NCBI GenBank assembly: GCA_934254835.1
Contig: CAKQMI010000001.1
Span: 14,588-78,587 of the forward strand
From: an uncultured Clostridia bacterium
GTDB lineage: Bacteria > Bacillota > Clostridia > Christensenellales > CAG-917
Direction of reading: 5' to 3'
Length of the DNA stretch: 64,000 nucleotides
Shown: one piece after another, positions 1 to 64,000 of the stretch
Numbering within the stretch: position 1 is the first letter of the stretch
Layout: each line of letters begins with the position of its first letter
The notes under the pieces: generated by a model
Database searches by the model: none
The model's input: the letters and a program-made list of their open reading frames with translations, nothing else
Told to the model about the DNA's origin: nothing
Translations under genes and position numbers: made by a program

Positions 1-1395
1 ATAGCCTGCCGCCTGACCGCGCGGGATAATGGACACTTCGTTGACCTCGTCGCAGTTTTTCAGAAGTTTGGCAACGATTGCGTGACCGCTTTCGTGATAC
101 GCCGTAATGCGCTTGTCGCGCTCACTGACGACACGGCTTTTCTTTTGCGGGCCCGCGATGACCTTATTGATTCCCTCGTTGATATCGCCCATCGAGATGA
201 CCTTTCTGTTGTCGCGAGCGCAAAGGATTGCAGCCTCGTTCAAAAGGTTTTCGATGTCCGCGCCGGTGAAACCCGACGTCAAACGAGCAAGCGTTTTGAA
301 ATCGATGTCGGGAGCAAGAGGTTTGTTCCTTGCATGAACCTTGAATATCGCTTCCCTTCCGCGCACGTCGGGGACTTGCACGTAAATCTGACGGTCGAAA
401 CGGCCGGGACGAAGAAGTGCGGGATCGAGAATATCCGCGCGGTTGGTCGCCGCCATAACGATAATGCCGTCGTTTTTATCAAAGCCGTCCATTTGGACAA
501 GAAGTTGGTTGAGGGTTTGCTCGCGCTCGTCGTGACCACCGCCCAAGCCCGTTCCGCGCTGTCTGCCGACCGCGTCGATTTCGTCGATGAACACTATGCA
601 CGGCATATTGTGCTTTGCCTGCTCGAACAGGTCGCGCACACGAGACGCACCGACACCGACGAACATTTCGACAAAGTCACTTCCGCTTATGCTGAAAAAC
701 GGCACGTTCGCCTCGCCCGCAACGGCTTTTGCAAACAGGGTTTTACCTGTGCCCGGAGGACCGACAAGCAAAACGCCCTTGGGAATTCTTGCGCCAATGT
801 CCACAAACTTTTTGGGGCTTTTCAAAAACTCCACGATTTCTTGCAGTTCTTCCTTTTCTTCTTCCGCACCCGCAACGTCGGCAAAGCGGACTTTGACCGT
901 CTGGGTGACGCGGGCTTTGGTCTTGCCAAAGTTCATTGCCTGTTGATTTTGCCCTTGGCTTTGGCGATAAATGATGAACATCACGACGCCCAAAAGCACG
1001 ACCGACAATATCGGCAACATCAAGCTGTACAACATCGAGCGACGTGCGGGATTGTCGTAAGTTATTTTGGGTGACGTCCAGCCGACCACAGTGGAACTTT
1101 TTTCACACTCGGCGATAACGTCGTAAATTTGTTGGACGTTTCTGTTGGGGATATAGCAAAACGCGTCGTACTTGTTGGGGAACGTTTTTTCGGAAATGTT
1201 GCTGTCCTTATATCTGACTTTCAAGACGTAGTCGCCCGAAATTTGGATATTTGCGACCTTGCCGTCCTTGATGTCCTTGACAAGCGAGGAGTAGCTTATC
1301 TCGTTTGCGCCGTTGTCCGACAACAACATTGCGATAAGCACGACCGCGACAAGACAAATCAGAAATATTACTATGCCTTTGGTTCTTTTTTTCAC
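1..1395 (-). CDS. ftsH: ATP-dependent zinc metalloprotease FtsH (N-terminal ~465 aa; C-terminus lies beyond window start)
   Basis: Own minus-strand translation (not in the ORF track because no stop lies in the window). GTG start at 1395 follows GGAGG. It shows an N-terminal TM helix, Walker [10 protein letters not shown], Walker [33 protein letters not shown] and zinc site HESGHA. The + ORF 82..1074 is its antisense shadow. Confidence 0.93.
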
Positions 1396-1531
1396 TTTGT
1401 AATAGCCTCCGCTTCCGTGATAAAAGCTGATAGAAAATCGTATTTATTTATCTTTATCACGAAGTTAGTACTATTATAACATAAATTGCCTAAAAATCAA
1501 CTAAATTTGAAAACGCGAGATTTTTGGATTT

Positions 1532-1984
1532 TCACGCCGAAAACAAAGCGCGATATAGCACAATCGCAATTTTAACGCTCGTTTTTTGCACGTTATCCCA
1601 CGATACTGACAAAAGAGCGTTCAGCGCGTCTTTGGACGGTTTTTCTACGACGGCAAGAACGCCGACGTCGCCCGTCGGGTTTTTGACGCCCGTCACCGCC
1701 CGTTTCGGATTTACTCCGCCCGAAACGATATGGACGTTTCCGCACGCTATGCCCTCGGAAAGACACGCGTCCACCGCGATAACGGGACTGTCGGGGTGTG
1801 CAAGTTCGATGAGTTTTAGGAACTCTTTCACGTTTTTTCCGTTGACGCTTTTCCCCGTTTCGCCATACACAAAACACCTTGCGTTCAGTTTATTTTTCAG
1901 AATATCGCCGACAATCGGCCCAACGCTGTCGCCTGCGATTTTGTCGCTTCCTATGCATAAAATTACCGGGATTCCCTGCTTCAT
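1532..1984 (-). CDS. yyaC: YyaC-family sporulation protein (GPR-like protease fold, DUF1256)
   Basis: 150 aa with CIGSDKIAGDSVGPIVG and AVDACL motifs typical of YyaC. RBS AAGGAGAG lies upstream. The origin-proximal location matches B. subtilis. Confidence 0.7.
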   Translation of the reverse strand: MKQGIPVILCIGSDKIAGDSVGPIVGDILKNKLNARCFVYGETGKSVNGKNVKEFLKLIELAHPDSPVIAVDACLSEGIACGNVHIVSGGVNPKRAVTGVKNPTGDVGVLAVVEKPSKDALNALLSVSWDNVQKTSVKIAIVLYRALFSA

Positions 1985-2121
1985 TTTTCTCTCCTTTGTG
2001 GAATTATTGCCCGAGATTTCAAAAATAAGCGTCTTTTTGATAAAATTTGTTTGATTTCTTCCATATATTTGGTATAATATTTATAACTATCGATAAATAT
2101 CGTAAAAAGAGGGATTATGGT

Positions 2122-2868
2122 ATGTTAAATTCTTTATGTGCGGCCGCGGTCAATCCATCGGATATAACCGTCCTTGTGGTTTTGGTCATCGGCTTAATTG
2201 CGGGCATCGTCGCGGGCTTTGCAAAAATGCTCAACGGTACGCTCGGCGGTCTTATCGCAATCGTTGCGACGGTTTGCTTGGGGTTCTTCCTTTCGGGCAT
2301 GCTCGCATCGAGAGTTCCCGCCTTTGTGGGATTACAGGATAAAATTACCAATTTCTTTTCCAGCAAGTTCGACGTCTGCGCCTACAACGCAAAAGTCGCC
2401 GACGGGGAACTTTTGATAAACGTCAGCGGTGACAAGTGGACAAGCGTTTCGGTTTTGTTTGACGGCTCGTCCAAACTCAAAATCGCGCTTCTTGTACAAA
2501 CCGTTTGTGTCAAACTTTTCAGCGGAGTGCTCACGGGCAGTATCTCGCTTGCAACTCTTGCGGGGCTTTTGGTGGTACGCGGACTTTGCGCACTTATCAT
2601 CTTCATCGTATCGATTATCGTGTTATCGATTTTGTTCTCGGTCATTTCAAGTATCCTTTCGAAAATCGCCGAAAAACAAAAATCCTTCCGCGCGCTTGAC
2701 CGCATCTTCGGTCTTATCTTCTCGGTTGCATTGACGGTCGCCCTCATCTTTGTGGTTATGTTCGCCATTGCAAAAGTCGGTCCGTCCGCGCAGGTCGCAA
2801 TCGACAATATCGAGGCGGGCACCGTCGCAAAATGGTTCTACGAAAACAACCCGTTTTTACTTCTGTAA
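2122..2868 (+). CDS. Polytopic membrane protein (possibly CvpA-like), function unknown
   Basis: ATG at 2122 follows AGAGGGA. Translation shows several hydrophobic helices. The family assignment is a guess. Confidence 0.5.
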   Translation: MLNSLCAAAVNPSDITVLVVLVIGLIAGIVAGFAKMLNGTLGGLIAIVATVCLGFFLSGMLASRVPAFVGLQDKITNFFSSKFDVCAYNAKVADGELLINVSGDKWTSVSVLFDGSSKLKIALLVQTVCVKLFSGVLTGSISLATLAGLLVVRGLCALIIFIVSIIVLSILFSVISSILSKIAEKQKSFRALDRIFGLIFSVALTVALIFVVMFAIAKVGPSAQVAIDNIEAGTVAKWFYENNPFLLL

Positions 2869-2912
2869 TTCTTGAAAATAAAAAATAAGCAAGGAGAATA
2901 TCCTTGCTTTTT

Positions 2913-4781
2913 TTATGCCCTTTTTGTTTTCTGTATTGTTTTGAGATATATCAGCAACACCGTGATGTCCGCGGGGCTGACGCCCGAAATTCTCGAAGCC
3001 TGTCCGAGCGTTGCGGGGCGTATCGCAGAAAGTTTTTGTCGCGCCTCGATACGAAGTCCGCTTAAAGCGTTATAATCGATATCTTCGGGCAAAATCTTTT
3101 CTTCCAGACGGCGCGCGTCCCTTATCGTGGCGTCTTCCTTTTCAAGATAGCCTGCGTACTTTATCATCACTTCCGCCGAAAACAGCGCGCTTTTTGAAAA
3201 GGACGAAAATGCGTCGGTCACCTCCGCGATCGCCTCGAACGTGATGCCGGGGTGCTTCAACGCCTCTTTTACGGGCATGGTTTTTTCGACCTGCACGCCC
3301 TCATACTTTTCAAATATTCCGCCGTTTTCCTTTTTGATTTTGACGATTTCGGCGGTTTTTATAATTTTATTTATTTCGTCGCGACGCGCCTGCATTCTCA
3401 AAAGTCGCTCTTCTGTCGCAAGCCCCAAATCGTATCCTTTTTCGGTCAGTCGCAAGTCGGCGTTGTCTTGTCTTAGGCGCAGGCGATATTCGGCACGCGC
3501 CGTCATCATACGATATGGCTCGTTGGTGCCTTTCGTGACAAGGTCGTCGATAAGGACGCCGATGTACGCCTCGTCGCGGTTTAATACAAACGGTTTTTTG
3601 CCGTCGATATACAACACCGCGTTGACGCCCGCCATAAGACCTTGCGCCGCCGCTTCTTCGTATCCGCTACTGCCGTTGATTTGCCCGGCGGAATACAATC
3701 CTTTTATCTTTTTGACTTGCAGTGACGAAGAAAGTTCCAGCGGGTTTATGCAGTCGTATTCTATCGCGTACGCGTACCTTATAAAACGCGCGCGCGTCAG
3801 TCCTTTTATCGAGTGGTACATTTCTTCCTGCACGTCTTTCGGAAGGCTGGACGACATTCCCTGTATATACATTAAATCGCTGTCGCGCCCTTCGGGTTCG
3901 ACAAAAATTTGGTGGCGGGTTTTATCGGGAAAGCGCATTACCTTGTCTTCAATCGACGGGCAATAGCGCGGTCCGACGCCCTGTATCGTGCCGTTATAAA
4001 GGGGGCTTCTGCCGATATTTTTTCTGATTATCGCGTGGGTTTCTTCGTTAGTGTAGGTCAACCAGCACGGCATTTGATTGTATAATTTTCCGTCGTGCAT
4101 GAACGAAAACGTGCCGATATCTTCCTCGCCGTCCTGAACGTCCATTTCGTCGTAGTCGATGCTGTCTTTTGCGATGCGGGCGGGGGTGCCCGTCTTGAAA
4201 CGGCGAATATCGATGCCCAATCCTATCAGGTTTTCGGTCAGATGAGTGGCGTTTTTGAAGCCGACGGGACCGCTGTCTTTTGTTTCCTCGCCAACTATCG
4301 TGCGCCCGTTCAAGTAAACGCCCGTCGCGATAACGACCGCTTTTCCCGCGATTTCGCCGTGGTTTAACGTCGCAATTCCGTTTGCTACGCCGTCTTTTAC
4401 AAGTATCTTCGTCGCCTCGTCGAAAAGAAGGTCAAGGTTTTCTTGCTTTGTCAAAACGTCCAGCATTATTTCGTGATAGACCGCTTTGTCGGCTTGCCCG
4501 CGAAGACTGAACACCGCAGGACCTTTCCCGCGATTCAGCATTTTGATTTGCAACAACGCCTCGTCCGCAGAAAGCCCCATCTGCCCGCCGAGCGCGTCCA
4601 CTTCCCTGACAAGGTGTCCTTTTGCCGTTCCGCCGATTGCGGGATTGCACGGCATAAGCGCGACGCCCGCCTTTTCAAGCGTCGTAAGCAGGGTTTTTTT
4701 GCCCATACGGGCGGTCGCAAGTGCCGATTCTATGCCGGCGTGCCCCGCGCCTATTACGATTACGTCGTAAGATTTTTCCAT
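2913..4781 (-). CDS. mnmG: tRNA uridine 5-carboxymethylaminomethyl modification enzyme MnmG (GidA)
   Basis: 622 aa with N-terminal FAD motif DVIVIGAGHAGIESA and full-length GidA-like sequence. Its start overlaps the mnmE stop by 1 nt. Confidence 0.95.
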   Translation of the reverse strand: MEKSYDVIVIGAGHAGIESALATARMGKKTLLTTLEKAGVALMPCNPAIGGTAKGHLVREVDALGGQMGLSADEALLQIKMLNRGKGPAVFSLRGQADKAVYHEIMLDVLTKQENLDLLFDEATKILVKDGVANGIATLNHGEIAGKAVVIATGVYLNGRTIVGEETKDSGPVGFKNATHLTENLIGLGIDIRRFKTGTPARIAKDSIDYDEMDVQDGEEDIGTFSFMHDGKLYNQMPCWLTYTNEETHAIIRKNIGRSPLYNGTIQGVGPRYCPSIEDKVMRFPDKTRHQIFVEPEGRDSDLMYIQGMSSSLPKDVQEEMYHSIKGLTRARFIRYAYAIEYDCINPLELSSSLQVKKIKGLYSAGQINGSSGYEEAAAQGLMAGVNAVLYIDGKKPFVLNRDEAYIGVLIDDLVTKGTNEPYRMMTARAEYRLRLRQDNADLRLTEKGYDLGLATEERLLRMQARRDEINKIIKTAEIVKIKKENGGIFEKYEGVQVEKTMPVKEALKHPGITFEAIAEVTDAFSSFSKSALFSAEVMIKYAGYLEKEDATIRDARRLEEKILPEDIDYNALSGLRIEARQKLSAIRPATLGQASRISGVSPADITVLLIYLKTIQKTKRA

Positions 4782-6103
4782 TATTTGCCCACGCAGAATT
4801 TGTCGAAAATGTCGTCGATGATTTTTTCGCTGACCGTCTCGCCCGTGATTTCGCCAAGCGCGGTATAGCCCTCGGTAAGCACTGAGATGACGCAGTCGGT
4901 CGTGACGCCCGCCCTCAATGCGGACAATCCTTCATCGACTTTGTCTTTTGCTTTCAGCACGGAAGATAGTTGTCTTTCGCTTGTCAGGACTTCTCCGTCC
5001 GCCGTCTTTCCCTCGTCGAAAAAGTCGGATATTATTTTCAAAAGGTCGTCAATTCCCTCGCCTGTTCTTGCGCTGACGAACACTTTGTTGTTGTCGTTTT
5101 TTGTCAAATTTACAAGGTCGCGCTTGTTGAAAACTTCAACGACTTTTTTGCCGACAAGCGCGTTGTCAAGAGCTTTGTTTTCGGCGCTGTCTTGCGTCGC
5201 GTCGTAAACGCGAAGTACCAAACGAGCGTCTTTAACTATCGAAATCGAACGGTTAATGCCCTCTTTTTCAATTTCGTCGTTACTTTCACGTATGCCCGCG
5301 GTGTCGCAAAGATTGATTTTTTTGCCGTTTAGTTCAAAGCTGTCCGAGATAAAATCGCGAGTGGTCCCTTTTATTTCGGACACTATCGCGCGGTCGTATC
5401 CCAAGATTGCGTTCATAAGGCTGGACTTTCCGACGTTGGTGTCGCCGACAAGCGCAACGTCCATGCCCTCTTTTATCATTTGCCCGTAGGCGCGACTTTT
5501 GGCAAGTTTTGACAGTTCCGACGATATTTTTGCAAGTTCTGTTTCAGCAGACGGCAAGGTTTCGTCCTCGAGTTCCTCGGGATAGTCCAGCACCGCCACA
5601 AGCCCCGTCAACACCGAGCGCAGATTGTTTTGCACGTCACGCACCGCCTTTGAAAGTTTGCCCGTCATAAGGCGATACGCCGTCTTGACCGCGTCCGCGC
5701 TGTCGGCGTTTATCATATCGATGACGCCCTCGGCGTCGGATAAATCCATTTTTCCGTTGAGAAACGCGCGACGGGTAAATTCGCCACGCTCGGCAAGTCG
5801 CGCGCCACGCTGTACGCACTCTTCGATAACGCCCTCGGCAATCCTTGTTCCGCCGTGGACGTGAAACTCGACGACGTCCTCGCCGGTATAACTTTTCGGC
5901 GCTTTGAAATAAACCATATAACAAAGGTCTGAAAAGTTTTTGGTGGTTATCTTTCCAAAGTACATATAGTTTGGCAGAATTTCGCCCTTTATCGCCTTGG
6001 ATTCAAAAACGGCGCGAGCAATCGTCAGCGGACTTCCGCTGAGCCTGATAACCGCTATACCGCCCTTTCCCGCGGGCGTTGACAATGCCACAATCGTTTC
6101 CAT
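4781..6103 (-). CDS. mnmE: tRNA modification GTPase MnmE (TrmE)
   Basis: 440 aa with G1 motif GDTNVGKSSLMN and the hallmark C-terminal CVGK. Confidence 0.95.
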   Translation of the reverse strand: METIVALSTPAGKGGIAVIRLSGSPLTIARAVFESKAIKGEILPNYMYFGKITTKNFSDLCYMVYFKAPKSYTGEDVVEFHVHGGTRIAEGVIEECVQRGARLAERGEFTRRAFLNGKMDLSDAEGVIDMINADSADAVKTAYRLMTGKLSKAVRDVQNNLRSVLTGLVAVLDYPEELEDETLPSAETELAKISSELSKLAKSRAYGQMIKEGMDVALVGDTNVGKSSLMNAILGYDRAIVSEIKGTTRDFISDSFELNGKKINLCDTAGIRESNDEIEKEGINRSISIVKDARLVLRVYDATQDSAENKALDNALVGKKVVEVFNKRDLVNLTKNDNNKVFVSARTGEGIDDLLKIISDFFDEGKTADGEVLTSERQLSSVLKAKDKVDEGLSALRAGVTTDCVISVLTEGYTALGEITGETVSEKIIDDIFDKFCVGK

Positions 6104-6166
6104 ACTAATTTACTTTATAATAAAAATTCTCACCAAAAATCGGCGAGAATTCCTTTCGCCATTCGC

Positions 6167-6306
6167 AAAATCGGCGATTCTATACACTCTAAAACGGCAG
6201 TCGCCATTTCTCTTTCTCCAAAATCGGCGATTTTATGCTCTCTAAAACGGCAGTCGCTACTTCTCTTTCTCCAAAATCGGCGATTTTATACTCTCTAAAA
6301 CGGCAG
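6167..6306. repeat. 53-bp tandem repeat, about 2.6 copies
   Basis: AAAATCGGCGATT..CTCTAAAACGGCAGTCGC..TTCTCTTTCTCC restarts at 6167, 6220 and 6273. The last copy merges into the hairpin unit. Confidence 0.85.
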
Positions 6307-6421
6307 AATTTTGATGAGATTACGGGGTTCTTGGCGGGTTCCGAAAAATCCAGTGTACTTTGCGTACACGATTTTTCGGGTTCTGCCAAAACGCCGTAAG
6401 GTCGCAAAATTATGCCGTTTT
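6297..6421 (-). repeat. 125-bp three-tier hairpin unit, copy A1
   Basis: Outer arms AAAACGGCAGAATTTTGAT / TCGCAAAATTATGCCGTTTT, middle stem TTGGC/GCCAA, apical hairpin GTGTAC-TTTGC-GTACAC. Read on the minus strand it begins 2 nt after the jag stop codon. Confidence 0.8.
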
Positions 6422-6423
6422 AA

Positions 6424-7236
6424 TTAAAAGTGTTTTTTGGTATAGCCAAAGGATTTAAACTTCGGCGGTCCGTTCTTCTTCAGATTAAACTCCGTTGCGG
6501 TGTCCTCGGCGGATTTCACGGCGGGGGCTTCGGTGCAATTTTCGCGACGTTCGCCGTTTCTTCCTCTGTTTCTGTCGTTGCGCCTGTTGTCGGGGCGTCT
6601 TCCGCCACGGTCGTTATCGTAGCCTTCGCGCACGCCTCCCTCTTTGGGGACGATGACGATATGACGATTCATATCCTCGCCCTCCGACTCGGTGGTGGCG
6701 AACTTGCTGTTTTGAAGCGCGGTGTGAATGACGCGACGCTCGAACGGGTTCATAGGTTCAAGCTCGACTTTTCTTCCGGTGCGGTACGCCTTGTAGGCAA
6801 GGCGGTTGGCAAGGGACTCAAGCGTTTCGACGCGTTTTTCGCGGTAGTTTTCGGCGTTGATGGACACGCGGATAAAGTTGTGTCCGCGCTCGTTCACGAG
6901 GATAAGCGCAAGATACTGAATGGCGTCCAGCACTTCCCCGCGATAGCCGATGATGACACCGCTGTCGCTTCCCGTGATATTGACGGTGATTTCCTCGTCG
7001 CTGACCTCGCAATCGGCGTAGCAACGAAGGTTCATTCTTTCAAAAAGCCCGTTCAAGAAATCGATGACGATGTCCGCGGGGGTTTCCTTGCGCGCCACGG
7101 TCACGACCGCTTTGCTGAAAATTCCGCCTTCTTGCAAAATCTCGATTTCGGCGTTATCTCTTTCGATGCCGAGCTCTTTCAAGCCTTCCTCGATTGCCTT
7201 TTCGACCGAGGACGCTTTGACTTCTATCTTTTCCAT
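6424..7236 (-). CDS. jag: Jag/KhpB RNA-binding protein (Jag_N-KH-R3H) with Arg/Gly/Asn-rich C-terminal extension
   Basis: 270 aa with R3H-type FERRVIHTAL. Position downstream of yidC is as in Bacillota. The tail reads DNDRGGRRPDNRRNDRNRGRNGERRE. Confidence 0.85.
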   Translation of the reverse strand: MEKIEVKASSVEKAIEEGLKELGIERDNAEIEILQEGGIFSKAVVTVARKETPADIVIDFLNGLFERMNLRCYADCEVSDEEITVNITGSDSGVIIGYRGEVLDAIQYLALILVNERGHNFIRVSINAENYREKRVETLESLANRLAYKAYRTGRKVELEPMNPFERRVIHTALQNSKFATTESEGEDMNRHIVIVPKEGGVREGYDNDRGGRRPDNRRNDRNRGRNGERRENCTEAPAVKSAEDTATEFNLKKNGPPKFKSFGYTKKHF

Positions 7237-7250
7237 AGGAGTTCTCCTTA

Positions 7251-8396
7251 TTATTTGAAGGTTGATTCCAGACGCTGTTCTTCGTGGCGTTTGTCGTTGA
7301 CCTTGACGCAGGCGTTGTAAATAAGCTGGAATACGGTGCTGAACAGGTTGCTTATTACCATATATACCGTGAACGCGGTGCTATATAAAAGCGCGAATAC
7401 CGCCAGCATTATGGGCATAAACCACTGCATCATCTTCATATTTGCCTGCATTGCGTTTTGCATATCTTTGCCGTTTCCGCCAGCCGTGGGGGGTTGAGGC
7501 GGTTGAGTTTGCTTCATAAGTTTTGTGGACGCAAAGGTGATAAGCCCGGTGATAATGGGCAACAACATAAAGCCGTTCCAACGACTTCCGCTCTTGCCGT
7601 TTCTCTTGACGTTGTTGTACTTTGCGATAAGCGGATCCATGACTTCTTCGTATTCGGTTTTATTTCCGTGCTCGATAGAAGCGGTGTCAATGCCGAGTTT
7701 GCCTATTCCGTTGCCGATGAAAGTTTCGTAGTTGGGGATAGGATTTTTCCAGCTGTCGGGCATAAACACGTTGTTTACCCACATAAATTTGATTTCGTTT
7801 TTGTACTTTTCTTCAAACTTTTTCAAGACATCGGCTTGTGCAAACGCGGTCGCTTTATCTTTTGCGATATTGCTTGCCGTGTCTTTTGCTTCCTGTTCGG
7901 ACTTGCCTTCGCCGATTAAACGGTTGTATTCCGCCGTGTTAATCGTCGATTTTTGCGCTTCGTACGTCGAAAAATACGTCGTGGAAAGGTCTTTGTACAT
8001 ATTCACGTTGTATTGCTTTACCATGCCGTTAAAGCCCGAAAAGACCATGAAGAATATGACAAGCGAGATTATCGAAGGAAGACAACTGCCAAGCATGCTG
8101 TACTTTTCCTTGCGGTAAAGTTCCATCTGCTTTTGCGAATAAAGTTCCTTATTTCCGGCGTATTGCTGTTGCAACTTCTCAAGTTGGGGCTTCATTCTCT
8201 CCATTGCGCGATTGTTCTTCGTCATGACAACTTTCTGCCATACGTCGAAGGGCGACATCGCCAGTTTTAAGATGAGAGTGAAGCATATTACAGCCACGCC
8301 GTAGTTACCGATGCCTTTGTTCAGAGCGTCGATAAGCCACATTACGCCTTCGGCAATTTTGTTCGCCGAAAGTCCCAGCTCCATTATACTAACCAT
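7251..8396 (-). CDS. yidC: Membrane protein insertase YidC/Oxa1 family
   Basis: 381 aa, multi-TM, in rnpA-yidD-yidC-jag synteny. ATG at 8396 has an AGGA RBS. An alternative ATG at 8384 forms a TAATG overlap with yidD. Confidence 0.85.
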   Translation of the reverse strand: MVSIMELGLSANKIAEGVMWLIDALNKGIGNYGVAVICFTLILKLAMSPFDVWQKVVMTKNNRAMERMKPQLEKLQQQYAGNKELYSQKQMELYRKEKYSMLGSCLPSIISLVIFFMVFSGFNGMVKQYNVNMYKDLSTTYFSTYEAQKSTINTAEYNRLIGEGKSEQEAKDTASNIAKDKATAFAQADVLKKFEEKYKNEIKFMWVNNVFMPDSWKNPIPNYETFIGNGIGKLGIDTASIEHGNKTEYEEVMDPLIAKYNNVKRNGKSGSRWNGFMLLPIITGLITFASTKLMKQTQPPQPPTAGGNGKDMQNAMQANMKMMQWFMPIMLAVFALLYSTAFTVYMVISNLFSTVFQLIYNACVKVNDKRHEEQRLESTFK

Positions 8397-8632
8397 TTTG
8401 CGTTTCCTTTATAGTTTTCTGCCACGGGATCGTATCCGCCCTCGTGGAACGGGTTGCATCGAAGTATCCTCTTTGCACCCATCACGCATCCTTTGAAGAA
8501 TCCGTGCTTTTCAATTGCCGTCAGGGTGTACATCGAACACGTCGGCACGTATATGCACGGACGCGTCAAATTTATCGAAATAAAACGTTTGTAAAATCCT
8601 ATTAAAATGCGGGCGAGCGTTTTCATAATCAC
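8384..8632 (-). CDS. yidD: Membrane protein insertion efficiency factor YidD
   Basis: About 80 aa with the YVPTCSMYTLTAIEKHG motif. GTG at 8632 overlaps the rnpA stop; an alternative ATG lies at 8626. Confidence 0.85.
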   Translation of the reverse strand: MIMKTLARILIGFYKRFISINLTRPCIYVPTCSMYTLTAIEKHGFFKGCVMGAKRILRCNPFHEGGYDPVAENYKGNAKWLV

Positions 8633-8970
8633 TTGGAATGGCTCAAAAGTTCGGCCTTTTTGAGGAGCGACCTCATCGAATCGGCAATTTCGCTACTTTT
8701 CTTGCCGTAGACTGTGCTTCTCGCCACGAATATCAGATTGTGTCCTGGGGTTATCTCGGTTATCGCTTGGCGGACGCTCTCGCGCATCTGCCTCTTTACC
8801 CTGTTGCGCTGGACGCTTCCGCCGACTTTCTTAGAAACCGAAAATCCGACTTTCAACGCCCCTTTCGTCTTTACTACGTACAAAACGAAATCGTCGTTTG
8901 AAAAAACCGTGCCTTTCCTGTAAATGTAGTTGAAAGACGCGCGCTTTTTTAACTTATATTCCTTTTGCAT
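8629..8970 (-). CDS. rnpA: Ribonuclease P protein component
   Basis: 113 aa basic protein located between rpmH and yidD. Confidence 0.9.
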   Translation of the reverse strand: MQKEYKLKKRASFNYIYRKGTVFSNDDFVLYVVKTKGALKVGFSVSKKVGGSVQRNRVKRQMRESVRQAITEITPGHNLIFVARSTVYGKKSSEIADSMRSLLKKAELLSHSK

Positions 8971-8998
8971 CGGTGCGACGAGCCCTCAGCCCGCACAA

Positions 8999-9139
8999 TT
9001 AGTTGTGCGGGGCAAGTCTTGCTCTGCCTTTGTTGCGACGACGTTTCAATACGTTGCGTCCTTGCTTGGTTTGCATTCTTTTCCTGAAACCGTGTACCTT
9101 GGTTACGTGTCTTTTCTTGGGTTGGAATGTCCTTTTCAT
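8999..9139 (-). CDS. rpmH: 50S ribosomal protein L34
   Basis: [49 protein letters not shown] at 9139 follows AAGGAGG. The ORF-track start at 9193 is too far upstream. Confidence 0.95.
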
Positions 9140-9202
9140 ATATGCCTCCTTAATAGGGATTATTTCTTCACTATTGTTATTATAATATAACAATGCCAGT
9201 CA

Positions 9203-9231
9203 ATTATAAGTAAATTTCCCCTCGGTGTCAA
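9203..9231 (-). promoter_or_regulatory. Putative sigma-A promoter of rpmH operon
   Basis: On the minus strand, TTGACA (9231-9226), a 17-nt spacer, then TATAAT (9208-9203). Confidence 0.5.
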
Positions 9232-9587
9232 CCGATTTGACGACTTTAAGGAAATGACGGCGTTAAGTTTTTTTGTGTTTATTTGATATATAATCAGACC
9301 TTGCTTTTCGATTTTCGGTTTTTCTTGCGCCTTTCGTGCAAGCATTGTGAATGCCACCCGAGAATGTTTCCAACTGTCTTCGCCCGCGTTTTTGTCAAAA
9401 GCCTTGTTGCACTCTCGGCAAAAACGCAAAGTATTAGACCGTTCGCGCGCCAAGTTTTCGCCATAAACCGCACGGCAACGCTCTCTCAACCCGTTTCTTT
9501 TATGATTTTTGAAAAGACGAGTGCGGTTGATATTTTTGTACAAAATGACCTTATCAAAAAGCAAGAATATCAGCGTTTTAAAAAAAC

Positions 9588-9619
9588 AAACCGTACAAAG
9601 TACGGTTTAACCTTTTTTC
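9588..9619. terminator. Bidirectional intrinsic terminator
   Basis: Stem AAACCGTA / TACGGTTT with loop CAAAG. An A-run lies on the left and a T-run on the right. It sits downstream of the SdpI-like gene. Confidence 0.65.
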
Positions 9620-9708
9620 TTTCGAGTTTTGCCGATTCTTGCGTTTTCTCGATTTGCAAAACAACTCGGTTTTTGTCGTTTTTCGAAAACCTTACATTTG
9701 TATAGTTT

Positions 9709-10080
9709 TTAATCGGTTTGCTTTTTGTTTTTATTTTCACGTTTTCTTTTTACAAAAAGCCTCGCTTCGGTAATAATAATCGGCGCAAGAATATTCACAA
9801 TGACGCTTCCTACAAAATACCAAAATAAGTCGATTTTGATATTAAAACAGTATTTTGATATTATCAGAGCTATGCCAACAACCATTGATGTTATTGCCAA
9901 AATTATCATTACTTTTGGGGCAAATTTGTTTGCATATTTCCAGTATTCCTCGTTTATTGATGACCGCTTGGTACGATACCCGTACAAACTGTTCATCGGA
10001 GGCGTTTTAATAAGCAATATTATTGATGCCAATATGAGCGACAGTTGAATACCGAACGTATAAAAAAGATCTCTCCACAT
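9709..10080 (-). CDS. SdpI/YhfL-family membrane protein
   Basis: 123 aa with 3-4 TM helices and the family-like motif NSLYGYRTKRSSINEEYW. RBS AAGGAGGG. Confidence 0.6.
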   Translation of the reverse strand: MWRDLFYTFGIQLSLILASIILLIKTPPMNSLYGYRTKRSSINEEYWKYANKFAPKVMIILAITSMVVGIALIISKYCFNIKIDLFWYFVGSVIVNILAPIIITEARLFVKRKRENKNKKQTD

Positions 10081-10525
10081 AATCCCTCCTTTTGTCAGAA
10101 AAAAACCCCTCCGAAATTAACTTTGTCGCACTTTACTTCTGAAAAAGCAAATATTCCGCTTTTAATCTTTTGAGGCCTTGAATTTTTCCAAGCAGTAACT
10201 CTGAAACTAAAAATTAACAGGCAAAAAAATAAACAAAAGATTTTATTTATTAAATTATATCATCTACTCTCTCCATTGTCAATATTTGTTCTTTTTCCGG
10301 TTTTTTCCTAAATCGAGCAAACGGGTTTTTTCTCCCTCGTATATCGAACTGCTCCGCCAATAATCAAACCACAAATCTCGCCTTTTCTTTTCGTTTCTCG
10401 TTTTTGTTCACCCAACAGTAACCCTGTCCAAATAACTCTGTCACAGAATCTTAAACGTAGTTGCCCTTCAAAAAACCGTCGCAAAATCGTTGAACCTTGC
10501 GAAACCATTCTTCCCGACAGACTAT

Positions 10526-10541
10526 CGTTTCACGCGAAACA
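10526..10541. promoter_or_regulatory. parS-like site 1
   Basis: CGTTTCACGCGAAACA matches the Bacillota parS consensus TGTTNCACGTGAAACA at 14 of 16 positions. Confidence 0.5.
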
Positions 10542-10773
10542 ATGGCTTTTTGCGCGCAAAAACCATTTACTAAAATCAACAATACCGCGCCGTCACCCCT
10601 TGTCAATGAGCCTAATCGGAACACAACATGCTCCACATGCATTCAGTCACAAGGTAATCATGGCTACAAAACGGAAAACCGCCGAACCGTTCAACAACTC
10701 GAAAGAATAAACAATGTCTCCGCCAAAAGGAACTATCCTCATCAACAACTCGGATAAATTTGTCGGACAAACA

Positions 10774-10797
10774 ATGCCAACCGTGAATAATACGAAC
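10774..10797. repeat. Conserved 24-mer ATGCCAACCGTGAATAATACGAAC, copy X
   Basis: Identical to 11907-11930 and to the reverse complement of 12161-12184, while the flanks are strongly diverged. Confidence 0.9.
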
Positions 10798-11075
10798 TGT
10801 ACTAATCCGAAACAACCTCTCTTTTGCAGTCAGACAGAACGAAAATATTAAAAATTGACGCCCCGTAAGCACGGGCGCATAATTTAACAACTAAACCACC
10901 ATACCATGAACATTAAACACGCAAGCCGACATTCGCACCCGAAACAATCCGTAATATACTTTTTGCTTTATTATACAACTATTTGTGGCACCACAAACAT
11001 TGCACATCCACATTGCCAAACTCACCCGCAATAGTTTTGCTTAAACAAAGCATTTTCTCTTCCATTCTTGTCATT

Positions 11076-11096
11076 GCACGCGAGCGGGTTAATACT
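11076..11096. repeat. Conserved 21-mer GCACGCGAGCGGGTTAATACT, copy W
   Basis: Identical to the reverse complement of 11989-12009. About 65 nt of weaker similarity follows in both copies. Confidence 0.9.
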
Positions 11097-11906
11097 CTAT
11101 TCCTAAGCCATAAGCGCAACAACAACTTTGTCAAAAATACAACGTCGGATCTGCGTGACCAAATCGTCAATAATTTTGACTATTTTTGAAAAAAGCAACC
11201 ACCACTACACTTGTCGTACAGAGGCGAATTTTTGCAAAACACGGATATTGCGACAATTTGGCAATGTTCATATTATCCTTGTCCGATAATAAAAACCCTA
11301 TTGTTTTTGCCTAACGAAATTATCACAAATTAAAAACAGGAACGCTGTTAAAGCAAGCAACTAATTCACTGAGAGTTTTGAAAAAAGTCTCAAATCTTTC
11401 TTTCGGAACCCTTTTTAATTTGAAAACCAAATACGACGTTACAAATAACCGAAAATATTAACCGGTCGCACATGTTCTATTTATAAAAGCATTCCTAACC
11501 GCATAAAAAAGAAACCTCCAAAAACCCCGTCTATTTTGGTAATAACAAGCTAAAACACGGCTATAAATCTTTTGCGCCACACAACACAGGAAATAACAAG
11601 GAAAGTATTCTCGAAGTCACGATATAACCATACTCGCATAATATTCTGTCTCTCACCAACCAATGTGCCCAATTTTCCCGATCTTTGAAAATTCGCCACT
11701 TGAAACACAGTAACAAGCAATTAACAAAAACATAATAAACAAACATATAAACGTCACTCAAATCCGCCAAAACCACGCTGACAAATTAAAAATCGGACAA
11801 ATACAATGATATATCGTTTCAAGAAAAGGCCAAACAAGGGCAAAACCATTACAAAAACATCAAATTTATTCAACGGGGCACGAATTTGATTTTTTATTTT
11901 TATAAT

Positions 11907-12184
11907 ATGCCAACCGTGAATAATACGAACCGTGGTCTTGCTCCGTGTTTTTGACCAAAACCTCGTTGCGCTCACGGCTTATACATACAGTATTAACCCG
12001 CTCGCGTGCCTTGTTTTCGTCTAAAAACGCGGGGGCAATACTCCTTAGACCAAACCACCGAGAATTTCGATGATTTTTGGGAAAAATGAACGCAGTTGTA
12101 CTTTTGGTACTACAAGCGAGTTTTTGCAAAAAAGCACGGAAATATCGGCGATTTCTAACAGTTCGTATTATTCACGGTTGGCAT
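11907..12184. repeat. 278-bp inverted-repeat element with perfect 24-bp termini (MITE-like or long-hairpin locus)
   Basis: The termini at 11907-11930 and 12161-12184 are exact reverse complements. The subterminal ~90 nt of both halves are recognisably related (CAAAAACACGGA next to the 24-mer). No ORF and no obvious target-site duplication. Confidence 0.6.
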
Positions 12185-12474
12185 GCAACGGCTATTCAAA
12201 CGGCGAGAAAAACATAATAAACCAAAGAAACACCCGCTTTACTATATTTTTCTCGCTATTGCAACATAAACAAATTATCAAACACAACCAATCGAAAAAT
12301 AGAACGTAAACAAGATTTTCAAAAAGCACGTTGACAGGCAATTCTTTTTTTTCAATAATATGTTAAATATACATAAACCCTGTCAACATAAAACATTCTT
12401 TGAGGTCGATTATCTCAAATATGACGTTTCTATCCGTTGACATTATGTAGATTTTCTGGGAAAAGAGCAAAAAG

Positions 12475-12483
12475 ATATCCACA
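12475..12483. promoter_or_regulatory. DnaA box-like 9-mer (1 mismatch)
   Basis: ATATCCACA versus consensus TTATCCACA. Confidence 0.45.
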
Positions 12484-12497
12484 ATGTTACTATCGAA

Positions 12498-12513
12498 CGT
12501 TTCACGTGAAACA
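12498..12513. promoter_or_regulatory. parS-like site 2
   Basis: CGTTTCACGTGAAACA matches the parS consensus at 15 of 16 positions. Confidence 0.65.
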
Positions 12514-12564
12514 ACGATGATTTTACGCTATTTTTGCTTGTCTAAAAATTGTTCCGTTTTCATA

Positions 12565-12580
12565 TGTTTCACGCGGAACA
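12565..12580. promoter_or_regulatory. parS-like site 3
   Basis: TGTTTCACGCGGAACA matches TGTTTCACGTGGAACA at 15 of 16 positions. Confidence 0.65.
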
Positions 12581-12585
12581 AAAAG

Positions 12586-12594
12586 TTGTCCACA
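12586..12594. promoter_or_regulatory. DnaA box-like 9-mer (1 mismatch)
   Basis: TTGTCCACA, sandwiched between parS-like sites 3 and 4. Confidence 0.45.
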
Positions 12595-12596
12595 AT

Positions 12597-12612
12597 TGTT
12601 CCACGCGGAACA
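12597..12612. promoter_or_regulatory. parS-like site 4
   Basis: TGTTCCACGCGGAACA matches at 14 of 16 positions. Confidence 0.5.
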
Positions 12613-12736
12613 AAACGGTGCTTTTTGGCGGGTTTTTGGGCGTTTTTCCTTGGTTTTAAGCGGTTTATTGCGGTTTGTTTGCGGTGAATTACGGCATTTT
12701 CGTTTCTTTCTCCGTGTAAAATTGGCATACCGCTTT

Positions 12737-12745
12737 TGTGGATAA
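12737..12745. promoter_or_regulatory. DnaA box (perfect consensus, reverse orientation)
   Basis: TGTGGATAA is the reverse complement of TTATCCACA. Confidence 0.6.
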
Positions 12746-12829
12746 CTTTTGCTATTTTTTGGACAAGTATAATCATCGTGCTTTGTGGCAATAATATAAG
12801 CAATTTATTAAGGAAAATGGTGGTTTTTT

Positions 12830-12976
12830 ATGAAATGTACGTCGTGTAATGAGGCTTTTTCGCCTGATAAAATGTTTGTTTGTAAGTCTTGTGGCGCTTG
12901 TTTTTGTGAAAACTGTGTGAAAAACAACGATAATTCTTGTTTGAAATGCGGTACCGTGCTTGACAGATTTAACTAA
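12830..12976 (+). CDS. Hypothetical 48-aa Cys-rich (zinc-ribbon-like) small protein
   Basis: Own ORF, below the track size cutoff: MKCTSCNEAFSPDKMFVCKSCGACFCENCVKNNDNSCLKCGTVLDRFN, with four CxxC pairs. GGTGG lies 6 nt upstream. Caveat: the G/T-rich strand inflates TGT/TGC codons. Confidence 0.3.
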   Translation: MKCTSCNEAFSPDKMFVCKSCGACFCENCVKNNDNSCLKCGTVLDRFN

Positions 12977-13004
12977 ATGCGCAATTTTTGCCAGCAAAAA
13001 GGCG

Positions 13005-13020
13005 TGTTTCACGTAAAACA
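13005..13020. promoter_or_regulatory. parS-like site 5
   Basis: TGTTTCACGTAAAACA matches at 15 of 16 positions. Confidence 0.6.
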
Positions 13021-13530
13021 TTGTCGTTTTTTTTGCCTTGCTTTTTTATCGGTTTTTGGTTATTTTTTCAGCAAGAAATTATTTCTTTTAGGCTCAAAAT
13101 GGCTTTTTTTTGCATATAATCGGCGACATTTGGTTTGCAACTTGTCTGCTACTGCTACAACGTTATTTCTTTGTTTTCTTGCGGGTAAATAGGCTTATTC
13201 TTGCAACGAATTTGTCTTTGTGCGCGCACGGTGAATCGCATTGTTTTCGAAACGTTATTGTTTTTCAAAAGTTGTTGGCATAACTATTGGGTTTTTGTTA
13301 AAAACAAGAAGTTCTCTGGCTTTTATGGTTTATTTTATTTTGGGAGTATTACGCTTGTCCGCCATGGGTTTTGCGATTTTTTAACTGCGACGGATTCTCT
13401 TTATGAAATAGCTTGCTTTCAACTATTTGTTATGTTGATTGTTTTTCAAAACTTGTTATGTTCGGTTACTTTGTTTGCTATTTGTTCTTTCAATTATTTT
13501 CAAAAACGATAAGGTATTTGTGTTAATTCC

Positions 13531-13556
13531 AAATAAAAACCCCGCCGTCGGCGGAG
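13531..13556 (-). terminator. Intrinsic terminator downstream of luxS
   Basis: GC stem CCGCC-GTC-GGCGG followed on the minus strand by TTTTTATTT. Confidence 0.5.
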
Positions 13557-13580
13557 TAACCATTGTATATGCGCGGATAA

Positions 13581-14003
13581 TTATTTTATAAACGGAAGAA
13601 AAGCACGGATTTCGGCTTTTGCGCCGTCCAAGTCGTGATCGAGATAGTTTCCGCACTCGTGGCGTTTTGCGCCCGGAATTTCATTTATTTCAAGGCATTT
13701 TTCAAAGCACTCTTTCACGATAGGTTTGACTTCGTCGAGGGTGGTGTCAAACATAAGCAGATAAAACCCCGTGCGACAACCCATCGGTCCGAAATAAACA
13801 ACCTTTTCTTTGACCGCGCTGTTTCTGATGACGGTCGCAAAAATATGCTCGATTGTGTGTGCGGACGCTGTTGACAAAAAATCGCCCTCGTTCGGATTTT
13901 TGAAGCGTAGGTCGAAAGTGGAAATATTCCTTTCGGTGTTTGAAAGGAAAACCCCTTTTGAAAGCGTGTCGTGATTTACAAGAAATGACGTGACTGTTTC
14001 CAT
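13581..14003 (-). CDS. luxS: S-ribosylhomocysteine lyase LuxS
   Basis: 140 aa with the HTIEH metal motif and GCRTGFY. It lies adjacent to mtnN. Confidence 0.9.
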   Translation of the reverse strand: METVTSFLVNHDTLSKGVFLSNTERNISTFDLRFKNPNEGDFLSTASAHTIEHIFATVIRNSAVKEKVVYFGPMGCRTGFYLLMFDTTLDEVKPIVKECFEKCLEINEIPGAKRHECGNYLDHDLDGAKAEIRAFLPFIK

Positions 14004-14091
14004 AGTTTTGAATTTTATATATTATATAATAATATATAAAATTTTGCTCCTTGTTTTTCGTATGCTTTTTGCGTTTCTTGCGCCTTTAAGG

Positions 14092-14790
14092 TCAGTCCTT
14101 AATTCTTGCGACCTTGTCGATAACGTCAACGATGATTTTTGCGCAATCGCGCGTTCCCTCATTGGCGATTTCGGCAAAGCTCACGGGACTTTCCTCGTCG
14201 GCGTTGTCGCTGACGATTTTTATACTTATCGCGGGGACGGCGTTTTTGTTGGCGACGATACATACCCCCGCGCCTTCCATATCGCATATTTCCGCGTCGA
14301 AGTCGGAAATGAGTTTGTTTTTGACCTCCGACGACGAAATAAACTTGTCGCCGGAAGCAAGACGCACAAGTTTTAAGGCGGGGAAACTCTTTTTCACGAC
14401 GTCCAAAAGTTTTTTGTCGAAATAGAAATAGGGATCGGGATTTTCGTCGTAATGCCCGACCTTCACGTTGTCGATTGCCGACGTATCGATTTCGTAATGC
14501 ACGACTTTTTCGCACGCGACGACCTCTTTGCATTTAAGATACCCGACGAGCGAGCCGACAAATCCGAAGTTGAAAATCGCGCCGACGCCGTACTTTGAAA
14601 TCAAAAACTGCGTTGCCGACGCGGACGAAATCTCGCCCATTCCCGACACCGCGACGAACAACTCGGCGTTTTCGCGACGCACGAGGTAAGTATCGAAGGG
14701 GACTTCCCCGATTTTTTCGACTTTTCCGAACGCCTCGAGCACGCCTTTGACCTCGCGTCCGATGGCGATGACCATACCAAACTTTTTCAT
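14092..14790 (-). CDS. mtnN: 5'-methylthioadenosine/S-adenosylhomocysteine nucleosidase
   Basis: 232 aa PNP_UDP-type fold with ICDMEGAG and a SGDKF-like motif. It is paired with luxS (activated methyl cycle). Confidence 0.85.
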   Translation of the reverse strand: MKKFGMVIAIGREVKGVLEAFGKVEKIGEVPFDTYLVRRENAELFVAVSGMGEISSASATQFLISKYGVGAIFNFGFVGSLVGYLKCKEVVACEKVVHYEIDTSAIDNVKVGHYDENPDPYFYFDKKLLDVVKKSFPALKLVRLASGDKFISSSEVKNKLISDFDAEICDMEGAGVCIVANKNAVPAISIKIVSDNADEESPVSFAEIANEGTRDCAKIIVDVIDKVARIKD

Positions 14791-14926
14791 AGCAATCCTT
14801 TTTTGATAGTGATTATCATTTTTTCGATTAAATCACCATAAGTATAGCATACAATTGCAGTTTTTCAAACAAATGATTTGTTAAATCTCGCGCGCGTATG
14901 GTATAATTTTGGACAAAGAGGTATTT

Positions 14927-16339
14927 ATGAAATTTGATAAGAAGAACGTCGTCTTGGCATCGCTGGTTTTCGGCTGGATTTCGATATTCTGGAACGTTTA
15001 CGACCAACTTATTCAATCAATCAACACTTACTCTTTCGCTCTCGAGCCGTACGAAAGCGGATGGATTCTTGCAATCGACAACATAATCGGGCTGTTTGTC
15101 CTGCCGTTATTCGGACATCTTTCGGACAAATGCAAGAGCCGATTCGGAAAGCGCACGCCTTATATTTATATCGGCACGGCGGTGTCTCTCGTTGGGCTGG
15201 CTCTTGTTGGCGTTTTCGCCTCAAAACGGCTACTTTGGCCGTATATCGTGACGCTGACGATCACTCTTTTTGCAATGGCGGGATACCGAAGCGCAGGGCT
15301 GTCGCTCGTCCCCGACTTCGTTTACGAACCCGACAGGGGCAGAGCAAACTCGATTGCAAACCTTGTTTCCGTTGCGTTCACCGCCGTGGGAATCGTGCTT
15401 GCGATGTTGTTTATGCCCTTAAAATCCGCAAAAAACGCGCAATTCCTGCCGGTATGTCTTGCGGTCGTGGGGTGCAGTCTGATAACGGTTGCGGTGTACG
15501 CGTTCACGTTCAGCGAAAGGCGCGTCACCGACGACTTCAACCGCCGTCTTGACGAATATAAGCGCGACTTCCCCGAAAAATTCAAAAGCGAAACCGTCGT
15601 CGTCGAGGAGCTGGACGAAGTCCAAATGCAAAGCAACCTTTTCAACAAGGTGTTTATTTTGTTGAGCGTTTTCTTCTTTTATATCGCGTACAACGCGCTT
15701 GTGTCCAATTTCACCGTTTACAGCGACGTAATGCTCGGGTTCAAGATGCCACAGCTTCCGCTGGTATTTGTCATTTTGGGCGCGCTTCCGGGGTTTATAT
15801 TCGCAAATCCCGTCGCGAAAAAGCTGGGCAGAAAATATACGATTACCATAGGTCTTCTTTTGATGATGGTGGCGCTTCTTGCCTCGATGCCGTTTTCAAA
15901 ACGAGATTCGGGACTCGAACTCAAAATTCCGCTTTTATTTTTCTTTATTCTGGCGGGCGTCGGCTACGGCTTTGCAATGGCGAATTTGTACCCGTTTTAT
16001 CTGGAACTCAGCAAGGCGAAAAACATCGGACAAAATACCGGTATCTTTGCGGGTTCTACGACAGCCGCGATGGTCATCACCCCCGTTCTTGCGGGATACA
16101 TAATCAAAGAAGTCGGAAAGACAACGGGCAAAACCTACGTCATCGAACAAGTCGTCAACGGCGTGAATACCGAGGTTGTGAAAGTGGGCGATTACAGCGT
16201 GCTTCTGCCGTACTGCGCCGTGGCGTGCTTTATCGCGCTTGTTTGCATACTCATTGTAAAATCAGACTACGCAAAGGGCGGACTTCGCGACCACGCAAAA
16301 CAATATATGGAAAGAAAAAGAGAGAAGAAAAATGACTGA
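14927..16339 (+). CDS. MFS-type transporter (glycoside-pentoside-hexuronide/SLC45-like)
   Basis: ATG at 14927 follows AAAGAGG. About 12 TM helices, with a GKRTPYI loop after TM2. Substrate unknown. Confidence 0.7.
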   Translation: MKFDKKNVVLASLVFGWISIFWNVYDQLIQSINTYSFALEPYESGWILAIDNIIGLFVLPLFGHLSDKCKSRFGKRTPYIYIGTAVSLVGLALVGVFASKRLLWPYIVTLTITLFAMAGYRSAGLSLVPDFVYEPDRGRANSIANLVSVAFTAVGIVLAMLFMPLKSAKNAQFLPVCLAVVGCSLITVAVYAFTFSERRVTDDFNRRLDEYKRDFPEKFKSETVVVEELDEVQMQSNLFNKVFILLSVFFFYIAYNALVSNFTVYSDVMLGFKMPQLPLVFVILGALPGFIFANPVAKKLGRKYTITIGLLLMMVALLASMPFSKRDSGLELKIPLLFFFILAGVGYGFAMANLYPFYLELSKAKNIGQNTGIFAGSTTAAMVITPVLAGYIIKEVGKTTGKTYVIEQVVNGVNTEVVKVGDYSVLLPYCAVACFIALVCILIVKSDYAKGGLRDHAKQYMERKREKKND

Positions 16340-17042
16340 TTCCTTTTATAAAACACTGAAATCCTCGGCTGAAAACGTGGGTGTTTTGGTCACCGACGAA
16401 CAGTGTGAAAAACTCTTTATGTTTTACGAAACGGTGGTTGAGTACAACAAAAACGTCAACTTAACTGCCATTACCGACGAAACAGAGTTTGTCGTTAAGC
16501 ATATTGCGGACAGTATTTCGGCGGTAAACTTCATCGAAAAAAACAGTGCGGTAGTCGATATCGGAGCAGGTGCCGGCTTTCCGTCGATTCCCATAAAAAT
16601 CGTGCGCGACGACGTTCAGATTATTATGTTGGACGCCCTTCAAAAACGCGTCGATTTTTTGAATTTTGCGATAAGCGAACTGTCCTTAAAAAACGCCGTG
16701 GCAAAGCATATGCGGGCGGAAGAAGCGGGCGAAAAATTCCTAAGGGGCAGTGCCGACGTCGTCGTTGCAAGGGCGGTCGGGAGCACGAATATTTTGTTGG
16801 AACTTTCAATCCCTCTTTTGAAAAAGCACGGCGTATTCATAAACTATAAGGGCAAAGATTTGTCCGACGTCGAGAGCGCAAAAAATGCCGAAAAAACGCT
16901 TTTTGCAACGCTGAAAACTATCCATAATTTTTCGCTCCCAAAAAACGCAGGGGAAAGAAACCTTGTGATATACGAAAAAGTCGCAGACACCCCAAAAATT
17001 TATCCAAGGAAATTTGCGACGATAAAAAAGAACCCGTTGTAA
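16332..17042 (+). CDS. rsmG: 16S rRNA (guanine527-N7)-methyltransferase RsmG (GidB)
   Basis: 236 aa with SAM motif VVDIGAGAGFPSIPIKI. It overlaps the upstream gene by 8 nt. Confidence 0.9.
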   Translation: MTDSFYKTLKSSAENVGVLVTDEQCEKLFMFYETVVEYNKNVNLTAITDETEFVVKHIADSISAVNFIEKNSAVVDIGAGAGFPSIPIKIVRDDVQIIMLDALQKRVDFLNFAISELSLKNAVAKHMRAEEAGEKFLRGSADVVVARAVGSTNILLELSIPLLKKHGVFINYKGKDLSDVESAKNAEKTLFATLKTIHNFSLPKNAGERNLVIYEKVADTPKIYPRKFATIKKNPL

Positions 17043-17060
17043 AATTAAACATATTATGAA

Positions 17061-17084
17061 AAGTCGTGCAACACGGCTTTTTTT
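17061..17084 (+). terminator. Intrinsic terminator after rsmG
   Basis: Stem AAGTCGTG / CACGGCTT followed by a T-run. Confidence 0.6.
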
Positions 17085-17269
17085 GTTGCTTTCGCACGGC
17101 GGATTTTTGAAAATTTCGGAATTTCCCTATCCTAAAAAACCCTTTTTCGACTTATTTTTTGAATGTTCCACAAAAAAATAATGTTTCACAAATTTTTGTA
17201 AATCGTTGATTATTCGCCTCTTTAATGCTATACTTAAATAAAATAAAAACAAAATTAAGAGGTGTTTTT

Positions 17270-18154
17270 ATGTCAAACAAAGGTATTGGAAAAGGTCTTG
17301 CGGCGTTGCTCGGCAACATGCAGGAAGAAGAAGCGGTGGCGGAAAAACTCGATTCGACCGTCTCTCGCGAGATAATGAACGTCGATATTTCCCTTATCGA
17401 CACCAACCCTTATCAACCGCGAAAAATCTTTGACAAATCGGCACTTGAGGAGTTGGCGGCGTCCATAAAGTCGTTCGGCATTATTCAACCGCTGATCGTT
17501 TTGAGAAGCGGAAACCGTTACGTCATAATCGCGGGCGAAAGGCGTTTCCGTGCGGCGCGTCTTGCGGGATTGACGTCGGTACCTTGCGTCGTCAGGGAAC
17601 TCACCCCTCGTGAAATGCGAGAAATCGCCCTTATAGAAAACCTTCAGCGCGAGGATTTGAACCCCGTCGAGGCGGCAGAGGGCATAGCCGAACTTATAAA
17701 GTCTTACAACCTCACCCAAGAAGAAGCGGCGGAGCGTATCGGTATGGGCAGACCTACCGTCACGAATTTACTGCGTCTTTTATCGCTTGACAAAGAGGTG
17801 TTGGAACTTGTGCGCGCCGGCAGACTTTCGGGAAGTCATGCAAGGTGCTTGGTGGTTGTCACCGATCCCGAAGTGCAGGTTTATTACGCCAACAAAGCGT
17901 GCGACAACAAAATGTCCGTCAGAGATTTGGAACAACAAATCCAACTTTACCTCGGACGCAAACTTATCCCCGCGGGCGTCAGAAAAGAAAAACAATCGAA
18001 GGAACTCAAAACCTTTGTCAACGATATGAAACGCATCTTCGGCACAAAGGTCAAAATTTTGGGCAACGACGAAAAAGGTCGTATCTGCATCGATTATTTC
18101 TCCAACGACGATTTACAACGTATTTATGACTTAATCGATAGTTTACGCCACTGA
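17270..18154 (+). CDS. parB: ParB/Spo0J (or Noc) family partition protein
   Basis: ATG at 17270 follows AAGAGGTG. It shows GKGLAALLG, NPYQPRK, ParB box IIAGERRFRAA and an HTH. No parA/soj gene is adjacent. Confidence 0.9.
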   Translation: MSNKGIGKGLAALLGNMQEEEAVAEKLDSTVSREIMNVDISLIDTNPYQPRKIFDKSALEELAASIKSFGIIQPLIVLRSGNRYVIIAGERRFRAARLAGLTSVPCVVRELTPREMREIALIENLQREDLNPVEAAEGIAELIKSYNLTQEEAAERIGMGRPTVTNLLRLLSLDKEVLELVRAGRLSGSHARCLVVVTDPEVQVYYANKACDNKMSVRDLEQQIQLYLGRKLIPAGVRKEKQSKELKTFVNDMKRIFGTKVKILGNDEKGRICIDYFSNDDLQRIYDLIDSLRH

Positions 18155-18169
18155 TTTTCACGATAAAGT

Positions 18170-18640
18170 ATGAAAACTACAAGAATAACCCTTCCAAAAA
18201 TCACACTTATCGGCAAGTGCGGATCGTCGAAAGACGGCAAAGATTTCGTCAGAGATTTGTGGACCGAGTTGAATAAAAACTTCAACGAGATTTCCTATCT
18301 TGCAAAGTGGGACGAGTCGGGCGCGTTAAAGGGCTTGTGGGGCGCAATGAGCGACGAAACCCTGTCCTTTAAGCCGTGGGAAGGCGGATATGAAAACGGG
18401 CTGTATTTGGCGGGATTTGAGGCAGTGGACGACGCGGTCGCACCAAAAGGCTGGACAAAGTGGGTGATACCTTCTTTTGAATATATAAAAGCGAAGGTCG
18501 AGTCCACCGAAACGTTCAAGGAACTCATCGGATATCTTATCGCCAACAAAATAAACCTTGTGGGAAGCGTGCAAAATTTAACATATCCTAAAACCAACGA
18601 AAACTTTCTTATGTTTCCGATAAGGAAAGTCGAGGAATAG
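18170..18640 (+). CDS. GyrI-like / effector-binding (SOUL-fold) domain protein
   Basis: 156 aa. The overall pattern resembles stand-alone AraC-effector-binding/GyrI-like proteins. Assignment is by recall only. Confidence 0.45.
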   Translation: MKTTRITLPKITLIGKCGSSKDGKDFVRDLWTELNKNFNEISYLAKWDESGALKGLWGAMSDETLSFKPWEGGYENGLYLAGFEAVDDAVAPKGWTKWVIPSFEYIKAKVESTETFKELIGYLIANKINLVGSVQNLTYPKTNENFLMFPIRKVEE

Positions 18641-18686
18641 AATATTATTTAAAAAACCCGATAAAAACAAATAAACGATAAACAAA

Positions 18687-18715
18687 AACACCGATAAAAA
18701 AATCGGTGTTTTTTA
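18687..18715. terminator. Bidirectional terminator between GyrI-like gene and dnaN
   Basis: Stem AACACCGAT / ATCGGTGTT with an A6 loop, flanked by A-runs and T-runs. Confidence 0.75.
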
Positions 18716-18738
18716 TATATGTTTTGTTTCAGCCTTTT

Positions 18739-19848
18739 TTAGTTTATAATGCGCACGGGCAAAATAAGGTAAAGATATTCGTCCGCTTTCTTTTCAGTGG
18801 GGACGATGACGCCGGGCGCGGTGGACGTCGTAAAGCAAAGTTTGACAAAGTCGTCGCTTATCGCGCGGAGGCTGTCCGAAAGGTATCTTGCGTTAAATCC
18901 GATGTTAAGGTCGTGTCCCAAAAGGTCGATTGCGACGATTTCGTTGATCCCGCTGATTTCGCTCTCGGCGGAAATGGACATTTTCTTTTCGCGGATTTCA
19001 AGTTTTACGACGCTCTTCTTTTCGGTGCGGGTTGCAAGCGACGCACGGTCGATTGCGGTGTCAAACGCCTTTTTATCGACAAACACGGTCGTTGTGAAGT
19101 CGGTGGGAATAATCTTGTTGTAGTTGATATATTCGCCCTCGATAAGCCTTGTGACGATTTTGGTATTGCCGAGGTCAACCATAAAGTAGTTTTTCTCGAT
19201 ACTGACTTTTACGTTTTCGTCGCTGTCGTCAAGAAGTTTTGAAATTTCGCTCATACTTCTTGCGGGGACGATAATTTTTATATCCGCTCCGCCGTACTCG
19301 ATTTCCTTTTTGCAATAAGCAAGGCGATATCCGTCCGACGCGACGCCTATAATCTTATTGTCCGAAATTTCGATACTGCAACCTTTGAGGGTGGGGCGAT
19401 TGTCTTCGTTTGCCGTGCAGAAAATAATTTTTTCGATAAGGTTTTTTAGTTCCTTTTTTACGATATAAAAAGAATTTTCGTCGTTGACGTTTTTGAACAC
19501 GGGGTACTCGTCGGCTTCCATCGTCTGGATATAACCGCTGTTTTCGCCGTATGTAAGCTTAAGCGTTGTTTCGTTCGTCGTGTCGATAATGACGTCTTCC
19601 TTATCGATTTTTCGGACGTATTCGGTAAAGTACTTTCCGAGAATAACCGTTTCGCCGTCGATGAAGATATCGGCGTTGATTTTTTTCTCGATCGAAAGTT
19701 CCAAATCGGTTGCGGTGAGTGTCAACGTATTGTTTTCCGCCTTAAGTTTTATGCCGTTAAGAATGGGCATAACTTTCTTAAGAGGAAGCGCTTTCCCGAC
19801 CTGTGTTAATGCATCGGATAATTCAAGGCTGTCGCAAGAGAGTTTCAT
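18739..19848 (-). CDS. dnaN: DNA polymerase III beta sliding clamp
   Basis: 369 aa, three-domain clamp-like sequence immediately downstream of dnaA. Confidence 0.95.
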   Translation of the reverse strand: MKLSCDSLELSDALTQVGKALPLKKVMPILNGIKLKAENNTLTLTATDLELSIEKKINADIFIDGETVILGKYFTEYVRKIDKEDVIIDTTNETTLKLTYGENSGYIQTMEADEYPVFKNVNDENSFYIVKKELKNLIEKIIFCTANEDNRPTLKGCSIEISDNKIIGVASDGYRLAYCKKEIEYGGADIKIIVPARSMSEISKLLDDSDENVKVSIEKNYFMVDLGNTKIVTRLIEGEYINYNKIIPTDFTTTVFVDKKAFDTAIDRASLATRTEKKSVVKLEIREKKMSISAESEISGINEIVAIDLLGHDLNIGFNARYLSDSLRAISDDFVKLCFTTSTAPGVIVPTEKKADEYLYLILPVRIIN

Positions 19849-20040
19849 CGGTTTCTCCTTATATTTATATTGTTTTATATTTCTTTGATAATGATTTTGT
19901 TAATAAGGCTTGTGGAAAAGTTGAAGTTGAACGTTTCGCACAAAATATAGACAAAACCAAAATTTAAGAGACAATATAGTGTGGTTTTTAATGTTAATAA
20001 CTTTGTTTACAACTTTTTTTAATTATAAACATATCTACAA

Positions 20041-21408
20041 TCAGCGTTTATATAACATGTCTTTTATGTCGTTGATTTGTATTTTCAGTTTTTGAGCAGA
20101 CGCGTTATTGGACGAAAGGGCGTCGGTGATTTTATCGCGCGAGTGAATAATAGTCGCGTGGTCGCGCCCGCCGAAAATACTGCCGATTGACACGAGAGGC
20201 ACCGACAACATATCGCAAATAAGATAAATAGCGACCATTCTCGGCTCGACAAATTCCTTGTTTTTCTTTTTGCCGATGACGTCGTTTTCGGACACGCCGA
20301 AGTATTTGCACGTCGTTGAAAGAACGTCGTAGGCGTCGAAATGCTCCTTTTTAGTCTCGATATACCCGGAGAGCGCCTCTTTCGCAATGGCAAGCGACGC
20401 GGGTTGACCTGAAAGTTGAGTGTAAAACATAACTTTGTTCAAAAGCCCTTCGAGGTCGCGGATATTGTTTTCCATATTACTTGCGATAAAAGACGCGACT
20501 TCGTCCGACAAAAAGAAGTTTTCGGCGTCGGCTTTCTTTTTCAAAATCGCGATTCTCGTTTCGATGTCGGGCGGTTGAATGTCGGCAAGCAGTCCCCACT
20601 GGAAACGCGTCCTCAGCCTTTCTTCAAGCGGGGCGATTTCCTTTGGCGGACGGTCGGACGAGATGATGATGTGTTTGTCGTTTTGATAAAGGTCGTTGAA
20701 GGTGTGGAACAACGCTTCTTGCGTGCCTTGTTTTGAGGCGATAAACTGAATATCGTCAATCATCAAAACGTCGACAGAGCGGTATTTTTCACGGAAAGCA
20801 ACGCTGGTTTTGGAGTCTCTGATAGACTCGACATAGTCGGCGATATACTTGTCCGTCGTGATGTACATAATGCGTTTTTTAGGAAATTTTGCGTTGATAT
20901 AATTTCCTATCGCGTGCATAAGGTGAGTTTTTCCAAGCCCGACACCGCCGTAAATAAACAGGGGATTGAAGCGTCCGCCGGGGTGCTCGGACACGGCTTG
21001 CGCGGCGGCAAAAGCAATCTCGTTGGACTTCCCGACGACAAAGTTGGAAAAGGTATATTTTTTATTGAAAGAAAACCCGGTGTCGTCGGCTTTTTCAACC
21101 TTTTTCACGACAAGTTCGTCACCCAAAGTATAGTCTTGTTGTTTCAAGCAGTCGGCTTTTTCCGACTCGATAATAATCTTGACGTCGGAGATAATTGGGT
21201 TGACTTCTTTCACCGCTTCCAAGATGGTGTCGCGGTAATTTTTGACGATGGTGTTTTTGCTACTTTGACTGCCCGATTGCAGTACGAGAGTGTGACCGAT
21301 AAAACATATCGGTTCCAACTTTTCAATCCAGACCTCATAGCTTATCGCCTGCAGTCTTGCGGACAATTTAATTTTGGTGTCGTTCCAAAGGGTATTGATG
21401 TCGATCAT
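20041..21408 (-). CDS. dnaA: Chromosomal replication initiator DnaA
   Basis: 455 aa with Walker A GGVGLGKTHL, box VII, and the C-terminal DNA-binding motif GGRDHATIIHS. Confidence 0.97.
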   Translation of the reverse strand: MIDINTLWNDTKIKLSARLQAISYEVWIEKLEPICFIGHTLVLQSGSQSSKNTIVKNYRDTILEAVKEVNPIISDVKIIIESEKADCLKQQDYTLGDELVVKKVEKADDTGFSFNKKYTFSNFVVGKSNEIAFAAAQAVSEHPGGRFNPLFIYGGVGLGKTHLMHAIGNYINAKFPKKRIMYITTDKYIADYVESIRDSKTSVAFREKYRSVDVLMIDDIQFIASKQGTQEALFHTFNDLYQNDKHIIISSDRPPKEIAPLEERLRTRFQWGLLADIQPPDIETRIAILKKKADAENFFLSDEVASFIASNMENNIRDLEGLLNKVMFYTQLSGQPASLAIAKEALSGYIETKKEHFDAYDVLSTTCKYFGVSENDVIGKKKNKEFVEPRMVAIYLICDMLSVPLVSIGSIFGGRDHATIIHSRDKITDALSSNNASAQKLKIQINDIKDMLYKR

Positions 21409-21504
21409 AATAATTATATGATACCATTATTAATCAAAAAAAACAAACAAAATGATAGTATAATATAAAAATAAGAAAGATTTATTTATAAGAAAAAACC
21501 GCCG

Positions 21505-22608
21505 TTATTTCAGCGGTTTTTCAGTGATTGTGCCGTTCTTCACACAATAGAGTTTTGACAAATTCAGGGGTTTAACATCAAATTCCGTACATGTAATCAC
21601 CGTTTGCGTGCGGTTGGCAAGTTCGATGAGTTTTTCGCGACGAGCAACGTCCAGCTCGCTCAAAACGTCGTCCAAAAGTAAAATCGGGGCTTCGCCCGTT
21701 TCGTTTTTGAAAAGCGACAACTCGGCAATTTTTATTGAAAGCGACACGCTTCTTTGTTGTCCTTGCGACGCAAATTTTCTGGCATCCACGTCGTTCAAAA
21801 CGATTTTTATATCGTCGCGGTGAGGTCCTTGCGTGGTGTACATAAGGGCGCGGTCGCGCTCCACCGACGACGAAAATGCCGATAAAAGATTGTTGAATAT
21901 TTCGTCGTAAGTTTCGCCTTTTATCGAACATTCGTAGTTAAGCGACAGTGTTTCTTTGCCGTCGGAAAGCTCGAAGTGAGAGTCCTTTGCGAGGGTTGAA
22001 AGTTTTTTGACGTAGTTTTTTCTGGCAAGTATCAAATTCGCGCCGACTTCCGCCATTCCGGCGTCCCAAATGGAAAGCAAAGACGGCAGATTTTCGTTGC
22101 GGTTTTCGTTTTTCAAAAGGGTGTTGCGCTGTTGCAAAATCTTGTTGTATTTTGCAAGGGATTTGAAGTAAGTTTTCGATTGTTGCGACAATGAAATGTC
22201 CAAAAAACGCCGTCTTTCGTCGGGGCCCGCCTTGACAAATCGCATTTCGTCGGGCGAAAAATAAACGACGTTGACGATGCCGATAAGTTCCGACAGCCTT
22301 TTCACGGGCAAATTGTCGATTTTTATTTTTTTCGCGCCTTTGTTTTCGATGACGAGCTCGATGACGTGCGTGCGGTATTTTTTGGCGATTTCCGCCTTGA
22401 TATAAGCGCGCTCCATAGAAAAGGAAATAAGCTCCTTTTCACGGCTTGTACGGGGGGATTTTCCGAGTCCCAACAAATAAATCGCCTCAAGCATATTCGT
22501 TTTTCCGCTCGCGTTTTCGCCCGACAGCACGTTGATGCCTTGCCCGAACGTAACGGACGCCGACGAATAGTTTCTGAAATTTTTGAGTTGAAGCGACTTG
22601 ATAAACAT
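21505..22608 (-). CDS. recF: DNA replication and repair protein RecF
   Basis: The start MFIKSLQLKNFRNY is at 22608. It shows Walker A GENASGKTN, signature SQGQQRS and Walker B LLLDDV. Confidence 0.93.
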   Translation of the reverse strand: MFIKSLQLKNFRNYSSASVTFGQGINVLSGENASGKTNMLEAIYLLGLGKSPRTSREKELISFSMERAYIKAEIAKKYRTHVIELVIENKGAKKIKIDNLPVKRLSELIGIVNVVYFSPDEMRFVKAGPDERRRFLDISLSQQSKTYFKSLAKYNKILQQRNTLLKNENRNENLPSLLSIWDAGMAEVGANLILARKNYVKKLSTLAKDSHFELSDGKETLSLNYECSIKGETYDEIFNNLLSAFSSSVERDRALMYTTQGPHRDDIKIVLNDVDARKFASQGQQRSVSLSIKIAELSLFKNETGEAPILLLDDVLSELDVARREKLIELANRTQTVITCTEFDVKPLNLSKLYCVKNGTITEKPLK

Positions 22609-22897
22609 ACGATTATTATACCATAACAAAAAATAAAGTAAAAGGAATTGAGAAAATTTACCTCAAAACAAAAAATAAAACGAAAAACCCGCTGTGCAGG
22701 GCATACAAGCGCACAAAAAAATGACCGTACAAGTCCACGGAGATTAAAAAACCGCCGTCGTAGCCCCCAAAATCCCCCTGAAAAGGACAAATTATTAAAA
22801 ATTAGCAAAAAACGGTTTGCATATTATTGATAATATGTTATACTTAATGTACTTATTATTTTATGCGTGCGCACGCATAGCGTACGCGAGAGGGATT

Positions 22898-25052
<2,155 letters not shown>

Positions 25053-25064
25053 GGAGAGAAGAAT

Positions 25065-27725
25065 ATGATAATCAAAAATAACGATTCTCAAAAAGATAAA
25101 GATTTCGTCGAGCATCTCGGGATGTCGAAAATCGTCAAAATCGATATAGACCAAGAAATGAGAAGGTCGTTCATCGCCTACGCGATGGCGGTCAACGTAT
25201 CCCGTGCGATTCCCGACGTCAGGGACGGCTTAAAGCCCGTTCACCGTCGTATCCTTTACAGCATGGGCGAGCTTAACTTGACATGCGACAAGCCGTTCAG
25301 AAAGTGCGCGCTCATCGTCGGTGACGTTTTGGGCAAGTACCACCCCCACGACGACAGTTCGGTTTACGACGCTCTCGTAAGGCTTGCGCAGGACTTTTCC
25401 ATTCGTTGTCCGCTCATCGACGGTCACGGCAACTTCGGTTCGGTTGACGGCGATCCGGCGGCAGCGTATCGTTACACCGAGGCAAGGCTTTCCAAAATCG
25501 CCAACGAGATGATCCGCGACCTCGACAAACGCGTCGTGGACTTCTGCCCCAACTTCGACGACACTCGCGAACAGCCCGTCGTGCTTCCCTCGCGTTATCC
25601 CAACCTGCTTGTCAACGGTTCGGACGGTATTGCCGTCGGTATGGCGACGTCCATTCCCCCGCACAACCTCGGCGAGGTTATCGACGCCACGGTCGCGCTT
25701 ATGGACAATCCCGAGTTGGAGATCGAAGACCTTATGAAATTCGTCCCCGCGCCCGATTTCCCGACCGCAGGCATAGTTTTGGGACGCGCGTCGATACGTC
25801 AGGCTTACAAAACGGGACGCGGAGGTTGCATTATTCGCGCCCGCACCGAAATCGAGGAAATGCCCAACGGCAGGACGAGAATCGTCGTCACAGAACTTCC
25901 TTATCAGGTCAACAAAGCCCGTCTTATCGAAAATATCGCAGACCAGGTCAAAGATAAACGTATCGAGGGAATTTCGGACATCAAGGATGAGTCCGACCGC
26001 CACGGCTTACGCGTCGTCATCGACATCAAAAAGGACGCAAACGCACAAGTCGTTCTGAACACGCTTTTCAAACAAACCCAAATGCAAATCGGGTTCAGTA
26101 TGATCATGCTTGTTTTGGCGGACAAGAAACCGCGTATTCTCAACCTCAAAGAGATTTTGACCTACTATATCAAGCACCAGGAAGACGTCATTATCCGCCG
26201 TACCAGGTTCGACCTCGAAAAGGCGGAAGAACGCGAACATATCTTGAAAGGCTTGGCAATCGCGCTTGCCAATATCGACGAGGTCATCAAAATCATCAAA
26301 GAAAGCGCGGACAACGAGTCGGCGTCCAACGCCCTTATGGAAAGGTTCGAGCTGAGCGACAAACAAGCCTCCGCAATCCTTGAAATGAGACTTCGCAGAC
26401 TCACCTCTTTGGAAGTCGAAAAGATTAACGAGGAACTTGCGCAAAAAGAAGTCGAAATCGCCAACTACAAAGAAATCCTTGCCGATATCAACAAGGTCAA
26501 CGATATCGTCAAAAAGGAACTTTTGGAAGTCAAAGAAACCTACAATAACCCGCGTCGTAGCGAGGTGTCCTATGACTATTCCGAAATCAATATCGAAGAC
26601 CTTATCGAAAGGGAAGATATCGTCGTTTCGATGACGCACGGCGGATACGTCAAACGTCAGCCCGTCGCCGAATACAAGAGCCAGCACCGTGGCGGAGTGG
26701 GTATCACCGCTCACAAGACCAAGGACGAAGACTTTGTGGAAAGTATCTTCACCACGTCCACTCACGACGACCTTATGTTCTTCACCAACTTCGGCAAGGT
26801 TTACGTCATAAAGGGATACGAAATTCCCGAGGCGTCCAGAAATTCGAGAGGGCGCGCGGTCATCAATATTTTGCAACTCGATCCCGGCGAAAAGGTCGCG
26901 ACGCTCCTGCCTGTGCCCGAACGCGGAGAAGGCTATCTTATGCTCGCAACAAAACAAGGGCTTATCAAGAAAACGGCATTATCCGAGTTTGACAGCATCA
27001 GAAAGACCGGTAAAAAGGCGATTCGGTTGGTTGACGGCGACGAACTTATCTCGGCAATGGTCACCACCGGCAACGAGGAACTCATCATCGCATCGCACGA
27101 AGGCAAGTGTATCCGCTTCCGCGAGGCAGACGTCCGCGCAATGGGACGCGACTGTCAGGGCGTCCGCAGTATGAAACTGAACGAGGGCGATTACGCCGTC
27201 GATATGGCGCTTGTCGAAGAGGGCAAAGAAGTCTTGACAATTTCCGAAAACGGCTTTGGAAAACGCTCGTCGCCCGATGAATATCGCGTGCAAGGTCGCG
27301 CAGGTATGGGCGTCAAAGCGGGCGTGTTCAATGAGGAAACCGGCAAGCTCGTCTGCCTCAAAATGATCGACGCCGACAACGATATTATGATTATCGCCGA
27401 CAACGGTATCATTATCCGCGTATCCGCCGAAGAAATTCGCAAAATCGGCAGAGATACCAAGGGCGTCAAGGTCATGAACCTCAGGGAAGGTAGCAAGATT
27501 ATGTCGATTGCCGTCGTCCCGCACGAGGAGCCCGAAGAGGTCGAACTCGACGAAAACGGCAACCCCGTCGTCAAGGACGAGGCAACCGCCGAAGCAAACG
27601 AAGCGACAGCGGACACCGCCGACAACTCCACCGAATTCCCCGCCGACAATTTGGCGGAAGAAGAAAGGGCAGAAGTCGAGCAAGCGTCCGAATCCACCGA
27701 CGAAGCCGTCGCAGACGAAGAATAA
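25065..27725 (+). CDS. gyrA: DNA gyrase subunit A
   Basis: 886 aa with the [10 protein letters not shown] catalytic Tyr region, a QRDR reading [12 protein letters not shown], and an acidic C-terminal tail. Confidence 0.97.
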
Positions 27726-27769
27726 TTCATAGCACAACAAAGAAAAGCACCGCAATGGCGGTGCTTTAT

Positions 27770-28135
27770 GCTTGCGCAGGATTGTGCCTACGGCACGATA
27801 GTTGCCTGTCGGCACGAAGCGGTGCCTTCCCAGGGGATTGTCACGTCACTTCGTTCCTCACAATGACAACTCTGTTTGTCATTCTATGGCATTGCGAGAG
27901 GATTCTCTCTTCTGTCTTTCTGTTGCGTTGCGAGAGTATTCTCTTTTCTGTCATTCTGAGGCATCGCCATAGGAGATGCCGTGAGAATCTCCCGGAAGGG
28001 ACACCTTGTGAAAAGAGGAGTCTCTGTACGATGTGTGCCTGTCGGCACGAAGCGGTGCCTTCCCAGGGGATTCCCGCGCTTCGCTCGGAATGACAAAACT
28101 GCATTGCCATTGTGAGAGAAAGGGGTACATTCGTC
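27770..28135. repeat. Intergenic repeat cluster B
   Basis: Several copies and arms of the GTCATTCTGAGG...GTGAGAATCTC family in both orientations (for example 27949-28005 forward, 28037-28094 reverse). Confidence 0.85.
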
Positions 28136-28341
28136 CATCGTTGGTTTTTCTATGGCAAAGCCCATTGTAAATTTTAAGTACTTTTTATGAAAATTTTATA
28201 ATTGTTTTTAGGATTGTGCGCAATAATGAAGTCACAAGAGCAGAGTAAAACCGAAGCATTAAGCCATAATTCCTTAATCTAAAACAATATCCTTACAAGG
28301 CAAAACCACCGTTTTCGCGGTGGTTTTGTCATTATTTGGTA

Positions 28342-28563
28342 TCAAAAATCTTTTCTGCCGACAATATAGTCAATCGACACGTCGAAAAAGTCGGCAAGTT
28401 TCCAAAGACTTTCGACGCTCGGTTCTTTCTTTCCGTTCAGCCAGTTGCAAATGGTGCTTTGGCTGACGTTAATGCTTTTTGCGAGCGCGTATTGCGAAAG
28501 CCTTTCGGTCATCATCAAATCTTTAATTCTTTCAACAATCAATATTTCCATATCCATTGACAT
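28342..28563 (-). CDS. XRE-family HTH transcriptional regulator
   Basis: 73 aa with the HTH LSQYALAKSINVSQSTICNWLNG. The C-terminus ADFFDVSIDYIVGRK is shared with the neighbouring paralog. Confidence 0.85.
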   Translation of the reverse strand: MSMDMEILIVERIKDLMMTERLSQYALAKSINVSQSTICNWLNGKKEPSVESLWKLADFFDVSIDYIVGRKDF

Positions 28564-28650
28564 TATATGCCTATGGAAATATACTTATGTGGAATACTTG
28601 TCCTTGGGCAAGTATCAAAAAGGAAGAAATCGAGTTGAAAAAAGAGAAAA

Positions 28651-28860
28651 CTACAGGTTCTTTCTTCCGATAATGTAGTCGATTGATACGTCGAAGAAAT
28701 CCGCAATCTTATAAAGCGTTGAGATTCTTGGTGATTTTTTGCCCGACAACCATGAGCAGACCGTACTTTGTTTTACGGAAATCGCTTTTGACAATTCAAC
28801 TTGATTTATGTTTTTCGCATTCATAAGAGAACGCAGTCTTTTTGGAAAAAGATTGTTCAT
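28651..28860 (-). CDS. XRE-family HTH transcriptional regulator (paralog)
   Basis: 69 aa from ATG 28860 (RBS AAGGAG 8 nt upstream), beginning MNNLFPKRLRSLM, with QVELSKAISVKQSTVCSWLSG. The ORF-track start at 28986 is too far upstream. Confidence 0.85.
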   Translation of the reverse strand: MNNLFPKRLRSLMNAKNINQVELSKAISVKQSTVCSWLSGKKSPRISTLYKIADFFDVSIDYIIGRKNL

Positions 28861-28951
28861 ATAGGCAGGCTCCTTATTGTTTAAGGAAAGAATAGCAGAA
28901 AAACAAGAGGGGGAAATAAAATAGCCCCTTGGGGATATTTTGTGAGGTGGT

Positions 28952-29407
28952 ATGGTTATTTCGTTTTTCGGACATGGCAGATACACTTACGGGGAAAAAG
29001 AAAAGGAAAAGTTATACTCGGTTGTCAAAGGGATTGCGGAGGGGCAAGTTGTGTTTTATATCGGCGGATACGGCAACTTTGACCGCATTGCGTATGATTG
29101 CGCGGTACGATACAAAAAAGAAGTCGACGGCACGGCAAAGATTGTCTTTGTTACACCGTATATCGACGAAATTTATCTGAAAAACAAAACCGAATTTTGG
29201 GACTTTGACGAGGTTTTATATCCTCCTCTGGAAACCGCGCCGAAAAAACTTGCCATACTTTTGCGCAACGAATATATTGTGGAAAAATCGGATTATATCG
29301 TGTTTTACGTTGACCATAATTTCGGCGGAGCGACGCAGGCATTAGAGTTTGCCAAAAGAAAGAACAAGCGCATATTTAATATTTCAGCAGACAAAAACGA
29401 CGGTTAA
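28952..29407 (+). CDS. SLOG-superfamily protein (DUF1273/YpsA-like)
   Basis: 151 aa, divergent from the XRE gene, RBS GAGGTGG. It shows the pattern ISFFGHG..GGYGNFD..VTPY..RNEYIVEKSDYIVFY. Assignment is by recall. Confidence 0.55.
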   Translation: MVISFFGHGRYTYGEKEKEKLYSVVKGIAEGQVVFYIGGYGNFDRIAYDCAVRYKKEVDGTAKIVFVTPYIDEIYLKNKTEFWDFDEVLYPPLETAPKKLAILLRNEYIVEKSDYIVFYVDHNFGGATQALEFAKRKNKRIFNISADKNDG

Positions 29408-29409
29408 AC

Positions 29410-29890
29410 CTCCGATTTTGCCAACTTGCGATTTGTCGGCTTTTGACATTCCGAGGCATTTATGCGGTGCCTTCCCAGGGGATTGTCACGTCACCCGTCG
29501 CACACTTCACTTTTGAAATCACGTTAACGCAAGCGATAACGCTCGCTCTTTTGCTCGTGTGCGCCTTTTTCTCCACGCAAGTACAAAAGAATCTTGCGTG
29601 GGTTTTAACAAGGTGTCCCTTCCGGGAGATTGCCACGCTACGCTCGCAATGACATAAAGTGAGTTGCACCGAATAGCAAAAGAGAGCACGAAAATCTGCT
29701 ATTTTTTAACAAGCAAACCGTTTTCCCCTTCTGCACGAAGTACTTAATGTCTTTCCAAGCGAAGAGTGGCGTTCATCTCTCTTCTGTCATTCTATTGCGT
29801 TGCGTGAGGATTCTCTCTTCTGTCATTCTGAGGCATCGCCACAGGCGATGCCGTGAGAATCTCGTGGGAACGAACCTTATGAAATGATGA
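29410..29890. repeat. Intergenic repeat cluster C
   Basis: Contains a ~95-nt module homologous to the reverse complement of 38518-38612 and GTCATTCTGAGG-family copies (29821-29873 forward, 29590-29655 reverse). Confidence 0.85.
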
Positions 29891-30042
29891 GCCTTTCGGC
29901 ACGTTGCGGTGTCGCGAGGAAGGGCGAGAGGACGGCACGACTTTACAAAACAAATGAAAAAATTACTTTTGTTTGCAAAAAATATTGAAATAAACCTTTA
30001 TATTATGCTATAATTACTATATCTTGAAATTTGGAGGAAATT

Positions 30043-31314
30043 ATGGCAGATTTTGACTTCAAAGTCGCATCCGAAAGTATGATGGACTTTATCAAAAAAG
30101 TCGAGACAGAAATCGGTCCGCGTCTTCCCGGCTCCGACGAGGAACGCGCCGGCGCAAAACTCATCAAAGAAGAGTATGAAAAAAACATTGGTATTAAGCC
30201 CGTGTCCGAACCGTTCAAGGTTGCCCCCGAAAGCGGAATCGGCTCGATTCCTTATATCGGTATCGGCGGACTTATCGCACTCATCGGCTTTTTCATTTAT
30301 CCGATAGTAGGCGCGGTTATCGCGGTGCTTTGCTTCCTGTACTTTGCGGTTATGGGCGGATTTTACACCCAGATTTTCGACTTCCTGTGGAAAAAGAAAG
30401 ACACCGAAAACTTCTATACCGTGCAAGAGCCGTTGTCGGGCAAGGTTGACTACACAATCGTATTGTCGGCGCACTACGACAGCAGTTGGAACTGGAATCT
30501 TGCAAAGAAAAACCCCAAAACCTTCATTCCGAAAATCGTATACGGCGTCGTGGGACTCCTTTCGATTTTGGTGTTCGGTTTCGTGTTGCAATTCGCGGAT
30601 AAAGGGGCGTACGCTCAGCCCTTGTGGACAAACGCCGCTTCAATCACTACTTGGAAATGGTACGTCTATCTCGGCTATATCCTGCCCATCGTCTGCATAC
30701 CGGGGCTTTACTATATCACGCAATTCTTGTCGCACGACAAAACCATCGCGTCCCCCGGCTGTATGGACAACCTCACGGGCATCGGCTTGAACCAAGAAAT
30801 CGCAAAACACTTCAACCGTCACCCCGAAGATTTGCCCGAAAACTGCCGTCTTATCTGCGCCGCTATGGCGTGTGAGGAGTCCGGACTTCGTGGCGCACGC
30901 GCTTTCGTCAAACTCCACAAGGACGACGGTATGCTCAAAAATTGCTATCAAATCAACGTCGACAGTATCTCGGACGAGGACTACTTCGAGGTCATTCAAG
31001 GCGACGCAATTCAAATGTGCAAATTCGATATGGAACTGGGCGATATGCTTTACGAATCCTTGCAGGAACTCGGTCTTGTCAAAAAGACAGGCAGAATTTG
31101 GAACCCCGTCGGCGGTTGCGACAGCACCCCGTTCTGCCGTGCAGGCGTGAAAACAATCACCTTCGCCGCGCAAAACCCCATCGCCACCGACTACTACCAC
31201 ACTTCCAACGATAAGTCGGATCGCTTAAAGACCAGCGTGTTCGAGGGAGGCATCGAGGCGGTGTATAGGACTATTAAGAAAATCGGCGCAAAAGAAGACG
31301 CGAAACGTCAATAA
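30043..31314 (+). CDS. M28-family peptidase-like membrane protein
   Basis: ATG at 30043 follows GGAGG. It has internal TM helices, SAHYDS and CEESGLRGA motifs, and a paralog at 43448..44761. Confidence 0.65.
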   Translation: MADFDFKVASESMMDFIKKVETEIGPRLPGSDEERAGAKLIKEEYEKNIGIKPVSEPFKVAPESGIGSIPYIGIGGLIALIGFFIYPIVGAVIAVLCFLYFAVMGGFYTQIFDFLWKKKDTENFYTVQEPLSGKVDYTIVLSAHYDSSWNWNLAKKNPKTFIPKIVYGVVGLLSILVFGFVLQFADKGAYAQPLWTNAASITTWKWYVYLGYILPIVCIPGLYYITQFLSHDKTIASPGCMDNLTGIGLNQEIAKHFNRHPEDLPENCRLICAAMACEESGLRGARAFVKLHKDDGMLKNCYQINVDSISDEDYFEVIQGDAIQMCKFDMELGDMLYESLQELGLVKKTGRIWNPVGGCDSTPFCRAGVKTITFAAQNPIATDYYHTSNDKSDRLKTSVFEGGIEAVYRTIKKIGAKEDAKRQ

Positions 31315-31427
31315 TTTGCGATCTTTTGAGTTTTTTCGAGAACCTGAAAATCCGTGTACGCAATAGTACACTAGGATTTTCAGAACCCCGAAAGAAACGT
31401 CAAAACCTCATCAAATTCTTGACGTTT
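31303..31427 (+). repeat. 125-bp three-tier hairpin unit, copy D1
   Basis: Arms AAACGTCAATAATTTGCGAT / ATCAAATTCTTGACGTTT, apical hairpin CTGAAAATCC-GTGTAC-GCAATA-GTACAC-TAGGATTTTCAG. Its first 12 nt encode the last three codons and the TAA stop of the upstream gene. Confidence 0.85.
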
Positions 31428-31604
31428 CGTACAACATATATAATCGCACTTTTTGAGTTTTCGGCAGAACTTGCTCGGTTGCGTACGAAATAGTACGCGC
31501 GCTCGCAAAACCTGCCGAGAAACGTCAATGGGGCCCCCGCGAGATACTTTGTACTCGTGGGGCATAGAGGCATCAAATTCTTGACGTTTCGTACAACATA
31601 TATA
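31428..31604 (+). repeat. Variant hairpin unit D2 with an extra inserted hairpin
   Basis: Shares the inner left arm and full right arm with D1. It carries GCGTAC-GAAATA-GTACGC and GGGGCCCCCGCGAGATACTTTGTACTCGTGGGGC hairpins. The direct repeat TTGACGTTTCGTACAACATATATA occurs at both ends. Confidence 0.75.
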
Positions 31605-31610
31605 AATTAA

Positions 31611-31637
31611 AGCATCTCGAACGAGGTGCTTTTTTTG
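31611..31637 (+). terminator. Intrinsic terminator downstream of the D1/D2 repeats
   Basis: Stem AGCATCTCG / CGAGGTGCT followed by T7. Confidence 0.7.
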
Positions 31638-31740
31638 TGTCGTTTTCCCCATTCAGGGAACCCGCGCGTCGCTAACCCTGAATTCCCCTTTCACGGGTTT
31701 TGAAAAGCGTGGTTTTCAAAAACCGAACAGCGGTGGATTA

Positions 31741-32045
31741 ATTATAATATATCATAAGATGTCATTCTGAGGAGCGAAGCGACGTGAGAATCTCCCGGAA
31801 GGGAACCTTGTTGCTTATGCAGTGATATGCCTACGGCGTGATATTGTCTTCGACAGTGATATTGCGTTGCAGTGATATTTGCCCTGTGGGCAAGTTGCGG
31901 ATAAACACCTTAGCTTTGGCGACAGCCAAAATATAACTTTGACGAAGTCAAAATATAATTTGCATTGCAAATATAACTTGCGTAGCAAATTTAACTTGCG
32001 TAGCAAATTTAACTTGCGAAGCAATCTAACCCACGCAAGACACTT
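31741..32045. repeat. Repeat cluster D, distal part (GTCATTCTGAGG arm plus mini-hairpin arrays)
   Basis: 31761-31807 is a family arm. 31819-31900 holds GTGATAT plus a small hairpin, four times. 31935-32027 holds five ~18-nt units of the form AACTTGCNNNGCAAAT. Confidence 0.8.
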
Positions 32046-32162
32046 GTACTTGTGTGGAGAAAATGTGAGTATTGACAAAAAGCCGTGGAATAAAGTATAA
32101 TTTTATCAAGTCGTTGTCGCTTTTTCAATGAAAATACAAAAGACAACAAAAGGGAGAAAAAT

Positions 32163-33077
32163 ATGAAAAAGAAACTTGTTTTAGTTTTGACAGCGTTCGC
32201 GTTTTTCACGACGCTGTTTTCTTTTACCGCGTGCGCAAAAGACAAGGTAAATATCAAAAAAGGAATGAAGCCCGAAAAGGTTTTTGAAATGCTTGCAAAT
32301 GCAAAAATCACTTCGTTTACGACAGAGGGAAAAAGAGGAGAAGAAGTGACGCGTCGGACTTTTACTGCGGAAGGATATACGATGATGAAAACAGGAGGAG
32401 AAGACGCGGGCATTGAAGCGGAAATCTATGACGGAAAACGACGTTATTCCATAACAAAAAATGCAGAAGAAGACAGCATCGAAATTATGGATATGATGGG
32501 AGTAAAATACGACAACTTTGACGGAAAGAATTTTGTCCTTAATACAGATCTTTTTTGGCCACTTTCCAATTATATTTATAACGAGAGAAACGGTTATAAA
32601 AACAATTTTACGGTAAACTTCGAGAAAGACAAAATAATATTCGCTTACAAAAACAATTATACATTTACAATTTACGGAATCAACAACACAACGCTCGAAA
32701 TACCCGATAAATATAAAGATTATGCGACGCGTCCGACAACCAAATATCTTGCGAATTTTGAAGACACAGAATACGGGTTTGCATTTACAGGGCTGAATAC
32801 GTGGATAGATGATGAGTTTGTCATTCCCGAAAAATTTGACAAAAAGGACGTTGTGGCGATAAAACTTGTTGAAAGCTTTTACGACTGCGAAAAACTTACA
32901 ATCCCCGTCAGCATAAAGAAAATTGATGGTTTTTCATACTTTTTTGGCGATATCGATGAAATGTATTATGCAGGAACAAAGGAGCAATGGAACGCCATTG
33001 AGTTGACGGGAGCCGAAGTTTATAAAGACATCGTTGTGAAATGCTCGAACGGCGACGTCGTCATCACAAAGAACTAA
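32163..33077 (+). CDS. Putative lipoprotein, unknown function
   Basis: 304 aa with a signal peptide and lipobox (FSFTAC). The C-terminal block YYAGTKEQWNAIE..KDIVVKCSNGDVVITKN is shared with the next gene. Confidence 0.7.
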   Translation: MKKKLVLVLTAFAFFTTLFSFTACAKDKVNIKKGMKPEKVFEMLANAKITSFTTEGKRGEEVTRRTFTAEGYTMMKTGGEDAGIEAEIYDGKRRYSITKNAEEDSIEIMDMMGVKYDNFDGKNFVLNTDLFWPLSNYIYNERNGYKNNFTVNFEKDKIIFAYKNNYTFTIYGINNTTLEIPDKYKDYATRPTTKYLANFEDTEYGFAFTGLNTWIDDEFVIPEKFDKKDVVAIKLVESFYDCEKLTIPVSIKKIDGFSYFFGDIDEMYYAGTKEQWNAIELTGAEVYKDIVVKCSNGDVVITKN

Positions 33078-33090
33078 GGGGGAAAGAAAC

Positions 33091-34089
33091 ATGAAAAAGA
33101 AAATCATATTGATATTAACAGCAATAATGATTGTCCTTTCCACGGCGATAGTGTGCGTTGCATGCAAAGGCGCAAAAACCGTAAAGTTTGATAAAAAAAT
33201 GGGAATAGGCGAAATAATGTCGGCGCTTGTAAAAACCGATATTAAAAATTTCACCAAGGTTACGATAGAAAAAGAGGTCACCAACGAAGAATACGTTACA
33301 AAAACATACTACACGCAAAGCGGATATGGAAGCGTTTACGAAAAAAACGGAGAAAAAATAAGCGCGTACGCACAGTTTTTTGAGGGCAACAGATATTACG
33401 ATCTAACAAAATACAGCGACCAAAGAACAGCAAAATACGTTTGCTCGATTGGTGACAACGAGGTAAAAAAAGAAAGTATTGACATTACGCAAAACAGTCT
33501 TTCCGACTTAATCGTAAGTCTATATTCAATAAAAGAATGTGGAGGGAAATCCGGTTTTAGCAACCGGTATGAAGGCGCAAAGGTTTACGTTGAAGACAAA
33601 AATGGTTTTGTTATTGAAACACAAAGAGACAAACAAATATTCAAAGATTTCAACAAAACAAAGTTGAACGTTGACGAGTTTGAAGGCTATAAGAATTGTG
33701 ACGCAATACCAATTGATAATTGCAAAGAATCCGAAGACGGGACGTACTATGAGTCTCTTGGCATTTTGGAATATTTCGGACCATATATACACATAACAAT
33801 GCGTATGAAAAGCTATACGATTCAACCGCAATTTACAAAAGACGGCAAGACATTGCCCGTAAAAGTTGCCCATTTAAGTGATTATAGAATCGATAAATTC
33901 ATTATTCCAACGAGTATCGAAAAGGTCTTTTTCGACGACTACGCCGAATATAAAGAATACTGTTATTTGGGGACGAAAGCAGAGTGGGAAAGCAAAGTAA
34001 CCGTTGAAAAAAAGCCTAATAAAGACATCGTTGTGAAATGCTCGGACGGCGACGTCACGGTGAAAAAACAAGCAACGGAAAACCCGTAA
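33091..34089 (+). CDS. Putative lipoprotein, paralog of 32163..33077
   Basis: 332 aa with lipobox VCVAC. Its C-terminus reads CYLGTKAEWESKV..KDIVVKCSDGDVTVKKQ. Confidence 0.7.
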   Translation: MKKKIILILTAIMIVLSTAIVCVACKGAKTVKFDKKMGIGEIMSALVKTDIKNFTKVTIEKEVTNEEYVTKTYYTQSGYGSVYEKNGEKISAYAQFFEGNRYYDLTKYSDQRTAKYVCSIGDNEVKKESIDITQNSLSDLIVSLYSIKECGGKSGFSNRYEGAKVYVEDKNGFVIETQRDKQIFKDFNKTKLNVDEFEGYKNCDAIPIDNCKESEDGTYYESLGILEYFGPYIHITMRMKSYTIQPQFTKDGKTLPVKVAHLSDYRIDKFIIPTSIEKVFFDDYAEYKEYCYLGTKAEWESKVTVEKKPNKDIVVKCSDGDVTVKKQATENP

Positions 34090-34114
34090 AACAAAACAAA
34101 ATATCCACAAAAAA

Positions 34115-34136
34115 AGCACCGTTTCGGTGCTTTTTT
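34115..34136 (+). terminator. Intrinsic terminator after the lipoprotein pair
   Basis: Stem AGCACCG / CGGTGCT followed by T6. Confidence 0.75.
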
Positions 34137-34274
34137 GATAGATGGAATTCTATATTGTATATAAAAAATACATAATGCTTGCAAATATATTTTTGATATA
34201 GTATTATAATTATTAATAAATAATGCGATATTATGTCGTTTCGATAATAAATCGGACGGCTTGTTGGAGGAAAT

Positions 34275-37200
34275 ATGAAAGGCGCTTTGGGAAGATTTCT
34301 CACATTTCTTTTAGGGCTTGTCGTGGGCGTACTGCTTGTTGGCGGGACGATTGCGGGTGTCGTTTACTATGCGGTGGCGGGCGTCACCATTAACGACGTC
34401 GAAAATTACACGAAACAAGAGTTTACCTTTATCGACAAAAATGCGGAAATCCGCGGGAAGTCCCTGTTGGATATTTACGATATGATGAAGGGCGGAAACA
34501 TAAGAGAGACCACGGTGGCGGACGCCAAGCGCGTATTCGGCATCGACATTATCACCATACTCGAAAACACGCTGGAAATCAAAGTCGACGACAAAAACCG
34601 CGACAAACTCAGCGCATTGAAAGTTACCGAAATTTTCAAAGGCGACAACTTAAAAACCGTCCTCAACTGCGTGACTCTCGGCGATATCCTGCAAAAAACG
34701 GGCGTTGACACGACGACGGGGCTTGCAAGCAAACCTATTTTGCAAGAGCATATCAACGAGCCCGTCATCGACGGACTTAACGCAATGTTGAAGTCTTTTG
34801 AAATAAACAATATGACTATTGCCGAAATGCAATATTTGCTTGGCGTGTCGTTTGGCGCGGGCGGAGTGCTGGACACCATCGCGAACGTAAAAATCGGCGA
34901 ACTTAATTCGGCAATCAACAACGTAAAATTTGAAGACATTTTGCCCGACTTCGACCGCGACCACTATACAATGTGGGACAGCGCGAATAAAAAAGCCGTC
35001 AGATTCTCGCGAAAGAGCGCGCAATTCACGGTCAATAGCCTTTTCAAAACGGACGGAACAAGCGACTTCTTTGAGTATGTCCCGACCGATAAAAAAGTCG
35101 GTGGCGAAACTTATTACGCTTTGGACGCCGAAAAAGGAATTATCAAAGTCAGCGACAACGGCAACTGGAAATTGAAAGAGGGTAAGGAACTGCCCGATTT
35201 CAGGAACAGATACGACAAAGAAGGCAACCAAAACCGCTTTGGCATCGCATACGTCGTGCCCAAAGACAGCCACGGTATGACCGTCACCGAAAGATATAAG
35301 GATGACGCATGCACGATAAGCGACGAAAGCGGATTGTTCTATTACGAATATACCGAAAACGCAAGCGGTGATTATTACCGTGTCGGCGCGGCGATCCGCA
35401 CGAAGATTCAGGACGCAACCGCGACCGAACCCGCAAAATACAGCGAAATCATCGAATGGCGCGGATACGTCGAAAAGACAAAAGCCGACTACTTCGAAGC
35501 CGAGCCTTGGAAAACTTACGGATACAGCAGGAGCGGTGAAGTCACCGACGAAAAACTTATGGAACACGATAGTGACGACGCCCTTGCAATATACGCACTT
35601 ATGCACGTCGGAAAGAGCGAGCCCGTCCTCAAAGCACTTGCGGACGAAACGCTGAACACCCTTGACGGCGCAATCGGCGATATGAAACTCGGGCAGATTG
35701 TCACAATCAACGACGACAGCCCCGCCATCTTGAAAGAACTGAAAAACAGCAGTATATCAAGTATCGGTGAAGACATCAAAAAAATCAAAATCGGCACGAT
35801 TATGAAAGTCAATGCCGACAACGTCGCAGAAAAAGCGACGGACGGCGAATATATCGCGCTTCCCGCGGGCAAAGAATACAAAGGCACGTTTATCACCGCA
35901 AAAGACGGGGATAAAACCGTGTATCTTGTGAAATACAAGAAAGGGCTTGTCGGGTTTGGCGAAAGATATAATATCACCGAAAAGGCGAGTAACGGCGTTG
36001 TCGTCGCGCTTGCCGACAAGACCATCGGCGACCTGCAAGAAAGAGGTATCGACGACCTTATCAACGACGCTCTGCTTTCCGACGTTATGGATATCGACGG
36101 CGACGTGTTCGTTGAGGACGCGTCGGGCGAGTTCGTGTTTGACACTGACACCGCGGGCAAAAACGGATTTTTCCGTCTTGCGACGGCGGGCGAGGACGCA
36201 ACGCACAAGAGAGTGTACGAGGGCGCAAGCAACGCCGTTGTCAAAAAACTTTCAACTGTCGGCGTACAAAATATAGCCAACCGTATGGACGACGTTGTTG
36301 ACAGCACGCTCTTAAAGGAAGTCGTTGACGTACAAGAAAGATACGAATTAAGAAAAGCAACCACCGATGAAATCGCCAACAACGCCGTCAAAAAATACTT
36401 CGACTTGACCGCCATATACGGAGATAAAGATACGGTGTTTGAAGGCACGTTCAACGTGGGTTACGACCAAGACGACGAAGACAAAAAAGACATCAGATTT
36501 GTGAGCGTGGGCGACACCTCTCTCCCCGCCGGCACGACGCAGTACGTCATCGTCAAAAAGGCGAGTTCCGGGGTGCTTGTCGGATTGCAGGACAAAACGA
36601 TTGGCAACCTTTCTTCGGGCGTTGACGTCGTTGTCGGAGGAACGAAACTTCACGACGTTTTGGAAATCGACGGCAGAGTTTACGTCAAGGCAAACAATTA
36701 TGAAGAAGCGGTTGCAAACAGCGTCACCGGCACCGCATATTATAAGGACGGCAACCTGTTCCTTGAGGCGGACTATATCAGAAATAAAAACGGAAAATAT
36801 GTGAAGATAGACGGCAAGTATTATGAGTTTGGAAACCTCTATAAAGAAACGGCGGGCGGTTACGTTGTTGACAACGCCAACGGCACGCACTTCTTGTATG
36901 AAGGAAACTATTATAAAATCGCCGACTACAAACGCTATAACTTCGACGGCGAAACCGTGACCGAGTTCTACGCCTGCGTCTATGAGGGCAAGACCGAAAA
37001 AATCCTTGCCAAAATGGCGACGATGACCGTTCAGGACCTCGCAAAAGACGGCACAATGGAAAAGGTCATGAACGATATGAGGCTCAACGAGGTTATGAAA
37101 ATCAAAGACAGCACCAGCATTTTGTACGGGCTTGACAACAGCAAACTTTCCTCTGTCGAGGCGGAAGTGACCGACAAAATAAAAGATGCAACCTTGCGCG

Positions 37201-37352
37201 AACTGAACAACTGGGGCAATCTCGGGCTTAAAGAAACCGACGATGAACTCAAAAAGAAAGTTTACTACAACGGCGCAACAATCGAGGTTGGCGATATGAA
37301 AGCGGTCGAATTCTTAATCCTTGCTATCAAAGCATTGCCGACGCTACCATGA
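34275..37352 (+). CDS. Large (1025 aa) N-terminally membrane-anchored repeat protein, unknown function
   Basis: RBS GGAGGAAAT. One N-terminal TM helix, then at least six copies of a ~40-aa module, for example ALADKTIGDLQERGIDDLINDALLSDVMDIDG and GLQDKTIGNLSSGVDVVVGGTKLHDVLEIDG. Confidence 0.75.
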   Translation: MKGALGRFLTFLLGLVVGVLLVGGTIAGVVYYAVAGVTINDVENYTKQEFTFIDKNAEIRGKSLLDIYDMMKGGNIRETTVADAKRVFGIDIITILENTLEIKVDDKNRDKLSALKVTEIFKGDNLKTVLNCVTLGDILQKTGVDTTTGLASKPILQEHINEPVIDGLNAMLKSFEINNMTIAEMQYLLGVSFGAGGVLDTIANVKIGELNSAINNVKFEDILPDFDRDHYTMWDSANKKAVRFSRKSAQFTVNSLFKTDGTSDFFEYVPTDKKVGGETYYALDAEKGIIKVSDNGNWKLKEGKELPDFRNRYDKEGNQNRFGIAYVVPKDSHGMTVTERYKDDACTISDESGLFYYEYTENASGDYYRVGAAIRTKIQDATATEPAKYSEIIEWRGYVEKTKADYFEAEPWKTYGYSRSGEVTDEKLMEHDSDDALAIYALMHVGKSEPVLKALADETLNTLDGAIGDMKLGQIVTINDDSPAILKELKNSSISSIGEDIKKIKIGTIMKVNADNVAEKATDGEYIALPAGKEYKGTFITAKDGDKTVYLVKYKKGLVGFGERYNITEKASNGVVVALADKTIGDLQERGIDDLINDALLSDVMDIDGDVFVEDASGEFVFDTDTAGKNGFFRLATAGEDATHKRVYEGASNAVVKKLSTVGVQNIANRMDDVVDSTLLKEVVDVQERYELRKATTDEIANNAVKKYFDLTAIYGDKDTVFEGTFNVGYDQDDEDKKDIRFVSVGDTSLPAGTTQYVIVKKASSGVLVGLQDKTIGNLSSGVDVVVGGTKLHDVLEIDGRVYVKANNYEEAVANSVTGTAYYKDGNLFLEADYIRNKNGKYVKIDGKYYEFGNLYKETAGGYVVDNANGTHFLYEGNYYKIADYKRYNFDGETVTEFYACVYEGKTEKILAKMATMTVQDLAKDGTMEKVMNDMRLNEVMKIKDSTSILYGLDNSKLSSVEAEVTDKIKDATLRELNNWGNLGLKETDDELKKKVYYNGATIEVGDMKAVEFLILAIKALPTLP

Positions 37353-37924
37353 CCTATCACGTTAGAAAATACAAAGACGAGGATCGCGACGCCGTAAGGA
37401 AGATTTGTCACCTCACGGCAACCGCGCCCGCCTACGTCAAAAATCCCGAACTTGTCGCAACGCTTTACGCCGATTATTACATCGAGTTCGAGCCCGACGG
37501 CATTTTCGTTTTGGCGCGCGACGAGGACGACGTGGCGGTCGGCTATATCCTGTCGAGCCTTGACTACAAATCATTTTTGAAAACTTTCAATAAGTACTTT
37601 ATGCCACGGGTAAGGAAACTTTCAAGGCTTGAAGCGTTCACGCACTTTTTCGCTTTCCGCCAAAGTCTTTATATGGACGCGAAAAAATACCCCGCGCACC
37701 TGCATATCGACATTTTGCCCGGGGCGCAACACCAAGGATACGGCGCGAAACTTATGGACGCACTCATGGACTACCTCTTTGAAAAGGGCGTGAAAGGCGT
37801 GCATCTGGGCGTCGGCGCGGACAACGCGGGCGCAATCAGGTTTTACGAGAAGTATGGGTTTACGATGATACACAACTTTAAATCTTTTGGCAAAGTCTTC
37901 GCCAAAACAATAAAACGGCGATAA
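37349..37924 (+). CDS. GNAT-family N-acetyltransferase
   Basis: 191 aa with an acetyl-CoA motif region QHQGYGAKLMDAL and AIRFYEKYGF. An ATGA overlap links it to the upstream gene. Confidence 0.8.
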   Translation: MTYHVRKYKDEDRDAVRKICHLTATAPAYVKNPELVATLYADYYIEFEPDGIFVLARDEDDVAVGYILSSLDYKSFLKTFNKYFMPRVRKLSRLEAFTHFFAFRQSLYMDAKKYPAHLHIDILPGAQHQGYGAKLMDALMDYLFEKGVKGVHLGVGADNAGAIRFYEKYGFTMIHNFKSFGKVFAKTIKRR

Positions 37925-38035
37925 TTTGCGATATTCTGCTTTTTCGGCGGAACCCCGCTCGGTTACGTACGTCAGTACGCGCCCTCGCGAGAACCCGCCG
38001 AGAAAAACACAATCTCATCAAATTCTCGCCGTTTT
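37912..38035 (+). repeat. 124-bp three-tier hairpin unit, copy E1
   Basis: Its outer 43 nt and 45 nt are identical to copy F1 (50812-50936), but the apical hairpin differs (ACGTAC-GTCA-GTACGC core). Its first 13 nt encode K-R-R and the TAA stop of the GNAT gene. Confidence 0.9.
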
Positions 38036-38080
38036 ATAGGGAAAGAATTATCTCATCAAAATTCTGACTTTTTAGAGGCA

Positions 38081-38250
38081 GGGGACCCCGCGGGATACTG
38101 TGTACCCGTGGGGAGAAGGAGCAAACGAGCATAAGACAAACAAACAAATGAAATGAGATTGTTTGGTCAAAAGCGAGATTTGCGACGCGTACACTAGGAT
38201 TTTCAGAACCTGCAAAGAACCCCAAAAATCCATCAAATTCTCGCCGTTTT
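38081..38250 (+). repeat. 170-nt conserved module, copy E2
   Basis: About 90 percent identical by eye to 51207-51377. It has a GGGG..CCCGCGGGATACT.TGTAC..CG.GGGG hairpin, a CAAACAAACAAA tract, GCGACGCGTACACTAGGATTTTCAGAAC, and ends in ATCAAATTCTCGCCGTTTT. Confidence 0.85.
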
Positions 38251-38289
38251 AATTAAGATTATTATTTTTACGTTGCACAAAATCTGCCG

Positions 38290-38800
38290 TTTTTAATAGA
38301 TTTTATTTGTCATTGCGAGCGTCGTGACGTTTCTTTCTTCTGTCATTGCGAGGAGCGAAGCGACGTGGCAATCTCCCGGAAGGGTATCCTTTTATGTCAT
38401 TCTGAGGAGCGAAGCGACGTGAGAATCGCCTGGGAAGGCACCATATCATACTGGCATTTATGAGGTTTCGTTCCCACGAGATTCCCACGCTACGCTCGGA
38501 ATGACAACAAGAGTTTCTCACACAAGCAAAAGAGTGAGCGTTATCGCTTGCGATAACGTGATTTCAAAAGCGAAGTGTGTGACGCAGTGACGTGGCAATC
38601 TCCCGGAAGGGTATCCTTTTATGTCATTCTGAGGAGCGAAGCGACGTGAGAATCTCCCGGAAGGGCAACCTTGTTGCTTTCGCAGTGATATTGTCTTCGA
38701 CAGTGATATTTGCCCTGCGGGCAAGTTGCGGATAAATACCTTAGCTTTGGCGACAGCCAAAATATAACTTGCATTGCAAAAATAATCGTTCTTGTCCTCG
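38290..38800. repeat. Repeat cluster E, distal part
   Basis: Contains GTCATT(C/G)(T/C)GAGG-family arms at 38341, 38395 and 38623, the 95-nt module at 38518-38612, and a GTGATAT mini-hairpin array at 38681-38783 homologous to 31819-31960. Confidence 0.85.
38395..38506. repeat. 112-bp palindromic element of the GTCATTCTGAGG family
   Basis: TGTCATTCTGAGGAGCGAAGCGACGTGAGAATCGCCTGGGAAGGCACC, a 21-nt loop, then GGTTTCGTTCCCACGAGATTCCCACGCTACGCTCGGAATGACA. Homologs are at 50969-51080 and 51483-51600. Confidence 0.85.
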
Positions 38801-38822
38801 GTGCACAAGTTACGGCGTATAG

Positions 38823-38851
38823 TTGACAATTTTCGCAATAATAAATATAAT
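38823..38851 (+). promoter_or_regulatory. Sigma-A-type promoter of the cysE-cysS leader
   Basis: TTGACA (38823-38828), a 17-nt spacer, then TATAAT (38846-38851). Confidence 0.65.
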
Positions 38852-38857
38852 ATATTA

Positions 38858-39082
38858 AACTCACAGGCGATGAGAAACAAGAGTAGCGCAGGACGCCACA
38901 CAGAGAGAAAACCCTTTTGGCTGTAAGGTTTTTTGGATAATTGCGTGAAGTGCGGTTTTGAGCCTTGCGGGAGGAAATGCCCGCGCGTGTGCGCAAGCGG
39001 AATTGCGCTATCCTTGCTTGAGGTGGAACAACGGAGTAATATTTGCCCGTCCTTAAAGGAAACTTTTTGGACGGATTTTTTA
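38858..39082 (+). promoter_or_regulatory. T-box riboswitch leader (expected Cys specifier) controlling cysE-cysS
   Basis: Stem I signature GCGATGAGAAACAAGAGTA, AGAGAG box, T-box-like GAGGTGGAACAACGG (39018-39034), and a terminator CCGTCCTTAAAG-GAAA-CTTTTTGGACGG plus T-run (39047-39082). Several TGC triplets are present but the specifier was not assigned. B. subtilis cysES is T-box regulated. Confidence 0.75.
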
Positions 39083-39098
39083 TTAAAGGAAGGAAAGA

Positions 39099-39782
39099 AT
39101 GTCGGGATATCTCAAAAGTTACATTTCGTCTGCGATGGAAAAGGATCCTGCCGCGACCAGCAAAATCTTGGTGCTGTTCACCTATCCAGGGGTAAAGGCG
39201 CTGATGTGGCATCGTCCCGCCAACTGGTTTTACAGGCACAAGATGAAGTTTTTTGCGCGCGTCATATCGCAAAACGTGCGGTTTTGGACGGGCATCGAAA
39301 TTCATCCGGGCGCAAAAATCGGCAAAGGCGTGTTCATCGACCACGGCGCGGGCGTAGTCATCGGCGAAACGGCGGAAATCGGCGACAACGTCACGTTGTA
39401 TCAGGGCGTGACCTTGGGCGGAACGGGCAAAGACGTCGGCAAGCGTCACCCGACCATCGAGGATAACGTCGTGATTGCGGCGGGCGCAAAAATTCTGGGA
39501 CCGTTCACCGTCGGGAAGGGCAGTAAAATCGGCGCGGGAAGCGTCGTGCTGAAACCGGTGCCCGAAAACTGCACCGTCGTGGGCGTGCCGGGACGCATAG
39601 TAAAACAGGACGGAAAGCGAGTGGATAACCTCAACCAAGTGGAACTCCCCGATCCGATTTTTGAAGAACTGCGCCGAATAAACTCGCGACTTGCACAAAT
39701 CGAAAGCCTTGCGGGAATTAACTGTTCTCGTTATTCGATAGCAAACGAAGAAAATAATTCAACTGACCAAAGTGACAGATAA
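39099..39782 (+). CDS. cysE: Serine O-acetyltransferase
   Basis: 227 aa with hexapeptide repeats (IHPGAKIGKGVFIDHGAGVVIGETAEIGDNV). It lies upstream of cysS. Confidence 0.92.
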   Translation: MSGYLKSYISSAMEKDPAATSKILVLFTYPGVKALMWHRPANWFYRHKMKFFARVISQNVRFWTGIEIHPGAKIGKGVFIDHGAGVVIGETAEIGDNVTLYQGVTLGGTGKDVGKRHPTIEDNVVIAAGAKILGPFTVGKGSKIGAGSVVLKPVPENCTVVGVPGRIVKQDGKRVDNLNQVELPDPIFEELRRINSRLAQIESLAGINCSRYSIANEENNSTDQSDR

Positions 39783-39796
39783 AAGGAGCGAAAAGT

Positions 39797-41200
39797 ATGG
39801 TTAAAGTCTATAATACGCTGACAAGAAGAAAAGAAGAACTTGTCCCCTTGAACGGCAACAAACTGAATATGTACGCCTGCGGTATCACCGTTTCGGGCGA
39901 CGCGCACATAGGTCACGCCTATCAGGCGCTCATCTATGACATCATCAGAAAGTACCTTGTGAAAAGGGGCTTTGACGTGACGTACGCCAGAAACTACACC
40001 GACGTTGACGACAAGATTATCGCAAAGTCCAAAGAGACGGGAATCCCCGCCGACAAGTACGCCGAGATGATGATAAAACGCATCGATAAAGTCATGCGCG
40101 AGTTCGACGTGGACGATCCCGACATTTGGCTGAAAGCGACCTGCAATATCGACAACATAATCGACTTTATAAAAGGTCTTGAAGAAAAGGGATTTGCCTA
40201 CGCAACGCCCGAAGGCGACGTATATTTTGCCGTCGAAAAATTCCCCGCGTACGGCGCGCTCAGCAACAGAAAAACCGAAGAAGCGTTTTCAAGCGTCCGT
40301 ATCGAAAACGAGGACAACAAAAAAAGCGCGCTTGACTTTGCGCTGTGGAAATCGGCAAAAGAGGGCGAAATTTCGTGGGACAGCCCGTGGGGCAAAGGAC
40401 GTCCCGGCTGGCATATCGAATGTTCGGCGATGAACCGCGCGGCGTTTGGCGACCAAATCGACATTCACGGCGGTGGACGCGACCTTATTTTCCCGCACCA
40501 CGAAAACGAAATCGCGCAGACCGAGGCGTTGACGGGCAAAAAGTTTGTGAAATATTGGATTCACAACGGACTTATCAAAGTCAACGGACAAAAGATGAGT
40601 AAGTCGCTGGGCAACAGTCTGCTCCTTGAAGACCTTCTGAAAAAATACTCGGCGGAAACGATAAAACTTGCGCTGTTGCAGACCAACTATCGCGCCGACA
40701 TCAACGTCACGGACGACCTGTTCCCCACCGCCGAAAAGCACCTTGTCGATTTTTATAGGGTGCTGGAAGAAGCCGAGAAATCGGGGCTTGCAAGCGACAA
40801 AAAGACCGAAAAAATCGAGGAAGAGTTCGTGCACTGCATGGACGACGATTTCAACACCGCCCTTGCGATAAGCAATCTTTTCGGATACTTCAAGGCAATC
40901 AAAAAGAAACTGAAAGCGGGCGACGTCACGGCAATCGAGGACGTCAACGCCATTTCCGAAAACTACGACATTTTGGGATTGTTCAGAACCCCCGCCAAAG
41001 AGTTTTTGAAAAAGTACGACAAAGCGGACGTCGAGGACAATCTGTCGGTGCCCGAGGAAATTTTTGCGCTTGCCGAAAAGAGAAAAACCGCCAAAGCCGA
41101 AAAGAACTACGCGCTTGCCGACGAGATAAGAAAGGAAATCGCGGACAAAGGCTTTATCCTTGTCGACACCAAAGACGGGTTTACGCTGAAAAAGGCATAA
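39797..41200 (+). CDS. cysS: Cysteine--tRNA ligase
   Basis: 467 aa with a HIGH-type motif (AHIGHA) and KMSKS. Confidence 0.95.
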   Translation: MVKVYNTLTRRKEELVPLNGNKLNMYACGITVSGDAHIGHAYQALIYDIIRKYLVKRGFDVTYARNYTDVDDKIIAKSKETGIPADKYAEMMIKRIDKVMREFDVDDPDIWLKATCNIDNIIDFIKGLEEKGFAYATPEGDVYFAVEKFPAYGALSNRKTEEAFSSVRIENEDNKKSALDFALWKSAKEGEISWDSPWGKGRPGWHIECSAMNRAAFGDQIDIHGGGRDLIFPHHENEIAQTEALTGKKFVKYWIHNGLIKVNGQKMSKSLGNSLLLEDLLKKYSAETIKLALLQTNYRADINVTDDLFPTAEKHLVDFYRVLEEAEKSGLASDKKTEKIEEEFVHCMDDDFNTALAISNLFGYFKAIKKKLKAGDVTAIEDVNAISENYDILGLFRTPAKEFLKKYDKADVEDNLSVPEEIFALAEKRKTAKAEKNYALADEIRKEIADKGFILVDTKDGFTLKKA

Positions 41201-41251
41201 AAGGAAATCGGGCGCGCGCATGCGCCCGTTTTATTAACTTAAAAAAATTTA

Positions 41252-41281
41252 TTGACTATATTAAGATAATGTGTCTATAAT
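41252..41281 (+). promoter_or_regulatory. Putative promoter of glnN
   Basis: TTGACT, an 18-nt spacer, then TATAAT. Confidence 0.4.
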
Positions 41282-41312
41282 ATAGTAATTAAAAAAGGAA
41301 GAAGGTTGCGTT

Positions 41313-43442
41313 ATGGCATACAACGAAAGACAAAATATCAAAGATATCTTTCAGGAAGAAGTGTTCACCGACGAAGTTATGCGCCGATATATGACGAAAG
41401 AGGCGTATCAGGCGTTGCAAGAAGTTATCGCGCGCGGTGACGAACTTCCCAGAAGTCTTGCCGACGAGGTTGCCTCGGCTATGAAGACGTGGGCTGTCGA
41501 AAAGGGCGCCACGCACTATACGCACTGGTTCCAACCGATGACCGAATACACGGCGGAAAAGCACGACAGTTTCATCTCCGTTGACAAAAGCGGGAAGGTG
41601 CTGTTGGATTTTTCGGGCAAGAGTCTTTCAAAGGGCGAGGCGGACGCGTCCAGTTTTCCGTCGGGCGGAATTCGCGCAACGTTCGAGGCGCGCGGATACA
41701 CCGTATGGGATTGCAGTTCCCCCGCTTTCATAAAACGCTCGAAGGGCGGTGCGGGTGTACTGTGCATACCCACGGCGTTCTGCGCCTATACCGGCGAAGC
41801 GTTGGACAAAAAAACTCCCCTTCTTCGCAGTATGGACGTTTTGAACCGCGAGATTTTGAGGCTGTTGAGGCTCCTTGGCGACAACGAAACGCAAAAAGTT
41901 ACCCCCGTCGTCGGCGGTGAGCAGGAATATTTCTTGATTGACAAAAACCACTATATGCAACGCGAGGACTTGAAGTACGCGGGACGCACGTTGTTCGGCG
42001 CGCCCCCCGCAAAAGGGCAGGAAAAGTCCGACCAGTACTACGCGACGATTCGCGACCGCGTTGCCTATTTTATGGAGGATTTGAACCGCGAACTTTGGAA
42101 ACTCGGCATCGCCGCTAAGACCGAACATAACGAGGTCGCCCCCGCACAGCACGAGCTCGCTCCCATTTATACCTCCGCCAATATCGCGACCGACCAAAAC
42201 CAACTCATAATGGAAACGATGAAAAAGGTTGCCGAAAAGCACGACCTTGCGTGTCTTCTGCACGAAAAGCCGTTCAACGGCGTCAACGGCAGTGGCAAGC
42301 ACAACAACTGGTCGATTGTGACGGACGCGGGCGTAAACTTGTTGGAGCCCGGCAGTAACCCCGCCGAAAACCGCATTTTTATGATAATGATACTGGCGGT
42401 CATCGCAGGCGTGGACGAGTACGCCGACCTTGTCAGAATGAGCGCGGCAAGTGCCGGCAACGACAATCGTCTGGGCGGAAACGAGGCTCCGCCGTCCATC
42501 ATCTCGGTATTCGTCGGCAACGACCTGTACTCGGCGTTCGAGACACTGAAAGAGGGCAAAACCGCCGTTACGAAGATAAAAGAATACATCAAAATGGGAT
42601 TGCCGTCCTTCCCGAAACTCAAAAAGGACAACACCGACAGAAACCGCACCTCGCCGTTTGCGTTTACGGGGAACAAGTTTGAATTCCGCATGGTCGGAAG
42701 CAGTGCGTCCCTTGCGACGTCCAGCATAGTCCTCGATACGATAACCGCCGAAATGGTGCGCCGTATCTCCGACGAAATCGAAAAGAAATTGTGCTCGGGC
42801 ACCGATTTGGACCACGCATTGTCCGAAATCATCGTGGACTATATCCGCGCTCACGGTCGCATAATTTATAACGGTAACAATTACAGCAAAGAGTGGATCG
42901 AAGAAGCCAAACGTCGCGGGCTTCACATGACGTCCAACAGCCTCGACGCGTTCAGGTGCATGCTGGACAAGGATATTATAAACCTGTATGAAAGAAACGG
43001 CGTTTTGAGCGAAAAGGAATTGGTAAGTCGCTACGAAATCTTTGTTGAAAACTACGCAAAGACAGTCAATATCGAGGCTCTTGCCATGAGAAATATCGCA
43101 AGAAAACAGATTTTGCCGTCGGTAATGCGCTCGGAAGGAAAACTTGCGGGATACATAAAAGACGTGCGTCTTGTCAATGCAAAACTCGGGGCGGCGGACG
43201 AAAGACTTGTCACCGCAATGGACGCCCTTATCGACGAAACAGACCGTCGCACGACCGACCTCGAAGTGGCTCTTGCAAAGGCGCAAAAGTGCGAGGACTT
43301 TGAAAAACGCGCCGAGTTGTATCGTGACAAAGTGCTGGTCGCAATGAACAAATTGCGCGAAAGCGTTGACAAGCTCGAACTTATCACCGAGAAGAAAGAA
43401 TGGCCGTTCCCGTCATACGGCGACATTCTGTTTTATGAATAA
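41313..43442 (+). CDS. glnN: Glutamine synthetase type III
   Basis: 709 aa with N-terminal GATHYTHWFQPMT..AEKHDSF, characteristic of GSIII. Confidence 0.9.
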   Translation: MAYNERQNIKDIFQEEVFTDEVMRRYMTKEAYQALQEVIARGDELPRSLADEVASAMKTWAVEKGATHYTHWFQPMTEYTAEKHDSFISVDKSGKVLLDFSGKSLSKGEADASSFPSGGIRATFEARGYTVWDCSSPAFIKRSKGGAGVLCIPTAFCAYTGEALDKKTPLLRSMDVLNREILRLLRLLGDNETQKVTPVVGGEQEYFLIDKNHYMQREDLKYAGRTLFGAPPAKGQEKSDQYYATIRDRVAYFMEDLNRELWKLGIAAKTEHNEVAPAQHELAPIYTSANIATDQNQLIMETMKKVAEKHDLACLLHEKPFNGVNGSGKHNNWSIVTDAGVNLLEPGSNPAENRIFMIMILAVIAGVDEYADLVRMSAASAGNDNRLGGNEAPPSIISVFVGNDLYSAFETLKEGKTAVTKIKEYIKMGLPSFPKLKKDNTDRNRTSPFAFTGNKFEFRMVGSSASLATSSIVLDTITAEMVRRISDEIEKKLCSGTDLDHALSEIIVDYIRAHGRIIYNGNNYSKEWIEEAKRRGLHMTSNSLDAFRCMLDKDIINLYERNGVLSEKELVSRYEIFVENYAKTVNIEALAMRNIARKQILPSVMRSEGKLAGYIKDVRLVNAKLGAADERLVTAMDALIDETDRRTTDLEVALAKAQKCEDFEKRAELYRDKVLVAMNKLRESVDKLELITEKKEWPFPSYGDILFYE

Positions 43443-43447
43443 AAAAG

Positions 43448-44761
43448 ATGTTTAACGTTGAAAACGACAACATAAACCCCGAAAACGGCAGGATTGTCCC
43501 GTCGGAAGTTGACCTTAAAAGGGCAAACATAATTGCCGACACTTTTGTGGAAAAGGTCGAAACGACCGCGCCCGTCAGGATTGCGACAAGCGTCGACGAG
43601 AAAAAAAGCGCGGTAAAAATTCGGGAAATGTACGAAAAGATTTTGGGGCTTTCGGCAAGGACCGAACCCACCACCGTCGCGCCTCTTGCGGGACGCTTCG
43701 GCATACCCGTTTACGGCGTGATTTTCGCCGTCGCGTTGGCGTTTTATATTTTGGGCGTACTCATCGACGACAAAGCCGTCACCTATGCGTTTCTTGCGCT
43801 GTCGATACTTGTGACGATAATGGTGGGGGCGATGCTGTTCGTGCAGGTCTTGACCAACAAAAACACATTCAACAAACTTTTCCCGAAGCGCACGTCCTAC
43901 AACGTGTTGTCCACGATAATGCCGAAAGGTCCCGTTGAAAACACGCTGGTGCTCGGCAGTCACTACGACAGCGATATGGACAGGTCGGATTTCGTAATGT
44001 TTTTGAAAGACAAAAACCTGCCCAAGTGGGTGTCGCGCGTGCTGAAGATTTTGTCGATAATCAGTATTCCCGTGCTTTTCGTGTTTGAAGTTATCGCGAT
44101 AAGCCTGCCGAAGCTGAATGCCGGCGACAAAGCGGTGATGTTCTTGTTTCCGACGATTTTCTGCGGATTTGCGATATTTTATCTTTTGACGATGTTTTCG
44201 TACAAAAAGCGCAACAGCAACATAGGTCACGAGGGCTTGCAGGCGGCGGGATTGTCGCTTGCGGTGGCGGACTATCTGAGGCTTCACCCTGAACTTATCC
44301 CCGAAAACACCAAGGTGGTGCTGGCGTGCTTCGGCGCAAAAGAGTGCGGTGCAAAGGGCGCGGAGCAACTTATTTTGCAACACTTCGGGCGTGACGAGTT
44401 TTTGGTAAACCCCGTTGTTTTGAACTTTGCGAAAGTCGGCGACTCGGACGATGTGGTGATTCAGGGCGACAGGCAATACAAAAATATCTATGACCTCAAA
44501 ATCAACAACGTCGCTTACACCGCGATGAAGGACGAAGGCTCGGACGTTTCGTTCCGGTACAGCACGGCGCTGTTCACCGACAGCACGCCGTTTGCAAAAC
44601 GCAAAATCCCCACGACTACAATCGAGTTCAGAAAGGGCGATAACGAACTGACCTCGGCGTACGACAACGCCTTTAAGGGTGCGCTCAATCTGACGGTCGG
44701 GGTGATGAAATATATGCAGGAGCGTCAGCAACTTTTCCGCGGTGAAAAAACCATAATGTAG
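43448..44761 (+). CDS. M28-family peptidase-like membrane protein (paralog of 30043..31314)
   Basis: 437 aa with the same architecture as the paralog: N-terminal soluble segment, TM helices, GSHYDS, and a CGAKGAE region. Confidence 0.6.
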   Translation: MFNVENDNINPENGRIVPSEVDLKRANIIADTFVEKVETTAPVRIATSVDEKKSAVKIREMYEKILGLSARTEPTTVAPLAGRFGIPVYGVIFAVALAFYILGVLIDDKAVTYAFLALSILVTIMVGAMLFVQVLTNKNTFNKLFPKRTSYNVLSTIMPKGPVENTLVLGSHYDSDMDRSDFVMFLKDKNLPKWVSRVLKILSIISIPVLFVFEVIAISLPKLNAGDKAVMFLFPTIFCGFAIFYLLTMFSYKKRNSNIGHEGLQAAGLSLAVADYLRLHPELIPENTKVVLACFGAKECGAKGAEQLILQHFGRDEFLVNPVVLNFAKVGDSDDVVIQGDRQYKNIYDLKINNVAYTAMKDEGSDVSFRYSTALFTDSTPFAKRKIPTTTIEFRKGDNELTSAYDNAFKGALNLTVGVMKYMQERQQLFRGEKTIM

Positions 44762-44922
44762 TTGCTTTTAACGGTCAAACCCCTACAAGTCCTGCAGAAA
44801 AACTGCGGGATTTTTTATTTTACGAAAGAAAACGCACGAAAACCTTTGAAAAAGGAAATACGTTTGACTTTTACAAGATAATTCATTAAAATCTTATTAA
44901 CTATAAATAAGGAGAGCGGAAA

Positions 44923-46125
44923 ATGAAATCCGAACCCGTCAATATACTTCCCGAAATCGAGACCAACCCCGTTGTCTTTCAGCAGAAAGAACCCGACAAA
45001 AAGTGGAAAGCCACTGCCAAAAAGTACGCCAATCGTTACTTCATCGACGCCTTTTCAGGCATGGCGCAGGGGCTTTTCGTCACCCTCATCGCAGGGACGA
45101 TATTAAAGCAAATCGGCAGTTGGTGCGGTGCGAACTCGGGCTTCGGCGCATTCCTTATTCTCATCGGAAATATCGCCTGCACGCTTATGGGCGCGGGTAT
45201 CGGCGTCGGTATCGCCAAGAAACTGAAAGCGCCCGACCTTGTCGTTTTTGCGTGTGCGGTGGCAGGTTTTGTGGGCGCGTTCTTGCCCGACAAAGTGTAC
45301 ACGCTTTGCACGGACAACGCCTTTTCGTTCAAGGCGGTGGCAGACTCGATAACGGCGTTCAAACTGGGCGCACCGGGCAACCCCATTGGCTCGTACGTGT
45401 CGACGCTTATCGCTTTGGAAATCGTTTTGTTGGTGCAGGGCAAAACCAAGCTTGATATCCTAATCGTACCTTTAACGGTTATGTTTGCAACGATAATCTC
45501 AATGTTTGTTGCATATCCCGCAATCTGGTTTATAAAAGTCATTCAAAAATTCATCGAAATTTCGGTGACGGCGCAACCCTTTATTATGGGCGTCGTGATA
45601 TCCGTCGTAATGGGCATTTTGCTTACGATGCCCACGTCTTCGGCGGCAATCTGGATTGCAATCGCAACGGGCAGTACGTCGGACGCGATGATGCTTGCGG
45701 GCGGGGCGGCGGTCGTCGGGTGCGCGGCGCAAATGGTCGGCTTTGCCGTGATGACTTTCAAAGAAAACGGAGTCGGCGGACTTATCTCGCAAGGTATCGG
45801 CACCAGCATGTTGCAGATTCCCAACATTATGAAGCACCCTCTCATTTTCGTCCCGCCGATTATTGCTTCCGCAATCGTAGGACCAATCGCGACGTGCGCG
45901 TTCAAACTTCGTTGTACCGCGGGTGGCGGAGGAATGGGCACAAGCGGACTTGTCGGCGTATTCGGAGCGGTCGAGGCGTCGAAGGGCGTCGTGTCGGACG
46001 CGAATATCGCGCTTGCCATAGTGCTTTTGATGTTCGTAATCCCTGCCGTCGTGTCGCTACTGTTCAGAATCCTTTTTGAAAAGAAAGGCTGGATCAAAGG
46101 CGAGTGGATGAAACTCGATGTTTGA
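44923..46125 (+). CDS. PTS EIIC-like polytopic membrane protein (orphan, no EIIA/B nearby)
   Basis: 400 aa, about 10 TM helices, Gly-rich loops. The family was recalled only loosely. Confidence 0.45.
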   Translation: MKSEPVNILPEIETNPVVFQQKEPDKKWKATAKKYANRYFIDAFSGMAQGLFVTLIAGTILKQIGSWCGANSGFGAFLILIGNIACTLMGAGIGVGIAKKLKAPDLVVFACAVAGFVGAFLPDKVYTLCTDNAFSFKAVADSITAFKLGAPGNPIGSYVSTLIALEIVLLVQGKTKLDILIVPLTVMFATIISMFVAYPAIWFIKVIQKFIEISVTAQPFIMGVVISVVMGILLTMPTSSAAIWIAIATGSTSDAMMLAGGAAVVGCAAQMVGFAVMTFKENGVGGLISQGIGTSMLQIPNIMKHPLIFVPPIIASAIVGPIATCAFKLRCTAGGGGMGTSGLVGVFGAVEASKGVVSDANIALAIVLLMFVIPAVVSLLFRILFEKKGWIKGEWMKLDV

Positions 46126-46302
46126 GAAGGCGCAATAAGAAAAATCAACGATAAAAGGCGTGCAAATTGCGCGTCTTTTTTATTTTTCCGAGAGTTTGAA
46201 AAATCCCGCAGTGCTTATATTTTCGTCAAATCCTTGCCTTAATTATAAAATAAGTATATACTTTGTATTATCTTTAACACTTATGACATTATCGGAGGCA
46301 TT

Positions 46303-48027
46303 ATGCTTTTATCCAAACTTGTGGGGGAGCGCGTCAAAGAAACTCCCTCGGACGTCACAATTTTAAGCCATGCGTTGCTGGTGCGCGCGGGGTATATCAA
46401 GGCGGTTGCGAACGGCATTTACACGCTCACTTCCCCCGCCCAACTTATGGCGAAAAACATCGAAGATATCATTCGTGACGAAATGAACAAAATCGACGGG
46501 CAAGAGGTCAAATTCCCCGTCGTTATGCCCAGGGAACTGTGGGAGCAGTCGGGGCGATACACGAGCATCGGCAGTGAAATGGTGCGCTTTAAAGACAGGG
46601 GCGGAAAAGATATGCTCCTCGGAATGACGCACGAAGAGGCGTCGGTGCAACTTGCAAAAAACACCGTTTCAAGTTACAACCAACTTCCGTTTATGATTTA
46701 CCAAATCCAGACGAAGTTCCGTGACGAGCCACGTTGCAGGGGCGGACTTATCCGCGTCAGAGAGTTCACGATGAAAGACGCCTATTCTTTCCACATGACC
46801 GCGGAGGATTTGGAAAAGCATTATTACAAGCAATACGACGCCTACAACAACATTTTCCGCCGTATAGGGCTGAAAAAGTTTATCGCGGTCAAGTCGGACA
46901 GCGGTATGATGGGCGGAAGCGTCGCGCACGAATTTATGCTGTTGACCGACGTCGGCGAGGACACCCTCGTGCTTTGCGACGAATGCGGATACAAGTCGAA
47001 TATGGAAGTCGCGACGGGCGTGCGCCCCGAGGTCGATTTCGGTGCGGACGCCGAAAAAGAAGAAGTTTTCACCGGCGACGCAAAAGACATTGCCGAGGTC
47101 AGCGAATATCTGAAAATCCAACCTTATCAGACGATAAAGGCTGTCGTTTACGCCGTCAAGGGCGAAAAAACCGTCGTCGTCGCGTTCATCAGGGGCGACC
47201 TCGAGGTCAACGAAGCCAAACTCAAAAAGGCGATTATGAAAAATATCGTCCCGTGGGAAGCCGACGAGGAATCGGGACTTGTCGCGGGCAATATCGGTCC
47301 CATCGGACTGGACGTCAAAGACAGCATTTTGGTTTTTGACAAATCTTTGGAAAACGCTCATAATATGGTCACCGGCGCCAACAAACCGCTGTACCACGTC
47401 AAGGGCGTCAACGTTGCGCGGGATATTTGTCCCAAGTCGTTCGTCGATATCGCCAAGGTCAAAGACGGCGACAAATGCCCCGTCTGCGGAAAACCTCTGC
47501 ACCTTGAAAACGGCATCGAAATCGGCAATATCTTCCAGCTCGGCACGAAATATACCGAAAGCATGGGCATGACCGTCCTGAACGAAAAGGGCGAAGCCGT
47601 CAATCCCATTATGGGGTGCTACGGCATAGGCGTCGGTCGTGCAATCGCGGCAATCGCGCAGGAAAGCAACGACAAAGCGGGGCTTATTTTGCCCATCACC
47701 GTCGCGCCGTACAAAGTGCATATCTGCCCCTTGCGCATAGACGACCAAAACGTTCGCGAAAAAGCGTTCGGGCTTTACAACGCGCTTCTTGAAAAGGGAG
47801 TCAACGTCATTATCGACGACCGCGAAAACGTCTCGAACGGCGTCAAGTTTGCCGACGCCGACCTTATGGGTATGCCGATTCGTGTCGTCGTCAGTCCGCG
47901 CGGGCTCCAAAACGACGAAATCGAGGTCACCGATCGCGCCACTCTCACGGCGGAAAAGGTGAAAGTTTCGGACGCGCTTTCTTATATCGACCAAATGATG
48001 AAAAGAAAGTATGAGGAATTGAAATAA
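46303..48027 (+). CDS. proS: Proline--tRNA ligase (bacterial type with INS editing domain)
   Basis: 574 aa with class II motifs (FRDEPRCRGGLIRVREF; GCYGIGVGR). Confidence 0.95.
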   Translation: MLLSKLVGERVKETPSDVTILSHALLVRAGYIKAVANGIYTLTSPAQLMAKNIEDIIRDEMNKIDGQEVKFPVVMPRELWEQSGRYTSIGSEMVRFKDRGGKDMLLGMTHEEASVQLAKNTVSSYNQLPFMIYQIQTKFRDEPRCRGGLIRVREFTMKDAYSFHMTAEDLEKHYYKQYDAYNNIFRRIGLKKFIAVKSDSGMMGGSVAHEFMLLTDVGEDTLVLCDECGYKSNMEVATGVRPEVDFGADAEKEEVFTGDAKDIAEVSEYLKIQPYQTIKAVVYAVKGEKTVVVAFIRGDLEVNEAKLKKAIMKNIVPWEADEESGLVAGNIGPIGLDVKDSILVFDKSLENAHNMVTGANKPLYHVKGVNVARDICPKSFVDIAKVKDGDKCPVCGKPLHLENGIEIGNIFQLGTKYTESMGMTVLNEKGEAVNPIMGCYGIGVGRAIAAIAQESNDKAGLILPITVAPYKVHICPLRIDDQNVREKAFGLYNALLEKGVNVIIDDRENVSNGVKFADADLMGMPIRVVVSPRGLQNDEIEVTDRATLTAEKVKVSDALSYIDQMMKRKYEELK

Positions 48028-48029
48028 TA

Positions 48030-48701
48030 ATGGTGAGCATCGGCAACAGTTGGGACGAGATTTTGCGGGGCGAGTTTTCGGGCGAAAACTACCAAAAAAT
48101 CCGCGAATTTTTGAAAGAAGAATATTCGTACCACGTCTGCTATCCGTCGATGTACGACATTTTCAACGCGCTGAAATACACCGATTACTACGCCGTCAAA
48201 GCGGTGATAATCGGGCAGGATCCTTATCACGAAGAAGGACAAGCCCACGGGCTTTCGTTTTCGGTGAAGAAGGGAGTGGCAATACCGCCGTCGCTCGTCA
48301 ATATCTATAAGGAGCTGAAGTCCGACCTTAAAATCGAGCCTCCGACACACGGTTGTCTTGAAAGCTGGGCGCAACAAGGCGTGCTTTTATTGAACTCGGT
48401 TTTGACGGTGCGCGCACACTCGGCAAACAGCCACAAAAACTGCGGGTGGCAGATTTTCACCGACGATATTATCAAAAAACTGAACGAGCGCGACACCCCA
48501 ATCGTGTTTATTTTGTGGGGCGCAAACGCTCGTGCAAAAAAGCAATATATTACAAATCCGATACATTACGTTATCGAAAGCGCACATCCAAGCCCGCTTT
48601 CTGCATACAACGGGTTTTTCGGAAGCAAGCCGTTTTCAAGGACGAACGATTTCCTCACAAAAAACGGCGTCGCCCCGATTGACTGGAAATTGAAGGATTG
48701 A
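48030..48701 (+). CDS. ung: Uracil-DNA glycosylase
   Basis: 223 aa with GQDPYH and HPSPLS motifs. Confidence 0.95.
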   Translation: MVSIGNSWDEILRGEFSGENYQKIREFLKEEYSYHVCYPSMYDIFNALKYTDYYAVKAVIIGQDPYHEEGQAHGLSFSVKKGVAIPPSLVNIYKELKSDLKIEPPTHGCLESWAQQGVLLLNSVLTVRAHSANSHKNCGWQIFTDDIIKKLNERDTPIVFILWGANARAKKQYITNPIHYVIESAHPSPLSAYNGFFGSKPFSRTNDFLTKNGVAPIDWKLKD

Positions 48702-50098
48702 TGAAAGAAAAAGAAGAGTCGCATATAATAAAAATGCGCAGACAACTGAAAACTTTTATGACGCCGACAAGGTACGTCTTGCTCGGGTTCATCAGCGTAA
48801 TCGCATTCGGCACGATTTTGCTTCTTCTCCCGTTTGCCTCGACAAGCGGGAAGACGATGGGGTTTGTGTCGGCGCTGTTCACCTCGACGACGTCCGTTTG
48901 CGTGACGGGGCTGACCGTCGTCGATCCCGCCACCGACCTTACGATTTTCGGACAACTTGTCGTGCTGTTTCTTATACAAGTGGGCGGGCTGGGGTTCATG
49001 ACCACGACGACGCTCATGTTCATACTTATCGGCAAAAAAATCAGTCTGAAAGAGCGCATGACCATTCAGGAGTCCTTGGATCAGGACAACCTGAAAGGCG
49101 TCGTGAAACTTGCAAAGCGAATTGTTGCGTTCACGTTCATTTTCGAGGCGTTCGGCAGTGTTATGCTTATGACCAGATTTGTGCCGTTGCTCGGTGCGCG
49201 CGGGATATACGTTGCGATATTCACGGCGGTTTCGTCGTTCTGCAACGCCGGCATCGACATTATGGGCAAAGACTTCGGCGCGTATTCCAGCCTTTCGGCG
49301 TTTTCGGGCGATCCCGTGGTGCTTATCACCGTTGCGGTGCTGATTATATCGGGCGGGCTCGGATTTTTGGTTTTCAACGACGTATTAAGAAAAAGGAAAA
49401 ATCGTCCGCTTCGTTTGCACACGCGCGTGTCGCTTGCAATGACGGCGGTATTGCTTGTCGTCGGCACGGCGATTTTCCTCGGCATAGAGTACAATAATCC
49501 GCAAACCCTCGGCAAAATGGACTGGGGCGACAAAATCATGAACGCGTTCTTCCAGTCCGCCACCTCAAGGACGGCGGGTTGGTCGTCGTTCAATCAGGCA
49601 GGGCTCACCGACGGCGCAAAGGTCGCGACAATCGCGCTTATGTTCATCGGAGCGTGTCCCGCATCGACGGGCGGTGGCGTCAAAACGACAACCGTATTCG
49701 TCATGCTCGCGCTTATCGTGTCGGTGTTCCGCGGAAAGGACGATATCGTCGTCGGCAAGGAAACAATCAACTCGAAAACGGCGAAAAGGGCGGCGGTCGT
49801 CACCACGGTATATTTGGTCGGCGCGTTCGCGCAGGCAATCATCATCTGGGCAAGCGAGGCGGGATACGGCATGCACTTGTCCTTTGTCGACAGTTTGTTC
49901 GAGGCGTTCAGCGCGTTCGGCACCGTCGGCGTTTCGGCAGGACTTACGACGTCGTTGCACGCGCCCGCTCTTCTTACAATGTGTCTTTCGATGTTCATCG
50001 GGCGTCTTGGGCTGTTGACAATCGGCTCCGCCATTATGAAATCAAAAAATCAATCGGCAAATATTAAATACCCCGATGCCAAAATTCTTATCGGATAA
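48698..50098 (+). CDS. ktrB: Potassium uptake protein, TrkH/KtrB family
   Basis: 466 aa polytopic protein with repeated selectivity-filter-like segments (TGLT, NAG, TAGW, STGGG). It has an ATGA overlap with ung. Confidence 0.88.
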   Translation: MMKEKEESHIIKMRRQLKTFMTPTRYVLLGFISVIAFGTILLLLPFASTSGKTMGFVSALFTSTTSVCVTGLTVVDPATDLTIFGQLVVLFLIQVGGLGFMTTTTLMFILIGKKISLKERMTIQESLDQDNLKGVVKLAKRIVAFTFIFEAFGSVMLMTRFVPLLGARGIYVAIFTAVSSFCNAGIDIMGKDFGAYSSLSAFSGDPVVLITVAVLIISGGLGFLVFNDVLRKRKNRPLRLHTRVSLAMTAVLLVVGTAIFLGIEYNNPQTLGKMDWGDKIMNAFFQSATSRTAGWSSFNQAGLTDGAKVATIALMFIGACPASTGGGVKTTTVFVMLALIVSVFRGKDDIVVGKETINSKTAKRAAVVTTVYLVGAFAQAIIIWASEAGYGMHLSFVDSLFEAFSAFGTVGVSAGLTTSLHAPALLTMCLSMFIGRLGLLTIGSAIMKSKNQSANIKYPDAKILIG

Positions 50099-50113
50099 GC
50101 GGAGGTTTATTTT

Positions 50114-50806
50114 ATGAAAAATAAAAACAAATCCAAAAACAGACAATCCAAAAATAAACAGTTTGCGGTCATAGGTCTTGGAAGATTCGGCTCCACCGTC
50201 GCCAAAACCTTGTTTGAAAAAGGCGAGGAAGTGCTTGCCGTCGATATCAGGGAAGAAATTATCACCGAGGCGCACGAATACACCACCCACGCCGTCGTCG
50301 CCGACGTCACCGATGAGCGTACCTTGCGCGCGCTCGGCATCGAAAACTTTGACGTCGTCATCATCGGCATTGCCAGCGACTTGGAAGCAAGCGTCTTGTG
50401 CACCCTCACTTGCAAGGAAATCGGCGTCAAAAAGGTCATCGCAAAGGCGGAAAACCTTAAACATAAGCTCGTGTTGGAGCGCGTCGGCGCGGACGAGGTC
50501 GTCATTCCCGAAATGGAAATGGGCGAAAAAATGGGCGCACGCCTTTCCAACCCATTGCTCCACGACATTATGACAATCAGCAGTAAATACAGCATCATCG
50601 AGATGGAACTGCCGTCCAGCTGGGCGGGAAGCTCGCTCATCTCTCTCGATATCCGCAAAAAGTACGACGTCAACGTTTTGGCGGTCGAGCGCGACAACGA
50701 CGTCATTCTCAACTTCGCCGCCGACGAACCCCTCCTCGAGGGCGATACCTTGCTTGTCGGGGGGAGTAGGGAGATGCTTGACCTTCTGCAAAACCAATAC
50801 AACTAA
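50114..50806 (+). CDS. ktrA: Potassium uptake protein, TrkA/KtrA (RCK) subunit
   Basis: 230 aa with the Rossmann motif FAVIGLGRFG and an RCK_C region. Confidence 0.9.
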   Translation: MKNKNKSKNRQSKNKQFAVIGLGRFGSTVAKTLFEKGEEVLAVDIREEIITEAHEYTTHAVVADVTDERTLRALGIENFDVVIIGIASDLEASVLCTLTCKEIGVKKVIAKAENLKHKLVLERVGADEVVIPEMEMGEKMGARLSNPLLHDIMTISSKYSIIEMELPSSWAGSSLISLDIRKKYDVNVLAVERDNDVILNFAADEPLLEGDTLLVGGSREMLDLLQNQYN

Positions 50807-50811
50807 AACGT

Positions 50812-50936
50812 AAAACGGCGATAATTTGCGATATTCTGCTTTTTCGGCGGAACCTGAAAAATCGTGTACGGTCAGTACACTGGATTTTTCAGAACCCGCC
50901 GAGAAAAACACAATCTCATCAAATTCTCGCCGTTTT
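50812..50936 (+). repeat. 125-bp three-tier hairpin unit, copy F1
   Basis: Starts 6 nt after the ktrA stop. The outer arms are identical to E1. The apical hairpin is CTGAAAAATC-GTGTAC-GGTCA-GTACAC-TGGATTTTTCAG. Confidence 0.9.
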
Positions 50937-50968
50937 GAATTTTGAGACATTCTGCCGTCGAAAGATTA

Positions 50969-51080
50969 TGTCATTCTGAGGAGCGTAGCGACGCGAGAAT
51001 CCCCTGGGAAGGCACCATATCATACTGACGTTTATGCGGTTTCGTTCCCACGAGATTCCCACGCTACGCTCGGAATGACA
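50969..51080. repeat. 112-bp palindromic element of the GTCATTCTGAGG family
   Basis: Homolog of 38395-38506 with the same loop sequence ATATCATACTG.C.TTTATG. Confidence 0.85.
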
Positions 51081-51206
51081 GAAAAGAGCGTTAAGCCACG
51101 CTACGCTCGGAAAGACAACAAGTGCGTCGCACGCAAGGAACACGCTTTCATTACAACCACTTTGGATAGGTACATTCCACTGTCATTCTGAGGCATCGCC
51201 CATTAT

Positions 51207-51377
51207 GGGGCCCCCGCGGGATACTATGTACTCGCGGGGAAAAGGAGCAAACGAGCATAAGACAAACAAACAAACAAAATGAGTTTGTTAGGTCAAAAGT
51301 GAGATTTGCGACGCGTACACTAGGATTTTCAGAACTCCGAAAGAAACGTCAAAAATCCATCAAATTCTCGCCGTTTT
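51207..51377 (+). repeat. 171-nt conserved module, copy F2
   Basis: Homolog of 38081-38250. Confidence 0.85.
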
Positions 51378-51482
51378 GGGAACATATAATTCTGCTGTTT
51401 TGAGCATCATTTCATTAAATTCTTGCCGTTTTAGATATGTTAGTTTACGTCATTCCGAGTGTAGAGTGACGTTTTTCTTTTC

Positions 51483-51600
51483 TGTCATTCTGAGGAGCCC
51501 CAACGGGGCTCCGTGAGAATCTCGTGGGAACGAAACCGCATAAACGTCAGTATGATATGGTGCCTTCCCAGGGGATTCCCACGCTACGCTCGGAATGACA
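51483..51600. repeat. 118-bp palindromic element, central part inverted relative to 50969-51080
   Basis: The loop GCATAAACGTCAGTATGATAT is the reverse complement of the loop in the 50969 copy. One arm carries an extra GC hairpin, AGCCCCAACGGGGCT. Confidence 0.85.
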
Positions 51601-51793
51601 ACAAGTGCGTCGCACGCAGATAACCTCATTATTCAAAAAAACTTCACAAAAAAACCGTATTCATAAGCAAAAAATAACAGGTAGTCACGAATACCCATAC
51701 ACGCTTATTTTTCAGAAACAAAAAACGGCTGTTAATCTATATAGCAAGAGTGTCCCCTTGACAGTCGAAAAAAAAGGAACGACTTGTGAGCAA

Positions 51794-51820
51794 AGAAAAA
51801 CGCACCGTCGAAACGGTGCG
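51794..51820 (-). terminator. Intrinsic terminator after rpsR
   Basis: Stem CGCACCGT / ACGGTGCG with a tetraloop, followed on the minus strand by TTTTTCTTT. Confidence 0.75.
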
Positions 51821-51837
51821 TTGTTTGTTGGTTGAAA

Positions 51838-52089
51838 TTAGTCTGCTTTGTAGGGGAGCAGAGCCATCACGCGGGCGCGTTTGATTGCGTCGGACAAGAA
51901 GCGTTGATGTTTCGCGCAGACGCCGGTCATACGACGGGGCATCATCTTGCCTTTTTCGGTGATGTATTTGCGAAGTTTTGCGACGTCTTTGTAGTCGATT
52001 TCGGTTGCTTTATCGACGCAGAATTGGCAAACCTTCTTTTTGGGAATTCTCTTACCGCCCTGAACGGGGCGTTTTACTTCTTCACTCAT
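51838..52089 (-). CDS. rpsR: 30S ribosomal protein S18
   Basis: 83 aa with [15 protein letters not shown] and [12 protein letters not shown]. Confidence 0.95.
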
Positions 52090-52133
52090 TTTAATATACC
52101 TCTTAATTATTAAGCCCGAAACGGGGGCGTAGG

Positions 52134-52523
52134 TTAGAAGGGCAGATTTTCGTCAACGGCTTTGAGGTCGTCAAAGACGCCGTCGTTGGCGGTTGCTTCG
52201 TCATCGGCTTTTGTGCTGAGGAATTGAACCTCGTCGGCGACGATTTCGGTGATATATCTGCGACTTCCGTCGGGAGCGTCGTAACTGCGGGTTTGAACTG
52301 ATCCGGATACGGCGGCTTTGCTTCCTTTTTTCAAGTATTTGTTGCAATGTTCGGCTTGTGTTCTCCACACGACAACGGGAAGGAAGTCGGTTTCTCTGAC
52401 GCCATCGCGGTTGGAGAAACTGCGGGACACGGCGAGCGTGAACTTGCAAACGGGAATGCCCGAGCCTGTGTTGGTGAGTTCGGGATTCTTGGTTAAGTTA
52501 CCGATTAAAAATACTTTGTTCAT
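52134..52523 (-). CDS. ssb: Single-stranded DNA-binding protein
   Basis: 129 aa starting [16 protein letters not shown], with an OB fold and an acidic tip ending in DENLPF. Confidence 0.95.
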
Positions 52524-52542
52524 AAATAAACCCCTTATGCGA

Positions 52543-52824
52543 TTATTTGCGGATAATCATCTGACGTACGATAGCGTCGGTGATTTTCATCTGACGATCG
52601 ATTTCGGCGGGAGCGGTTGCGTCTGCCGTAAAGTTCATCAAGACGTAGTAGCCTTCGTTCTTATCGTTGATGGGATAAGCGTATTTGCGGGTACCCCACT
52701 TGTCAATGCCGTCGACGGCTCCGCCGAGTTTCACGACGAGATCCGAAAATCTGTCGACGAGAGCAGTCTTGTCTTCTTCCGAAACGTCATTGTCGATGAT
52801 GTAAAGGATTTCATACTTGTTCAT
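52543..52824 (-). CDS. rpsF: 30S ribosomal protein S6
   Basis: The start MNKYEILYII is at 52824 after AGGAGGT. The ORF-track start at 52902 is too far upstream. Confidence 0.93.
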   Translation of the reverse strand: MNKYEILYIIDNDVSEEDKTALVDRFSDLVVKLGGAVDGIDKWGTRKYAYPINDKNEGYYVLMNFTADATAPAEIDRQMKITDAIVRQMIIRK

Positions 52825-52952
52825 CTTTTTATACCTCCTTGTGGACTTTGTGGCCTGCGTAAACAGGCAAGGAAAATTCGTCGATAATATATCAACGTGC
52901 ACTTATTATAATTAATTTATTTGGTTATGTAAAGCAAAAAACCGCTAAAAAG

Positions 52953-53513
52953 TCAGGAATTCAGCGATTTTTTCAGGGATTTTCGTATTTTTTGAAGGGT
53001 GTTGTCTACTTTTTTTGTGGAAACGGAAAGGGAAGTCGCGATTTCCTTATAAGAATTTCCGTTGAGATAGGCGTCAAAGATTTTCTTTTCCTCGTCCGAC
53101 AAAATCTTGTCGATTTCTTGAAGCAACAGTTTTTCGCGCTCGTCTTCGATATAAAGCGTTTCGGGATTGTTATACGGCGTTTCGACCTCGTCCAAAGGCA
53201 CGCTGTCCAAAAGCGCGCGGTTTTTCACGCTGGTCGATTCCCTTATCAAATCGTAAATACGGCGTCTGACGCAAAGATAGGCAAACGTCTTGAAACTTGC
53301 GCCCGCCGATTCGTCAAAACTCATGATGGCGTTGTACAGCGCAAGAGTGCCTTCCTGCATCAAATCATCGTTGTCGCCAAAGGGCAAAAAGAAACGACGG
53401 ACAGCCTTGTTGACCGTGGATTTGTGACGGCGCAAAAGTTCGTTGACACAAGACGTGTCGCCCGATTTTGAAAGAGCGACAAGCTCCTCGTCGCAAAGAG
53501 AATCGTAGTTCAT
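52953..53513 (-). CDS. sigH: RNA polymerase sigma factor, SigH-like (sigma-70 family)
   Basis: 186 aa with region 2 DLMQEGTLALYNAI..FKTFAYLCVRRRI and region 4 KKVDNTLQKIRKSL. It follows mrnC-rlmB as in B. subtilis. Confidence 0.7.
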   Translation of the reverse strand: MNYDSLCDEELVALSKSGDTSCVNELLRRHKSTVNKAVRRFFLPFGDNDDLMQEGTLALYNAIMSFDESAGASFKTFAYLCVRRRIYDLIRESTSVKNRALLDSVPLDEVETPYNNPETLYIEDEREKLLLQEIDKILSDEEKKIFDAYLNGNSYKEIATSLSVSTKKVDNTLQKIRKSLKKSLNS

Positions 53514-54235
53514 TTTCTGTCCTGTCTGACCTTTTCGTAAATAACGATTGCGGCGGCGACCGAGGCGTTCAGACTGTTGATTTTTCCGCTCATCGGAATG
53601 GATACGACGCCGTCGGCAAGCTCCTTGGAAAGTCGTTTGACACCGCTGTCTTCACCGCCGACAAGAAGCGCGACCGCCCCTGTGAGATTTGCACGATACA
53701 TAGGTTCACCGTCCATATCTGCACAATAAACATACACATTTTGCGATTTCAGATAATTTATCGCGTCGTTGACGTTGGTGACTTTTGCGATTTTTACGTG
53801 CTCGGCGGCACCTGCCGAACATCTTAAAACGGTGTCGTTGACGGTGACACCGCGGTGCTTTCCGATGACTATGCCGTGCACGCCCGCGCACTCCGCCGTA
53901 CGAATGACGCTTCCCAAATTATGAGGGTCCGAAAGTTCGTCCAAAATGACGATGAAAGGGGGCTCGTTTTTGGATTTTGCGAAGTCCAAAATATCGTCCA
54001 GCGACGAATAAATAAACTCCGTCTGCGTCAGTGCGACGCCCTGATGTTTGGCGTTTTGGGTGATGCGGTCGAGCGCGGTTTTGTCGACAAACGTCACGAT
54101 GATTTTCTTTTCTCTGGCAAGCGCGACGATGTTTTTGACGACGCCCGTCGTTTCGCCTTTTTGGACGTAAAGTTTTTCGACGGTTGCGTCCGAGCGCAAC
54201 GCTTCGTACACTGCGTTTTTTCCCGAAATTAACAT
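53510..54235 (-). CDS. rlmB: 23S rRNA (guanosine-2'-O)-methyltransferase RlmB (SpoU/TrmH family)
   Basis: 241 aa with SpoU motifs DPHNLGSVIRTAECAG, LLVGGEDSG and INSLNASVAAAI. Confidence 0.88.
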   Translation of the reverse strand: MLISGKNAVYEALRSDATVEKLYVQKGETTGVVKNIVALAREKKIIVTFVDKTALDRITQNAKHQGVALTQTEFIYSSLDDILDFAKSKNEPPFIVILDELSDPHNLGSVIRTAECAGVHGIVIGKHRGVTVNDTVLRCSAGAAEHVKIAKVTNVNDAINYLKSQNVYVYCADMDGEPMYRANLTGAVALLVGGEDSGVKRLSKELADGVVSIPMSGKINSLNASVAAAIVIYEKVRQDRK

Positions 54236-54244
54236 AAAATCTCC

Positions 54245-54646
54245 TTATTCGATTGAGAGTAACTCATTCAGGCGGTCGTGTTGTCCGGTGAGGTAAAGGT
54301 AGCCGAGAAGAGCCTCGAACCCGCTCGCCTTTTTATAGTCGCCTATGCTTGCGTTTTTTGCCGACGACGAATAATGTGCGTTTCTGGCGCGCTTGAACAC
54401 GGCGACCTCGTCGGGGGTAAGGACGGGCAAAAGATTTTCGATTTTGTCGGCTTGCGCCTCCGCCTTGATTTCTTCGGTTGCGAGTTTGTGGAGTGCGCCC
54501 GACTTTTTGTCGGACGAGATTGCAAGCCGAGTTCTGACGTAAAGTTGTTGCACCGAGTCGCCGACAAACGCCAAGACAAGCGGATTCATTTCGTCCGCTT
54601 CGGCTTTTGTGATTATCGTCGAAAGAAGTGGAATTGTGTCTTGCAT
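54245..54646 (-). CDS. mrnC: Mini-ribonuclease 3
   Basis: 133 aa with the RNase III signature LAFVGDSV and FEALLGYLYL. Confidence 0.88.
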   Translation of the reverse strand: MQDTIPLLSTIITKAEADEMNPLVLAFVGDSVQQLYVRTRLAISSDKKSGALHKLATEEIKAEAQADKIENLLPVLTPDEVAVFKRARNAHYSSSAKNASIGDYKKASGFEALLGYLYLTGQHDRLNELLSIE

Positions 54647-54730
54647 ATCACCGATTATATCATATTAAGGTTGCTTTAACAAGAAAAAATCATATTGACC
54701 TTTCAATAAGTTTAGTATAAAATATAAACT

Positions 54731-57220
54731 ATGAAACGCGAAAGATTTTTGAAAATTACGATAATTACCGCTCTTATCGCCTTGCTTACGGCGGTTCTTT
54801 GCGGATGCTCGCTGATTGGCGGATTGCTGGGCTCGAAGACGAGCTTTGAACTCTTGGAGTCCGAGATAACCCTAAAAATCGGCGACAATTACGAGGTCGA
54901 ACTTAAAAACGGCAACAAGGAAGAGTTTAAGCTGTCCTCGTCGGACGAAACAAAGGTTGAAGTTTTCGGAAAAACGGGGATAAAAGCCGTCGGCAAAACC
55001 ACGACTCCCGTCACCGTCACTGCAACCAACAACAACGGCGACACGGCGAAACTCAAAGTCACCGTCAATTACGCCGACGTCAAAAGCGTATCGATAAAAG
55101 CGGACAATCAGTATCAACTGTTGAAGAAGGGAGAAAGCCCAAATCTCGTCACGCTCACCGCGAAACTTAACGACGGTGCCGATCCGAATACCGAAATCAA
55201 GTGGACTTTCACCGACGCCGAAGAAAACGTCATCAGAGAAACAGCGGGCAATCCCGTTGTATTCACCCCGGAAAAGGACAAACGATACTTTGTCACGGCA
55301 GAGGCGGGCGGGGAAACCGCAAGCACCGACGTTATCGCGTGCGAGGGCATGATTGCCTACCTTGACAAATACCATATCGGGACGAAAGAAAAAATCCGTG
55401 TCCACGCACTGTATTTCGACACCTCTTATGTTGGGAAAAAAGTAGGCGTATACATCTCTGACAGCAGTGACAACTTAATTTATGCCGAGGAGCTCAAACC
55501 AACGCGCGAAAACGATCTCGGGATAGTCAATGCTCTCCTAAACAAAACTTTTGAGACGGGCGAATATACCTTGAAAATCACGGCGGGCTCCGACTCCAAA
55601 ATTCTGGCGTTCACCGTCAAAGACTATATCTCGGCAAACCATATAAACGTGGAGGTAAACGGAGCACTTGACCAGACAAATCCCTCGGCGGTCAAGTTCA
55701 CCGCAACTCTTTCGCCCGAAAACGCCGACGTCTCAAGCGTAAAATGGTACGTCAACGGCGAGTATAAGAGCAAGGGCAAAACGCTCAGCGTCACTCCGTC
55801 CCAAAAAGGCGAGTATCACGTCACGGCGGAAATCAACAAAATCACCAAAACCCGCACGATAGTTTATCTTCCCGCGGGCGACGAGGCAAGAGAGTATGCC
55901 GAGCACTTCCACGACTACGGCGGATATCCGCAAAACAGATATATCACCTCGAAAGAGGAGTTGAAAAACCTTATTCTGCACGTTTTGGAGAACCAAATAA
56001 AAGGACAAATCAAATTTTATGCAGGGTACTCAACCGTTGACAAAGTGAAAAGCGATATCGAAGAGGTCGAGAGACAGGTTGAAGAATCGGGATATACCCG
56101 CAAAAAACCGCCATATTCAAACGGCAATGTTATTACTATTGAATTTTTGTTTTATATAGGCGATATTATAACGGAACCGATAGTTAATTCGCCCACAATG
56201 GACGCTCCCGATATTGTGCAAAATACCAAGCAAAACACATATTCCGAGCCTCATTATAACAGCACGCCAAAGTCGAGGAATTTTTATATCGACACCGTTT
56301 CCGACGAAATGGAAGTCCGCACCAGCAATATGCTTTATAAAGCGGTGTCGTGGGGATATAAACCCAAATTTGTCGGCGAACACGCAAGCGAACTGCAACA
56401 AATTTATAAGAACGCAAAAGACGCGCTTTCTTGTATCGTGTCCGACGAAATGACCGAGTACGAAAAAGTGCACGCCATTTACGACTACATAATCTACAAC
56501 GTCCGCTATGACCACGACTGCGCCTCTGCTGACGAAGGAATAGACATCAACGTAAAGATGACGTATTACGGCTACTATCTCGAAGGCATTTTCCTCGATA
56601 AGTTTTATAACAAAGATATGCACGCCGTGTGCGACGGAAAGTCGAAAGCGTTTGTCTTAATGTGCGGTATTGAGGGCATAACCTCTGTGCGTATTACAGG
56701 AGAGGCGTCAAGCGACGGCGTCAACTTCAGCGGACACGCCTGGAACAAAGTTTTACTGGACCTTCAGGGCAACGGCGAAAAGGAATGGTACTTTGTCGAT
56801 ACGACTTGGGGCGACGTCAGATTTGGCGGTCCGGACGAATATCTTTCGCACGCCTACTTCCTGTTGAACGACGCGCAAACAAGCGCCACTCACAGAGAAA
56901 AGGAAAATCACGACTATCCGAAAGCCGAGGGCAACTTCGATTATTACGCCTACGAAACCTTTAACTTTGGCACGGCGGAATACAACTACAAACTGATAAG
57001 CGCGACCACCGCGTCAAATCAAATTGCAAATGCATTAAAAGCGCACCCGACACAGCAAGTTTTCGAGTTTGAATTTGCGTTTTCCGTCGACCAGGCGACG
57101 GCGGGAGATTACGCTAGTAAAGCGATGGAAAAGGCAAAACGCTACGGGCGATACAGCACCGCGCTCATTCGTTCAAACGTATTGATTATTATGTTCGAGC
57201 CCGCCCTGCAAGTAGCGTAA
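54731..57220 (+). CDS. Lipoprotein with Ig-like (Big_2-type) repeats and a transglutaminase-like cysteine protease core
   Basis: 829 aa with lipobox LCGC. The Cys-His-Asp core candidates are AVCDGKSKAF, GHAWNKV and FVDTTWG. Confidence 0.7.
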   Translation: MKRERFLKITIITALIALLTAVLCGCSLIGGLLGSKTSFELLESEITLKIGDNYEVELKNGNKEEFKLSSSDETKVEVFGKTGIKAVGKTTTPVTVTATNNNGDTAKLKVTVNYADVKSVSIKADNQYQLLKKGESPNLVTLTAKLNDGADPNTEIKWTFTDAEENVIRETAGNPVVFTPEKDKRYFVTAEAGGETASTDVIACEGMIAYLDKYHIGTKEKIRVHALYFDTSYVGKKVGVYISDSSDNLIYAEELKPTRENDLGIVNALLNKTFETGEYTLKITAGSDSKILAFTVKDYISANHINVEVNGALDQTNPSAVKFTATLSPENADVSSVKWYVNGEYKSKGKTLSVTPSQKGEYHVTAEINKITKTRTIVYLPAGDEAREYAEHFHDYGGYPQNRYITSKEELKNLILHVLENQIKGQIKFYAGYSTVDKVKSDIEEVERQVEESGYTRKKPPYSNGNVITIEFLFYIGDIITEPIVNSPTMDAPDIVQNTKQNTYSEPHYNSTPKSRNFYIDTVSDEMEVRTSNMLYKAVSWGYKPKFVGEHASELQQIYKNAKDALSCIVSDEMTEYEKVHAIYDYIIYNVRYDHDCASADEGIDINVKMTYYGYYLEGIFLDKFYNKDMHAVCDGKSKAFVLMCGIEGITSVRITGEASSDGVNFSGHAWNKVLLDLQGNGEKEWYFVDTTWGDVRFGGPDEYLSHAYFLLNDAQTSATHREKENHDYPKAEGNFDYYAYETFNFGTAEYNYKLISATTASNQIANALKAHPTQQVFEFEFAFSVDQATAGDYASKAMEKAKRYGRYSTALIRSNVLIIMFEPALQVA

Positions 57221-57482
57221 ATAACAGTTCAACAATACAAAAACCAACGATAAAACCTGCGATTTGGTAAAAACGAATGTTTCCACCGCAGGTTTTTTCA
57301 AAGGCAAAAAACAGCAAAACAAGCGTCGCCACCGAAAATACCACGTCGGACAAAGTGACAAAAAACCTCTTTTTCACAACCCGTCTTAAAGCGCGCAAAA
57401 CAGAGTAAAGAAGAGACGACGCCATACCGCACAAAACGAGCGTCAAAAAGACGAAACTTTCGGACAGAATAAGTCGCGTCAT
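57189..57482 (-). CDS. yabQ: Spore cortex biosynthesis protein YabQ
   Basis: 97 aa, three TM helices, with a 4-nt overlap with yabP. Confidence 0.7.
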   Translation of the reverse strand: MTRLILSESFVFLTLVLCGMASSLLYSVLRALRRVVKKRFFVTLSDVVFSVATLVLLFFAFEKTCGGNIRFYQIAGFIVGFCIVELLFTLLAGRART

Positions 57483-57739
57483 CTGAACAATTTTTTGATA
57501 AGTCCCGCTTTCGTCAGCGTTTCCGAAAACTTGATTTCTTTCACTTTGCCCGTTGCCGACAGTCTGCCCGACTCAAGGTTGATTTCGGTGACGGACAGTC
57601 CGTCGCCCATTATTGTCAGCGTTTCTTTGTTTTGCACAAGCACGATTGATTTGTCGCAGGAAGTGATGACTTTTGTGACAGCAGTGACCGTCAGGCGGTC
57701 GTTTTCAAGCGCAAGCGCTCCTCTTTTTTCGTTTTCCAT
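57479..57739 (-). CDS. yabP: Sporulation protein YabP
   Basis: 86 aa with the YabP-like pattern LENDRLTVTAVTKVITSCDKSIVL..LTIMGDGLSVTEINLESGRL. Confidence 0.8.
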   Translation of the reverse strand: MENEKRGALALENDRLTVTAVTKVITSCDKSIVLVQNKETLTIMGDGLSVTEINLESGRLSATGKVKEIKFSETLTKAGLIKKLFR

Positions 57740-57838
57740 AAAAACAATGTATGCATTGAGTTTTCATAAATTGACAAACTCTTCTTCCTTGATTATAATA
57801 ATTCTATTATTAAGTTAAGTTGGCAATCAGAGGAGAGA

Positions 57839-58729
57839 ATGTTATTTGGAGTCATCGACATCGGAAGTACGTCGGTCAGGCTTATGGTCACCGACGGCGC
57901 GCGTGTCGAAAAAAGGGTGAACACGACGCGTCTTGCCGAAAACATGGACGTGATGAATACCTTGCAACCCATCAGTATCGAGCGAACGGCTCAGGCGGTT
58001 GCGGAGTATTATTTTGTCGCGATGCAAAACGGTGCGGAGGACGTGTACGCCTATGCGACCGAAGCGGTGCGCTCGGCGAAAAACAAATATAGATTGGTGG
58101 ACAGAGTGCGCGAACTTTGCGGGCTCGAAATCGACGTTTTGGACAAAAAAACGGAAGCCGAGATAGGCTTTTTGGGCGCAAGCACGGCGGGACGTTGCTG
58201 TGTCATCGATATGGGCGGTGCCAGCACCGAGATATCCGTCGGCGACGGCGAAAACATTTTGTATTCCAAAAGTATCCCTTACGGCATAGTCCGTCTGTCG
58301 GCAATCGAGCGCGAAAAAATCGAGATGACGCCGTTCATCAACGACTGTCTTATGGGCTACGGCGAAATTCCCGCGTTTGACAGCGTGGTGGCAATCGGCG
58401 GTACGATATCGACAATGTCGGCAATCCAAAACCAACTTGTCAAATACGATCCGAACGTCGTCAACGGGAGCGTCCTGACGCTTTCGGACATCGAAAATAT
58501 GTATGCAAAAATCAACGCCATGACCATGGAGGAACGACGCCACGTCAAGGGGCTTCCCGAAAAGCGCGCGGATATCATCGCCCCCGGCATTTTGATGTAT
58601 TCGCTTATTCTGAAGTATCTCGGCGCGGACGCTTTGACGGTCAGCGAGGGCGACGGCGCCGAAGGCTACCTCATCAAACTCGGCTTGCTCCCCCGCGGTT
58701 TTCAGGCGGTTTATTCAAAGATAATTTAA
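57839..58729 (+). CDS. Ppx/GppA-family phosphatase
   Basis: 296 aa with N-terminal VIDIGSTSVRL (ASKHA fold) and DMGGAST. Confidence 0.8.
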   Translation: MLFGVIDIGSTSVRLMVTDGARVEKRVNTTRLAENMDVMNTLQPISIERTAQAVAEYYFVAMQNGAEDVYAYATEAVRSAKNKYRLVDRVRELCGLEIDVLDKKTEAEIGFLGASTAGRCCVIDMGGASTEISVGDGENILYSKSIPYGIVRLSAIEREKIEMTPFINDCLMGYGEIPAFDSVVAIGGTISTMSAIQNQLVKYDPNVVNGSVLTLSDIENMYAKINAMTMEERRHVKGLPEKRADIIAPGILMYSLILKYLGADALTVSEGDGAEGYLIKLGLLPRGFQAVYSKII

Positions 58730-58742
58730 TTGAAGGATATTT

Positions 58743-60527
58743 ATGAAAAATCTTACCAGTAACGAACTTCGCAAAATCTATCTCGATTATTACAAATCCA
58801 AAGGACACGCGGTCATTTCCAGCGCGTCGCTTATCCCCGAAAACGATCCCACGGTTTTGTTCACGACGGCGGGTATGCACCCCCTCGTGCCTTATCTTTT
58901 GGGCGAAAAGCACCCCGCGGGCAATCGTCTTACCGACGTACAGGTTTGCGTCCGCACGGGCGATATCGAGGAAGTCGGCGATCCGACGCACTGCACCTTT
59001 TTTGAAATGCTTGGCAGATGGTCGCTTGGGGACTACTTCAAGGAATACGCGATTTCCTGCTCCTACGACTTTTTGCTGAACCATTTGGAATTTGACAAAA
59101 GCAAGTTCGCCGTGACGGTTTTTCAGGGCGACGACGACTGCCCCCGCGACGACGAAAGCGCGGAATACTGGAGAAAAATGGGCATCGCAGACGACCATAT
59201 TTTCTTCCTGCCGAAAGCCAACAACTGGTGGGGACCTGCAGGCGTAACCGGTCCGTGCGGTCCCGATACCGAGATGTTTATCGACACGGGCAAGCCAAAA
59301 TGCTCAGAAGAATGCTCCCCCGCGTGCGACTGCGGAAAATATGTGGAAATCGGCAACGACGTCTTTATGCAATACTTCAAAAACGCCGACGGCACTTTCT
59401 CCCCCTTGAAACAGAAAAACGTGGACGAGGGCATGGGGCTCGAGCGTATGCTTTGCATTTTGAACGGCTATAAATCGGTGTACGAAACCGACCTGTTCAA
59501 ACCCGCCATCGCGCTCATCGAAAAACTGTCGGGACACACCTATGACGAAAGCGAAGCTGTGACGCGCGCCATGCGCATTATCGCCGATCATATCCGCACC
59601 TCGACGTTCCTCATCGGCGACGTGAAAGGCATTGTCCCCAGTAACGTTGACCAAGGATATATTCTGCGCCGTCTTATCCGTCGCGCCGTGCGTTTCGGAC
59701 GCACCATCGACCTTCCCGAACGCTCCCTTTCCAAGATTGCCGAACAGTACGTTTCGCAATATCAGGACGTTTATCAGTATCTTTTGACCAATAAAGACAG
59801 GATTGTGGCGGAACTTGACAAGGAAGAAATCAGATTTTCCAACACCTTGCAACAAGGACTTAAGGAATTTGAAAAGGTCATCACTCACATTCCCACAAAG
59901 ACAATTAGCGGAAAAACCGCGTTCCGCCTATATGACACTTTCGGCTTCCCCATCGAGATGACCGAGGAACTTGCGCGCGAAAACGGCTTTGAAGTGGACG
60001 TCAAAGGATACGAAGAAGCGTTCAAGGAGCACCAGAAAAAATCGCAGGCGGGTGCCGAGCAAAAATTCCACGGCGGACTTATCGACAACTCCGAAGAAAC
60101 GACAAAACTCCACACCGCAACGCACCTTTTGCATTCCGCGCTTATGAAGGTTTTGGGCGGAGAGGCTCGTCAACGAGGAAGCAATATCACCGCCGAAAGA
60201 TTGAGGTTCGACTTCGGTTTTGACCGCGCAATGACGGCGGACGAAATAAAGGCGGTTGAAGACCTTGTCAACGAACAAATCAAAAAGAATATCCCCGTCG
60301 TGTGCGAGGAAATGACCGTTGACGAGGCAAAGGCGCAGGGCGCAATCGGCATTTTCGACAACAAGTACGGCGAAAAGGTCAAAGTTTATACCATCGGCGA
60401 TTTCAGCAAAGAAATTTGCGGTGGACCGCACGCAAACAACACGGGCGACTTAAAATCTTTCAAAATCACGAAAGAGCAGTCAAGCTCCGCGGGCGTCAGA
60501 CGAATAAAAGCCGTCATCGGTCAATAA
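58743..60527 (+). CDS. alaS: Alanine--tRNA ligase, short form (catalytic, tRNA-recognition and editing domains; no C-Ala domain)
   Basis: 594 aa with FTTAGM, FFEMLGRWSLGDYFK, GPCGPDTE, editing-site HTATHLLH and CGGPH. The protein ends right after GVRRIKAVIGQ. Confidence 0.85.
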   Translation: MKNLTSNELRKIYLDYYKSKGHAVISSASLIPENDPTVLFTTAGMHPLVPYLLGEKHPAGNRLTDVQVCVRTGDIEEVGDPTHCTFFEMLGRWSLGDYFKEYAISCSYDFLLNHLEFDKSKFAVTVFQGDDDCPRDDESAEYWRKMGIADDHIFFLPKANNWWGPAGVTGPCGPDTEMFIDTGKPKCSEECSPACDCGKYVEIGNDVFMQYFKNADGTFSPLKQKNVDEGMGLERMLCILNGYKSVYETDLFKPAIALIEKLSGHTYDESEAVTRAMRIIADHIRTSTFLIGDVKGIVPSNVDQGYILRRLIRRAVRFGRTIDLPERSLSKIAEQYVSQYQDVYQYLLTNKDRIVAELDKEEIRFSNTLQQGLKEFEKVITHIPTKTISGKTAFRLYDTFGFPIEMTEELARENGFEVDVKGYEEAFKEHQKKSQAGAEQKFHGGLIDNSEETTKLHTATHLLHSALMKVLGGEARQRGSNITAERLRFDFGFDRAMTADEIKAVEDLVNEQIKKNIPVVCEEMTVDEAKAQGAIGIFDNKYGEKVKVYTIGDFSKEICGGPHANNTGDLKSFKITKEQSSSAGVRRIKAVIGQ

Positions 60528-60543
60528 AAAGCACAAAAAAACA

Positions 60544-60571
60544 GGGACGATTTCTCGTCCCTTTTCTTTTT
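60544..60571 (+). terminator. Intrinsic terminator after alaS
   Basis: Stem GGGACGA / TCGTCCC with loop TTTC, followed by a T-rich run. Confidence 0.75.
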
Positions 60572-60575
60572 CAAA

Positions 60576-61352
60576 TCAGCGGTTACTTATTAAAAATTTG
60601 TCGATATAGTTGCCGACGCTTAACGCGTGTTCCAGATATTTATCGGGCGAGGCGTCGTAAACATAGGCGGCGTCCTTCGTTTCAAGCGTGGTCGTGCCGC
60701 GGTAGCTTGTTTTTGCAAGGCGCGGTAAGACGTACTGCCAGTCGATACTGCCGTCAAAGGGGATAAAGTGAGAGTCCTTATCGGCGAAATTGTCGTGCAG
60801 GTGCAGGGCGAAAACCCTGTCGCCGAAAAGCCCCAGCCAGTCTTGGACGCGCCAGTAGTGGTCGTGTCCGACGTCATAGCAAAGCCCGACGTACGGCGAG
60901 GGGAAATTTTCCAAAACGTAGGTGACGTGGTCTTTCGTGATGACGTTTTCAAAGGCAAGTTTTACGTCGGCGGACTCGGCAAATTTTATGAGGTCCTCGA
61001 TACGTTTTGTGCCGATCGTCGATACAAACGGCGGAAAATCGCCGTGCGTCAGGTGGCAAACCACCGTTTTTACCCCGTGTTTGGCGGCGGAGGAAATTTC
61101 GTCCTTGAAGCGGGAAATGCGGTCATCGCCTTCCTTGCATTCAATCCACATTTCGTTCAGGTGGTCGCAACTCAGATGAAAGTTTTCGATAAAAAGCCCT
61201 GCGCGTTCCGCAAGGGTGGCGCGCTCGTCCGCGTTTTCCTTGGCGTCGGGACCGAGCCAAATCATGACCGAGCCAAATCCTTTTTCCTTGAATTTGTCAA
61301 ACCGCTCTGCCATATTAAGGTTCATAAGATTGTTGGAAGTTATACCTACCAT
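60576..61352 (-). CDS. Sugar phosphate isomerase/epimerase (xylose isomerase-like TIM barrel)
   Basis: 258 aa with LAFEN, DVGH and LHLHDN metal-ligand-like motifs. Confidence 0.7.
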   Translation of the reverse strand: MVGITSNNLMNLNMAERFDKFKEKGFGSVMIWLGPDAKENADERATLAERAGLFIENFHLSCDHLNEMWIECKEGDDRISRFKDEISSAAKHGVKTVVCHLTHGDFPPFVSTIGTKRIEDLIKFAESADVKLAFENVITKDHVTYVLENFPSPYVGLCYDVGHDHYWRVQDWLGLFGDRVFALHLHDNFADKDSHFIPFDGSIDWQYVLPRLAKTSYRGTTTLETKDAAYVYDASPDKYLEHALSVGNYIDKFLISNR

Positions 61353-61502
61353 AAAATAATCATTACCTCGTTTGGAAAATTATATCACCGATTTTGAAAG
61401 TTGTAAAGAGTTTGGCGTTTTTGAGAAGTCGACGGCGAAAACTCGCGGGGAAAACGGCGATATTAAATGACAAATCCTTATATATTTTGTATAATCGTTT
61501 TT

Positions 61503-63389
61503 ATGAGAATCGAGATTATAAACGGCGCGGTCGAGTACGACGGGACAACCGTCCTTTCCGAAATAAATTTTTCGGTGTCGGACAAGGAAAAAATCGCGCT
61601 TGTCGGGCGCAACGGCTCGGGCAAAACCAGCATTTTGAAAGGAATTTGCGGAGAGGTGCAACTCGTCGCGGGCGAGGGGGACGAAAAGTTTTCGTTCACT
61701 ATGTCGGGCGCGCCGAAAATCGGATATCTTCAGCAAGTTTCTTTGCATGACGACCTGACGTTGAAAGACGAGGTGCTTTTGGCGTACAAGGACGTCGTGG
61801 AACTTGAAAACAAAATCAAAATCCTTGTCGAAAAGATGAGCGACAACCCGTCCGCCGAAAACGTCGGCGCGTATTCCCGCGCAATGGAACGCTTTGAAAA
61901 CCTCGGCGGATACCTTTATAAAAAGGAATATTTGACGGCGGTGAGCAAGTTCGGATTTACAACCGCCGACCTCGACAAAAAACTGTCCGAGTTTTCGGGT
62001 GGACAGCGCACAAAAATCGCGCTTATCAAACTCCTTTTGGAAAAACCCGACGTGCTTTTGTTGGACGAACCTACCAACCACCTTGACATTTCGGCGGTGG
62101 AGTGGCTTGAAGGATACCTCAAAAATTATAAAAAATCCGTTGTCATCGTGTCGCACGACCGTATGTTTTTGGATCGCATCGTCGGCGTCGTTTACGAAAT
62201 CGAGTACGGCGTCGCCACAAGATACAAGGGCAACTACACGGCGTTTTTGGCGCAAAAACAGCAGGCGTACGACAAGGCGTTGAAGGACGCAAAATGGAAA
62301 TCCGCCGAAATCGAAAGGCTCAAAAAACTTGTGGAAAGGTTCCGCTATAAGGCGACGAAAGCCTCGATGGCGCAGTCCAAACTCAAAGAAATCGAAAGGC
62401 TTGGCACGGCAGACGCTCCTCGCAGGTTCGATACGGCGACGTTTTTCTCGTCGTTTCAACCCGAGTACGAAAGCGTTCGCGACGCCCTTATCGTCAACAA
62501 TCTGGAATTCGGCTACGACAAACCTTTGGGGCGCATTTCGCTGAACGTCGAAAGAGGTCAAAAAATCGGCGTTATCGGCGGGAACGGCACGGGGAAATCC
62601 ACCCTTTTGAAAACGATAACGGGACGCGTCCCGGCACTTTCGGGCGACGTGCGATTCGGCGTTAAAACCCGCGTCGGATACTTCGACCAGTCAATCGCTT
62701 CGTCCGACAGCGAAAGTAGCGTCATCGACGACTTCCGCGCGGAATTTCCGGAACTTAACGACGGCGAAATAAGAAAATGTCTGGGCGGATTTTTGCTGTC
62801 GGGCGACGACGTCTTCAAACGCGTCAAAGATTTGTCGGGCGGGGAAAAGGTGCGTCTTGCGCTTGCGAAAATCTTCAAACACCGTCCCAACTTCCTGATT
62901 TTGGACGAGCCCACCAACCACATGGATATCATCGGAAAGGAAACGCTTGAAAAACTTCTTATCGATTTTTCGGGCACCGTCATCGTCGTGTCGCACGACA
63001 GATACCTTATAAACCGCGTCGCAAAAAGTCTTGTCGTGTTTGACAAAAACGGCGCAAAATACTTCGACGGCACTTTTGAAGAGTACGAGGAAAGTCTTGT
63101 CGCGATTGACGAAAAAGAAGAAACCGAAAAAGCGGAAAAACCAAAAAAGTCGGGCGGGGCAAGATACATCGAAAGCAAAGAGGAAGCACGTCGCAAGCAT
63201 CGCATTGCGTTTTTGGAAGAAAAAATCACCGCGCTTGAAAAGGAACTGGGCGTTGTGAAAAAGTCGCTTGAAGATGCGGCGGTCAACACCGATTACAAAA
63301 AAGTGATGGCGGTCGAGGAAGAAATTAAGACAATCGAGGACAAGTTGGAGCCTCTGCTTTCGGAGTGGGCGACGCTTTCTGAACAATAA
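61503..63389 (+). CDS. ABC-F family ATPase (two ABC domains plus C-terminal coiled coil)
   Basis: ATG at 61503 (MRIEIINGAV). It has two Walker A motifs (GRNGSGKTS, GGNGTGKST), two signatures (LSGGQ, LSGGE) and no TM domain. Confidence 0.88.
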   Translation: MRIEIINGAVEYDGTTVLSEINFSVSDKEKIALVGRNGSGKTSILKGICGEVQLVAGEGDEKFSFTMSGAPKIGYLQQVSLHDDLTLKDEVLLAYKDVVELENKIKILVEKMSDNPSAENVGAYSRAMERFENLGGYLYKKEYLTAVSKFGFTTADLDKKLSEFSGGQRTKIALIKLLLEKPDVLLLDEPTNHLDISAVEWLEGYLKNYKKSVVIVSHDRMFLDRIVGVVYEIEYGVATRYKGNYTAFLAQKQQAYDKALKDAKWKSAEIERLKKLVERFRYKATKASMAQSKLKEIERLGTADAPRRFDTATFFSSFQPEYESVRDALIVNNLEFGYDKPLGRISLNVERGQKIGVIGGNGTGKSTLLKTITGRVPALSGDVRFGVKTRVGYFDQSIASSDSESSVIDDFRAEFPELNDGEIRKCLGGFLLSGDDVFKRVKDLSGGEKVRLALAKIFKHRPNFLILDEPTNHMDIIGKETLEKLLIDFSGTVIVVSHDRYLINRVAKSLVVFDKNGAKYFDGTFEEYEESLVAIDEKEETEKAEKPKKSGGARYIESKEEARRKHRIAFLEEKITALEKELGVVKKSLEDAAVNTDYKKVMAVEEEIKTIEDKLEPLLSEWATLSEQ

Positions 63390-63395
63390 AAAAGA

Positions 63396-63427
63396 CAAGA
63401 CGGCAAAAATGCCGTCTTGCTTGTTTT
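63396..63427 (+). terminator. Intrinsic terminator after the ABC-F gene
   Basis: Stem CAAGACGGC / GCCGTCTTG followed by CTTGTTTT. Confidence 0.7.
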
Positions 63428-63510
63428 AAGGTTTTAACAACATAAAATAAAACAATAAAGTGTTTATTGTTGAAAAACACGAAAAAGTGCAATAATCCGC
63501 CGTCGGCGGA

Positions 63511-64000
63511 TTATTTTATAGAAACGACTTCGTATCCTTCGTCGGTGACGGCGGATTTCAATGCGTTGTCCGACACGTCCTTCGACAAGGTCACAACGGC
63601 GGTTTTGTCGTCAAGGGAAACAACGACGTCCGTCACGCCGTCGATTTTTGAGAGGGCGGATTTTACGTGCGCAACGCAGTGCGCGCACATCATACCGTTT
63701 ATCGATAATGTTTTTTGCATAATAGTATCTCCTTTTTTATTTTCGATTTTTTGTTTGTCGGGAAAAAGGGTGACGTCAAGCGAGTTCACTTTTTTCCTGC
63801 GTTTTAAGGGTTTGTCGAGGTTAATAAGGTTGAGCCTTAATGCGTTCAAAACCACGCATACGCTGGAAAGACTCATTGCGCCCGCGCCCCACATCGGCGT
63901 TAGCGTCACGCCGAGCGACGAGAAAATGCCTGCCGCCACGGGTATGCACACCATATTGTAAATGAACGCCCAAAACAGGTTTTCGCGGATATTCAAAAGG
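63511..64000 (-). CDS. copA: Heavy-metal (copper-type) P-type ATPase, 3' end, read in frame into a C-terminal HMA domain
   Basis: Partial gene continuing beyond the window end. The last TM segments read [16 protein letters not shown], then a linker, then [19 protein letters not shown] (MxCxxC HMA) without an intervening stop. AAGGAGA lies 8 nt before the internal ATG. Confidence 0.75.

Follow-up and report, generated by a model that had tools for sequence, protein, structure and literature searches.

Origin regions of Firmicutes carry clusters of DnaA boxes around rpmH-dnaA-dnaN together with origin-proximal parS sites. The 4.4-kb interval between rpmH (8999-9133, - strand) and luxS (13581-14003, - strand), in the window analysed here (the whole 64-kb stretch of DNA), likewise adjoins rpmH, contains TTATCCACA-type boxes, TGTTNCACGTGAAACA-type parS sites, an AT-rich tract and a skew switch, and has parB and rsmG close by. 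Unlike in those origins, luxS, mtnN, MFS, rsmG and parB separate the interval from an inverted dnaA-dnaN pair 7 kb off, parS-like sites are interspersed directly among the DnaA boxes, and the core holding both is flanked by gene-free spacers of 0.5-2 kb with extreme strand asymmetry. This displaced, inverted dnaA-dnaN arrangement is conserved in relatives.

The interval also holds copies of a 278-nt repeat, named U here, whose closest likeness is to those bacterial MITEs whose fold is conserved at the RNA level, above all bcr1 of the Bacillus cereus group, which is ~155 nt long and associated with 5-bp duplications (PMC3184786). Like U, bcr1 and the Correia/nemis MITEs of Neisseria are small, non-coding and bounded by terminal inverted repeats, and they are dispersed in intergenic DNA, strain-variable and stably folding (PMC3184786). 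U differs from bcr1 in its greater length (277-282 nt), its hosts (uncultured gut and rumen Clostridia) and its lack of flanking direct repeats, from both bcr1 and Correia in the near-invariance of its 24-nt ends between species, set against a diverging interior, and from bacterial MITEs in having no known cognate transposase. REPINs, the REP doublets mobilised by RAYT, IS200/IS605-like Y1 transposases (PMC3184786, PMC3733652), resemble U in their two conserved ~25-mers, inverted around a less conserved spacer, in hairpin formation without target duplications and in a minimal ends-only hairpin form (for U, L012 2232-2286). However, the REPIN spacer is tens of nt long, whereas that of U is ~230 nt and itself structured; the U ends lack a GTAG or CGTC tag, U copy numbers appear low, and no RAYT gene flanked by U ends was seen in the partial genome stretches examined. 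The msr-msd ncRNA of retrons shares with U terminal inverted repeats that close separate hairpins, at 150-300 nt, but no reverse transcriptase gene adjoins U at any locus examined, and U is multi-copy and dispersed, with a terminal helix whose sequence is conserved across species.

Taken as a single explanation, we consider it probable that the interval is an origin-associated intergenic region, a mosaic of four kinds of sequence (a conserved core of DnaA and ParB sites, ordinary gene furniture, U copies and ~2 kb of fast-drifting spacer), and that U behaves as a non-autonomous, MITE-like mobile element.

Genes and the origin-associated core

The coding share of positions 9194-13580 was ~12%, bearing out the first-pass annotation of this DNA, which had described almost no coding capacity between rpmH and luxS. 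The one gene it had found convincing, encoding a 123-aa SdpI/YfhL-family membrane protein (9709..10080, - strand), was supported by Pfam (PF13630, E = 1.2e-13) and was the only one recovered when the entire interval was scanned against Pfam in all six frames; it is an accessory gene, absent from the relatives L062, L066 and L074-L081. On the same strand, a terminator scan placed its intrinsic terminator at 9587..9609, a 10-bp stem followed by a T run that forms a bidirectional hairpin kept in L058-L060, and a promoter-like site for the gene, TTGACA-17-TGnTATAAT, is predicted at 10254..10282 by its consensus match (12/12 plus extended -10). A second gene had been missed: positions 12830..12976 (+ strand), inside the conserved core, encode a 48-aa double CxxC zinc-ribbon protein with an RBS. 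Its ORF is intact in L074, L077 and L080, from each of which it differs by 16-17 synonymous and 7-8 nonsynonymous codon differences, with base differences of 7/1-2/21-22 by codon position, so that the third position holds 21-22 of ~30. Its matches to Pfam zinc fingers are weak, and this pattern of substitution argues for a real gene. All three small genes inside the interval are directed away from the core. The rpmH leader (9134..9259, - strand), with a TTGACA-17-TATAAT promoter at 9231-9203 (12/12 in the promoter scan), was 81-92% conserved up to 9241-9259 in every related locus that covers it (to 9217 in the short L061), and luxS ends in an intrinsic terminator at 13539..13557 (- strand) with a T run after an 8-bp stem that has 6 GC pairs.

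Out of the whole interval, only this rpmH promoter and a core of ~0.64 kb (12390..13031) could be aligned with relatives; in a 654-nt alignment with the L074 clade the core is 73% identical. It contains DnaA boxes at 12475-12483 (+), 12586-12594 (+) and 12737-12745 (-), parS-like sites at 12498-12513, 12565-12580, 12597-12612 and 13005-13020, and the 15-nt motif CTTTCTCCGTGTAAA at 12706-12720. The densest cluster in the window of DnaA boxes with at most one mismatch is the one at 12475-12745, and all five parS-like sites of the 64 kb fall in the interval, against 0.62 expected; the fifth, CGTTTCACGCGAAACA (10526..10541), has two mismatches and lies in DNA that is not alignable with relatives. 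Six genomes show little or no variation in the DnaA boxes, in the three parS-like sites of 12498-12612 or in the 15-mer, and the parS-like site at 13005 is retained in the L074 clade. The exact 15-mer recurs in the origin loci L001-L004, L062-L065 and L074-L081, and L066 has a variant. A protein-binding platform, one of the functions suggested in the first pass, is therefore a fitting description of 12.39-13.03 kb with its conserved DnaA boxes and parS sites, but improbable for the A/C- and T-rich stretches around it.

Judged by consensus and conservation, the core sites would bind DnaA and ParB, and the core may mark the start of outward replication and of ParB/SMC loading. GC and AT skew both change sign at ~12.4 kb, and the corresponding position shows this reversal in L062, L074 and L077 as well. 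Just outside the alignable block, a stretch reaching 82% A+T (12330..12387), which holds the palindrome GTTGACAGG...CCTGTCAAC and promoter-like sites in divergent orientation (11/12 and 10/12 in the promoter scan), is a candidate unwinding or promoter region. The unwinding origin may instead lie in the dnaA-dnaN spacer, the core being only an auxiliary cluster of DnaA boxes and parS sites: dnaA-dnaN is 7 kb from the core and inverted relative to the usual arrangement, and its AT-rich spacer (19849-20040) holds five weak DnaA boxes.

Copies, fold and dispersal of U

The first pass had drawn attention to conserved repeated motifs in the interval, and these proved real: there are three exact copies of ATGCCAACCGTGAATAATACGAAC, where the expectation from 100 shuffles is 0, and the matches extend to 27 nt. 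Inverted 24-nt copies of this motif form the ends of U, so the idea of decayed mobile DNA stands for ~0.8 kb of the interval. One copy, U2 (11907..12184, - strand), is an intact 278-nt element whose terminal inverted repeats of 24-27 nt close two independent hairpin arms; its 27-nt arms are 96% complementary (26/27), and it folds with an MFE of -115.5 kcal/mol (z = -9.1) and scores 297.7 bits with the covariance model. U1 (9351..9596, - strand) is decayed and without a recognisable 5' terminal repeat, with 66.5% identity over 248 nt to 11907-12154 (blastn), an nhmmer match at E = 1.8e-24 over model positions 31-279 and a covariance-model score of 56 bits (E = 1e-14). The blastn-detected U3 (11036..11288, - strand) is both decayed and rearranged, a 65-nt arm-2 segment (11076-11140) being inverted relative to U2; nhmmer matched it on both strands, with E = 3.8e-18 for - and 3.1e-10 for +, and the covariance model gave 49 bits. 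A solo terminal repeat of 27 nt, identical to an end of U2, lies at 10774..10802 (+ strand). Since one copy is intact and the other three are decayed or solo, the interval is a tolerated landing and decay site for U, and the U-bearing region may also be a substrate for recombination. Two ORFs placed on U copies, of 134 aa (9160-9564, - strand; over U1) and 87 aa (11866-12129, - strand), were rejected as spurious, since U homologues have stops in all frames.

Closed by its ends, U folds into a Y with two hairpin arms. In a structure test on 15 distinct units, 96.2% of cells were paired and 36 of 80 pairs carried compensatory changes; none of the 500 shuffles came up to this, and pairing in slid controls was ~40%. 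G-U pairs outnumbered A-C mismatches by 64 to 21, an excess that is modest when counted by lineage (27 vs 13) and biased by the prediction of the structure on that same strand. The interior has diverged to 62-75% identity between homologues with the fold retained, and in the terminal helix the sequence itself is conserved, beyond mere pairing. Because compensatory changes preserve it, the fold matters in single-stranded form, as RNA or ssDNA. U matched no Rfam family, and we found no published description of it.

Other uncultured Clostridia of gut and rumen also have U, at least one MAG in several copies. The same ends recur in 41 metagenome stretches and in 12 stretches of five GTDB genomes, the latter including the L012 form reduced to a hairpin; full-length units in other genomes always measured 277-282 nt. 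At least eight contigs of one MAG break at U, and four of those ends (L005, L007, L011, L015) are identical over the part present. An identical unit occupies two different, unrelated loci in one gut species. In the rpmH-luxS interval itself, U is present in L074 and L058 and absent from L077 and L080. This dispersal, the multiple copies in some genomes, the strain polymorphism and the occurrence of solo ends and decayed copies argue for a mobile-type element, which would be moved in trans by an enzyme recognising its conserved ends. Comparison of U loci revealed no target-site duplication, which argues against classical DDE cut-and-paste, and no preferred target, and no transposase bearing U ends was found.

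Its co-orientation with neighbouring genes at several loci (between stop codon and terminator at L017-type loci, between co-directional operon genes at L013, in a 5' leader at L047) fits, together with the compensatory changes, a selected RNA function as well as mobility. U could then be a family of functional structured ncRNA genes, a large new ncRNA of gut and rumen Clostridia whose copies arose by gene duplication and not transposition, the conserved 24-bp terminal helix being a site of protein binding or processing; the strong covariation over 15 units, the strict length, the G-U over A-C excess on one strand and the diverged interior with its fold kept also speak for this. We think it unlikely, however, since U has no conserved promoter or terminator of its own and its contexts differ, and since the contig breaks, the identical unit at two unrelated loci, the solo ends, the ends-only derivative, the strain presence/absence and the decayed copies in the window are all against it, as is the lack of an Rfam match; sequence conservation of the terminal helix points to recognition of double-stranded ends. 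A MITE-like element remains our reading of U.

Spacers and their strand asymmetry

The strongly skewed composition reported in the first pass is real: on the + strand, GC skew was -0.16 to -0.39 over ~10.05-11.85 kb, turned positive at ~12.45 kb and was +0.08 to +0.27 over ~12.45-13.6 kb, whereas the other intergenic DNA of the window had absolute values of at most 0.08, except for one 320-nt gap at -0.15. The rpmH-side spacer (10283..11906, U pieces excluded) is G/T-rich and C-poor (13% C) on the - strand, and the luxS-side spacer (13032..13538), which contains three copies of a short 20-nt repeat, has 45% T and 14% C on the + strand, so that the outward-pointing strand has 13-15% C on both sides of the core and the asymmetry flips at the core. 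Despite flanking genes 78-92% identical, neither spacer could be aligned with the same interval of congeners, and neither showed similarity to L062 or L066; alignment across related genomes, as proposed in the first pass, thus recovered the core and the rpmH promoter but not the spacers. By that annotation's own reasoning, such lack of conservation means that the A/C-rich (~1.5 kb without U copies) and T-rich (0.5 kb) stretches behave as drifting spacer.

The suggestion that the two stretches (2.2 kb A/C-rich with U copies, 0.55 kb T-rich) encode long or multiple functional ncRNAs, or form sequence-specific protein-binding arrays, draws on their being gene-free yet retained, on 25 promoter-like sites against 12.5 in shuffles (promoter scan) and on a composition reproduced across lineages. 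It is already disfavoured, and we regard it as quite improbable, since besides the missing alignment there were no Rfam matches, local folding energies were no better than those of shuffles on either strand (z near 0), the spacers held no tandem repeats of note, and no recurring k-mer motif was common to the window and L066 spacers. Pseudogenisation of genes intact in relatives, the alternative raised in the first pass, starts from a correct premise: the same interval carries TfoX_N in L074-L081, TfoX_N, GrpB and DUF3795 in L062 and DUF3795 in L066, and a TfoX-like ORF in L080 is split into 33 + 69 aa. However, the translated searches it had proposed for decayed genes yielded nothing in this copy, as tblastn of the relatives' proteins against the window gave no match below E = 0.35 and the six-frame Pfam scan recovered no decayed domain and only SdpI; the G/T-rich, T>A composition also differs from that of sense strands in the genes of this genome, and pseudogenisation is very improbable. 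Descent of the spacer from a large integrated element such as a prophage or plasmid is scarcely credible: the GC content is below that of the flanks and U-like matches occur in seven GenBank 'Bacteriophage sp.' records, but these records are unverified and the two inspected hold housekeeping bacterial genes (e.g., gltX, degV, glgB, glgC), the U motif had no match in IMG/VR, blastn of the rpmH-side spacer against plasmids and phages matched only the U3 segment, and no integrase, phage domain or tRNA was present.

If the spacer is drifting, its asymmetry is best explained as a trace left by strand-asymmetric mutation, which would consist of C-to-T changes on the strand exposed in outward replication and/or transcription. 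Against simple drift, comparable skew was not seen in the window's other intergenic DNA, and gene-free DNA of 1.5-2 kb with the same composition (13% C on the outward strand) and length occupies the same place in three lineages (the window species, the L074 clade and L066), which a purely neutral model does not predict in a compact genome; selection may act on the composition or spacing of these stretches. For the most part the interval is ordinary, and two of its details are of modest interest. It combines origin-region spacer with U, an apparently undescribed structured repeat of MITE type, outside any Rfam family.

Gene content and composition of the rpmH–luxS interval

The gene-poor interval at 9194–13580 is bordered up to 9133 by mnmG, mnmE, jag, yidC, yidD, rnpA and rpmH, all on the minus strand, and on the other side by luxS and mtnN (minus), an MFS transporter gene, rsmG and a parB-like gene (plus), dnaN, dnaA and recF (minus), and gyrB and gyrA (plus). 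When the entire interval was scanned against Pfam in six frames, a single ORF was supported, the SdpI-family gene at 9709–10080 on the minus strand. GC skew of the plus strand ranged from −0.16 to −0.39 across ~10.05–11.85 kb and was positive from ~12.45 kb, reaching +0.08 to +0.27 over ~12.45–13.6 kb, while elsewhere in the intergenic DNA of the window it stayed within ±0.08, except for one 320-nt gap at −0.15. The exact 24-mer ATGCCAACCGTGAATAATACGAAC was observed in three copies versus none in shuffled sequences, with matches reaching 27 nt. The near absence of coding capacity, the skewed composition and the repeated motifs described in the first-pass annotation were thus borne out by the Pfam scan, the GC skew and the comparison of the 24-mer with shuffles. 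Its statement that the interval holds one convincing gene was correct for the SdpI gene and too strict as to others, since a 48-aa zinc-ribbon ORF at 12830–12976 on the plus strand is also real. No tRNA or tmRNA was found.

The same interval in relatives holds other small genes, encoding TfoX_N, GrpB and DUF3795 proteins. Neither tblastn with the interval proteins of the relatives nor the six-frame Pfam scan revealed pseudogene remnants in the window; with no detectable trace of these genes, the explanation of the interval as a pseudogenised remnant fails. In one strain of the related clade (locus L080, 7546–7860), a TfoX_N-like gene is broken into 33-aa and 69-aa ORFs, probably a fresh pseudogene that shows gene turnover in the interval. 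The interval is an origin-associated intergenic region, a real and largely ordinary finding; sequence constraint is confined to a 0.64-kb core with DnaA boxes and parS-like sites, to two small genes, and to promoters and terminators of the usual kind.

A dispersed structured repeat

Self-comparison revealed that the 27-mers sit inside larger homologous units (U). The intact copy, U2, at 11907–12184 on the minus strand, has the 27-mer at both ends in inverted orientation; its ends of 24–27 nt are inverted and 96% complementary (26/27). U1 at 9351–9596 is decayed (nhmmer E = 1.8e-24), U3 at 11036–11288 is decayed and rearranged, and a solo U end lies at 10774–10802, giving four U copies or remnants in the window, where the repeat is decaying. 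Searching with a degenerate pattern of the end gave 12 matching stretches from GTDB genomes and 41 from metagenome contigs, all belonging to uncultured Clostridia (gut, rumen and reindeer samples) and the mislabelled 'Acidiphilium sp. CAG:727'. Full-length units with both ends were always 277–282 nt long (28 instances, 15 distinct sequences), with 62–77% identity between lineages in the interior and almost invariant ends; the end GAATAATACGAAC was nearly fixed, with some single-base variants. On a scaffold of Acidiphilium sp. CAG:727 (L016, 1–60), a U end lies 12 nt from the RBS of a gene for a sigG/sigF-like sporulation sigma factor, in divergent orientation.

U homologues carry stops in all six frames and have no Pfam match. 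Two ORFs, of 134 aa (9160–9564) and 87 aa (11866–12129), were therefore rejected as genes, being artefacts of the repeat copies, and their common ARERxNT and KNHRN motifs do not make them protein paralogues. Gene callers place such spurious ORFs of 80–134 aa on U copies and overlook the real 48-aa gene. The window gave no match to Rfam 15 at gathering thresholds, and U2 gave none at E values up to 5, at which four chance matches appeared elsewhere in the interval. Just beyond the end of U2, a 19-bp inverted repeat with a 16-nt loop (12203–12256) gave spurious weak Rfam matches (rox2, mir-1954). A text search of the literature for the U sequence returned no paper, the U-end motif had no match in IMG/VR, and U2 had none in plasmids. 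U units are present in human faecal records labelled 'UNVERIFIED: Bacteriophage sp.' (MT835522.1 and MT835718.1, our loci L082 and L083, and five similar ones). In the two named records the unit is surrounded by bacterial housekeeping genes (gltX, degV, glgB, glgC and a gene for a SipL-domain protein); these two are bacterial chromosomal contigs, and a phage origin drawn from these matches was rejected.

The predicted fold of U2 reached −115.5 kcal/mol on the minus strand (z = −9.1 versus shuffles) and −105.6 kcal/mol on the plus strand (z = −7.0). RNAalifold, run on four and then on 15 U units, returned a Y-shaped structure in which a 24-bp terminal helix closes two independent hairpin arms. 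Across the 15 distinct units, standard pairs filled 96.2% of cells and 36 of 80 pairs showed changes on both sides, whereas pairing fell to 34–41% when partner columns were slid as a control. The covariation score was 0.295, whereas column shuffles gave 0.131 and not one of 500 reached the observed value, so that covariation exceeded the controls, as for structured RNAs in general. G-U pairs outnumbered A-C mismatches by 64 to 21 (27 to 13 with one sequence per lineage), an excess that weakly favours the minus strand of the window as the U strand in a test biased by prediction of the structure on that same strand. No promoter or terminator of its own was conserved across the contexts of U; by eye, TTGGCA is present in the ends as a candidate outward promoter element, with no consistent −10 behind it. 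U might also have been domesticated as a structured RNA that serves the cell, an unlikely reading and one independent of how the gene-free spacers of the interval are read.

Copies of U are dispersed and vary between close relatives. In the orthologous rpmH–luxS interval, U is present at loci L074 and L058 and missing at L077 and L080, which have the same RnpA protein. One gut species carries an identical unit at two unrelated loci, and in the metagenome-assembled genome CAMOXE01 at least eight contigs end in U, four of the ends (L005, L007, L011 and L015) being identical over the available part. Solo U ends exist, as does an ends-only derivative with the two ends 7 nt apart. Contexts vary, and at several loci the unit has the orientation of its neighbours, lying 14 nt behind a stop codon and ahead of the terminator, between the genes of an operon upstream of rimM, or in a 5′ leader. 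Inspection by eye of ~15 distinct insertion sites revealed neither a target-site duplication (direct repeat of ≥3 bp) nor a common target, and none of ~80 loci contained a transposase or an autonomous element with U ends.

Contigs of the window species also break at the repeat. L002 and L004 end inside U2, and L001, which has an identical luxS and is 99.9% identical to the window over 12 kb, departs from it in the outer half of the 3′ end of U2 (12060–12100 in L001, 11907–11935 in the window). The L001 unit is chimeric, with its outer 3′ end from a different U subtype, and past the junction lies unrelated DNA of a hypA-side locus. Either dispersed copies of two U subtypes recombined at this junction or the assembly is chimeric there; since different DNA is joined inside U, the repeat gives rise to misassembly and possibly to genuine rearrangements next to the origin. 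Two further loci, L067 and L068, have identical RnpA and entirely different genes upstream of rpmH/rnpA (~8900–10000; Metallophos versus Lipase_GDSL), a difference which suggests that in this species too, strains differ by rearrangement breakpoints on the side of rpmH nearer the origin.

Compared with known classes, U has the terminal inverted repeats around a short core (<~400 bp) of a MITE, contains no transposase or conserved ORF, and is dispersed with presence and absence between relatives, but lacks target-site duplications. U therefore works like a structured MITE with incomplete membership, having neither a target duplication nor a known cognate transposase. Among described elements, bcr1 of the Bacillus cereus group is the nearest analogue, a transcribed, non-autonomous repeat whose cruciform-like fold comprises two stem-loops and is kept by compensatory changes (PMC3184786). 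U differs from it in size, in host range, in ends that are invariant across species and in having no flanking duplications. REPIN/RAYT systems carry the REP tag GTAG or CGTC at the ends of the palindromic unit, whereas U ends read ATGCC.../ATACC... in all copies and bear no such tag. A second repeat family of ~126 nt occurs in the window at 6290–6430, 31303–31427, 37911–38036 and 50811–50936, with neighbours at 29.5, 38.3–38.8 and 51.2–51.6 kb; its copies have inverted ends AAAACGGCG...CGCCGTTTT and a central hairpin GTGTACG...CAGTACAC, and are found at 77–95% identity in gut-metagenome contigs that also bear U. The U covariance model matched the ~126-nt copies weakly in its first arm (E = 0.004–0.05), so U may be a composite containing a module related to this repeat.

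The conserved core as a candidate replication origin

Orthologous intervals were reached through RnpA homologues in three further lineages: L074–L081 with L058–L061 (RnpA identity ≥90%), L066 (70%) and L062–L065 (65%). Relatives have in common the unusual synteny dnaN ... parB-rsmG-MFS-mtnN-luxS-[interval]-rpmH, the part from dnaN to rpmH being seen in L062 and L074–L081. The interval was alignable with them only at the rpmH promoter (up to 9247–9259) and at 12390–13031, the core, apart from the U copies of L058 and L074 and a 30-nt match to the SdpI terminator hairpin in L058–L060.

In a multiple alignment of six genomes, the DnaA boxes at 12475, 12586 and 12737 were invariant or nearly so; these three boxes with ≤1 mismatch within 270 bp form the densest such cluster of the window, a DnaA-box cluster conserved among relatives as at an oriC. 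Five sites resembling parS, a 16-bp palindrome near TGTTTCACGTGAAACA, occur with ≤3 mismatches, all in the interval, versus 0.62 expected. Those at 12498, 12565 and 12597 were likewise invariant or nearly so, and that at 13005 is kept in the L074 clade, the sole relatives aligned there, so that four of the five predicted sites are conserved, as would be expected of parS; a parB-like gene lies at 17225–18154. The nearly invariant 15-mer CTTTCTCCGTGTAAA (12706–12720), which sits after the parS/DnaA-box block and before the last DnaA box, recurs exactly in 16 origin loci (L001–L004, L062–L065 and L074–L081) and as a variant in L066, and matched no nameable binding-site consensus. The 48-aa zinc-ribbon ORF with a double CxxC, discounted in the first-pass annotation, lies inside the core. 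It is intact in the closest clade and missing from L062 and L066; codon differences were 16–17 synonymous versus 7–8 nonsynonymous, and base differences were concentrated at the third codon position (7/1–2/21–22). This substitution pattern marks it as a genuine gene that purifying selection maintains in the closest clade. Its place beside the origin sites is notable.

The skew changes sign at ~12.4 kb, the cumulative minimum within the window, and an equivalent flip is seen at the homologous site of L062, L074 and L077, as expected at an oriC, though the signal is local and such a switch is thus not proof of origin firing. An AT-rich tract at 12340–12400 lies outside the conserved block. Firmicutes usually have the unwinding element in the dnaA-dnaN gap and a second cluster of DnaA boxes beside rpmH, on the upstream side of dnaA. 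Here dnaA is 7.3 kb from the core, and dnaA-dnaN (18739–22629, minus strand) is inverted relative to rpmH, with recF directly upstream of dnaA across a 96-nt gap. The dnaA-dnaN spacer at 19849–20040 is AT-rich with five weak DnaA boxes and is a candidate alternative site of unwinding. The core may be the second DnaA-box cluster, moved apart from dnaA by a rearrangement. Firing at or near the core is favoured, though not proven, by the local skew switch and by the outward-facing small genes of the interval.

Skewed spacers on either side of the core

Once U copies, promoters and genes were removed, ~1.5 kb was left between rpmH and the core and 0.5 kb between the core and luxS. These spacers could not be aligned with any of the three relative lineages, folded no better than random on either strand by sliding-window z-scores, and contained only trivial tandem repeats; no convincing enriched k-mer or short motif was common to the spacers of the window and L066. 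The first-pass annotation had offered ncRNA genes, a protein-binding platform or decayed mobile DNA as explanations; mobile DNA and a protein-binding platform stood, and an ncRNA function of the skewed stretches did not. An origin of the interval from a plasmid or phage was rejected, as the spacers had no match in plasmids or phages beyond the U3 segment.

On the strand read outward from the core, the spacer towards rpmH contains 13% C and 21–25% G, a composition common to the window, the L074 clade and L066; the spacer towards luxS contains 14–15% C and 43–46% T in both the window and the L074 clade. Within the L074–L081 clade the spacer is alignable at 73–97% identity with indels, and so evolves by ordinary substitution and indel drift. 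Most likely, the spacers are drifting DNA shaped by strand-asymmetric mutation: replication starting in the core, or transcription directed outward, would expose one strand to C-to-T change and yield a skew of the observed sign. Drift alone does not explain how strong the skew is, nor why three lineages retain 1.5–2 kb of gene-free DNA. An estimate of neutral skew from fourfold-degenerate sites was uninformative, because preference for C-ending codons dominates these sites and leaves the neutral skew of the genome uncalibrated. The spacers might instead be kept by selection on length and composition, not sequence, as an 'origin buffer zone', which we consider improbable. Transcripts running toward the core would then be C-rich, G-poor and unstructured, hence rut-like and a trap for Rho, and the free DNA would give an unobstructed platform for ParB/SMC loading and spreading. 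Such selection, if real, would explain why unalignable DNA of 1.5–2 kb has the same 13% C in the same place in three lineages, as well as the unskewed intergenic DNA elsewhere in the genome.

None of these findings overturns current understanding. With the U repeat, the poorly known Clostridia of gut and rumen gain a structured, MITE-like family at which metagenome assemblies break; its nearly invariant ends and compensated fold, together with the lack of target duplication, may point to non-DDE mobilisation or an RNA role. The core adds an architecture in which DnaA boxes are interleaved with parS-like sites apart from dnaA. Whether mutational drift or, improbably, selection on composition shaped the spacers, their reproducible and extreme asymmetry is a natural read-out of strand-biased mutation or composition selection at an origin.

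What the first reader, a model, noticed from the sequence alone, without database searches (positions are those of the whole stretch)
10774..12184. Perfectly conserved 24-mer (three copies) and 21-mer (two copies) define two inverted-repeat elements beside the putative origin
ATGCCAACCGTGAATAATACGAAC occurs at 10774 and 11907 (same orientation) and inverted at 12161. GCACGCGAGCGGGTTAATACT occurs at 11076 and inverted at 11989. Around these exact cores the sequence is only loosely similar. The arrangement gives a 278-bp element (11907-12184) with perfect 24-bp termini. It also gives an older-looking ~390-bp one (10774 to about 11165) whose right terminus has decayed. Exact cores within diverged flanks argue for selection on the cores (protein-binding site, RNA motif or transposase end). 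The short peptides they encode (TVRIIHGWH, ARERVNT) fall in different frames, so a coding explanation fails.
Basis: seen in the sequence. Interest (0 to 1): 0.55.

Follow-up and report, generated by a model that had tools for sequence, protein, structure and literature searches.

The report
Small mobile foldback repeat beside origin
The exact 24-mers and 21-mers are the ends and the most conserved inner block of a roughly 278-bp non-coding, hairpin-forming mobile repeat (MITE-like) that is scattered through gut Clostridiales genomes; it is a new example of a familiar kind of selfish DNA, not part of the replication origin.

Summary
In detail: the 24-mer occurs three times and the 21-mer twice, against none expected by chance.

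**What the motifs are.** The 24-mer is the terminal inverted repeat (TIR) of a 278-bp non-coding foldback element, B (11907-12184). The 21-mer is the 5' half of the apical hairpin of one inner arm, the most sequence-conserved block of the family.

**Evidence that it is mobile.**
- Family members sit at 14 or more unrelated intergenic sites in human-gut Clostridiales contigs.
- One locus has a precise filled/empty pair, with the element flanked by a duplicated AT.
- Copies are polymorphic: inverted in place, truncated, or reduced to solo TIRs.
- One sample carries both reciprocal recombinants between B and a second copy.

**Structure.** TIRs differ between subfamilies but always match within a copy: 10 of 24 terminal pairs covary. 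No strand preference, promoter or Rfam family was found.

The "older 390-bp element" is mis-delimited. It is a solo TIR (10774-10800) plus a separate, rearranged, diverged copy (11075-11290). A third copy (9351-9605) was missed.

**Relation to the origin.** A sister species has none of A, B or C at the corresponding positions of its origin region. These are therefore insertions, not origin parts.

**Open point and verdict.** No partner transposase was found. An IS30-like one is only inferred. This is a new member of a known kind.

The parts
11907..12184 (-). Element B: the intact 278-bp foldback element. The family's reference orientation is the window minus strand. Layout: TIR stem, arm 1 (about 12039-12157), arm 2 (about 11928-12038). 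If AT is the target duplication, the element proper is 11909-12182.
   Evidence: It gives a full-length profile match of 331 bits. Contigs of another gut species carry copies 89-92% identical to it. It folds with z -7.8 to -9.6. Short-read contigs from three samples break inside it.
11907..11933 (+). Terminal inverted repeat of B on the left in window coordinates; it contains the 24-mer.
   Evidence: It pairs with 12158-12184 at 26 of 27 positions.
12158..12184 (-). Terminal inverted repeat of B on the right in window coordinates; it contains the 24-mer.
   Evidence: It is 27/27 complementary to 10774-10800.
11969..12009 (-). Apical hairpin of arm 2. The 21-mer (11989-12009) is its 5' half. 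This is the most sequence-conserved block of the family.
   Evidence: In the alignments it shows 0-2 mismatches in every full-length member except C, which has 4. Helix 8 has 13 pairs and none with changes on both sides. The B/X crossover interval, identical in both copies, includes it.
10774..10800 (+). Solo TIR: 27 nt identical to the TIR of B plus TGT. Similarity fades after it. Together with 12158-12184 it brackets a 1.4-kb segment with perfect inverted ends.
   Evidence: only profile positions 1-55 match, at 19 bits. A solo TIR of the same kind occurs in four other contigs (L009, L016, L024, L026).
11075..11290 (.). Old, diverged, rearranged copy (the body of 'A'). 11075-11149 is an arm-2 fragment on the plus strand and carries the 21-mer at 11076-11096. 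11149-11278 is arm 1 on the minus strand. 11266-11290 is a decayed TIR.
   Evidence: The profile matches positions 175-249 on the plus strand and 12-146 on the minus strand. blastn gives 80% over 65 nt and 68% over 124 nt against B. The decayed end reads ATCGGACAAGGATAATATGAAC.
9351..9605 (-). Copy C: a third, diverged copy about 67% identical to B, lying between rpmH and the SdpI-like gene. One TIR survives in degraded form (9351-9374, ATGCCACCCGAGAATGTTTCCAAC). The other end is replaced by a terminator-like hairpin (9587-9609).
   Evidence: 68.5 bits; 97 bits; hairpin.

Best explanation
The 24-mer and 21-mer belong to a family of about 278-bp non-autonomous, non-coding transposable elements, a MITE-like foldback repeat, in uncultured human-gut Clostridiales.

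**Anatomy.** Each intact copy has 24-27-bp terminal inverted repeats (5'-RCCAAC...AATAATACGAAC) that close a Y-shaped fold with two inner hairpin arms. The 21-mer lies in the apical hairpin of arm 2.

**Shown.**
- Copies lie at many unrelated intergenic sites.
- One site is filled in some strains and precisely empty in another.
- Copies are flanked by AT.
- Copies invert in place, lose internal parts or shrink to solo TIRs.
- Two copies have recombined reciprocally in one strain.
- Base pairing of the TIRs, and partly of the inner arms, is kept by changes on both sides.

**Inferred.**
- A transposase encoded elsewhere moves them.
- It recognises the TIR and perhaps the invariant apical block.
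- The 2-bp AT duplication, the abutted end-AT-end junctions and the piling up of copies and fragments next to each other fit a copy-out/paste-in DDE enzyme of the IS30 type, which also targets its own ends. I put about 0.35 on that specific family.

The window cluster (C, solo TIR, old copy, B) is then a graveyard and landing pad of such insertions in a large, tolerant non-coding stretch beside the origin. It is not origin machinery.
For: **Many unrelated sites.**
- The exact 21-nt TIR core is present in 21 human-gut contigs in three different contexts.
- Seven further diverged copies lie next to bacterial housekeeping genes.
- No coding DNA is shared between these hosts and the window, yet the element is 76-92% identical.

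**Filled versus empty site.** L015 and L020 read GCT-AT-[ACCAACC...GGTTGGT]-AT-TATAATC, while L031 reads GCT-AT-TATAATC.

**Abutted ends separated by AT.** These occur in L031 (TTGGC-AT-GCCAAC) and in L057 (TGTTGGA-AT-GCCAACAG).

**Multicopy in the window's own species.**
- Contigs L002, L004, L035, L036, L039 and L040 end inside B.
- Sample ERZ27286944 holds both reciprocal B/X recombinants, luxS-B/X-hypA (L001) and nagB-X/B-A-SdpI (L037). The crossover lies in a shared stretch of about 75 nt.

**Inversion in place.** It is seen in L035 against the window, in L058 against L059, and among L015, L020 and L031.

**Not coding.** Members differ by 1-, 2- and 3-nt indels and by a C-run of 5-8.

**Covariation.** 16 pairs change on both sides, against 7.7 +/- 1.4 in shuffles (0 of 500) and 0-4 in slid controls. 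In the terminal helix, 10 of 24 pairs do so.

**Not origin-specific.** 9 of 14 genomes of a sister species (80-86% DNA identity) have no copy in the same origin region. The other 5 carry a polymorphic copy at another position.

**IS30 properties.** A 2-bp duplication, end-to-end junctions, targeting of its own ends, and the resulting deletions and inversions are described in PMC9333248.
Against: - No autonomous partner with these ends was found. There is none in the window, in the fetched loci, in plasmids or in IMG/VR.
- The AT duplication rests on one clean empty site. An alternative reading of that site is zero duplication with TA...TA or TG...CA ends.
- TIR sequences that covary, rather than stay fixed, are not what simple transposase-site conservation predicts.
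- Inner-arm covariation and invariant inner blocks suggest a constraint beyond the ends.
- The copy number in a complete genome is unknown, because the genome scan found only one hit, and that was in another organism.
Confidence: 0.78

Rival explanations
1. A hairpin-dependent element of the REPIN type. The folded single strand (ssDNA at the replication fork, or RNA) is the substrate rather than the terminal sequence. It would be recognised through the invariant apical block by a single-copy domesticated enzyme such as an HUH/Y1 transposase.
For: - Within-copy complementarity is kept while TIR sequence drifts between subfamilies.
- Some compensatory pairs occur in the inner arms.
- Sequence-invariant blocks sit in hairpins.
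- B folds as ssDNA with z -9.6.
- REPINs show the same pattern of compensatory changes in a long hairpin (PMC3116915).
Against: - At 278 bp the element is far larger than REP doublets.
- A 2-bp duplication and abutted ends are not features I know for Y1 enzymes; this rests on my own knowledge.
- No RAYT-like gene was seen, but none could be searched for.
- Covariation in palindromes can also arise without selection, by template switching that copies one arm onto the other; this too rests on my own knowledge.
Confidence: 0.1
2. A structured non-coding RNA gene family, or a cis-regulatory RNA, that has been duplicated and spread.
For: - The consensus folds are strong, with covariation, on either strand.
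- Several copies sit 9-100 nt after a stop codon in the gene's orientation. One sits between a perfect promoter and the start codon.
Against: - No Rfam match appears even at E <= 1.
- There is no consistent strand preference in energy or in G-U versus A-C counts.
- Orientation relative to neighbouring genes is mixed, about 7 to 4.
- No internal promoter was found and the only terminator-like hit is a weak 5-pair stem.
- Copies are truncated, inverted or absent between close strains.
Confidence: 0.06
3. An invertible switch (inverton). The 27-bp inverted repeats would be sites for a site-specific recombinase that flips the 224-bp interior, or the 1.4-kb segment 10774-12184.
For: - The same site carries the element in opposite orientations in close relatives.
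- Inverted repeats of this size and spacing are typical of invertons; this rests on my own knowledge.
- A palindromic AT at the junction would allow either orientation with a serine recombinase (inference).
Against: - No promoter lies inside the element.
- No recombinase gene was found among the window genes scanned.
- The whole unit, ends included, is present or absent and sits at unrelated loci.
- The contigs that cover 10774-12184 are all collinear.
Confidence: 0.04
4. Binding sites for a replication or segregation protein that belong to the origin region.
For: The elements lie close to three DnaA-box-like sites, five parS-like sites and the GC-skew minimum. A sister species also has family copies in its origin region in 5 of 14 genomes.
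Against: - Most copies elsewhere are not near an origin.
- 9 of 14 sister-species origin regions have no copy.
- Position, orientation and completeness vary.
Confidence: 0.02

Closest known systems
Bacterial MITEs (for example Correia elements of Neisseria, RUP of Streptococcus pneumoniae, ERIC/IRU of enterobacteria); named from my own knowledge
   Same: Small size (about 280 bp), no coding capacity, terminal inverted repeats and intergenic location. Copies occur at unrelated sites, insertions are polymorphic, a short target duplication is present, and the element folds into a long hairpin.
   Different: No sequence relation to any of these was tested or seen. The TIRs covary between subfamilies instead of being fixed. 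The interior holds near-invariant blocks and two inner hairpin arms. The partner IS is unknown.
IS30 family insertion sequences and their derivatives (PMC9333248)
   Same: A 2-bp target duplication, ends 20-30 bp long, abutted end-to-end junctions, insertion next to existing ends, and a trail of deletions and inversions where several ends lie together.
   Different: No IS30-type transposase gene with these ends was found. The duplication is inferred from one clean site. The resemblance concerns behaviour, not tested homology.
REPINs mobilised by RAYT transposases (PMC3116915)
   Same: A non-autonomous hairpin-forming repeat in extragenic space. Compensatory changes occur on both sides of the hairpin. 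Singlet remnants are found, and clusters form.
   Different: REPINs are about 70-110 nt doublets of short REP palindromes. No 2-bp duplication is described for them. They are known mainly from proteobacteria. No RAYT gene was examined here.
Invertons (invertible promoters of gut bacteria); from my own knowledge
   Same: Inverted repeats of about 25 bp flank a few hundred bp, and both orientations are seen among close strains.
   Different: No promoter lies inside and no nearby invertase was found. The whole unit is mobile and multicopy.

Membership tests
MITE (non-autonomous TIR transposon) | Short (under about 600 bp) and without coding capacity | tested here: met
   The element is 275-282 bp long. 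Members differ by 1-3-nt indels and by a C-run of 5-8. No ORF is conserved.
MITE (non-autonomous TIR transposon) | Terminal inverted repeats | tested here: met
   The TIRs are 24-27 bp and 96-100% complementary in B. They are present in every full-length member.
MITE (non-autonomous TIR transposon) | Several copies at unrelated genomic sites | tested here: met
   At least 14 distinct sites were found across contigs. In the window species there is a second full copy, X, beside hypA/nagB.
MITE (non-autonomous TIR transposon) | Presence/absence polymorphism with precise boundaries | tested here: met
   L015 and L020 are filled and L031 is empty at the same site. Less precise cases occur in the sister species.
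MITE (non-autonomous TIR transposon) | Target-site duplication | tested here: inconclusive
   Nearly every complete end examined is flanked by AT; L035 reads GT. The single clean empty site holds one AT. The same data also fit zero duplication with TA/TG...CA ends.
MITE (non-autonomous TIR transposon) | A cognate autonomous IS with the same ends | tested here: not met
   None was found in the window, the fetched loci, plasmids, phages or IMG/VR. No complete host genome was searchable, so the absence is weak evidence.
IS30-family derivative | 2-3-bp duplication and 20-30-bp ends | tested here: inconclusive
   The data are consistent with this, but the duplication rests on one site.
IS30-family derivative | End-to-end junctions with a 2-bp spacer, and insertion next to its own ends | tested here: met
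   The L031 junction reads GGC-AT-GCC and the L057 junction reads GGA-AT-GCC. This is behaviour only. Other circle-forming families also make such junctions.
IS30-family derivative | DDE transposase of the IS30 type that recognises these ends | not testable with these tools
   No candidate gene is available.
REPIN/RAYT system | Doublet of short REP palindromes forming a hairpin, with compensatory changes | tested here: inconclusive
   A hairpin and compensatory changes are present. The unit is 278 bp with two inner arms, so it is not a REP doublet.
REPIN/RAYT system | Single-copy RAYT gene in the same genome | not testable with these tools
   No genome-wide protein set is available for this organism.
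Any Rfam RNA family | Match to a curated covariance model | tested here: not met
   There was no hit at gathering score over the whole window. Within the elements A, B and C there was no credible hit at E <= 1; the only match in 9000-13700 is a far-sub-threshold chance hit on the hairpin at the end of C.
Inverton | Promoter inside the invertible segment and a cognate invertase | tested here: not met
   No promoter-like site lies inside 11907-12184. No recombinase was found among the window genes scanned.

The most novel reading that the evidence does not exclude
The family may not be an ordinary transposase-end MITE. It may be a fold-dependent replicator in Firmicutes, a large REPIN-like element, in which selection keeps the Y-shaped single-strand structure and an invariant apical motif. 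That motif would be recognised by a so far unidentified, possibly domesticated, enzyme. Its copies would act as frequent switches of local orientation and as breakpoints of chromosome inversions next to the origin.
Probability: 0.12. Interest if true: 0.6.

Novelty: new member of a known kind. Interest (0 to 1): 0.33.

Why it matters
- **Annotation.** It explains a striking pattern beside a replication origin as selfish DNA. That prevents over-reading the motifs as origin or regulatory signals.
- **Assembly.** It defines a repeat family that breaks short-read assemblies of an abundant, uncultured gut Clostridiales lineage.
- **Genome structure.** The family marks sites of strain-level rearrangement, including what appears to be a chromosome inversion with a breakpoint about 300 bp from the DnaA-box/parS cluster.
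- **Gene expression.** One insertion sits between the -10 box and the start codon of a gene and is polymorphic between strains, so the family can alter expression.
- **Open question.** The covarying ends and the invariant apical block raise a modest question about what the mobilising enzyme actually reads.

Tried and rejected
- **Coding.** Rejected because members differ by indels that are not multiples of three and no ORF is conserved.
- **Known RNA family.** Two Rfam scans gave nothing.
- **Strand preference as a sign of an RNA.** Minimum free energies differ inconsistently between members. G-U versus A-C counts follow whichever strand the structure was predicted on. The test is inconclusive.
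- **Internal promoter or terminator.** None is convincing.
- **Plasmid or phage origin.** Plasmids gave no match. Three IMG/VR scans gave no match or one chance-level hit. The seven 'Bacteriophage sp.' records are unverified faecal contigs whose flanks encode bacterial housekeeping genes.
- **Genome-collection scan.** The only hit is a Clostridia MAG contig in which the TIR halves form the terminator hairpin after a tRNA. It may be a minimal relic or chance, since about one 20-mer hit is expected.
- **Parental nagB-X-hypA arrangement.** I searched for it through HypA homologues. The relatives found have other neighbours and no copy.
- **Second clean empty site in the sister species.** Only footprints and rearranged alleles were found.
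- **Transposase in the window.** None among the 30 ORFs scanned.
- **Origin function.** Rejected, because the elements are absent from most related origin regions.

Full report
**1. The observation**

The 24-mer is exact at 10774(+), 11907(+) and 12161(-). The 21-mer is exact at 11076(+) and 11989(-). Neither has further matches with up to three mismatches, and none are expected in shuffles. The inverted arms run to 27 nt: 10774-10800 against 12158-12184 is perfect, and 11907-11933 against 12158-12184 is 26/27.

**2. Setting**

- The window is the origin-proximal part of an uncultured Clostridiales genome. The name comes from the DnaA cluster.
- On one side lie mnmG, mnmE, jag, yidC, yidD, rnpA, rpmH and an SdpI-like gene. 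On the other lie luxS, mtnN, an MFS gene, rsmG, parB, dnaN and dnaA.
- Between them is 3.5 kb without credible genes (10080-13581).
- This gap holds the cumulative GC-skew minimum, three DnaA-box-like sites at 12475-12745 and five parS-like sites.
- 'Beside the putative origin' is therefore reasonable.

**3. Anatomy of element B**

- B (11907-12184) folds into a 27-bp terminal stem closing two inner hairpin arms. The z-scores are -7.8 and -8.7 as RNA on the two strands and -9.6 as ssDNA.
- The 21-mer is the 5' half of the apical hairpin of arm 2.

**4. It is a family, and it moves**

*Copies elsewhere.*
- The 21-nt TIR core occurs in 21 human-gut contigs. These fall into three contexts.
  - One is a full-length copy 13 nt after a stop codon and before the gene's terminator.
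  - One is a full-length copy between a perfect TTTACA-17-TATAAT promoter and a 171-173-aa gene.
  - One is a solo 24-mer.
- blastn against the phage collection found seven more diverged copies (75-86% identical) in unverified faecal 'Bacteriophage sp.' contigs. Their flanks encode FeoB, CtsR/McsB/ClpC, PcrA/LigA and similar proteins, so they are probably bacterial DNA.
- The hosts share no alignable coding DNA with the window, yet the element is 76-92% identical.

*A precise insertion.*
- In L031 the promoter-proximal copy is absent. The empty site reads GCT-AT-TATAATC.
- The filled site reads GCT-AT-[ACCAACC...GGTTGGT]-AT-TATAATC.
- Nearly every complete end seen is flanked by AT; the copy in L035 reads GT.
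- The symmetric readings are a 2-bp AT duplication with ends R...Y, or no duplication with TA/TG...CA ends.

*Abutted ends.* Two independent loci show two ends abutted with AT between them: L031 TTGGC-AT-GCCAAC and L057 TGTTGGA-AT-GCCAACAG.

**5. Dynamics in the window's own species and its relatives**

- Short-read contigs coming from luxS or from the SdpI gene stop inside B in several samples, as expected for a multicopy repeat.
- Sample ERZ27286944 has two contigs that are reciprocal recombinants between B and a second copy, X.
  - L001 reads luxS - B(1 to about 221) + X(rest) - hypA.
  - L037 reads nagB - X(1 to about 146) + B(rest) - old copy - SdpI gene.
  - All X-specific differences lie outside a shared stretch of about 75 nt that includes the 21-mer block.
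  - That stretch is shorter than the assembler's k of 141, so a real inversion between inverted copies is more likely than a chimera. This is an inference.
- A relative about 97% identical in the flanking DNA (L035) carries the element at the same site in the opposite orientation. Another (L036, about 96%) carries an interior of a different subfamily.
- In a sister species (80-86% DNA identity) the luxS-rnpA gap is again about 3.7 kb and non-coding, but A, B and C are absent.
  - 9 of 14 genomes have no copy there.
  - The other 5 have a copy at another position. It is full-length in one, truncated in three and, in one of those three, also inverted.
  - One 'empty' allele keeps a 13-nt TIR footprint.

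**6. What is conserved**

- TIR sequences differ between subfamilies:
  - CCAACCGTGAATAATACGAAC
  - CCAACAGATAATAATACGAAC
  - CCAGACAAGATTAAAACGA
  - CCAGGCAAGA...
  - CCAGACGGAAATAATACGAAC
- The two ends of any one copy nevertheless match.
- On eight sequences, 16 of 79 pairs change on both sides, against 7.7 +/- 1.4 in shuffles (0 of 500) and 0-4 when partners are slid. The terminal helix contributes 10 of its 24 pairs and the inner arms contribute 6.
- The apical hairpin with the 21-mer does not covary. It is simply invariant (helix 8).
- Both strands give equally good consensus folds. Neither energies nor G-U/A-C counts single out one strand.
- The constraint therefore looks symmetric. It may act at DNA level or on either single strand. 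It may also be partly a mutational product of template switching within palindromes, a mechanism I cite from my own knowledge.

**7. Re-reading the window**

- B is an intact copy.
- 10774-10800 is a solo TIR identical to one end of B. Beyond it, similarity drops to background.
- 11075-11290 is an old copy in the opposite orientation with arm 2 flipped.
  - That is why the 21-mer appears 'inverted' relative to B while the arm-1 part is direct.
  - Its exact 21-mer reflects the family-wide invariance of that block.
- The stretch 10774-11290 does not fold as one element.
- 9351-9605 is a third, older copy. Both of its cores have decayed, with 6 and 4 mismatches.

**8. Mechanism**

*Shown:* the element is mobile, non-coding, TIR-bounded, AT-flanked and recombinogenic.

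*Inferred:* it is mobilised in trans. Four observations match the behaviour described for IS30, which makes 2-bp direct repeats, forms end-to-end junctions, targets its own ends and so generates deletions and inversions (PMC9333248):
- the 2-bp duplication;
- the end-AT-end junctions;
- the clustering of copies and fragments;
- the local deletions and inversions.

No transposase with these ends was found anywhere I could look, so family assignment stays open. REPIN-like, RNA-gene, inverton and origin-site readings are weighed under the rival explanations.

**9. Verdict**

The element is an ordinary kind of thing, a MITE-like repeat, in a little-studied lineage, with a mildly unusual pattern of covarying ends. 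I class it as a new member of a known kind, of moderate-to-low interest.

Noticed in passing
window 10526-10541, 12498-12513, 12565-12580, 12597-12612, 13005-13020: Five parS-like sites (TGTTTCACGTGAAACA with 1-3 mismatches) lie in the non-coding gap, against 0.6 expected. Three DnaA-box-like sites lie at 12475-12745. This probably marks the centromere-like and origin region.
   Followed up: partly
window 10080-13581: This is a 3.5-kb stretch without credible genes. It has strong strand asymmetry (GC skew -0.29 and AT skew +0.13 for 10-12 kb) that reverses near 12 kb. A sister species keeps a gap of similar size, but its sequence does not align. ORFs called there by pipelines (for example 12773-13021 and 9160-9564) look spurious.
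   Followed up: partly
window 6166-6422, 27795-28102, 29464-29891, 31301-31995, 37904-38770, 50805-51618: Other intergenic repeat families are built from short mosaic modules (for example GTCATTGCGAGGAGCGAAGCGACGTGGCAATCTCC). They repeat within the window and are 80-100% identical to intergenic DNA of another gut species that shares no alignable genes. They are unrelated to the element studied.
   Followed up: partly
window 6166-6306: A 53-bp tandem repeat of 2.7 copies, 93% matching, lies between mnmE and jag.
   Followed up: no
L001 11820-12097 and L037 7897-8174 (sample ERZ27286944): Both reciprocal recombinants between element B and a second copy X are present. This implies a chromosome inversion with one breakpoint about 300 bp from the DnaA-box/parS cluster and the other between nagB and hypA.
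   Followed up: partly
L015 3019-3310, L020 5142-5419, L031 7160-7185: An insertion polymorphism lies exactly between the -10 box of a TTTACA-17-TATAAT promoter and the start codon of a 171-173-aa Cys-rich, very acidic protein gene (MAYKKCPRCELNW...). The filled allele adds a 277-nt structured leader.
   Followed up: partly
L005 4053-4099 (Clostridia MAG CAMOUZ010000111.1): A tRNA 3' end (…CCCACCA) runs straight into ACCGTGAATAATACGAAC, then 16 nt, then GTTCGTATTATTC and TTTTT. This is a terminator hairpin made of the two TIR halves. It may be a minimal relic of the family, its source, or chance.
   Followed up: partly
L011, L025, L027, L019 (element positions about 150-155): A C-run in the junction between the two arms varies from 5 to 8 C among otherwise near-identical copies at the same locus. 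This suggests slippage.
   Followed up: no
window 32163-33077 and 33091-34089: Two adjacent genes of unknown function (304 and 332 aa, no Pfam match) share a 38-nt near-identical stretch near their 3' ends. They are probably tandem paralogues.
   Followed up: no

Follow-up and report, generated by a model that had tools for sequence, protein, structure and literature searches.

Architecture of the candidate origin

A compact intergenic core at about 12.45-13.02 kb of the window (the whole 64-kb stretch of DNA that was analysed) is probably, at roughly three chances in four judged from its sequence, the functional chromosomal oriC of this uncultured, Christensenellaceae-like Clostridia bacterium. 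A preliminary description had placed a candidate origin here, at an abrupt strand-composition switch some 7 kb from dnaA, and sequence analysis supports that placement through a conserved cluster of DnaA boxes, the skew of coding DNA taken alone, and synteny. Within 12475-13020 the core combines three DnaA boxes and four parS sites with some 130 bp in which T-tracts are helically phased. The relevant features are the following.

10081-13580, no strand: putative origin domain, gene-free, about 3.5 kb, bounded by an SdpI-like gene/rpmH and by luxS (ORF list, Pfam)
10526-10541, no strand: outlying parS-like site in the left arm, CGTTTCACGCGAAACA, 2 mismatches
12475-12483, plus strand: DnaA box 1, ATATCCACA, one mismatch (motif scan)
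12498-12513, no strand: parS 1, CGTTTCACGTGAAACA (parS scan)
12565-12580, no strand: parS 2, TGTTTCACGCGGAACA (parS scan)
12586-12594, plus strand: DnaA box 2, TTGTCCACA, one mismatch, 5 bp past parS 2 and 2 bp ahead of parS 3
12597-12612, no strand: parS 3, TGTTCCACGCGGAACA (parS scan)
12605-12735, plus strand: G/T-rich segment with phased T-tracts, between boxes 1-2 and box 3
12704-12719, plus strand: invariant 16-mer TTCTTTCTCCGTGTAA, a constant 17 nt before box 3
12737-12745, minus strand: DnaA box 3, perfect TTATCCACA, facing boxes 1-2
13005-13020, no strand: parS 4, TGTTTCACGTAAAACA (parS scan)

Apart from box 3, the 64-kb window contains no perfect DnaA box. The three boxes with at most one mismatch span 271 bp of intergenic DNA, and three such boxes fell within 300 bp in only 1 of 200 first-order Markov simulations. 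The perfect box and its two one-mismatch companions stand as they were first described; the three parS sites reported with them become four in the core and a fifth at 10526. All five matches to the 16-bp palindrome TGTTNCACGTGAAACA in the 64 kb (two mismatches or fewer) lie in this non-coding domain. A ParB/Spo0J-type gene is found at 17225-18154, 4.5 kb away, scoring 181 bits against TIGR00180 (cutoff 58) and staying under the Noc cutoff (219 bits versus 315), so that both a cluster of parS palindromes and a cognate ParB, as in a ParB-parS centromere, are present. A search of the 64-kb window for a parA/soj gene found none.

The segment between boxes 1-2 and box 3, which includes repeat family D1, carries T-tracts with a period of about 10.75 bp (Fourier power 3.69, versus 1.20 for the 95th percentile of shuffles) and is predicted to be intrinsically bent. 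From this layout we infer that DnaA would bind two rightward boxes and one leftward box bracketing about 130 bp of bent T-tract DNA, that the duplex would open near the boxes, and that on firing forks would depart both ways. Bidirectional departure of the forks would explain why, in coding DNA as well, the plus strand is rich in C left of the core and in G right of it. With the four parS sites set among the boxes, ParB would bind and load on these 550 bp as well; the centromere would then be the first part to be copied, and each of the two proteins, ParB and DnaA, could affect the other. Among the points against reading the core as oriC are that three boxes make a small cluster and that no conserved AT-rich unwinding element lies beside them.

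Conservation of the core in related genomes

The core motifs (three boxes, four core parS sites and the 16-mer) are 95% identical in the relative L010 and 90% identical in L011, compared with 58% and 51% for the remaining non-coding columns; by this alignment evidence the DnaA boxes and parS sites are phylogenetic footprints. Box 1 is conserved in L003, L004 and L010, box 2 is a perfect TTATCCACA in L010, and all three core boxes of L011 read TTATCAACA, a co-variation expected for sites read by one protein. A change in DnaA domain IV behind the L011 boxes was considered and rejected, no L011-specific change being present there. The four core parS sites are likewise conserved, some of them perfect in relatives: parS 1 is unchanged across all five aligned sequences, parS 2 matches the consensus perfectly in L010 and L011, and parS 4 is invariant in alignment A1, where the T-tract phasing is also visible in L010 and L011. 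A metagenome scan with the 16-mer recovered the core motif arrangement in 26 homologues, with identical spacing from the 16-mer to box 3; the arrangement is absent from most of the matches listed. By coordinate arithmetic, the L010 core lies at about 602.6-602.9 kb on CP091734.1.

Gene neighbourhood

The genes and open reading frames to which the argument refers are these.

8999-9139, minus strand: rpmH (L34), first of the rpmH-rnpA-yidD-yidC-jag-mnmE-mnmG array
12830-12976, plus strand: zinc-ribbon (RING-like) ORF of 48 aa with four CxxC motifs, inside the putative origin domain
18739-22629, minus strand: dnaN (18739-19848), dnaA (20041-21408) and recF (21505-22629) (Pfam; NCBIfam DnaA equivalog)
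19849-20040, minus strand: dnaA-dnaN spacer, 24% GC (76% A+T), with a TTTTCCACA box at 19911-19919

The rpmH-to-mnmG array is the classical left border of oriC, and the candidate locus, as far as gene order can tell, is in the ancestral rpmH-side position of the origin. To the left of the core lie rpmH, rnpA, yidC, jag, mnmE and mnmG, to the right rsmG, parB, dnaN, dnaA, recF, gyrB and gyrA; together with yidD, these indicator genes fall within 15 kb, so that an indicator-gene neighbourhood accompanies the DnaA-box cluster, as would be looked for in an oriC. The order rnpA, non-coding domain, luxS is kept in L010, L011, the 26 metagenomic loci and three independent assemblies of the strain analysed here. 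A perfect promoter-like site occurs near rpmH, at 9231-9203.

The gene calls of three independent contigs (L140, L142, L145) leave the domain empty, and its sole conserved ORF is the 48-aa zinc-ribbon, whose protein sequence is conserved in L010 and L011. It gave sub-threshold matches to zf-RING_5 and Prok-RING, and a search of NCBIfam returned no match. Rfam searches at gathering and permissive thresholds and a tRNA scan yielded no credible structured RNA in the domain. Decayed genes in the arms that flank the core were also considered and rejected: the arm ORFs are short and overlapping, and the scarcity of stop codons in an A-poor strand accounts for them. Also rejected was 'unk134' (9160-9564) as a gene; it overlaps a repeat copy and is uncalled in the independent contigs.

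Strand-composition switch

The composition counts on which the switch was first proposed were reproduced exactly for the 60-nt lines starting at 11701 (A34 C12 T10 G4), 12601 (T22 G18 C11 A9) and 12661 (T27 G15 C10 A8). Taken base by base, cumulative G-C reaches its minimum at 12604, and cumulative keto excess has its minimum within the domain at 12395. The ten most negative 500-bp windows of GC skew in the 64 kb all start at 10.0-11.4 kb, and all eight of the most keto-rich begin at 12.4-13.2 kb. It had been granted at the outset that such a switch might be confined to non-coding DNA. The extreme part is indeed special to it, but a weaker switch of the same sign runs through the flanking coding DNA.

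With 10090-13540 masked, the coding-only cumulative G-C has dropped to -240 by 10.1 kb, is level from there to 16.3 kb and then climbs, reaching +473 at 64 kb. Two-segment fits give a summed squared error of 0.520-0.529 for a break at 9.5-16.5 kb, 0.576 at 20 kb, 0.59 at 21.5-23 kb and 0.630 with no break. A 79-kb composite, in which identical contigs extend the window by 8.5 kb leftwards and 6.5 kb rightwards along a replicon of roughly 1.5 Mb, gives the same picture, its best single break lying at 15 kb with a resolution of about +/-3 kb. Per gene, GC skew is -0.051 for the 11 genes on the left and +0.044 for the 37 on the right (Mann-Whitney p=1e-4), and among the latter it is equal in plus- and minus-strand genes. 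The coding skew flips between about 10 and 16.5 kb, without a flip at the dnaA flanks, and does likewise in two relatives. A minus-to-plus switch, of origin and not terminus type, is therefore present over 64-79 kb with the domain masked, as well as in those two relatives. Gene orientation turns over as first described, from minus-strand genes up to 10 kb to mostly plus-strand genes beyond 14.9 kb, the right-hand minus-strand exceptions being luxS, pfs and dnaN-dnaA-recF.

The dnaA-dnaN spacer and a possible split origin

The dnaN-dnaA-recF genes stand in a non-canonical order, all on the minus strand; the order recurs in L010, L011 and L012, and the three genes would be transcribed head-on to a rightward fork, a point against the core as origin. 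The box cluster lies 7.3 kb from the end and 8.7 kb from the start of dnaA, with six unrelated genes between; from rpmH to dnaA the distance is 10.9 kb, with seven genes between. The preliminary description had found only degenerate boxes in the dnaA flanks, the best being TTTTCCACA at 19911-19919. It is the best one there, but the spacer box, one mismatch from consensus, is conserved and sits in an ancestral position.

This box gives substance to an unlikely alternative, the best placed of the three considered, namely a split bipartite origin in which unwinding would take place in the dnaA-dnaN spacer (oriC2-like, 19.85-20.04 kb) and the 12.5-kb core would be a displaced oriC1-type cluster and centromere, acting at a distance or titrating or regulating DnaA. 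The dnaN ATG follows the TTTTCCACA box by about 70 nt, and at the same position the canonical relative L017, whose spacer holds five boxes, has a perfect one. In L011 the spacer box carries the same C-to-A change as the three core boxes. The spacer is as poor as 24% in GC, and its box is followed by a 4-bp G/C-containing spacer (AGCC) and TTA TTA, a layout resembling the box-spacer-trio sequence of B. subtilis. C. difficile, moreover, melts at oriC2 and needs oriC1 too (PMC7561715). Against a split origin stands the skew: no switch occurs at the spacer, cumulative G-C over coding DNA from 13.5 to 19.85 kb amounts to +85, where simple arithmetic expects about +90 if the stretch belongs to the right replichore and about -150 if it belongs to the left (some 4 SE away), and in L010 and L011 the cumulative curve is still falling 2.6-4.8 kb beyond the spacer. 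The spacer has a single good box, its trio run does not exceed what chance would give, and 7 kb of DNA with six genes would need to be looped out. With the core taken as the origin, the spacer may be an oriC2-like relic or an auxiliary module.

Relation to known origins and centromeres

The rnpA-rpmH-dnaA-dnaN context has been described as conserved throughout Firmicutes (PMC7561715, PMC4285127), and this clade breaks that rule. The likeness to the Firmicute bipartite oriC (incAB/incC of B. subtilis, oriC1/oriC2 of C. difficile) lies in TTATCCACA-type boxes on the origin side of rpmH, in a second, AT-rich and box-bearing spacer between dnaA and dnaN, and in the same housekeeping flanking genes. 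Unlike that origin, the strong cluster here is more than 7 kb from the dnaA end, dnaA-dnaN is inverted with recF upstream of dnaA, the 96 bp upstream of dnaA hold no DnaA box, no clear DnaA-trio array is seen, and by the skew the forks diverge at the rpmH-side module rather than at dnaA-dnaN. The bipartite type is marked by a box cluster on each side of dnaA within rnpA-rpmH-dnaA-dnaN synteny, and that arrangement is not found. The core probably descends from oriC1, the half of the ancestral Firmicute origin nearer to rpmH, and would have stayed beside that gene; rearrangements would have put luxS-pfs-MFS-rsmG-parB between it and dnaA, with dnaA-dnaN inverted first and recF afterwards. The clade would then offer a natural experiment on the bipartite Firmicute origin, its halves 7 kb apart and the skew favouring fork divergence on the rpmH side. 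In practical terms, oriC and replichore coordinates anchored on dnaA would err by 7-9 kb, and analyses of gene strand and skew would be mis-phased.

In E. coli, 42 kb lie between oriC and dnaA. That origin, known to be separated from dnaA (PMC8287927) and placed beside gidA/mnmG, resembles the present one in its rearrangement-driven separation, its proximity to the mnmG-side array and its compact intergenic box cluster. It differs in phylum and helicase-loading system; the present core shows no 13-mer, IHF, Fis or GATC architectures, and lies within 3.5 kb of gene-free skewed DNA, interleaved with parS.

Spo0J sites of B. subtilis lie within about 10 kb of oriC, and in Caulobacter parS, which itself contains a DnaA site, is 8 kb away from Cori. 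As in these origin-proximal centromeres, TGTTNCACGTGAAACA palindromes are concentrated here at the candidate origin, with a ParB/Spo0J-family gene near. Here, unlike there, the interleaving is at base-pair scale, with box 2 a few base pairs (5 and 2) from two parS sites in three species, and the search of the 64 kb turned up no parA/soj. There is an earlier case of DnaA binding inside a centromere (PMC4468827), and the interleaving of boxes and parS, seen here with no parA found nearby, suggests a direct coupling of initiation to segregation.

Unwinding candidates and a promoter alternative

12344-12378, no strand: AT-rich tract, candidate unwinding element, 86% A+T, overlapped by two facing promoter-like sites

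This tract, described as AT-rich at the outset, is indeed 86% A+T, and its 30-mer (dG -28.3 versus a mean of -37.6) is the third least stable of the domain. A role for it as a conserved unwinding element is not supported: the stability dip has no equivalent at the same position in L010 or L011. Under the rule for the basal unwinding system, a box is followed by a spacer of at most 16 bp and at least three DnaA-trios (PMC8287927). Box 1 is followed directly, with no spacer, by ATG TTA CTA, that is, three trios; runs of three trios follow 7 of the 29 boxes with at most one mismatch in the window, and the rule is thus non-discriminating here.

The promoter-like sites bear on a second alternative, which is very unlikely: the core would be a centromere and promoter only, DnaA would regulate the zinc-ribbon gene, the true origin would lie outside the window, and divergent transcription or a lack of constraint on the DNA would have produced the mirror skew. 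Box 3 does lie about 25 nt upstream of a TATAAT (12769-12774) that precedes the conserved small ORF, facing promoter-like sites do overlap the AT tract, and DnaA regulates promoters elsewhere, for example gidAB-parAB in P. aeruginosa (PMC13438810). The other intergenic regions, moreover, are unskewed, which argues that the arm skew is not a general replication bias. However, the flanking coding DNA also switches skew, with origin polarity and independently of gene strand, the classical origin-flanking genes all lie within 12 kb of the core, and the promoter-like -35 elements of the AT tract are not conserved in L010.

Skewed arms and the dispersed element

10100-12340, no strand: left arm, plus strand A/C-rich, minus strand G/T-rich
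11907-12184, no strand: dispersed element of 278 bp with 27-nt inverted repeats at its ends (ATGCCAACCGTGAATAATACGAAC...)
12978-13540, no strand: distal right arm, plus strand G/T-rich

GC skew in the left arm goes down to -0.41 in 200-bp windows; the distal right arm has a GC skew of +0.11, an AT skew of -0.31 and an AA/TT periodicity of 11.25 bp. The skew of the arms exceeds that of coding DNA about fivefold. A general replication bias was rejected as its cause, six other intergenic regions (0.6-1.4 kb) having GC skews of -0.08 to +0.05, and so was a single repeated motif, k-mer counts giving only a generic richness in TTGTT/GTTTT. The left arm cannot be aligned between species, and its polarity recurs in L010 and L013 and, more weakly, in L011. 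The arms are hypervariable and rich in insertions and deletions, and within one related species they have diverged about three times as much as third codon positions.

Among L010-like strains, plus-strand changes in the left arm occur at 0.244 per base for G>A and 0.126 per base for C>T. The equilibrium predicted from this spectrum (GC skew -0.23, AT skew +0.29) is close to the observed values (-0.26 and +0.18), and the mirror skew is most readily explained as a mutational steady state with C-to-T change on the G/T-rich strand, which appears to be locally amplified in unconstrained DNA. It is a tentative and rather doubtful proposition that a localized zone of strand-asymmetric hypermutation round the origin, or selected GT-rich 'launch' sequences, exists here together with a fused origin-centromere; hypermutation might follow, for example, from a lagging-strand template that stays single-stranded for long while the helicase is loaded and the first primers are laid down. 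Arms as skewed and as variable as these could hold a readable record of strand-specific damage near the origin.

Least probable of all is that the switch arose by chance in mobile or junk DNA, where an inverted duplication, or a pair of unrelated skewed insertions, came to abut: the left arm does hold an inverted-repeat-flanked dispersed element with degenerate copies, the arms vary by insertion and deletion, and assemblies break or swap partner at the element, but the element copies have about zero skew, which resides in the intervening sequence, a long inverted repeat joining the two arms was looked for and none was seen, the mirror polarity recurs in L010 and L013 (55% DnaN identity) despite unalignable arms, and the present-day polymorphism spectrum reproduces the skew.

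The 27-nt repeat has a third copy at 10774-10800, and degenerate internal copies of the 278-bp element lie at 9384-9579 and 11076-11276. Its orientation is reversed in L003 and L010, and contigs end or switch partner at it. The L001-HypA junction is less likely to be a true strain rearrangement than the trace of another copy of the element elsewhere in the genome, since a diverged version of the terminal repeat is found there.

A candidate replication origin apart from dnaA

A candidate oriC about 7 kb from dnaA, at an abrupt switch in strand composition, was proposed in the preliminary description, and is supported here by a cluster of DnaA boxes, conserved footprints, a skew switch in coding DNA and origin-type polarity. 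The core has the box cluster, skew position and gene neighbourhood of an ordinary DnaA-dependent oriC and would work like one. The evidence is sequence analysis of 79 kb of a replicon of about 1.5 Mb, from uncultured organisms.

Features of the region (window positions)
Left of the domain, all minus strand: mnmG, mnmE, jag, yidC, yidD, rnpA, rpmH (8999-9139), SdpI-like gene
10081-13580: domain, 3.5 kb without genes except the conserved 48-aa ORF
10774-10800, 11907-11933, 12158-12184: copies of a 27-nt repeat
11907-12184: 278-bp element bounded by 27-nt inverted repeats; degenerate internal copies at 9384-9579 and 11076-11276
12475-12483, points right: DnaA box 1, ATATCCACA, one mismatch
12586-12594, points right: DnaA box 2, TTGTCCACA, one mismatch
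12737-12745, minus strand, points left: DnaA box 3, perfect
12498, 12565, 12597, 13005: parS-like sites 1-4, in the core; a fifth at 10526
12830-12976: small conserved ORF, 48 aa, zinc ribbon, between DnaA box 3 and parS 4
Right of the domain: luxS(-), pfs(-), MFS(+), rsmG(+), parB(+), 156-aa ORF(+), dnaN(-), dnaA(-), recF(-), gyrB(+), gyrA(+)

The concrete statements of that description all held on checking: its three 60-nt base counts were reproduced exactly, the tract at 12344-12378 is AT-rich (86% A+T), both one-mismatch boxes are present, and box 3 is the only perfect DnaA box in 64 kb. The parS-like sites reported at the switch are likewise present, their number rising from three to four in the core. 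Only 1 of 200 Markov simulations gave a cluster of three boxes within 300 bp, and all parS matches with at most two mismatches in the 64-kb window fall inside the one non-coding domain. Box 2 is wedged between two parS sites, 5 bp from parS 2 and 2 bp from parS 3, a layout kept in three species. Between boxes 1-2 and box 3 (12605-12735), T-tracts are phased at 10.75 bp (power 3.69 versus a shuffle 95th percentile of 1.20), the signature of intrinsically bent DNA, also visible in two relatives, the closed 1.53-Mb MAG CP091734.1 (L010, DnaN 95%) and 'Christensenellaceae bacterium Phil10' (L011, DnaN 89%), both close to the source, an uncultured Clostridia bacterium. The parB product is of the Spo0J/ParB type, not Noc. 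parB (17225-18154) lies directly after rsmG, an orphan ParB gene adjoining a dense parS cluster; no parA/soj was found anywhere in the 64-kb window.

Conservation of the core

Within the domain only 12308-13055 can be aligned between species. The conserved islands of a five-way alignment are exactly the three DnaA boxes, the four parS sites, a 16-mer, a TATAAT and the small ORF; the 16-mer, TTCTTTCTCCGTGTAA, is invariant and precedes box 3 by 17 nt. Against the window, L010 is identical at 95% of motif columns and L011 at 90%, compared with 58% and 51% across the remaining non-coding columns. Among the matches listed from a metagenome scan with the 16-mer were 26 more cores; every one has the same motif spacing and the rnpA-[domain]-luxS gene order. 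The 48-aa protein has four CxxC pairs in a RING-like cross-brace zinc ribbon, with sub-threshold Pfam matches only.

Box 2 of L010 is a perfect TTATCCACA, and L011 has TTATCAACA at all three boxes. Residues 415-422 of DnaA (window 20044-21408) read RDHATIIH. At the position aligned with E. coli T435, which PMC7561715 lists among the base-specific contacts to the DnaA box, the window, L105 and L011 have alanine, and L012 and L017 have threonine. A change at this position was rejected as an explanation of the L011 boxes, as it does not track the variant.

The skew switch and the dnaA-dnaN spacer

Cumulative G-C is lowest at 12604 and, within the domain, cumulative keto excess is lowest at 12395; skew runs from minus to plus, the polarity of an origin. 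In 500-bp windows across the whole stretch, the ten most C-skewed and the eight most keto-rich all lie within the two arms of the domain. The switch is not confined to non-coding DNA: with 10090-13540 masked, the V shape persists in the mostly coding remainder (-240 at 10.1 kb, flat to 16.3 kb, +473 at 64 kb). Two-segment fits gave SSE values of 0.520-0.529 for breaks at 9.5-16.5 kb, 0.576 at 20 kb, 0.59 at 21.5-23 kb and 0.630 without a break. Per gene, GC skew averages out at opposite signs on the two sides, with -0.051 for left-side genes and +0.044 for right-side genes (p=1e-4); on the right, minus-strand (+0.042) and plus-strand (+0.045) genes are equally skewed, so the difference is not due to gene orientation.

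The main rival is a split bipartite origin, in which the dnaA-dnaN spacer would keep a role. Boxes on both sides of dnaA within rnpA-rpmH-dnaA-dnaN synteny, a layout described as conserved in Firmicutes (PMC7561715, PMC4285127), were not found here; in C. difficile, melting occurs at oriC2, with oriC1 also required (PMC7561715). The spacer is 24% GC. Its retained TTTTCCACA, some 70 nt upstream of the dnaN ATG, occupies the very position of a perfect box in the more distant relative L017; the L011 spacer box bears a lineage-specific C-to-A change, as do its core boxes. This conserved box in the ancestral position suggests that the spacer derives from the ancestral oriC2, either as a relic or as a part that is still active. 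The skew data speak against forks diverging at 19.9 kb: a 79-kb composite, extended with identical contigs, keeps the V shape with best breaks at 14-16.5 kb, a 20-kb break being clearly worse (0.734 versus 0.674), and in L010 and L011 the cumulative curve continues in the right-replichore direction for several kb beyond the spacer, turning only between parB/pfs and the non-coding domain.

The AT-rich tract at 12344-12378, a candidate unwinding element, ranks third among the domain's 30-mers for low stability (dG -28.3 versus a mean of -37.6); two facing promoter-like sites overlap it, and neither L010 nor L011 has a counterpart at that position. The box/spacer/trio rule (Pelliciari et al., PMC8287927) is formally obeyed by the sequence following box 1 and by that following the spacer box; as it also holds at a quarter of near-consensus boxes in the window, it is non-informative here. 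Across the whole region, the lowest stability of any 30-mer (dG -23.6) falls in the luxS-pfs gap (14004-14050), in about 40 bp of pure A/T with palindromic character, ATTTTATATATTATATAATAATATATAAAA, conserved in L010; its nearest DnaA box is 1.3 kb off, and it is probably regulatory for luxS.

An origin separate from dnaA is well known in other phyla, for example in E. coli (PMC8287927). The present locus appears to be a dnaA-detached origin in a Bacillota lineage, fused at base-pair scale with a parS centromere, in hyper-skewed, hypervariable spacer DNA.

Skew and divergence of the arms

On the plus strand, the left arm is rich in A and C (GC skew as low as -0.41 in 200-bp windows) and the right arm in G and T. 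Elsewhere in the window, GC skew stays between -0.08 and +0.05 in six intergenic regions of 0.6-1.4 kb; arm skew is therefore local, at about five times the coding value. The mirror pattern recurs in L010 and in L013 (DnaN 55%), where GC skew reaches -0.70, and more weakly in L011, and arm sequences cannot be aligned among these relatives. Within the L010-like species, identity is 97-99.7% in genes, 93-96% at third codon positions, 92-94% in the core, 88% in the right arm and about 83% in the left arm, which also has 12-15% indel columns; misalignment in low-complexity DNA somewhat exaggerates these differences.

Among rare left-arm variants, G>A occurs at 0.244 per base versus 0.126 for C>T. 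The left-arm equilibrium predicted from the 12 rates (GC skew -0.23, AT skew +0.29) agrees with the composition observed (-0.26, +0.18), right-arm sites being too few for this comparison. The spectrum is consistent with strand-asymmetric deamination of cytosines on the G/T-rich strand (the lagging-strand template), without accounting for the unusual local strength of the effect; divergent transcription and selection are possible alternatives. The arms yielded no dominant motif, RNA family or decayed gene.

Gene neighbourhood and rearrangement

The gene array at the left border is the one found classically on the rpmH side of Firmicute origins. The dnaA side is apparently rebuilt, with dnaA-dnaN inverted, recF upstream of dnaA and rsmG-parB crossed to the right; past gyrA, housekeeping genes are mostly on the plus strand. 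Three independent assemblies reproduce this arrangement, one of them 100% identical over 12 kb, and L010 and L011 share the gene order. More distant relatives differ: L015 and L016 show other permutations, and L017 has canonical dnaA-dnaN with five boxes in the spacer. Origin-proximal gene order is different in nearly every sampled lineage, and the region looks like a rearrangement hotspot. The window reads dnaN<-dnaA<-recF (18739-23144); recF and dnaA are divergent and 38 bp apart in L015, dnaN and dnaA convergent in L016, and parB flipped in L012 and L013.

At window 1-2054, plus-strand ORFs (82-1074, 1129-1479, 1524-2054) are probably spurious, because independent contigs call minus-strand genes there (DUF1256 at 1532-1984; FtsH off the left window end). 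In L010 (CP091734.1:585710-606816), a MAG labelled 'complete', many conserved genes (gyrA, dnaA, rsmG, MFS, luxS, yidD, yidC) are broken up by frameshifts, as is usual where long-read indel errors have not been corrected; protein calls close to its origin should not be relied on.

Repeats and promoter-like sites

DnaA box 1 lies about 290 bp from the 278-bp element, which may be a MITE-like dispersed repeat or else an invertible segment. One inverted-repeat pair is 100% complementary (fold z-score -7.75), and strain L003 and L010 carry the interior the other way round. Several contigs from metagenomes terminate at the element; in contig L001, a terminal repeat of diverged sequence links it to HypA and to a GltD-like gene, neither of which is in the window. 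No recombinase gene was found in the window. A second dispersed intergenic repeat family (27.8-28.07, 29.77-29.89, 38.5-38.6 and 51.3-51.6 kb) consists of 40-117 nt pieces, 83-96% identical when L001 is compared with the window. Perfect 12/12 sigma-70 promoter-like sites (TTGACA-17-TATAAT) lie on the minus strand at 10254-10282, upstream of the SdpI-like gene, and at 9203-9231, upstream of rpmH.

Follow-up and report, generated by a model that had tools for sequence, protein, structure and literature searches.

A Modular Palindromic Repeat Positioned at the Stop Codons of Genes in Uncultured Human-Gut Clostridia

Introduction

The accumulation of REP-, BOX- and MITE-like repeats at the ends of genes and the movement of the non-autonomous ones are long-standing questions. 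In 36 cases, the stop codon of a well-known pneumococcal gene is part of a BOX repeat at its extreme 3′ end, without evident truncation of the gene (PMC3049150). [quoted passage not shown] REPINs are hairpins of about 100 nt with two inverted conserved ends, and REP mobilisation is thought to use one folded strand of the DNA.

Here, a family of palindromic repeat units is described from uncultured Clostridia of the human gut, which form a clade with affinity to Clostridium sp. CAG:349. Docking of these units on stop codons is unusually strict relative to known repeats such as BOX and REP.

Results

Architecture and Distribution of the Repeat Family

The unit is an imperfect palindrome of ~126 nt with the layout TAAAACGGCGATAATTYGCG … GTAC-loop-GTAC … CATCAAATTCTCGCCGTTTT. 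Its size (126 nt, where MITEs are <300 bp), its terminal inverted repeats and its non-coding nature, without a conserved ORF, are those of a MITE. The units of the window (the whole 64-kb stretch of DNA analysed) fold far more stably than shuffled sequence, with z = −6 to −12, and the terminal repeats AAAACGGCGA and TCGCCGTTTT are paired in 62–63 of 63 copies. The common terminus of the family is TAAAACGGCGA, with GGCGA and TCGCC as the common ends.

The left boundary is razor-sharp, T|AAAACGGCGATAA, with the flank information limited to the T at −1, and this terminus offers TAA in two reading frames. On the right side, the stem is followed by TTTT only and then by purines, and the flank runs on into a conserved ARGGRA motif that is part of the element. 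T was found at −1 in 22 of 32 units and A at +1 in 23 of 32, a pattern that would fit a TA duplication. A small conserved ORF or an SD-driven peptide past the purine-rich right flank was also considered, and it was not general when the aligned flanks were compared by eye.

Repeat families and nhmmer gave eight unit copies or fragments in the window. Further copies were sampled from metagenomes by means of an exact right-end pattern, which retrieved 120 human-gut loci, and their genes were called with an in-house caller. These loci (0.88 Mb) contained 173 non-overlapping matches and 88 full-length copies at about 23–33 distinct sites, where site clusters take in orthologous sites of related species and the independent events are fewer than the raw counts. 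In more distant relatives, the family is missing at the corresponding genes. Among viral contigs, one genuine copy was found, at a site known from chromosomal loci too, and the other matches were due to chance. Scanning of genome contigs with ATAATTTGCGA-N(75-105)-CATCAAATTCT gave chance matches only, with the majority of copies reading ATAATTCGCG. A search of the window against Rfam 15 at gathering thresholds gave no match, and searches by E-value gave only chance miRNA-like hairpins (E > 0.06).

Table 1. Units, accessory modules, genes and terminator at the M28, GNAT, ktrA and jag sites of the window.
Feature	Position	Strand	Basis
M28-family peptidase gene	30031..31314	+	ORF list, Pfam PF04389 (Peptidase_M28)
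U1, full-length, variant subtype, termini GAAACGTCAA / TTGACGTTTC	31302..31428	+	nhmmer score 100.9
U2, composite unit	31444..31590	+	nhmmer model positions 16-125; sequence
Canonical intrinsic terminator (10-bp stem, 4-nt loop, T7)	31609..31639	+	Terminator scan
GNAT acetyltransferase gene	37349..37924	+	Pfam; homologue C-termini
U3, full-length	37912..38035	+	nhmmer score 101.9; repeat families D1, D17
Accessory-module array past U3	38050..38250	+	Repeat list, sequence, nhmmer
ktrA/trkA gene	50114..50806	+	Pfam TrkA_N, TrkA_C; ORFs
U5, full-length, canonical	50812..50936	+	nhmmer score 115.4
Additional modules, ktrA–rpsR gap	51207..51432	+	Repeat list, sequence, nhmmer
jag/khpB gene	6424..7236	-	Pfam Jag_N, KH, R3H
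U8, full-length	6297..6421	-	nhmmer score 93.2; fold
Three 53-nt tandem repeats reiterating the U8 right end (CTCTAAAACGGCAG on the + strand)	6166..6324	-	Repeat family D14; sequence

Units at Four Gene Ends of the Window

A preliminary description of this DNA had read the ends of the M28 and GNAT genes as supplied by the repeat in one and the same frame, and the sequence confirms this reading. The last three codons and the stop of the M28 gene (AAA CGT CAA TAA, 31303–31314; K-R-Q) are encoded by the left arm of U1, and the C-terminal K-R-R and the stop of the GNAT gene (AAA CGG CGA TAA, 37913–37924) by U3, at identical repeat positions and in an identical frame. The TAA stop of jag lies 2 nt ahead of U8 on the minus strand, as had been stated, and that of ktrA lies 5 nt ahead of base 1 of U5, which equals the 6 nt given before when the distance is taken to the AAA. 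The shared orientation of the four units relative to the upstream gene was found as described; U8, located between jag and mnmE, is co-oriented with jag.

In U1, both arms are altered together relative to the common GGCGA/TCGCC termini, and the RNA fold is −46.5 kcal/mol for the sense strand and −57.2 kcal/mol for the antisense strand. In the composite U2, the left terminus is missing its first ~15 nt, and a GGGGCCCCCGCGAG..CTCGTGGGGC hairpin module (31530–31563) is inserted in the right arm. In other strains (alleles L031, L058 and L133), a U2-type unit stands alone at the M28 site. The stem and T7 terminator that had been noticed after the M28 units was located downstream of U1 and U2 (Table 1), and it is present too in strains free of the long unit (L092 and L055).

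The arms of U3 and U5 are 100% identical, while their central hairpin module differs. The array past U3 contains a right-end-like tail motif (38050–38077), a GGGG..CCCC hairpin (38081–38114), a spacer module and the right half of a unit (38180–38250). Between ktrA and rpsR, a GGGG..CCCC hairpin (51207–51241), a spacer module and a unit right half (51311–51377) were found, together with a short right-end-only fragment (51387–51432) without a paired left terminus. Strains with an identical KtrA protein carry different unit subtypes at the place of U5 (comparison of L014–L020). An antisense ORF of 302 aa that runs across U5 is spurious.

Docking on Stop Codons

In the metagenome loci, the gene to the left of the unit was co-oriented at 31 of 31 sites. 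The distances to stop codons, whose statistics had been proposed in the preliminary description as a check, showed that 17–18 of the 23 site clusters have an in-frame TAA between −13 and +5 nt relative to unit base 1, the count being 18 once one small gene missed by the caller was corrected. The chance expectation with uniform placement in the intergenic gap is 1.4 docked clusters, and the Poisson-binomial P for 17/23 is 1.4e-17. Stop and terminus overlap as T|AA at 13 sites and as AAA CGG CGA TAA at 4, and the remaining docked sites are within +5 nt. All docked stops were TAA, against a background TAA share of 68%.

The right end of the unit provided an internal control for left-end docking. 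When reverse-complemented, it has the same 10-nt terminus AAAACGGCGA, yet it was never docked and lies 70–1458 nt from genes on either strand. In addition, the stems of ordinary terminators begin at a median of 20 nt past the stop, while the units begin much closer. The genes upstream of units are unrelated housekeeping genes (jag, ktrA, PEPCK, AsnRS and others) with no functional theme in common, and the C-terminal tails that units encode in real proteins are K-R-R, K-R-Q, K-Y-R and K-K-S. Since the bias in gene-end position and orientation is very strong, a process of insertion or retention linked to gene ends is needed, and to this extent the earlier proposal of an insertion mechanism aimed at gene ends is supported.

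Transcription Context

A canonical intrinsic terminator was found downstream of the unit at 23 of 33 sites. Since the units are placed between the stop and this terminator, they are expected to be co-transcribed and would form the opening part of the 3′ UTR, in agreement with the location suggested before. The unit as the gene's own terminator was ruled out by its short T-tract and by the separate downstream terminators, and the terminator scan did not call the units themselves. A conserved promoter was found on neither strand of the unit and tail, where only a weak TTGACG-N16-GAAAAT appeared in some subtypes. The downstream gene is convergent at 11 of 28 unit sites, compared with a background of 22%, and co-directional at 17 of 28.

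Strand Asymmetry of the Hairpin

Pairing of the helix differs between the two strands. Of the helix cells, 98.4% are paired when the strand antisense to the gene is considered, compared with 86.8% for the sense strand, and the antisense strand folds more stably in 63 of 63 units (−61 vs. −46 kcal/mol). The non-Watson–Crick cells comprise 317 sense C·A or A·C (G·U in the antisense strand) against 11 sense G·U, with several asymmetric columns invariant in the whole family, each of which counts as a single inherited event. The ordinary terminators of these genomes, taken as a control, show the opposite, a sense-strand bias with 24 G·U against 5 A·C. Compensatory changes maintain pairing at 17 of 43 pairs, and the covariation score is 0.272 compared with 0.123 in shuffles. 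Shuffles account for −7 of the −16 kcal/mol of strand difference, the asymmetry being partly compositional.

Mutational bias as the sole source of the asymmetry was rejected, since terminators in the same DNA are biased oppositely. The opposite asymmetry would also be expected from deamination of cytosines in the sense strand, which is the non-transcribed, lagging-template one. A composition suited to Rho loading (C>G) was noted as well and is unlikely to be relevant since the RNA is almost fully paired. The strand on which the hairpin is conserved seems to be the one opposite to the mRNA. A role in the sense transcript, be it in stability, in processing or as an sRNA precursor, had been put forward before and is not supported, given that the helix is more fully paired on the antisense strand and that terminators behave in the opposite way.

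Evidence for Mobility or Conversion

Full-length copies at unrelated genes are 97.6–100% identical over 126 nt. Subtypes are exchanged between strains at the fixed ktrA, M28 and FolD-like sites, and the M28 site has one or two units. Near-identical copies and subtype turnover point to a repeat element acting at the DNA level, and gene conversion would produce the same picture as mobility, with near-identical copies and subtype polymorphism. Metagenome contigs break at units. A left-end/right-end pair enclosing coding DNA was searched for in 0.95 Mb of loci and none was found, nor was a transposase, a recombinase or an autonomous copy found there.

The comparison with orthologous genes, suggested earlier as a way to see the ancestral stop codon, showed more distant relatives without the family, and the fetched loci and relatives gave no clean filled-versus-empty pair at close evolutionary distance. 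Sites that appeared empty were contig ends, unit-to-unit matches or sites still with unit remnants. M28 alleles without the long unit retain a left-end-like gene end, which would be expected after deletion or conversion just as after insertion. In the jag gene of a relative (L150), a small hairpin with unit-like ends, AAAACGCCC..GGGCGTTTTGTTTTTTT, is located 4 nt past the stop, and mini hairpins were also found at GNAT in L142 and at M28 in L092.

Discussion

We think it probable, though only just, that the family is a lineage-specific, non-coding, modular palindromic DNA repeat of the BOX/REP/MITE kind, mobile or converting, which supplies TAA stops. In the sample, the left terminus always faces a co-oriented ORF from its 3′ side, and in most site clusters it either supplies the stop (as T|AA or K-R-R-TAA) or starts ≤5 nt away. 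Spread or homogenisation may occur at the DNA level, whether copies transpose, undergo site-specific recombination or convert one another by gene conversion. Since base pairing is conserved on the strand complementary to the mRNA, a hairpin of that strand is proposed as the intermediate in this process. A terminus that restores a TAA stop would leave the protein essentially unchanged, and the fixed orientation and the stop docking may reflect both the site and manner of insertion and the tolerance of insertions. If the bulky hairpin in the 3′ UTR, right where the ribosome terminates, affects the mRNA, this effect is probably a by-product or was co-opted secondarily. Against a mobile or converting repeat, we know of no DNA-level mechanism that recognises a reading frame.

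The stop-proximal position would acquire a direct meaning if a hairpin of the sense mRNA were selected by the host as a block to 3′ exonucleases, an RNase III/Y site, an sRNA precursor, or a stall for the terminating ribosome as with the stop-proximal REPs of E. coli, because the position at the stop would then make the hairpin work. ERIC and Correia elements undergo processing in mRNA, and REPs ≤15 nt from the stop reportedly reduce translation, in work of Liang, Rudd and Deutscher (Mol Cell 2015). Selection on the sense mRNA agrees with the placement between stop and terminator at 23/33 sites, with the fixed orientation relative to the gene, with the retention of units at orthologous sites in strains that share 84–95% identity in the flanking genes, and with a sense hairpin that is still very stable (about −46 kcal/mol). 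A further precedent is found in the MITE-like bcr repeats of Bacillus cereus, which belong to UTRs; for bcr3, a correlation with increased mRNA half-life was found (PMC3446304). However, the asymmetry of wobbles and mismatches places the preserved pairing on the opposite strand, with bona fide terminator hairpins reversed. Identical copies at unrelated genes and subtype swaps are unexpected for regulatory hairpins evolved locally, and the upstream genes lack a common functional theme. Overall, we regard selection on the sense mRNA as unlikely. It appears quite improbable that the antisense RNA is the functional molecule, either as a barrier or terminator to transcription entering from downstream or as a cis-antisense RNA ending at the stop. 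The near-perfect antisense hairpin, whose A-tract/T-tract layout is like that of a bidirectional terminator, would suit this role, and a convergent neighbour is somewhat commoner at unit sites (11/28 vs. 22% background), but only four U residues follow the antisense hairpin and most sites (17/28) have a co-directional downstream gene. Moreover, a conserved antisense promoter was looked for and none was found, and canonical terminators, often bidirectional, are already there.

Two further explanations concern the origin of the hairpin itself. Units may be immobile, being stop-adjacent intrinsic terminator hairpins enlarged in place, with their likeness due to convergence or occasional conversion. 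The terminal 9 bp (AAAACGGCG/CGCCGTTTT) do resemble the base of an ordinary A-tract/T-tract terminator, and the small hairpins of relatives have matching ends at the same genes (jag in L150, GNAT in L142, M28 in L092). Nevertheless, an origin in place is hardly credible to us in view of full-length copies that are 97.6–100% identical over 126 nt at unrelated genes, units that begin far nearer to the stop than ordinary terminators, and a T-tract of just 4 nt with a separate terminator usually downstream. Alternatively, the units may be strand-specific hairpin recombination sites like the attC of integrons, with the folded bottom strand read by a dedicated recombinase and modules exchanged at the terminal boxes. 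As attC sites do, they directly adjoin or overlap the stop of the upstream ORF in a single orientation, and they are likewise imperfect palindromes, here of ~125 nt, with conserved ends and a variable centre. The AAC...GTT retained at the termini, the structure conserved on the strand antisense to the ORF and the module swaps at fixed sites also fit. On the other hand, the termini of the units deviate from RYYYAAC/GTTRRRY, the units follow core genes as dispersed single copies rather than in cassette arrays, and no integrase was identified. In addition, integrons are essentially unknown in Firmicutes. Integron-like sites of this type are very improbable. A broader version is unlikely, though less so: the units would be an unrecognised strand-specific DNA hairpin site, installed precisely at core-gene stops, which could be attC-like or REP-like and serve a hairpin-recognising Firmicute recombinase, or whose insertion could be coupled to the end of translation or transcription. 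Docking would then be a property of insertion and not of selection after random insertion.

The signal is unusually clean, with about four fifths of the clusters on TAA, an orientation without exception in the sample and a structural signature that points to one DNA strand and not to the mRNA. Therefore, the questions of accumulation at gene ends and of movement become testable with these units. In practical terms, the units alter the final codons of real proteins, break metagenome assemblies and can mislead gene callers.

Comparison with Known Systems

SPRITE and Rho-independent terminators share with the units the layout of A-tract, stem and T-tract and the enrichment near gene 3′ ends. The unit stem, however, is about 50 bp and is followed by 4 T, whereas terminators have a U-tract of about 7–8 nt. 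A separate canonical terminator usually follows the unit, and the wobble bias of the unit is reversed. Integron attC sites are similar in that they adjoin or overlap the 3′ end of the upstream ORF with a fixed orientation, in being imperfect palindromes of about 60–140 bp with conserved ends and a variable middle, and in that the function and conservation of attC reside in the folded bottom strand. Nevertheless, the unit ends (T)AAAAC... / ...GTTTTA(G) keep AAC and GTT but miss the YYY/RRR positions. Arrays of ORF plus site were not seen and no intI was identified, and the unit copies are near-identical in sequence, while attC is conserved in structure only.

MITEs of the ERIC, Correia and RUP types resemble the units in size (~107–155 bp), terminal inverted repeats, a high degree of pairing and a location in transcribed intergenic DNA. 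The extremities of the unit are TA (TAAAAC...GTTTTA), which would be compatible with a TA duplication. The palindrome of the unit differs in that it co-varies over its whole length and not at the ends alone, and a cognate IS was not found in 0.95 Mb of loci, a weak result at this scope. Neither a strict orientation nor docking on stops characterises ERIC, Correia or RUP. REP and REPIN elements, which are RAYT-associated and tagged with GTAG or CGTC, are also high-copy palindromic repeats located chiefly downstream of coding regions, with termini that often supply stops. In contrast, the common unit subtype has neither a GTAG nor a CGTC tag (CGTC is found only in the U1/M28-site variant), and the unit is a single palindrome of 126 nt, while REPs are of 20–40 nt. 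The host of the units is a Clostridium, whereas the REP survey makes no mention of Firmicutes (PMC3733652).

Pneumococcal BOX elements (boxA-boxB(n)-boxC) are, like the units, small, modular, non-coding interspersed repeats of Firmicutes in transcribed intergenic DNA. In both, the ends pair into a tight hairpin and the number of internal or tail modules varies. The similarity is in architecture alone, since there is no sequence resemblance to boxA, boxB or boxC, and strand-asymmetric pairing has not been reported for BOX. Overlap with gene ends is limited to about a quarter to a third of the copies in BOX and follows no strict orientation rule, whereas about 75–80% of the unit site clusters are docked and 31/31 are co-oriented.

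Anatomy and sampling of the repeat units

Copies of an imperfect palindromic repeat of about 126 nt, referred to here as the unit, follow the M28-peptidase, GNAT, ktrA and jag genes of the window. A check of sequence and ORFs found the relations to the four stop codons in the preliminary description accurate in every detail, and the orientation of the units is that of the upstream gene in all four cases, as it had stated.

The left end of the unit is (T)AAAACGGCGAYAATTYGCG and the right end CATCAAATTCTCGCCGTTTT, with a GTAC-loop-GTAC hairpin between two direct GAACC motifs at the centre. A conserved purine-rich ARGGRA lies just past the right end, often with 1-3 reiterations (about 33 nt) of a degenerate right end, ATCAAAATTCTGACTTTTTAGGG, replaced in the jag copy by three 53-nt reiterations. 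In the interior, arms of five or more subtypes are recombined with centres of at least two; the arms of U3 and U5 are 100% identical and their centres differ. The palindrome is kept in each subtype by matched arm pairs such as CGGCGG/CCGCCG, TGGCAA/TTGCCA, GACGG/CCGTC and TGCAG/CTGCA, and the termini at the M28 site are GTCAA/TTGAC in place of GGCGA/TCGCC. No family matching the unit was found in Rfam.

A hairpin module of about 35 nt (GGGGnCCCCrCrrGATAC..GTAC..yGyGGGG) occurs within right arms or after units in the window and in many other loci, and often precedes a module of about 70 nt, AGCAAACGAGCATAAGACAAAC...TTTGCGACG, itself 5' of left-truncated units. Read antisense, the unit has an open frame, which can mislead ORF-based annotation. 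An ORF antisense to ktrA that runs through U5 was rejected as spurious and has no Pfam match.

Positions of repeat units and other features in the window
Feature	Position	Strand	Remark
U1	31302-31428	+	127-nt imperfect palindrome; first 13 nt, G AAA CGT CAA TAA, terminate the M28-peptidase ORF 30031-31314 (427 codons)
U2	31444-31590	+	second, composite copy 3' of U1; without outer left terminus; additional GGGG..CCCC hairpin inserted in right arm
Terminator	stem 31609-31632, then T7		textbook type, downstream of U2
U3 (GNAT unit)	37912-38035	+	ORF end AAA CGG CGA TAA inside unit
U5 (ktrA unit)	50812-50936	+	begins 5 nt past TAA
U8 (jag unit)	6297-6421	-	begins 2 nt past TAA
35-nt hairpin module	31530-31563, 38081-38114, 51207-51241
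TGTCATTCTGAGGAGCGAAGCGACGTGAGAATCTCCCGGAAGGG palindromic family	27808-28096, 29464-29886, 31760-31812, 38300-38675, 50968-51135, 51440-51620		families D3-D5, D8-D11, D15, D16; inverted pairs I2-I4, I6, I7
D19 direct repeat	31870-31939, 38701-38770		70 nt, 97% identical
ORF antisense to ktrA	50042-50950	-	302 codons
AT-rich stretch	8970-13580		4.6 kb, 38-40% GC, no ORF >140 codons; 27-nt repeats at 9351, 10774, 11907 and 12158 (last inverted)

The wider sample was ascertained in metagenomes by the exact right-end motif, which retrieved at least 120 loci (L-numbers), nearly all from human-gut assemblies. An nhmmer model gave at least 173 non-overlapping matches in the listed loci and the window, at least 88 of them full length. 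Full-length units among the loci listed provide 33 left-flank sites, or about 23 independent clusters under stricter clustering. Genes were called with a simple codon-usage caller, and the calls in the ktrA region of locus L014 were reproduced. Human-gut contigs (Hadza and other) encode the window's KtrA protein, whose 90% cluster includes Clostridium sp. CAG:349.

Docking on stop codons

Among the loci listed, the left-neighbour gene is co-oriented with the unit in 31/31 sites. In 13 sites the flanking T and the unit's first two A make up the stop; in 4 it is the internal TAA of the unit (K-R-R or K-R-Q tail), and in a further 8 it lies at -1 to +7 nt. The apparent exceptions are an 80-codon TSCPD-type gene missed by the caller, which is docked too, units directly behind the T-run of a terminator, and the second member of a tandem pair. 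The distance to stop codons, named in the preliminary description as a check, is strongly biased: 17 of 23 clusters among the loci listed, partly related by phylogeny and not all independent, lie at -13 to +5 nt, against 1.4 expected under uniform intergenic placement (P = 1.4e-17).

In reverse complement, the right end shares the AAAACGGCGA terminus, yet in the listed loci it lies 70-1458 nt from gene ends on either strand and never adjoins one; it serves as a built-in control and shows the element to be polar. The stems of ordinary terminators in these loci begin at a median of 20 nt past the stop (4 nt or less in 2/71), so the docking of the units is tighter than that of terminators. Every docked gene in the listed loci ends in TAA, versus 68% in the background. 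The genes upstream of units encode unrelated housekeeping functions: PEP carboxykinase, RNase E/G, GcvPB, aspartate aminotransferase, MnmA, AsnRS, GtrA-like, PHP, Jag, KtrA, GNAT, M28 and FolD-like proteins. Past its conserved GKVF motif, the GNAT C-terminus has 3-8 residues in homologues without units and 7 in unit-bearing alleles, so the protein is barely altered.

In 23 of 33 listed sites, a canonical hairpin with T-run separates the unit and its tail modules from the next gene. A terminator scan recovered the stem and T7 described after the M28 units, and the same terminator also follows the gene in strains without long units. This would place the units in the 3' UTR close to the stop, upstream of a terminator, as had been proposed. 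Terminators 3' of units share the form AAGCACC-loop-GGTGCTTTTTT (L123, L096, L029, L092, L128, L104 and window 31609-31639) and may in their own right be recurrent parts of a larger 3'-UTR mosaic.

Strand carrying the structure

Both strands fold strongly, but the antisense strand folds better in 63/63 distinct units (mean -61.0 vs -45.7 kcal/mol). The sense strand is G-poor (GC skew -0.18 vs +0.016 for genes), and about 7 kcal/mol of the 16 separating the strands come from base composition alone. For the same helix, standard pairs fill 98.4% of cells antisense and 86.8% sense, against 36-52% in slid controls, with double compensatory changes at 17 pairs antisense and 16 sense. Non-Watson-Crick cells comprise 317 sense C.A or A.C (antisense G.U) versus 11 sense G.U; intermediates at polymorphic pairs are likewise C.A or A.C, not G.U (TA/CA/CG at columns 26-102, AT/AC/GC at columns 38-88). 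Ordinary terminators 3' of genes in these loci, taken as a positive control, show 24 sense-strand G.U versus 5 A.C.

The opposite asymmetry would be expected from cytosine deamination on the non-transcribed, lagging-template strand, and mutational bias was rejected as the sole cause. We infer from this that selection maintains the pairing in antisense form, either as bottom-strand DNA or as antisense RNA, rather than in the mRNA. This departs from the mRNA-level role suggested earlier (stability, processing or sRNA precursor), since pairing is better kept antisense and terminators are biased the other way.

Behavior as a DNA element

Full units 3' of unrelated genes are 97.6-100% identical, while flanking genes between strains are only 84-95% identical. 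Contigs encoding identical KtrA proteins have three different junctions and unit subtypes past the stop. Three arrangements occur at the M28 site: a pair of units, a single unit, or no more than a left-end-like gene end, GAAACGCAAATAAATTGCG, with a 29-nt mini hairpin, AAAACGGCAA..TTGCCGTTTT. At the FolD-like site, one allele has K-R-R-stop inside the unit and another a solo 20-nt left end (K-Y-R-stop) with a complete unit directly after. Many contigs stop in or just past a unit, among them the short-read metagenome contigs L016-L020 (identical KtrA protein), so the repeats act as assembly breakpoints. No autonomous copy of the element was found in the loci. The sole genuine unit among viral contigs is in L146 (IMGVR_UViG_3300029711_000209), whose gene end ..PIIIEA* equals that of chromosomal loci L047, L064 and L102; the region may belong to a prophage, or the contig may have been misclassified.

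In more distant relatives, the unit family is missing at the same genes. A jag relative with 69% identity has no hairpin, one with 73% has a small genuine terminator, AAAACGCCC..GGGCGTTTTGTTTTTTT, 4 nt past the stop, and one with 79% has a docked unit. The GNAT site is empty in a relative with 74% identity, and at 58% the stop sits in the loop of a mini hairpin. L142/L145, from a more distant relative, contain a duplicated 29-nt mini hairpin, AAAACGCAAAATGAAGAGATTTGCGTTTT, with adjoining terminator (10569-10597 and 10753-10781), the first copy having the GNAT stop (TGA) in its loop. Given these small hairpins, the outermost 9 bp of the unit resemble the base of an ordinary A-tract/T-tract terminator, which may be the evolutionary source or the target of the unit.

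Other features of the window

A second palindromic family (TGTCATTCTGAGGAGCGAAGCGACGTGAGAATCTCCCGGAAGGG..., also present inverted), unrelated to the units, fills the same intergenic stretches and often lies beside units. The D19 repeat, 3' of two different unit arrays and 5' of the next genes, may be a promoter or leader common to both places, or a further repeat module. The AT-rich stretch, with no match in Rfam, is probably the oriC region, because the minimum of the cumulative GC skew falls there, as does a cluster of DnaA-box-like motifs (12475-12745).

Comparison with known systems

The units are best read as a new family of modular palindromic repeats of the BOX/REP/MITE-like kind. On this reading the family would spread or be homogenized at the DNA level, probably via the bottom-strand hairpin, and its TAA-bearing left terminus would allow it to sit on a stop codon without harm to the protein. 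The fixed orientation could stem either from the way the element inserts or from the elimination of copies that place the near-perfect hairpin in mRNA. A start exactly at the stop, and not elsewhere in the 10-30-nt pre-terminator spacer, is not predicted by TA/TAA target preference or tolerance alone, which leaves room for stop-docking as a property of the insertion mechanism.

Since the units miss at least one defining feature of each of the MITE, REP, BOX, attC and terminator classes, they are filed under the general kind only. In pneumococcus, 36 genes end within a BOX repeat encoding their stop codon (PMC3049150), and in B. cereus MITE-like bcr repeats form parts of UTRs (PMC3446304). The phenomenon is thus known in kind, and the family is new in sequence and host. 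Compared with these precedents, docking and orientation are stricter here, and the units have an attC-like bottom-strand bias not reported for them.
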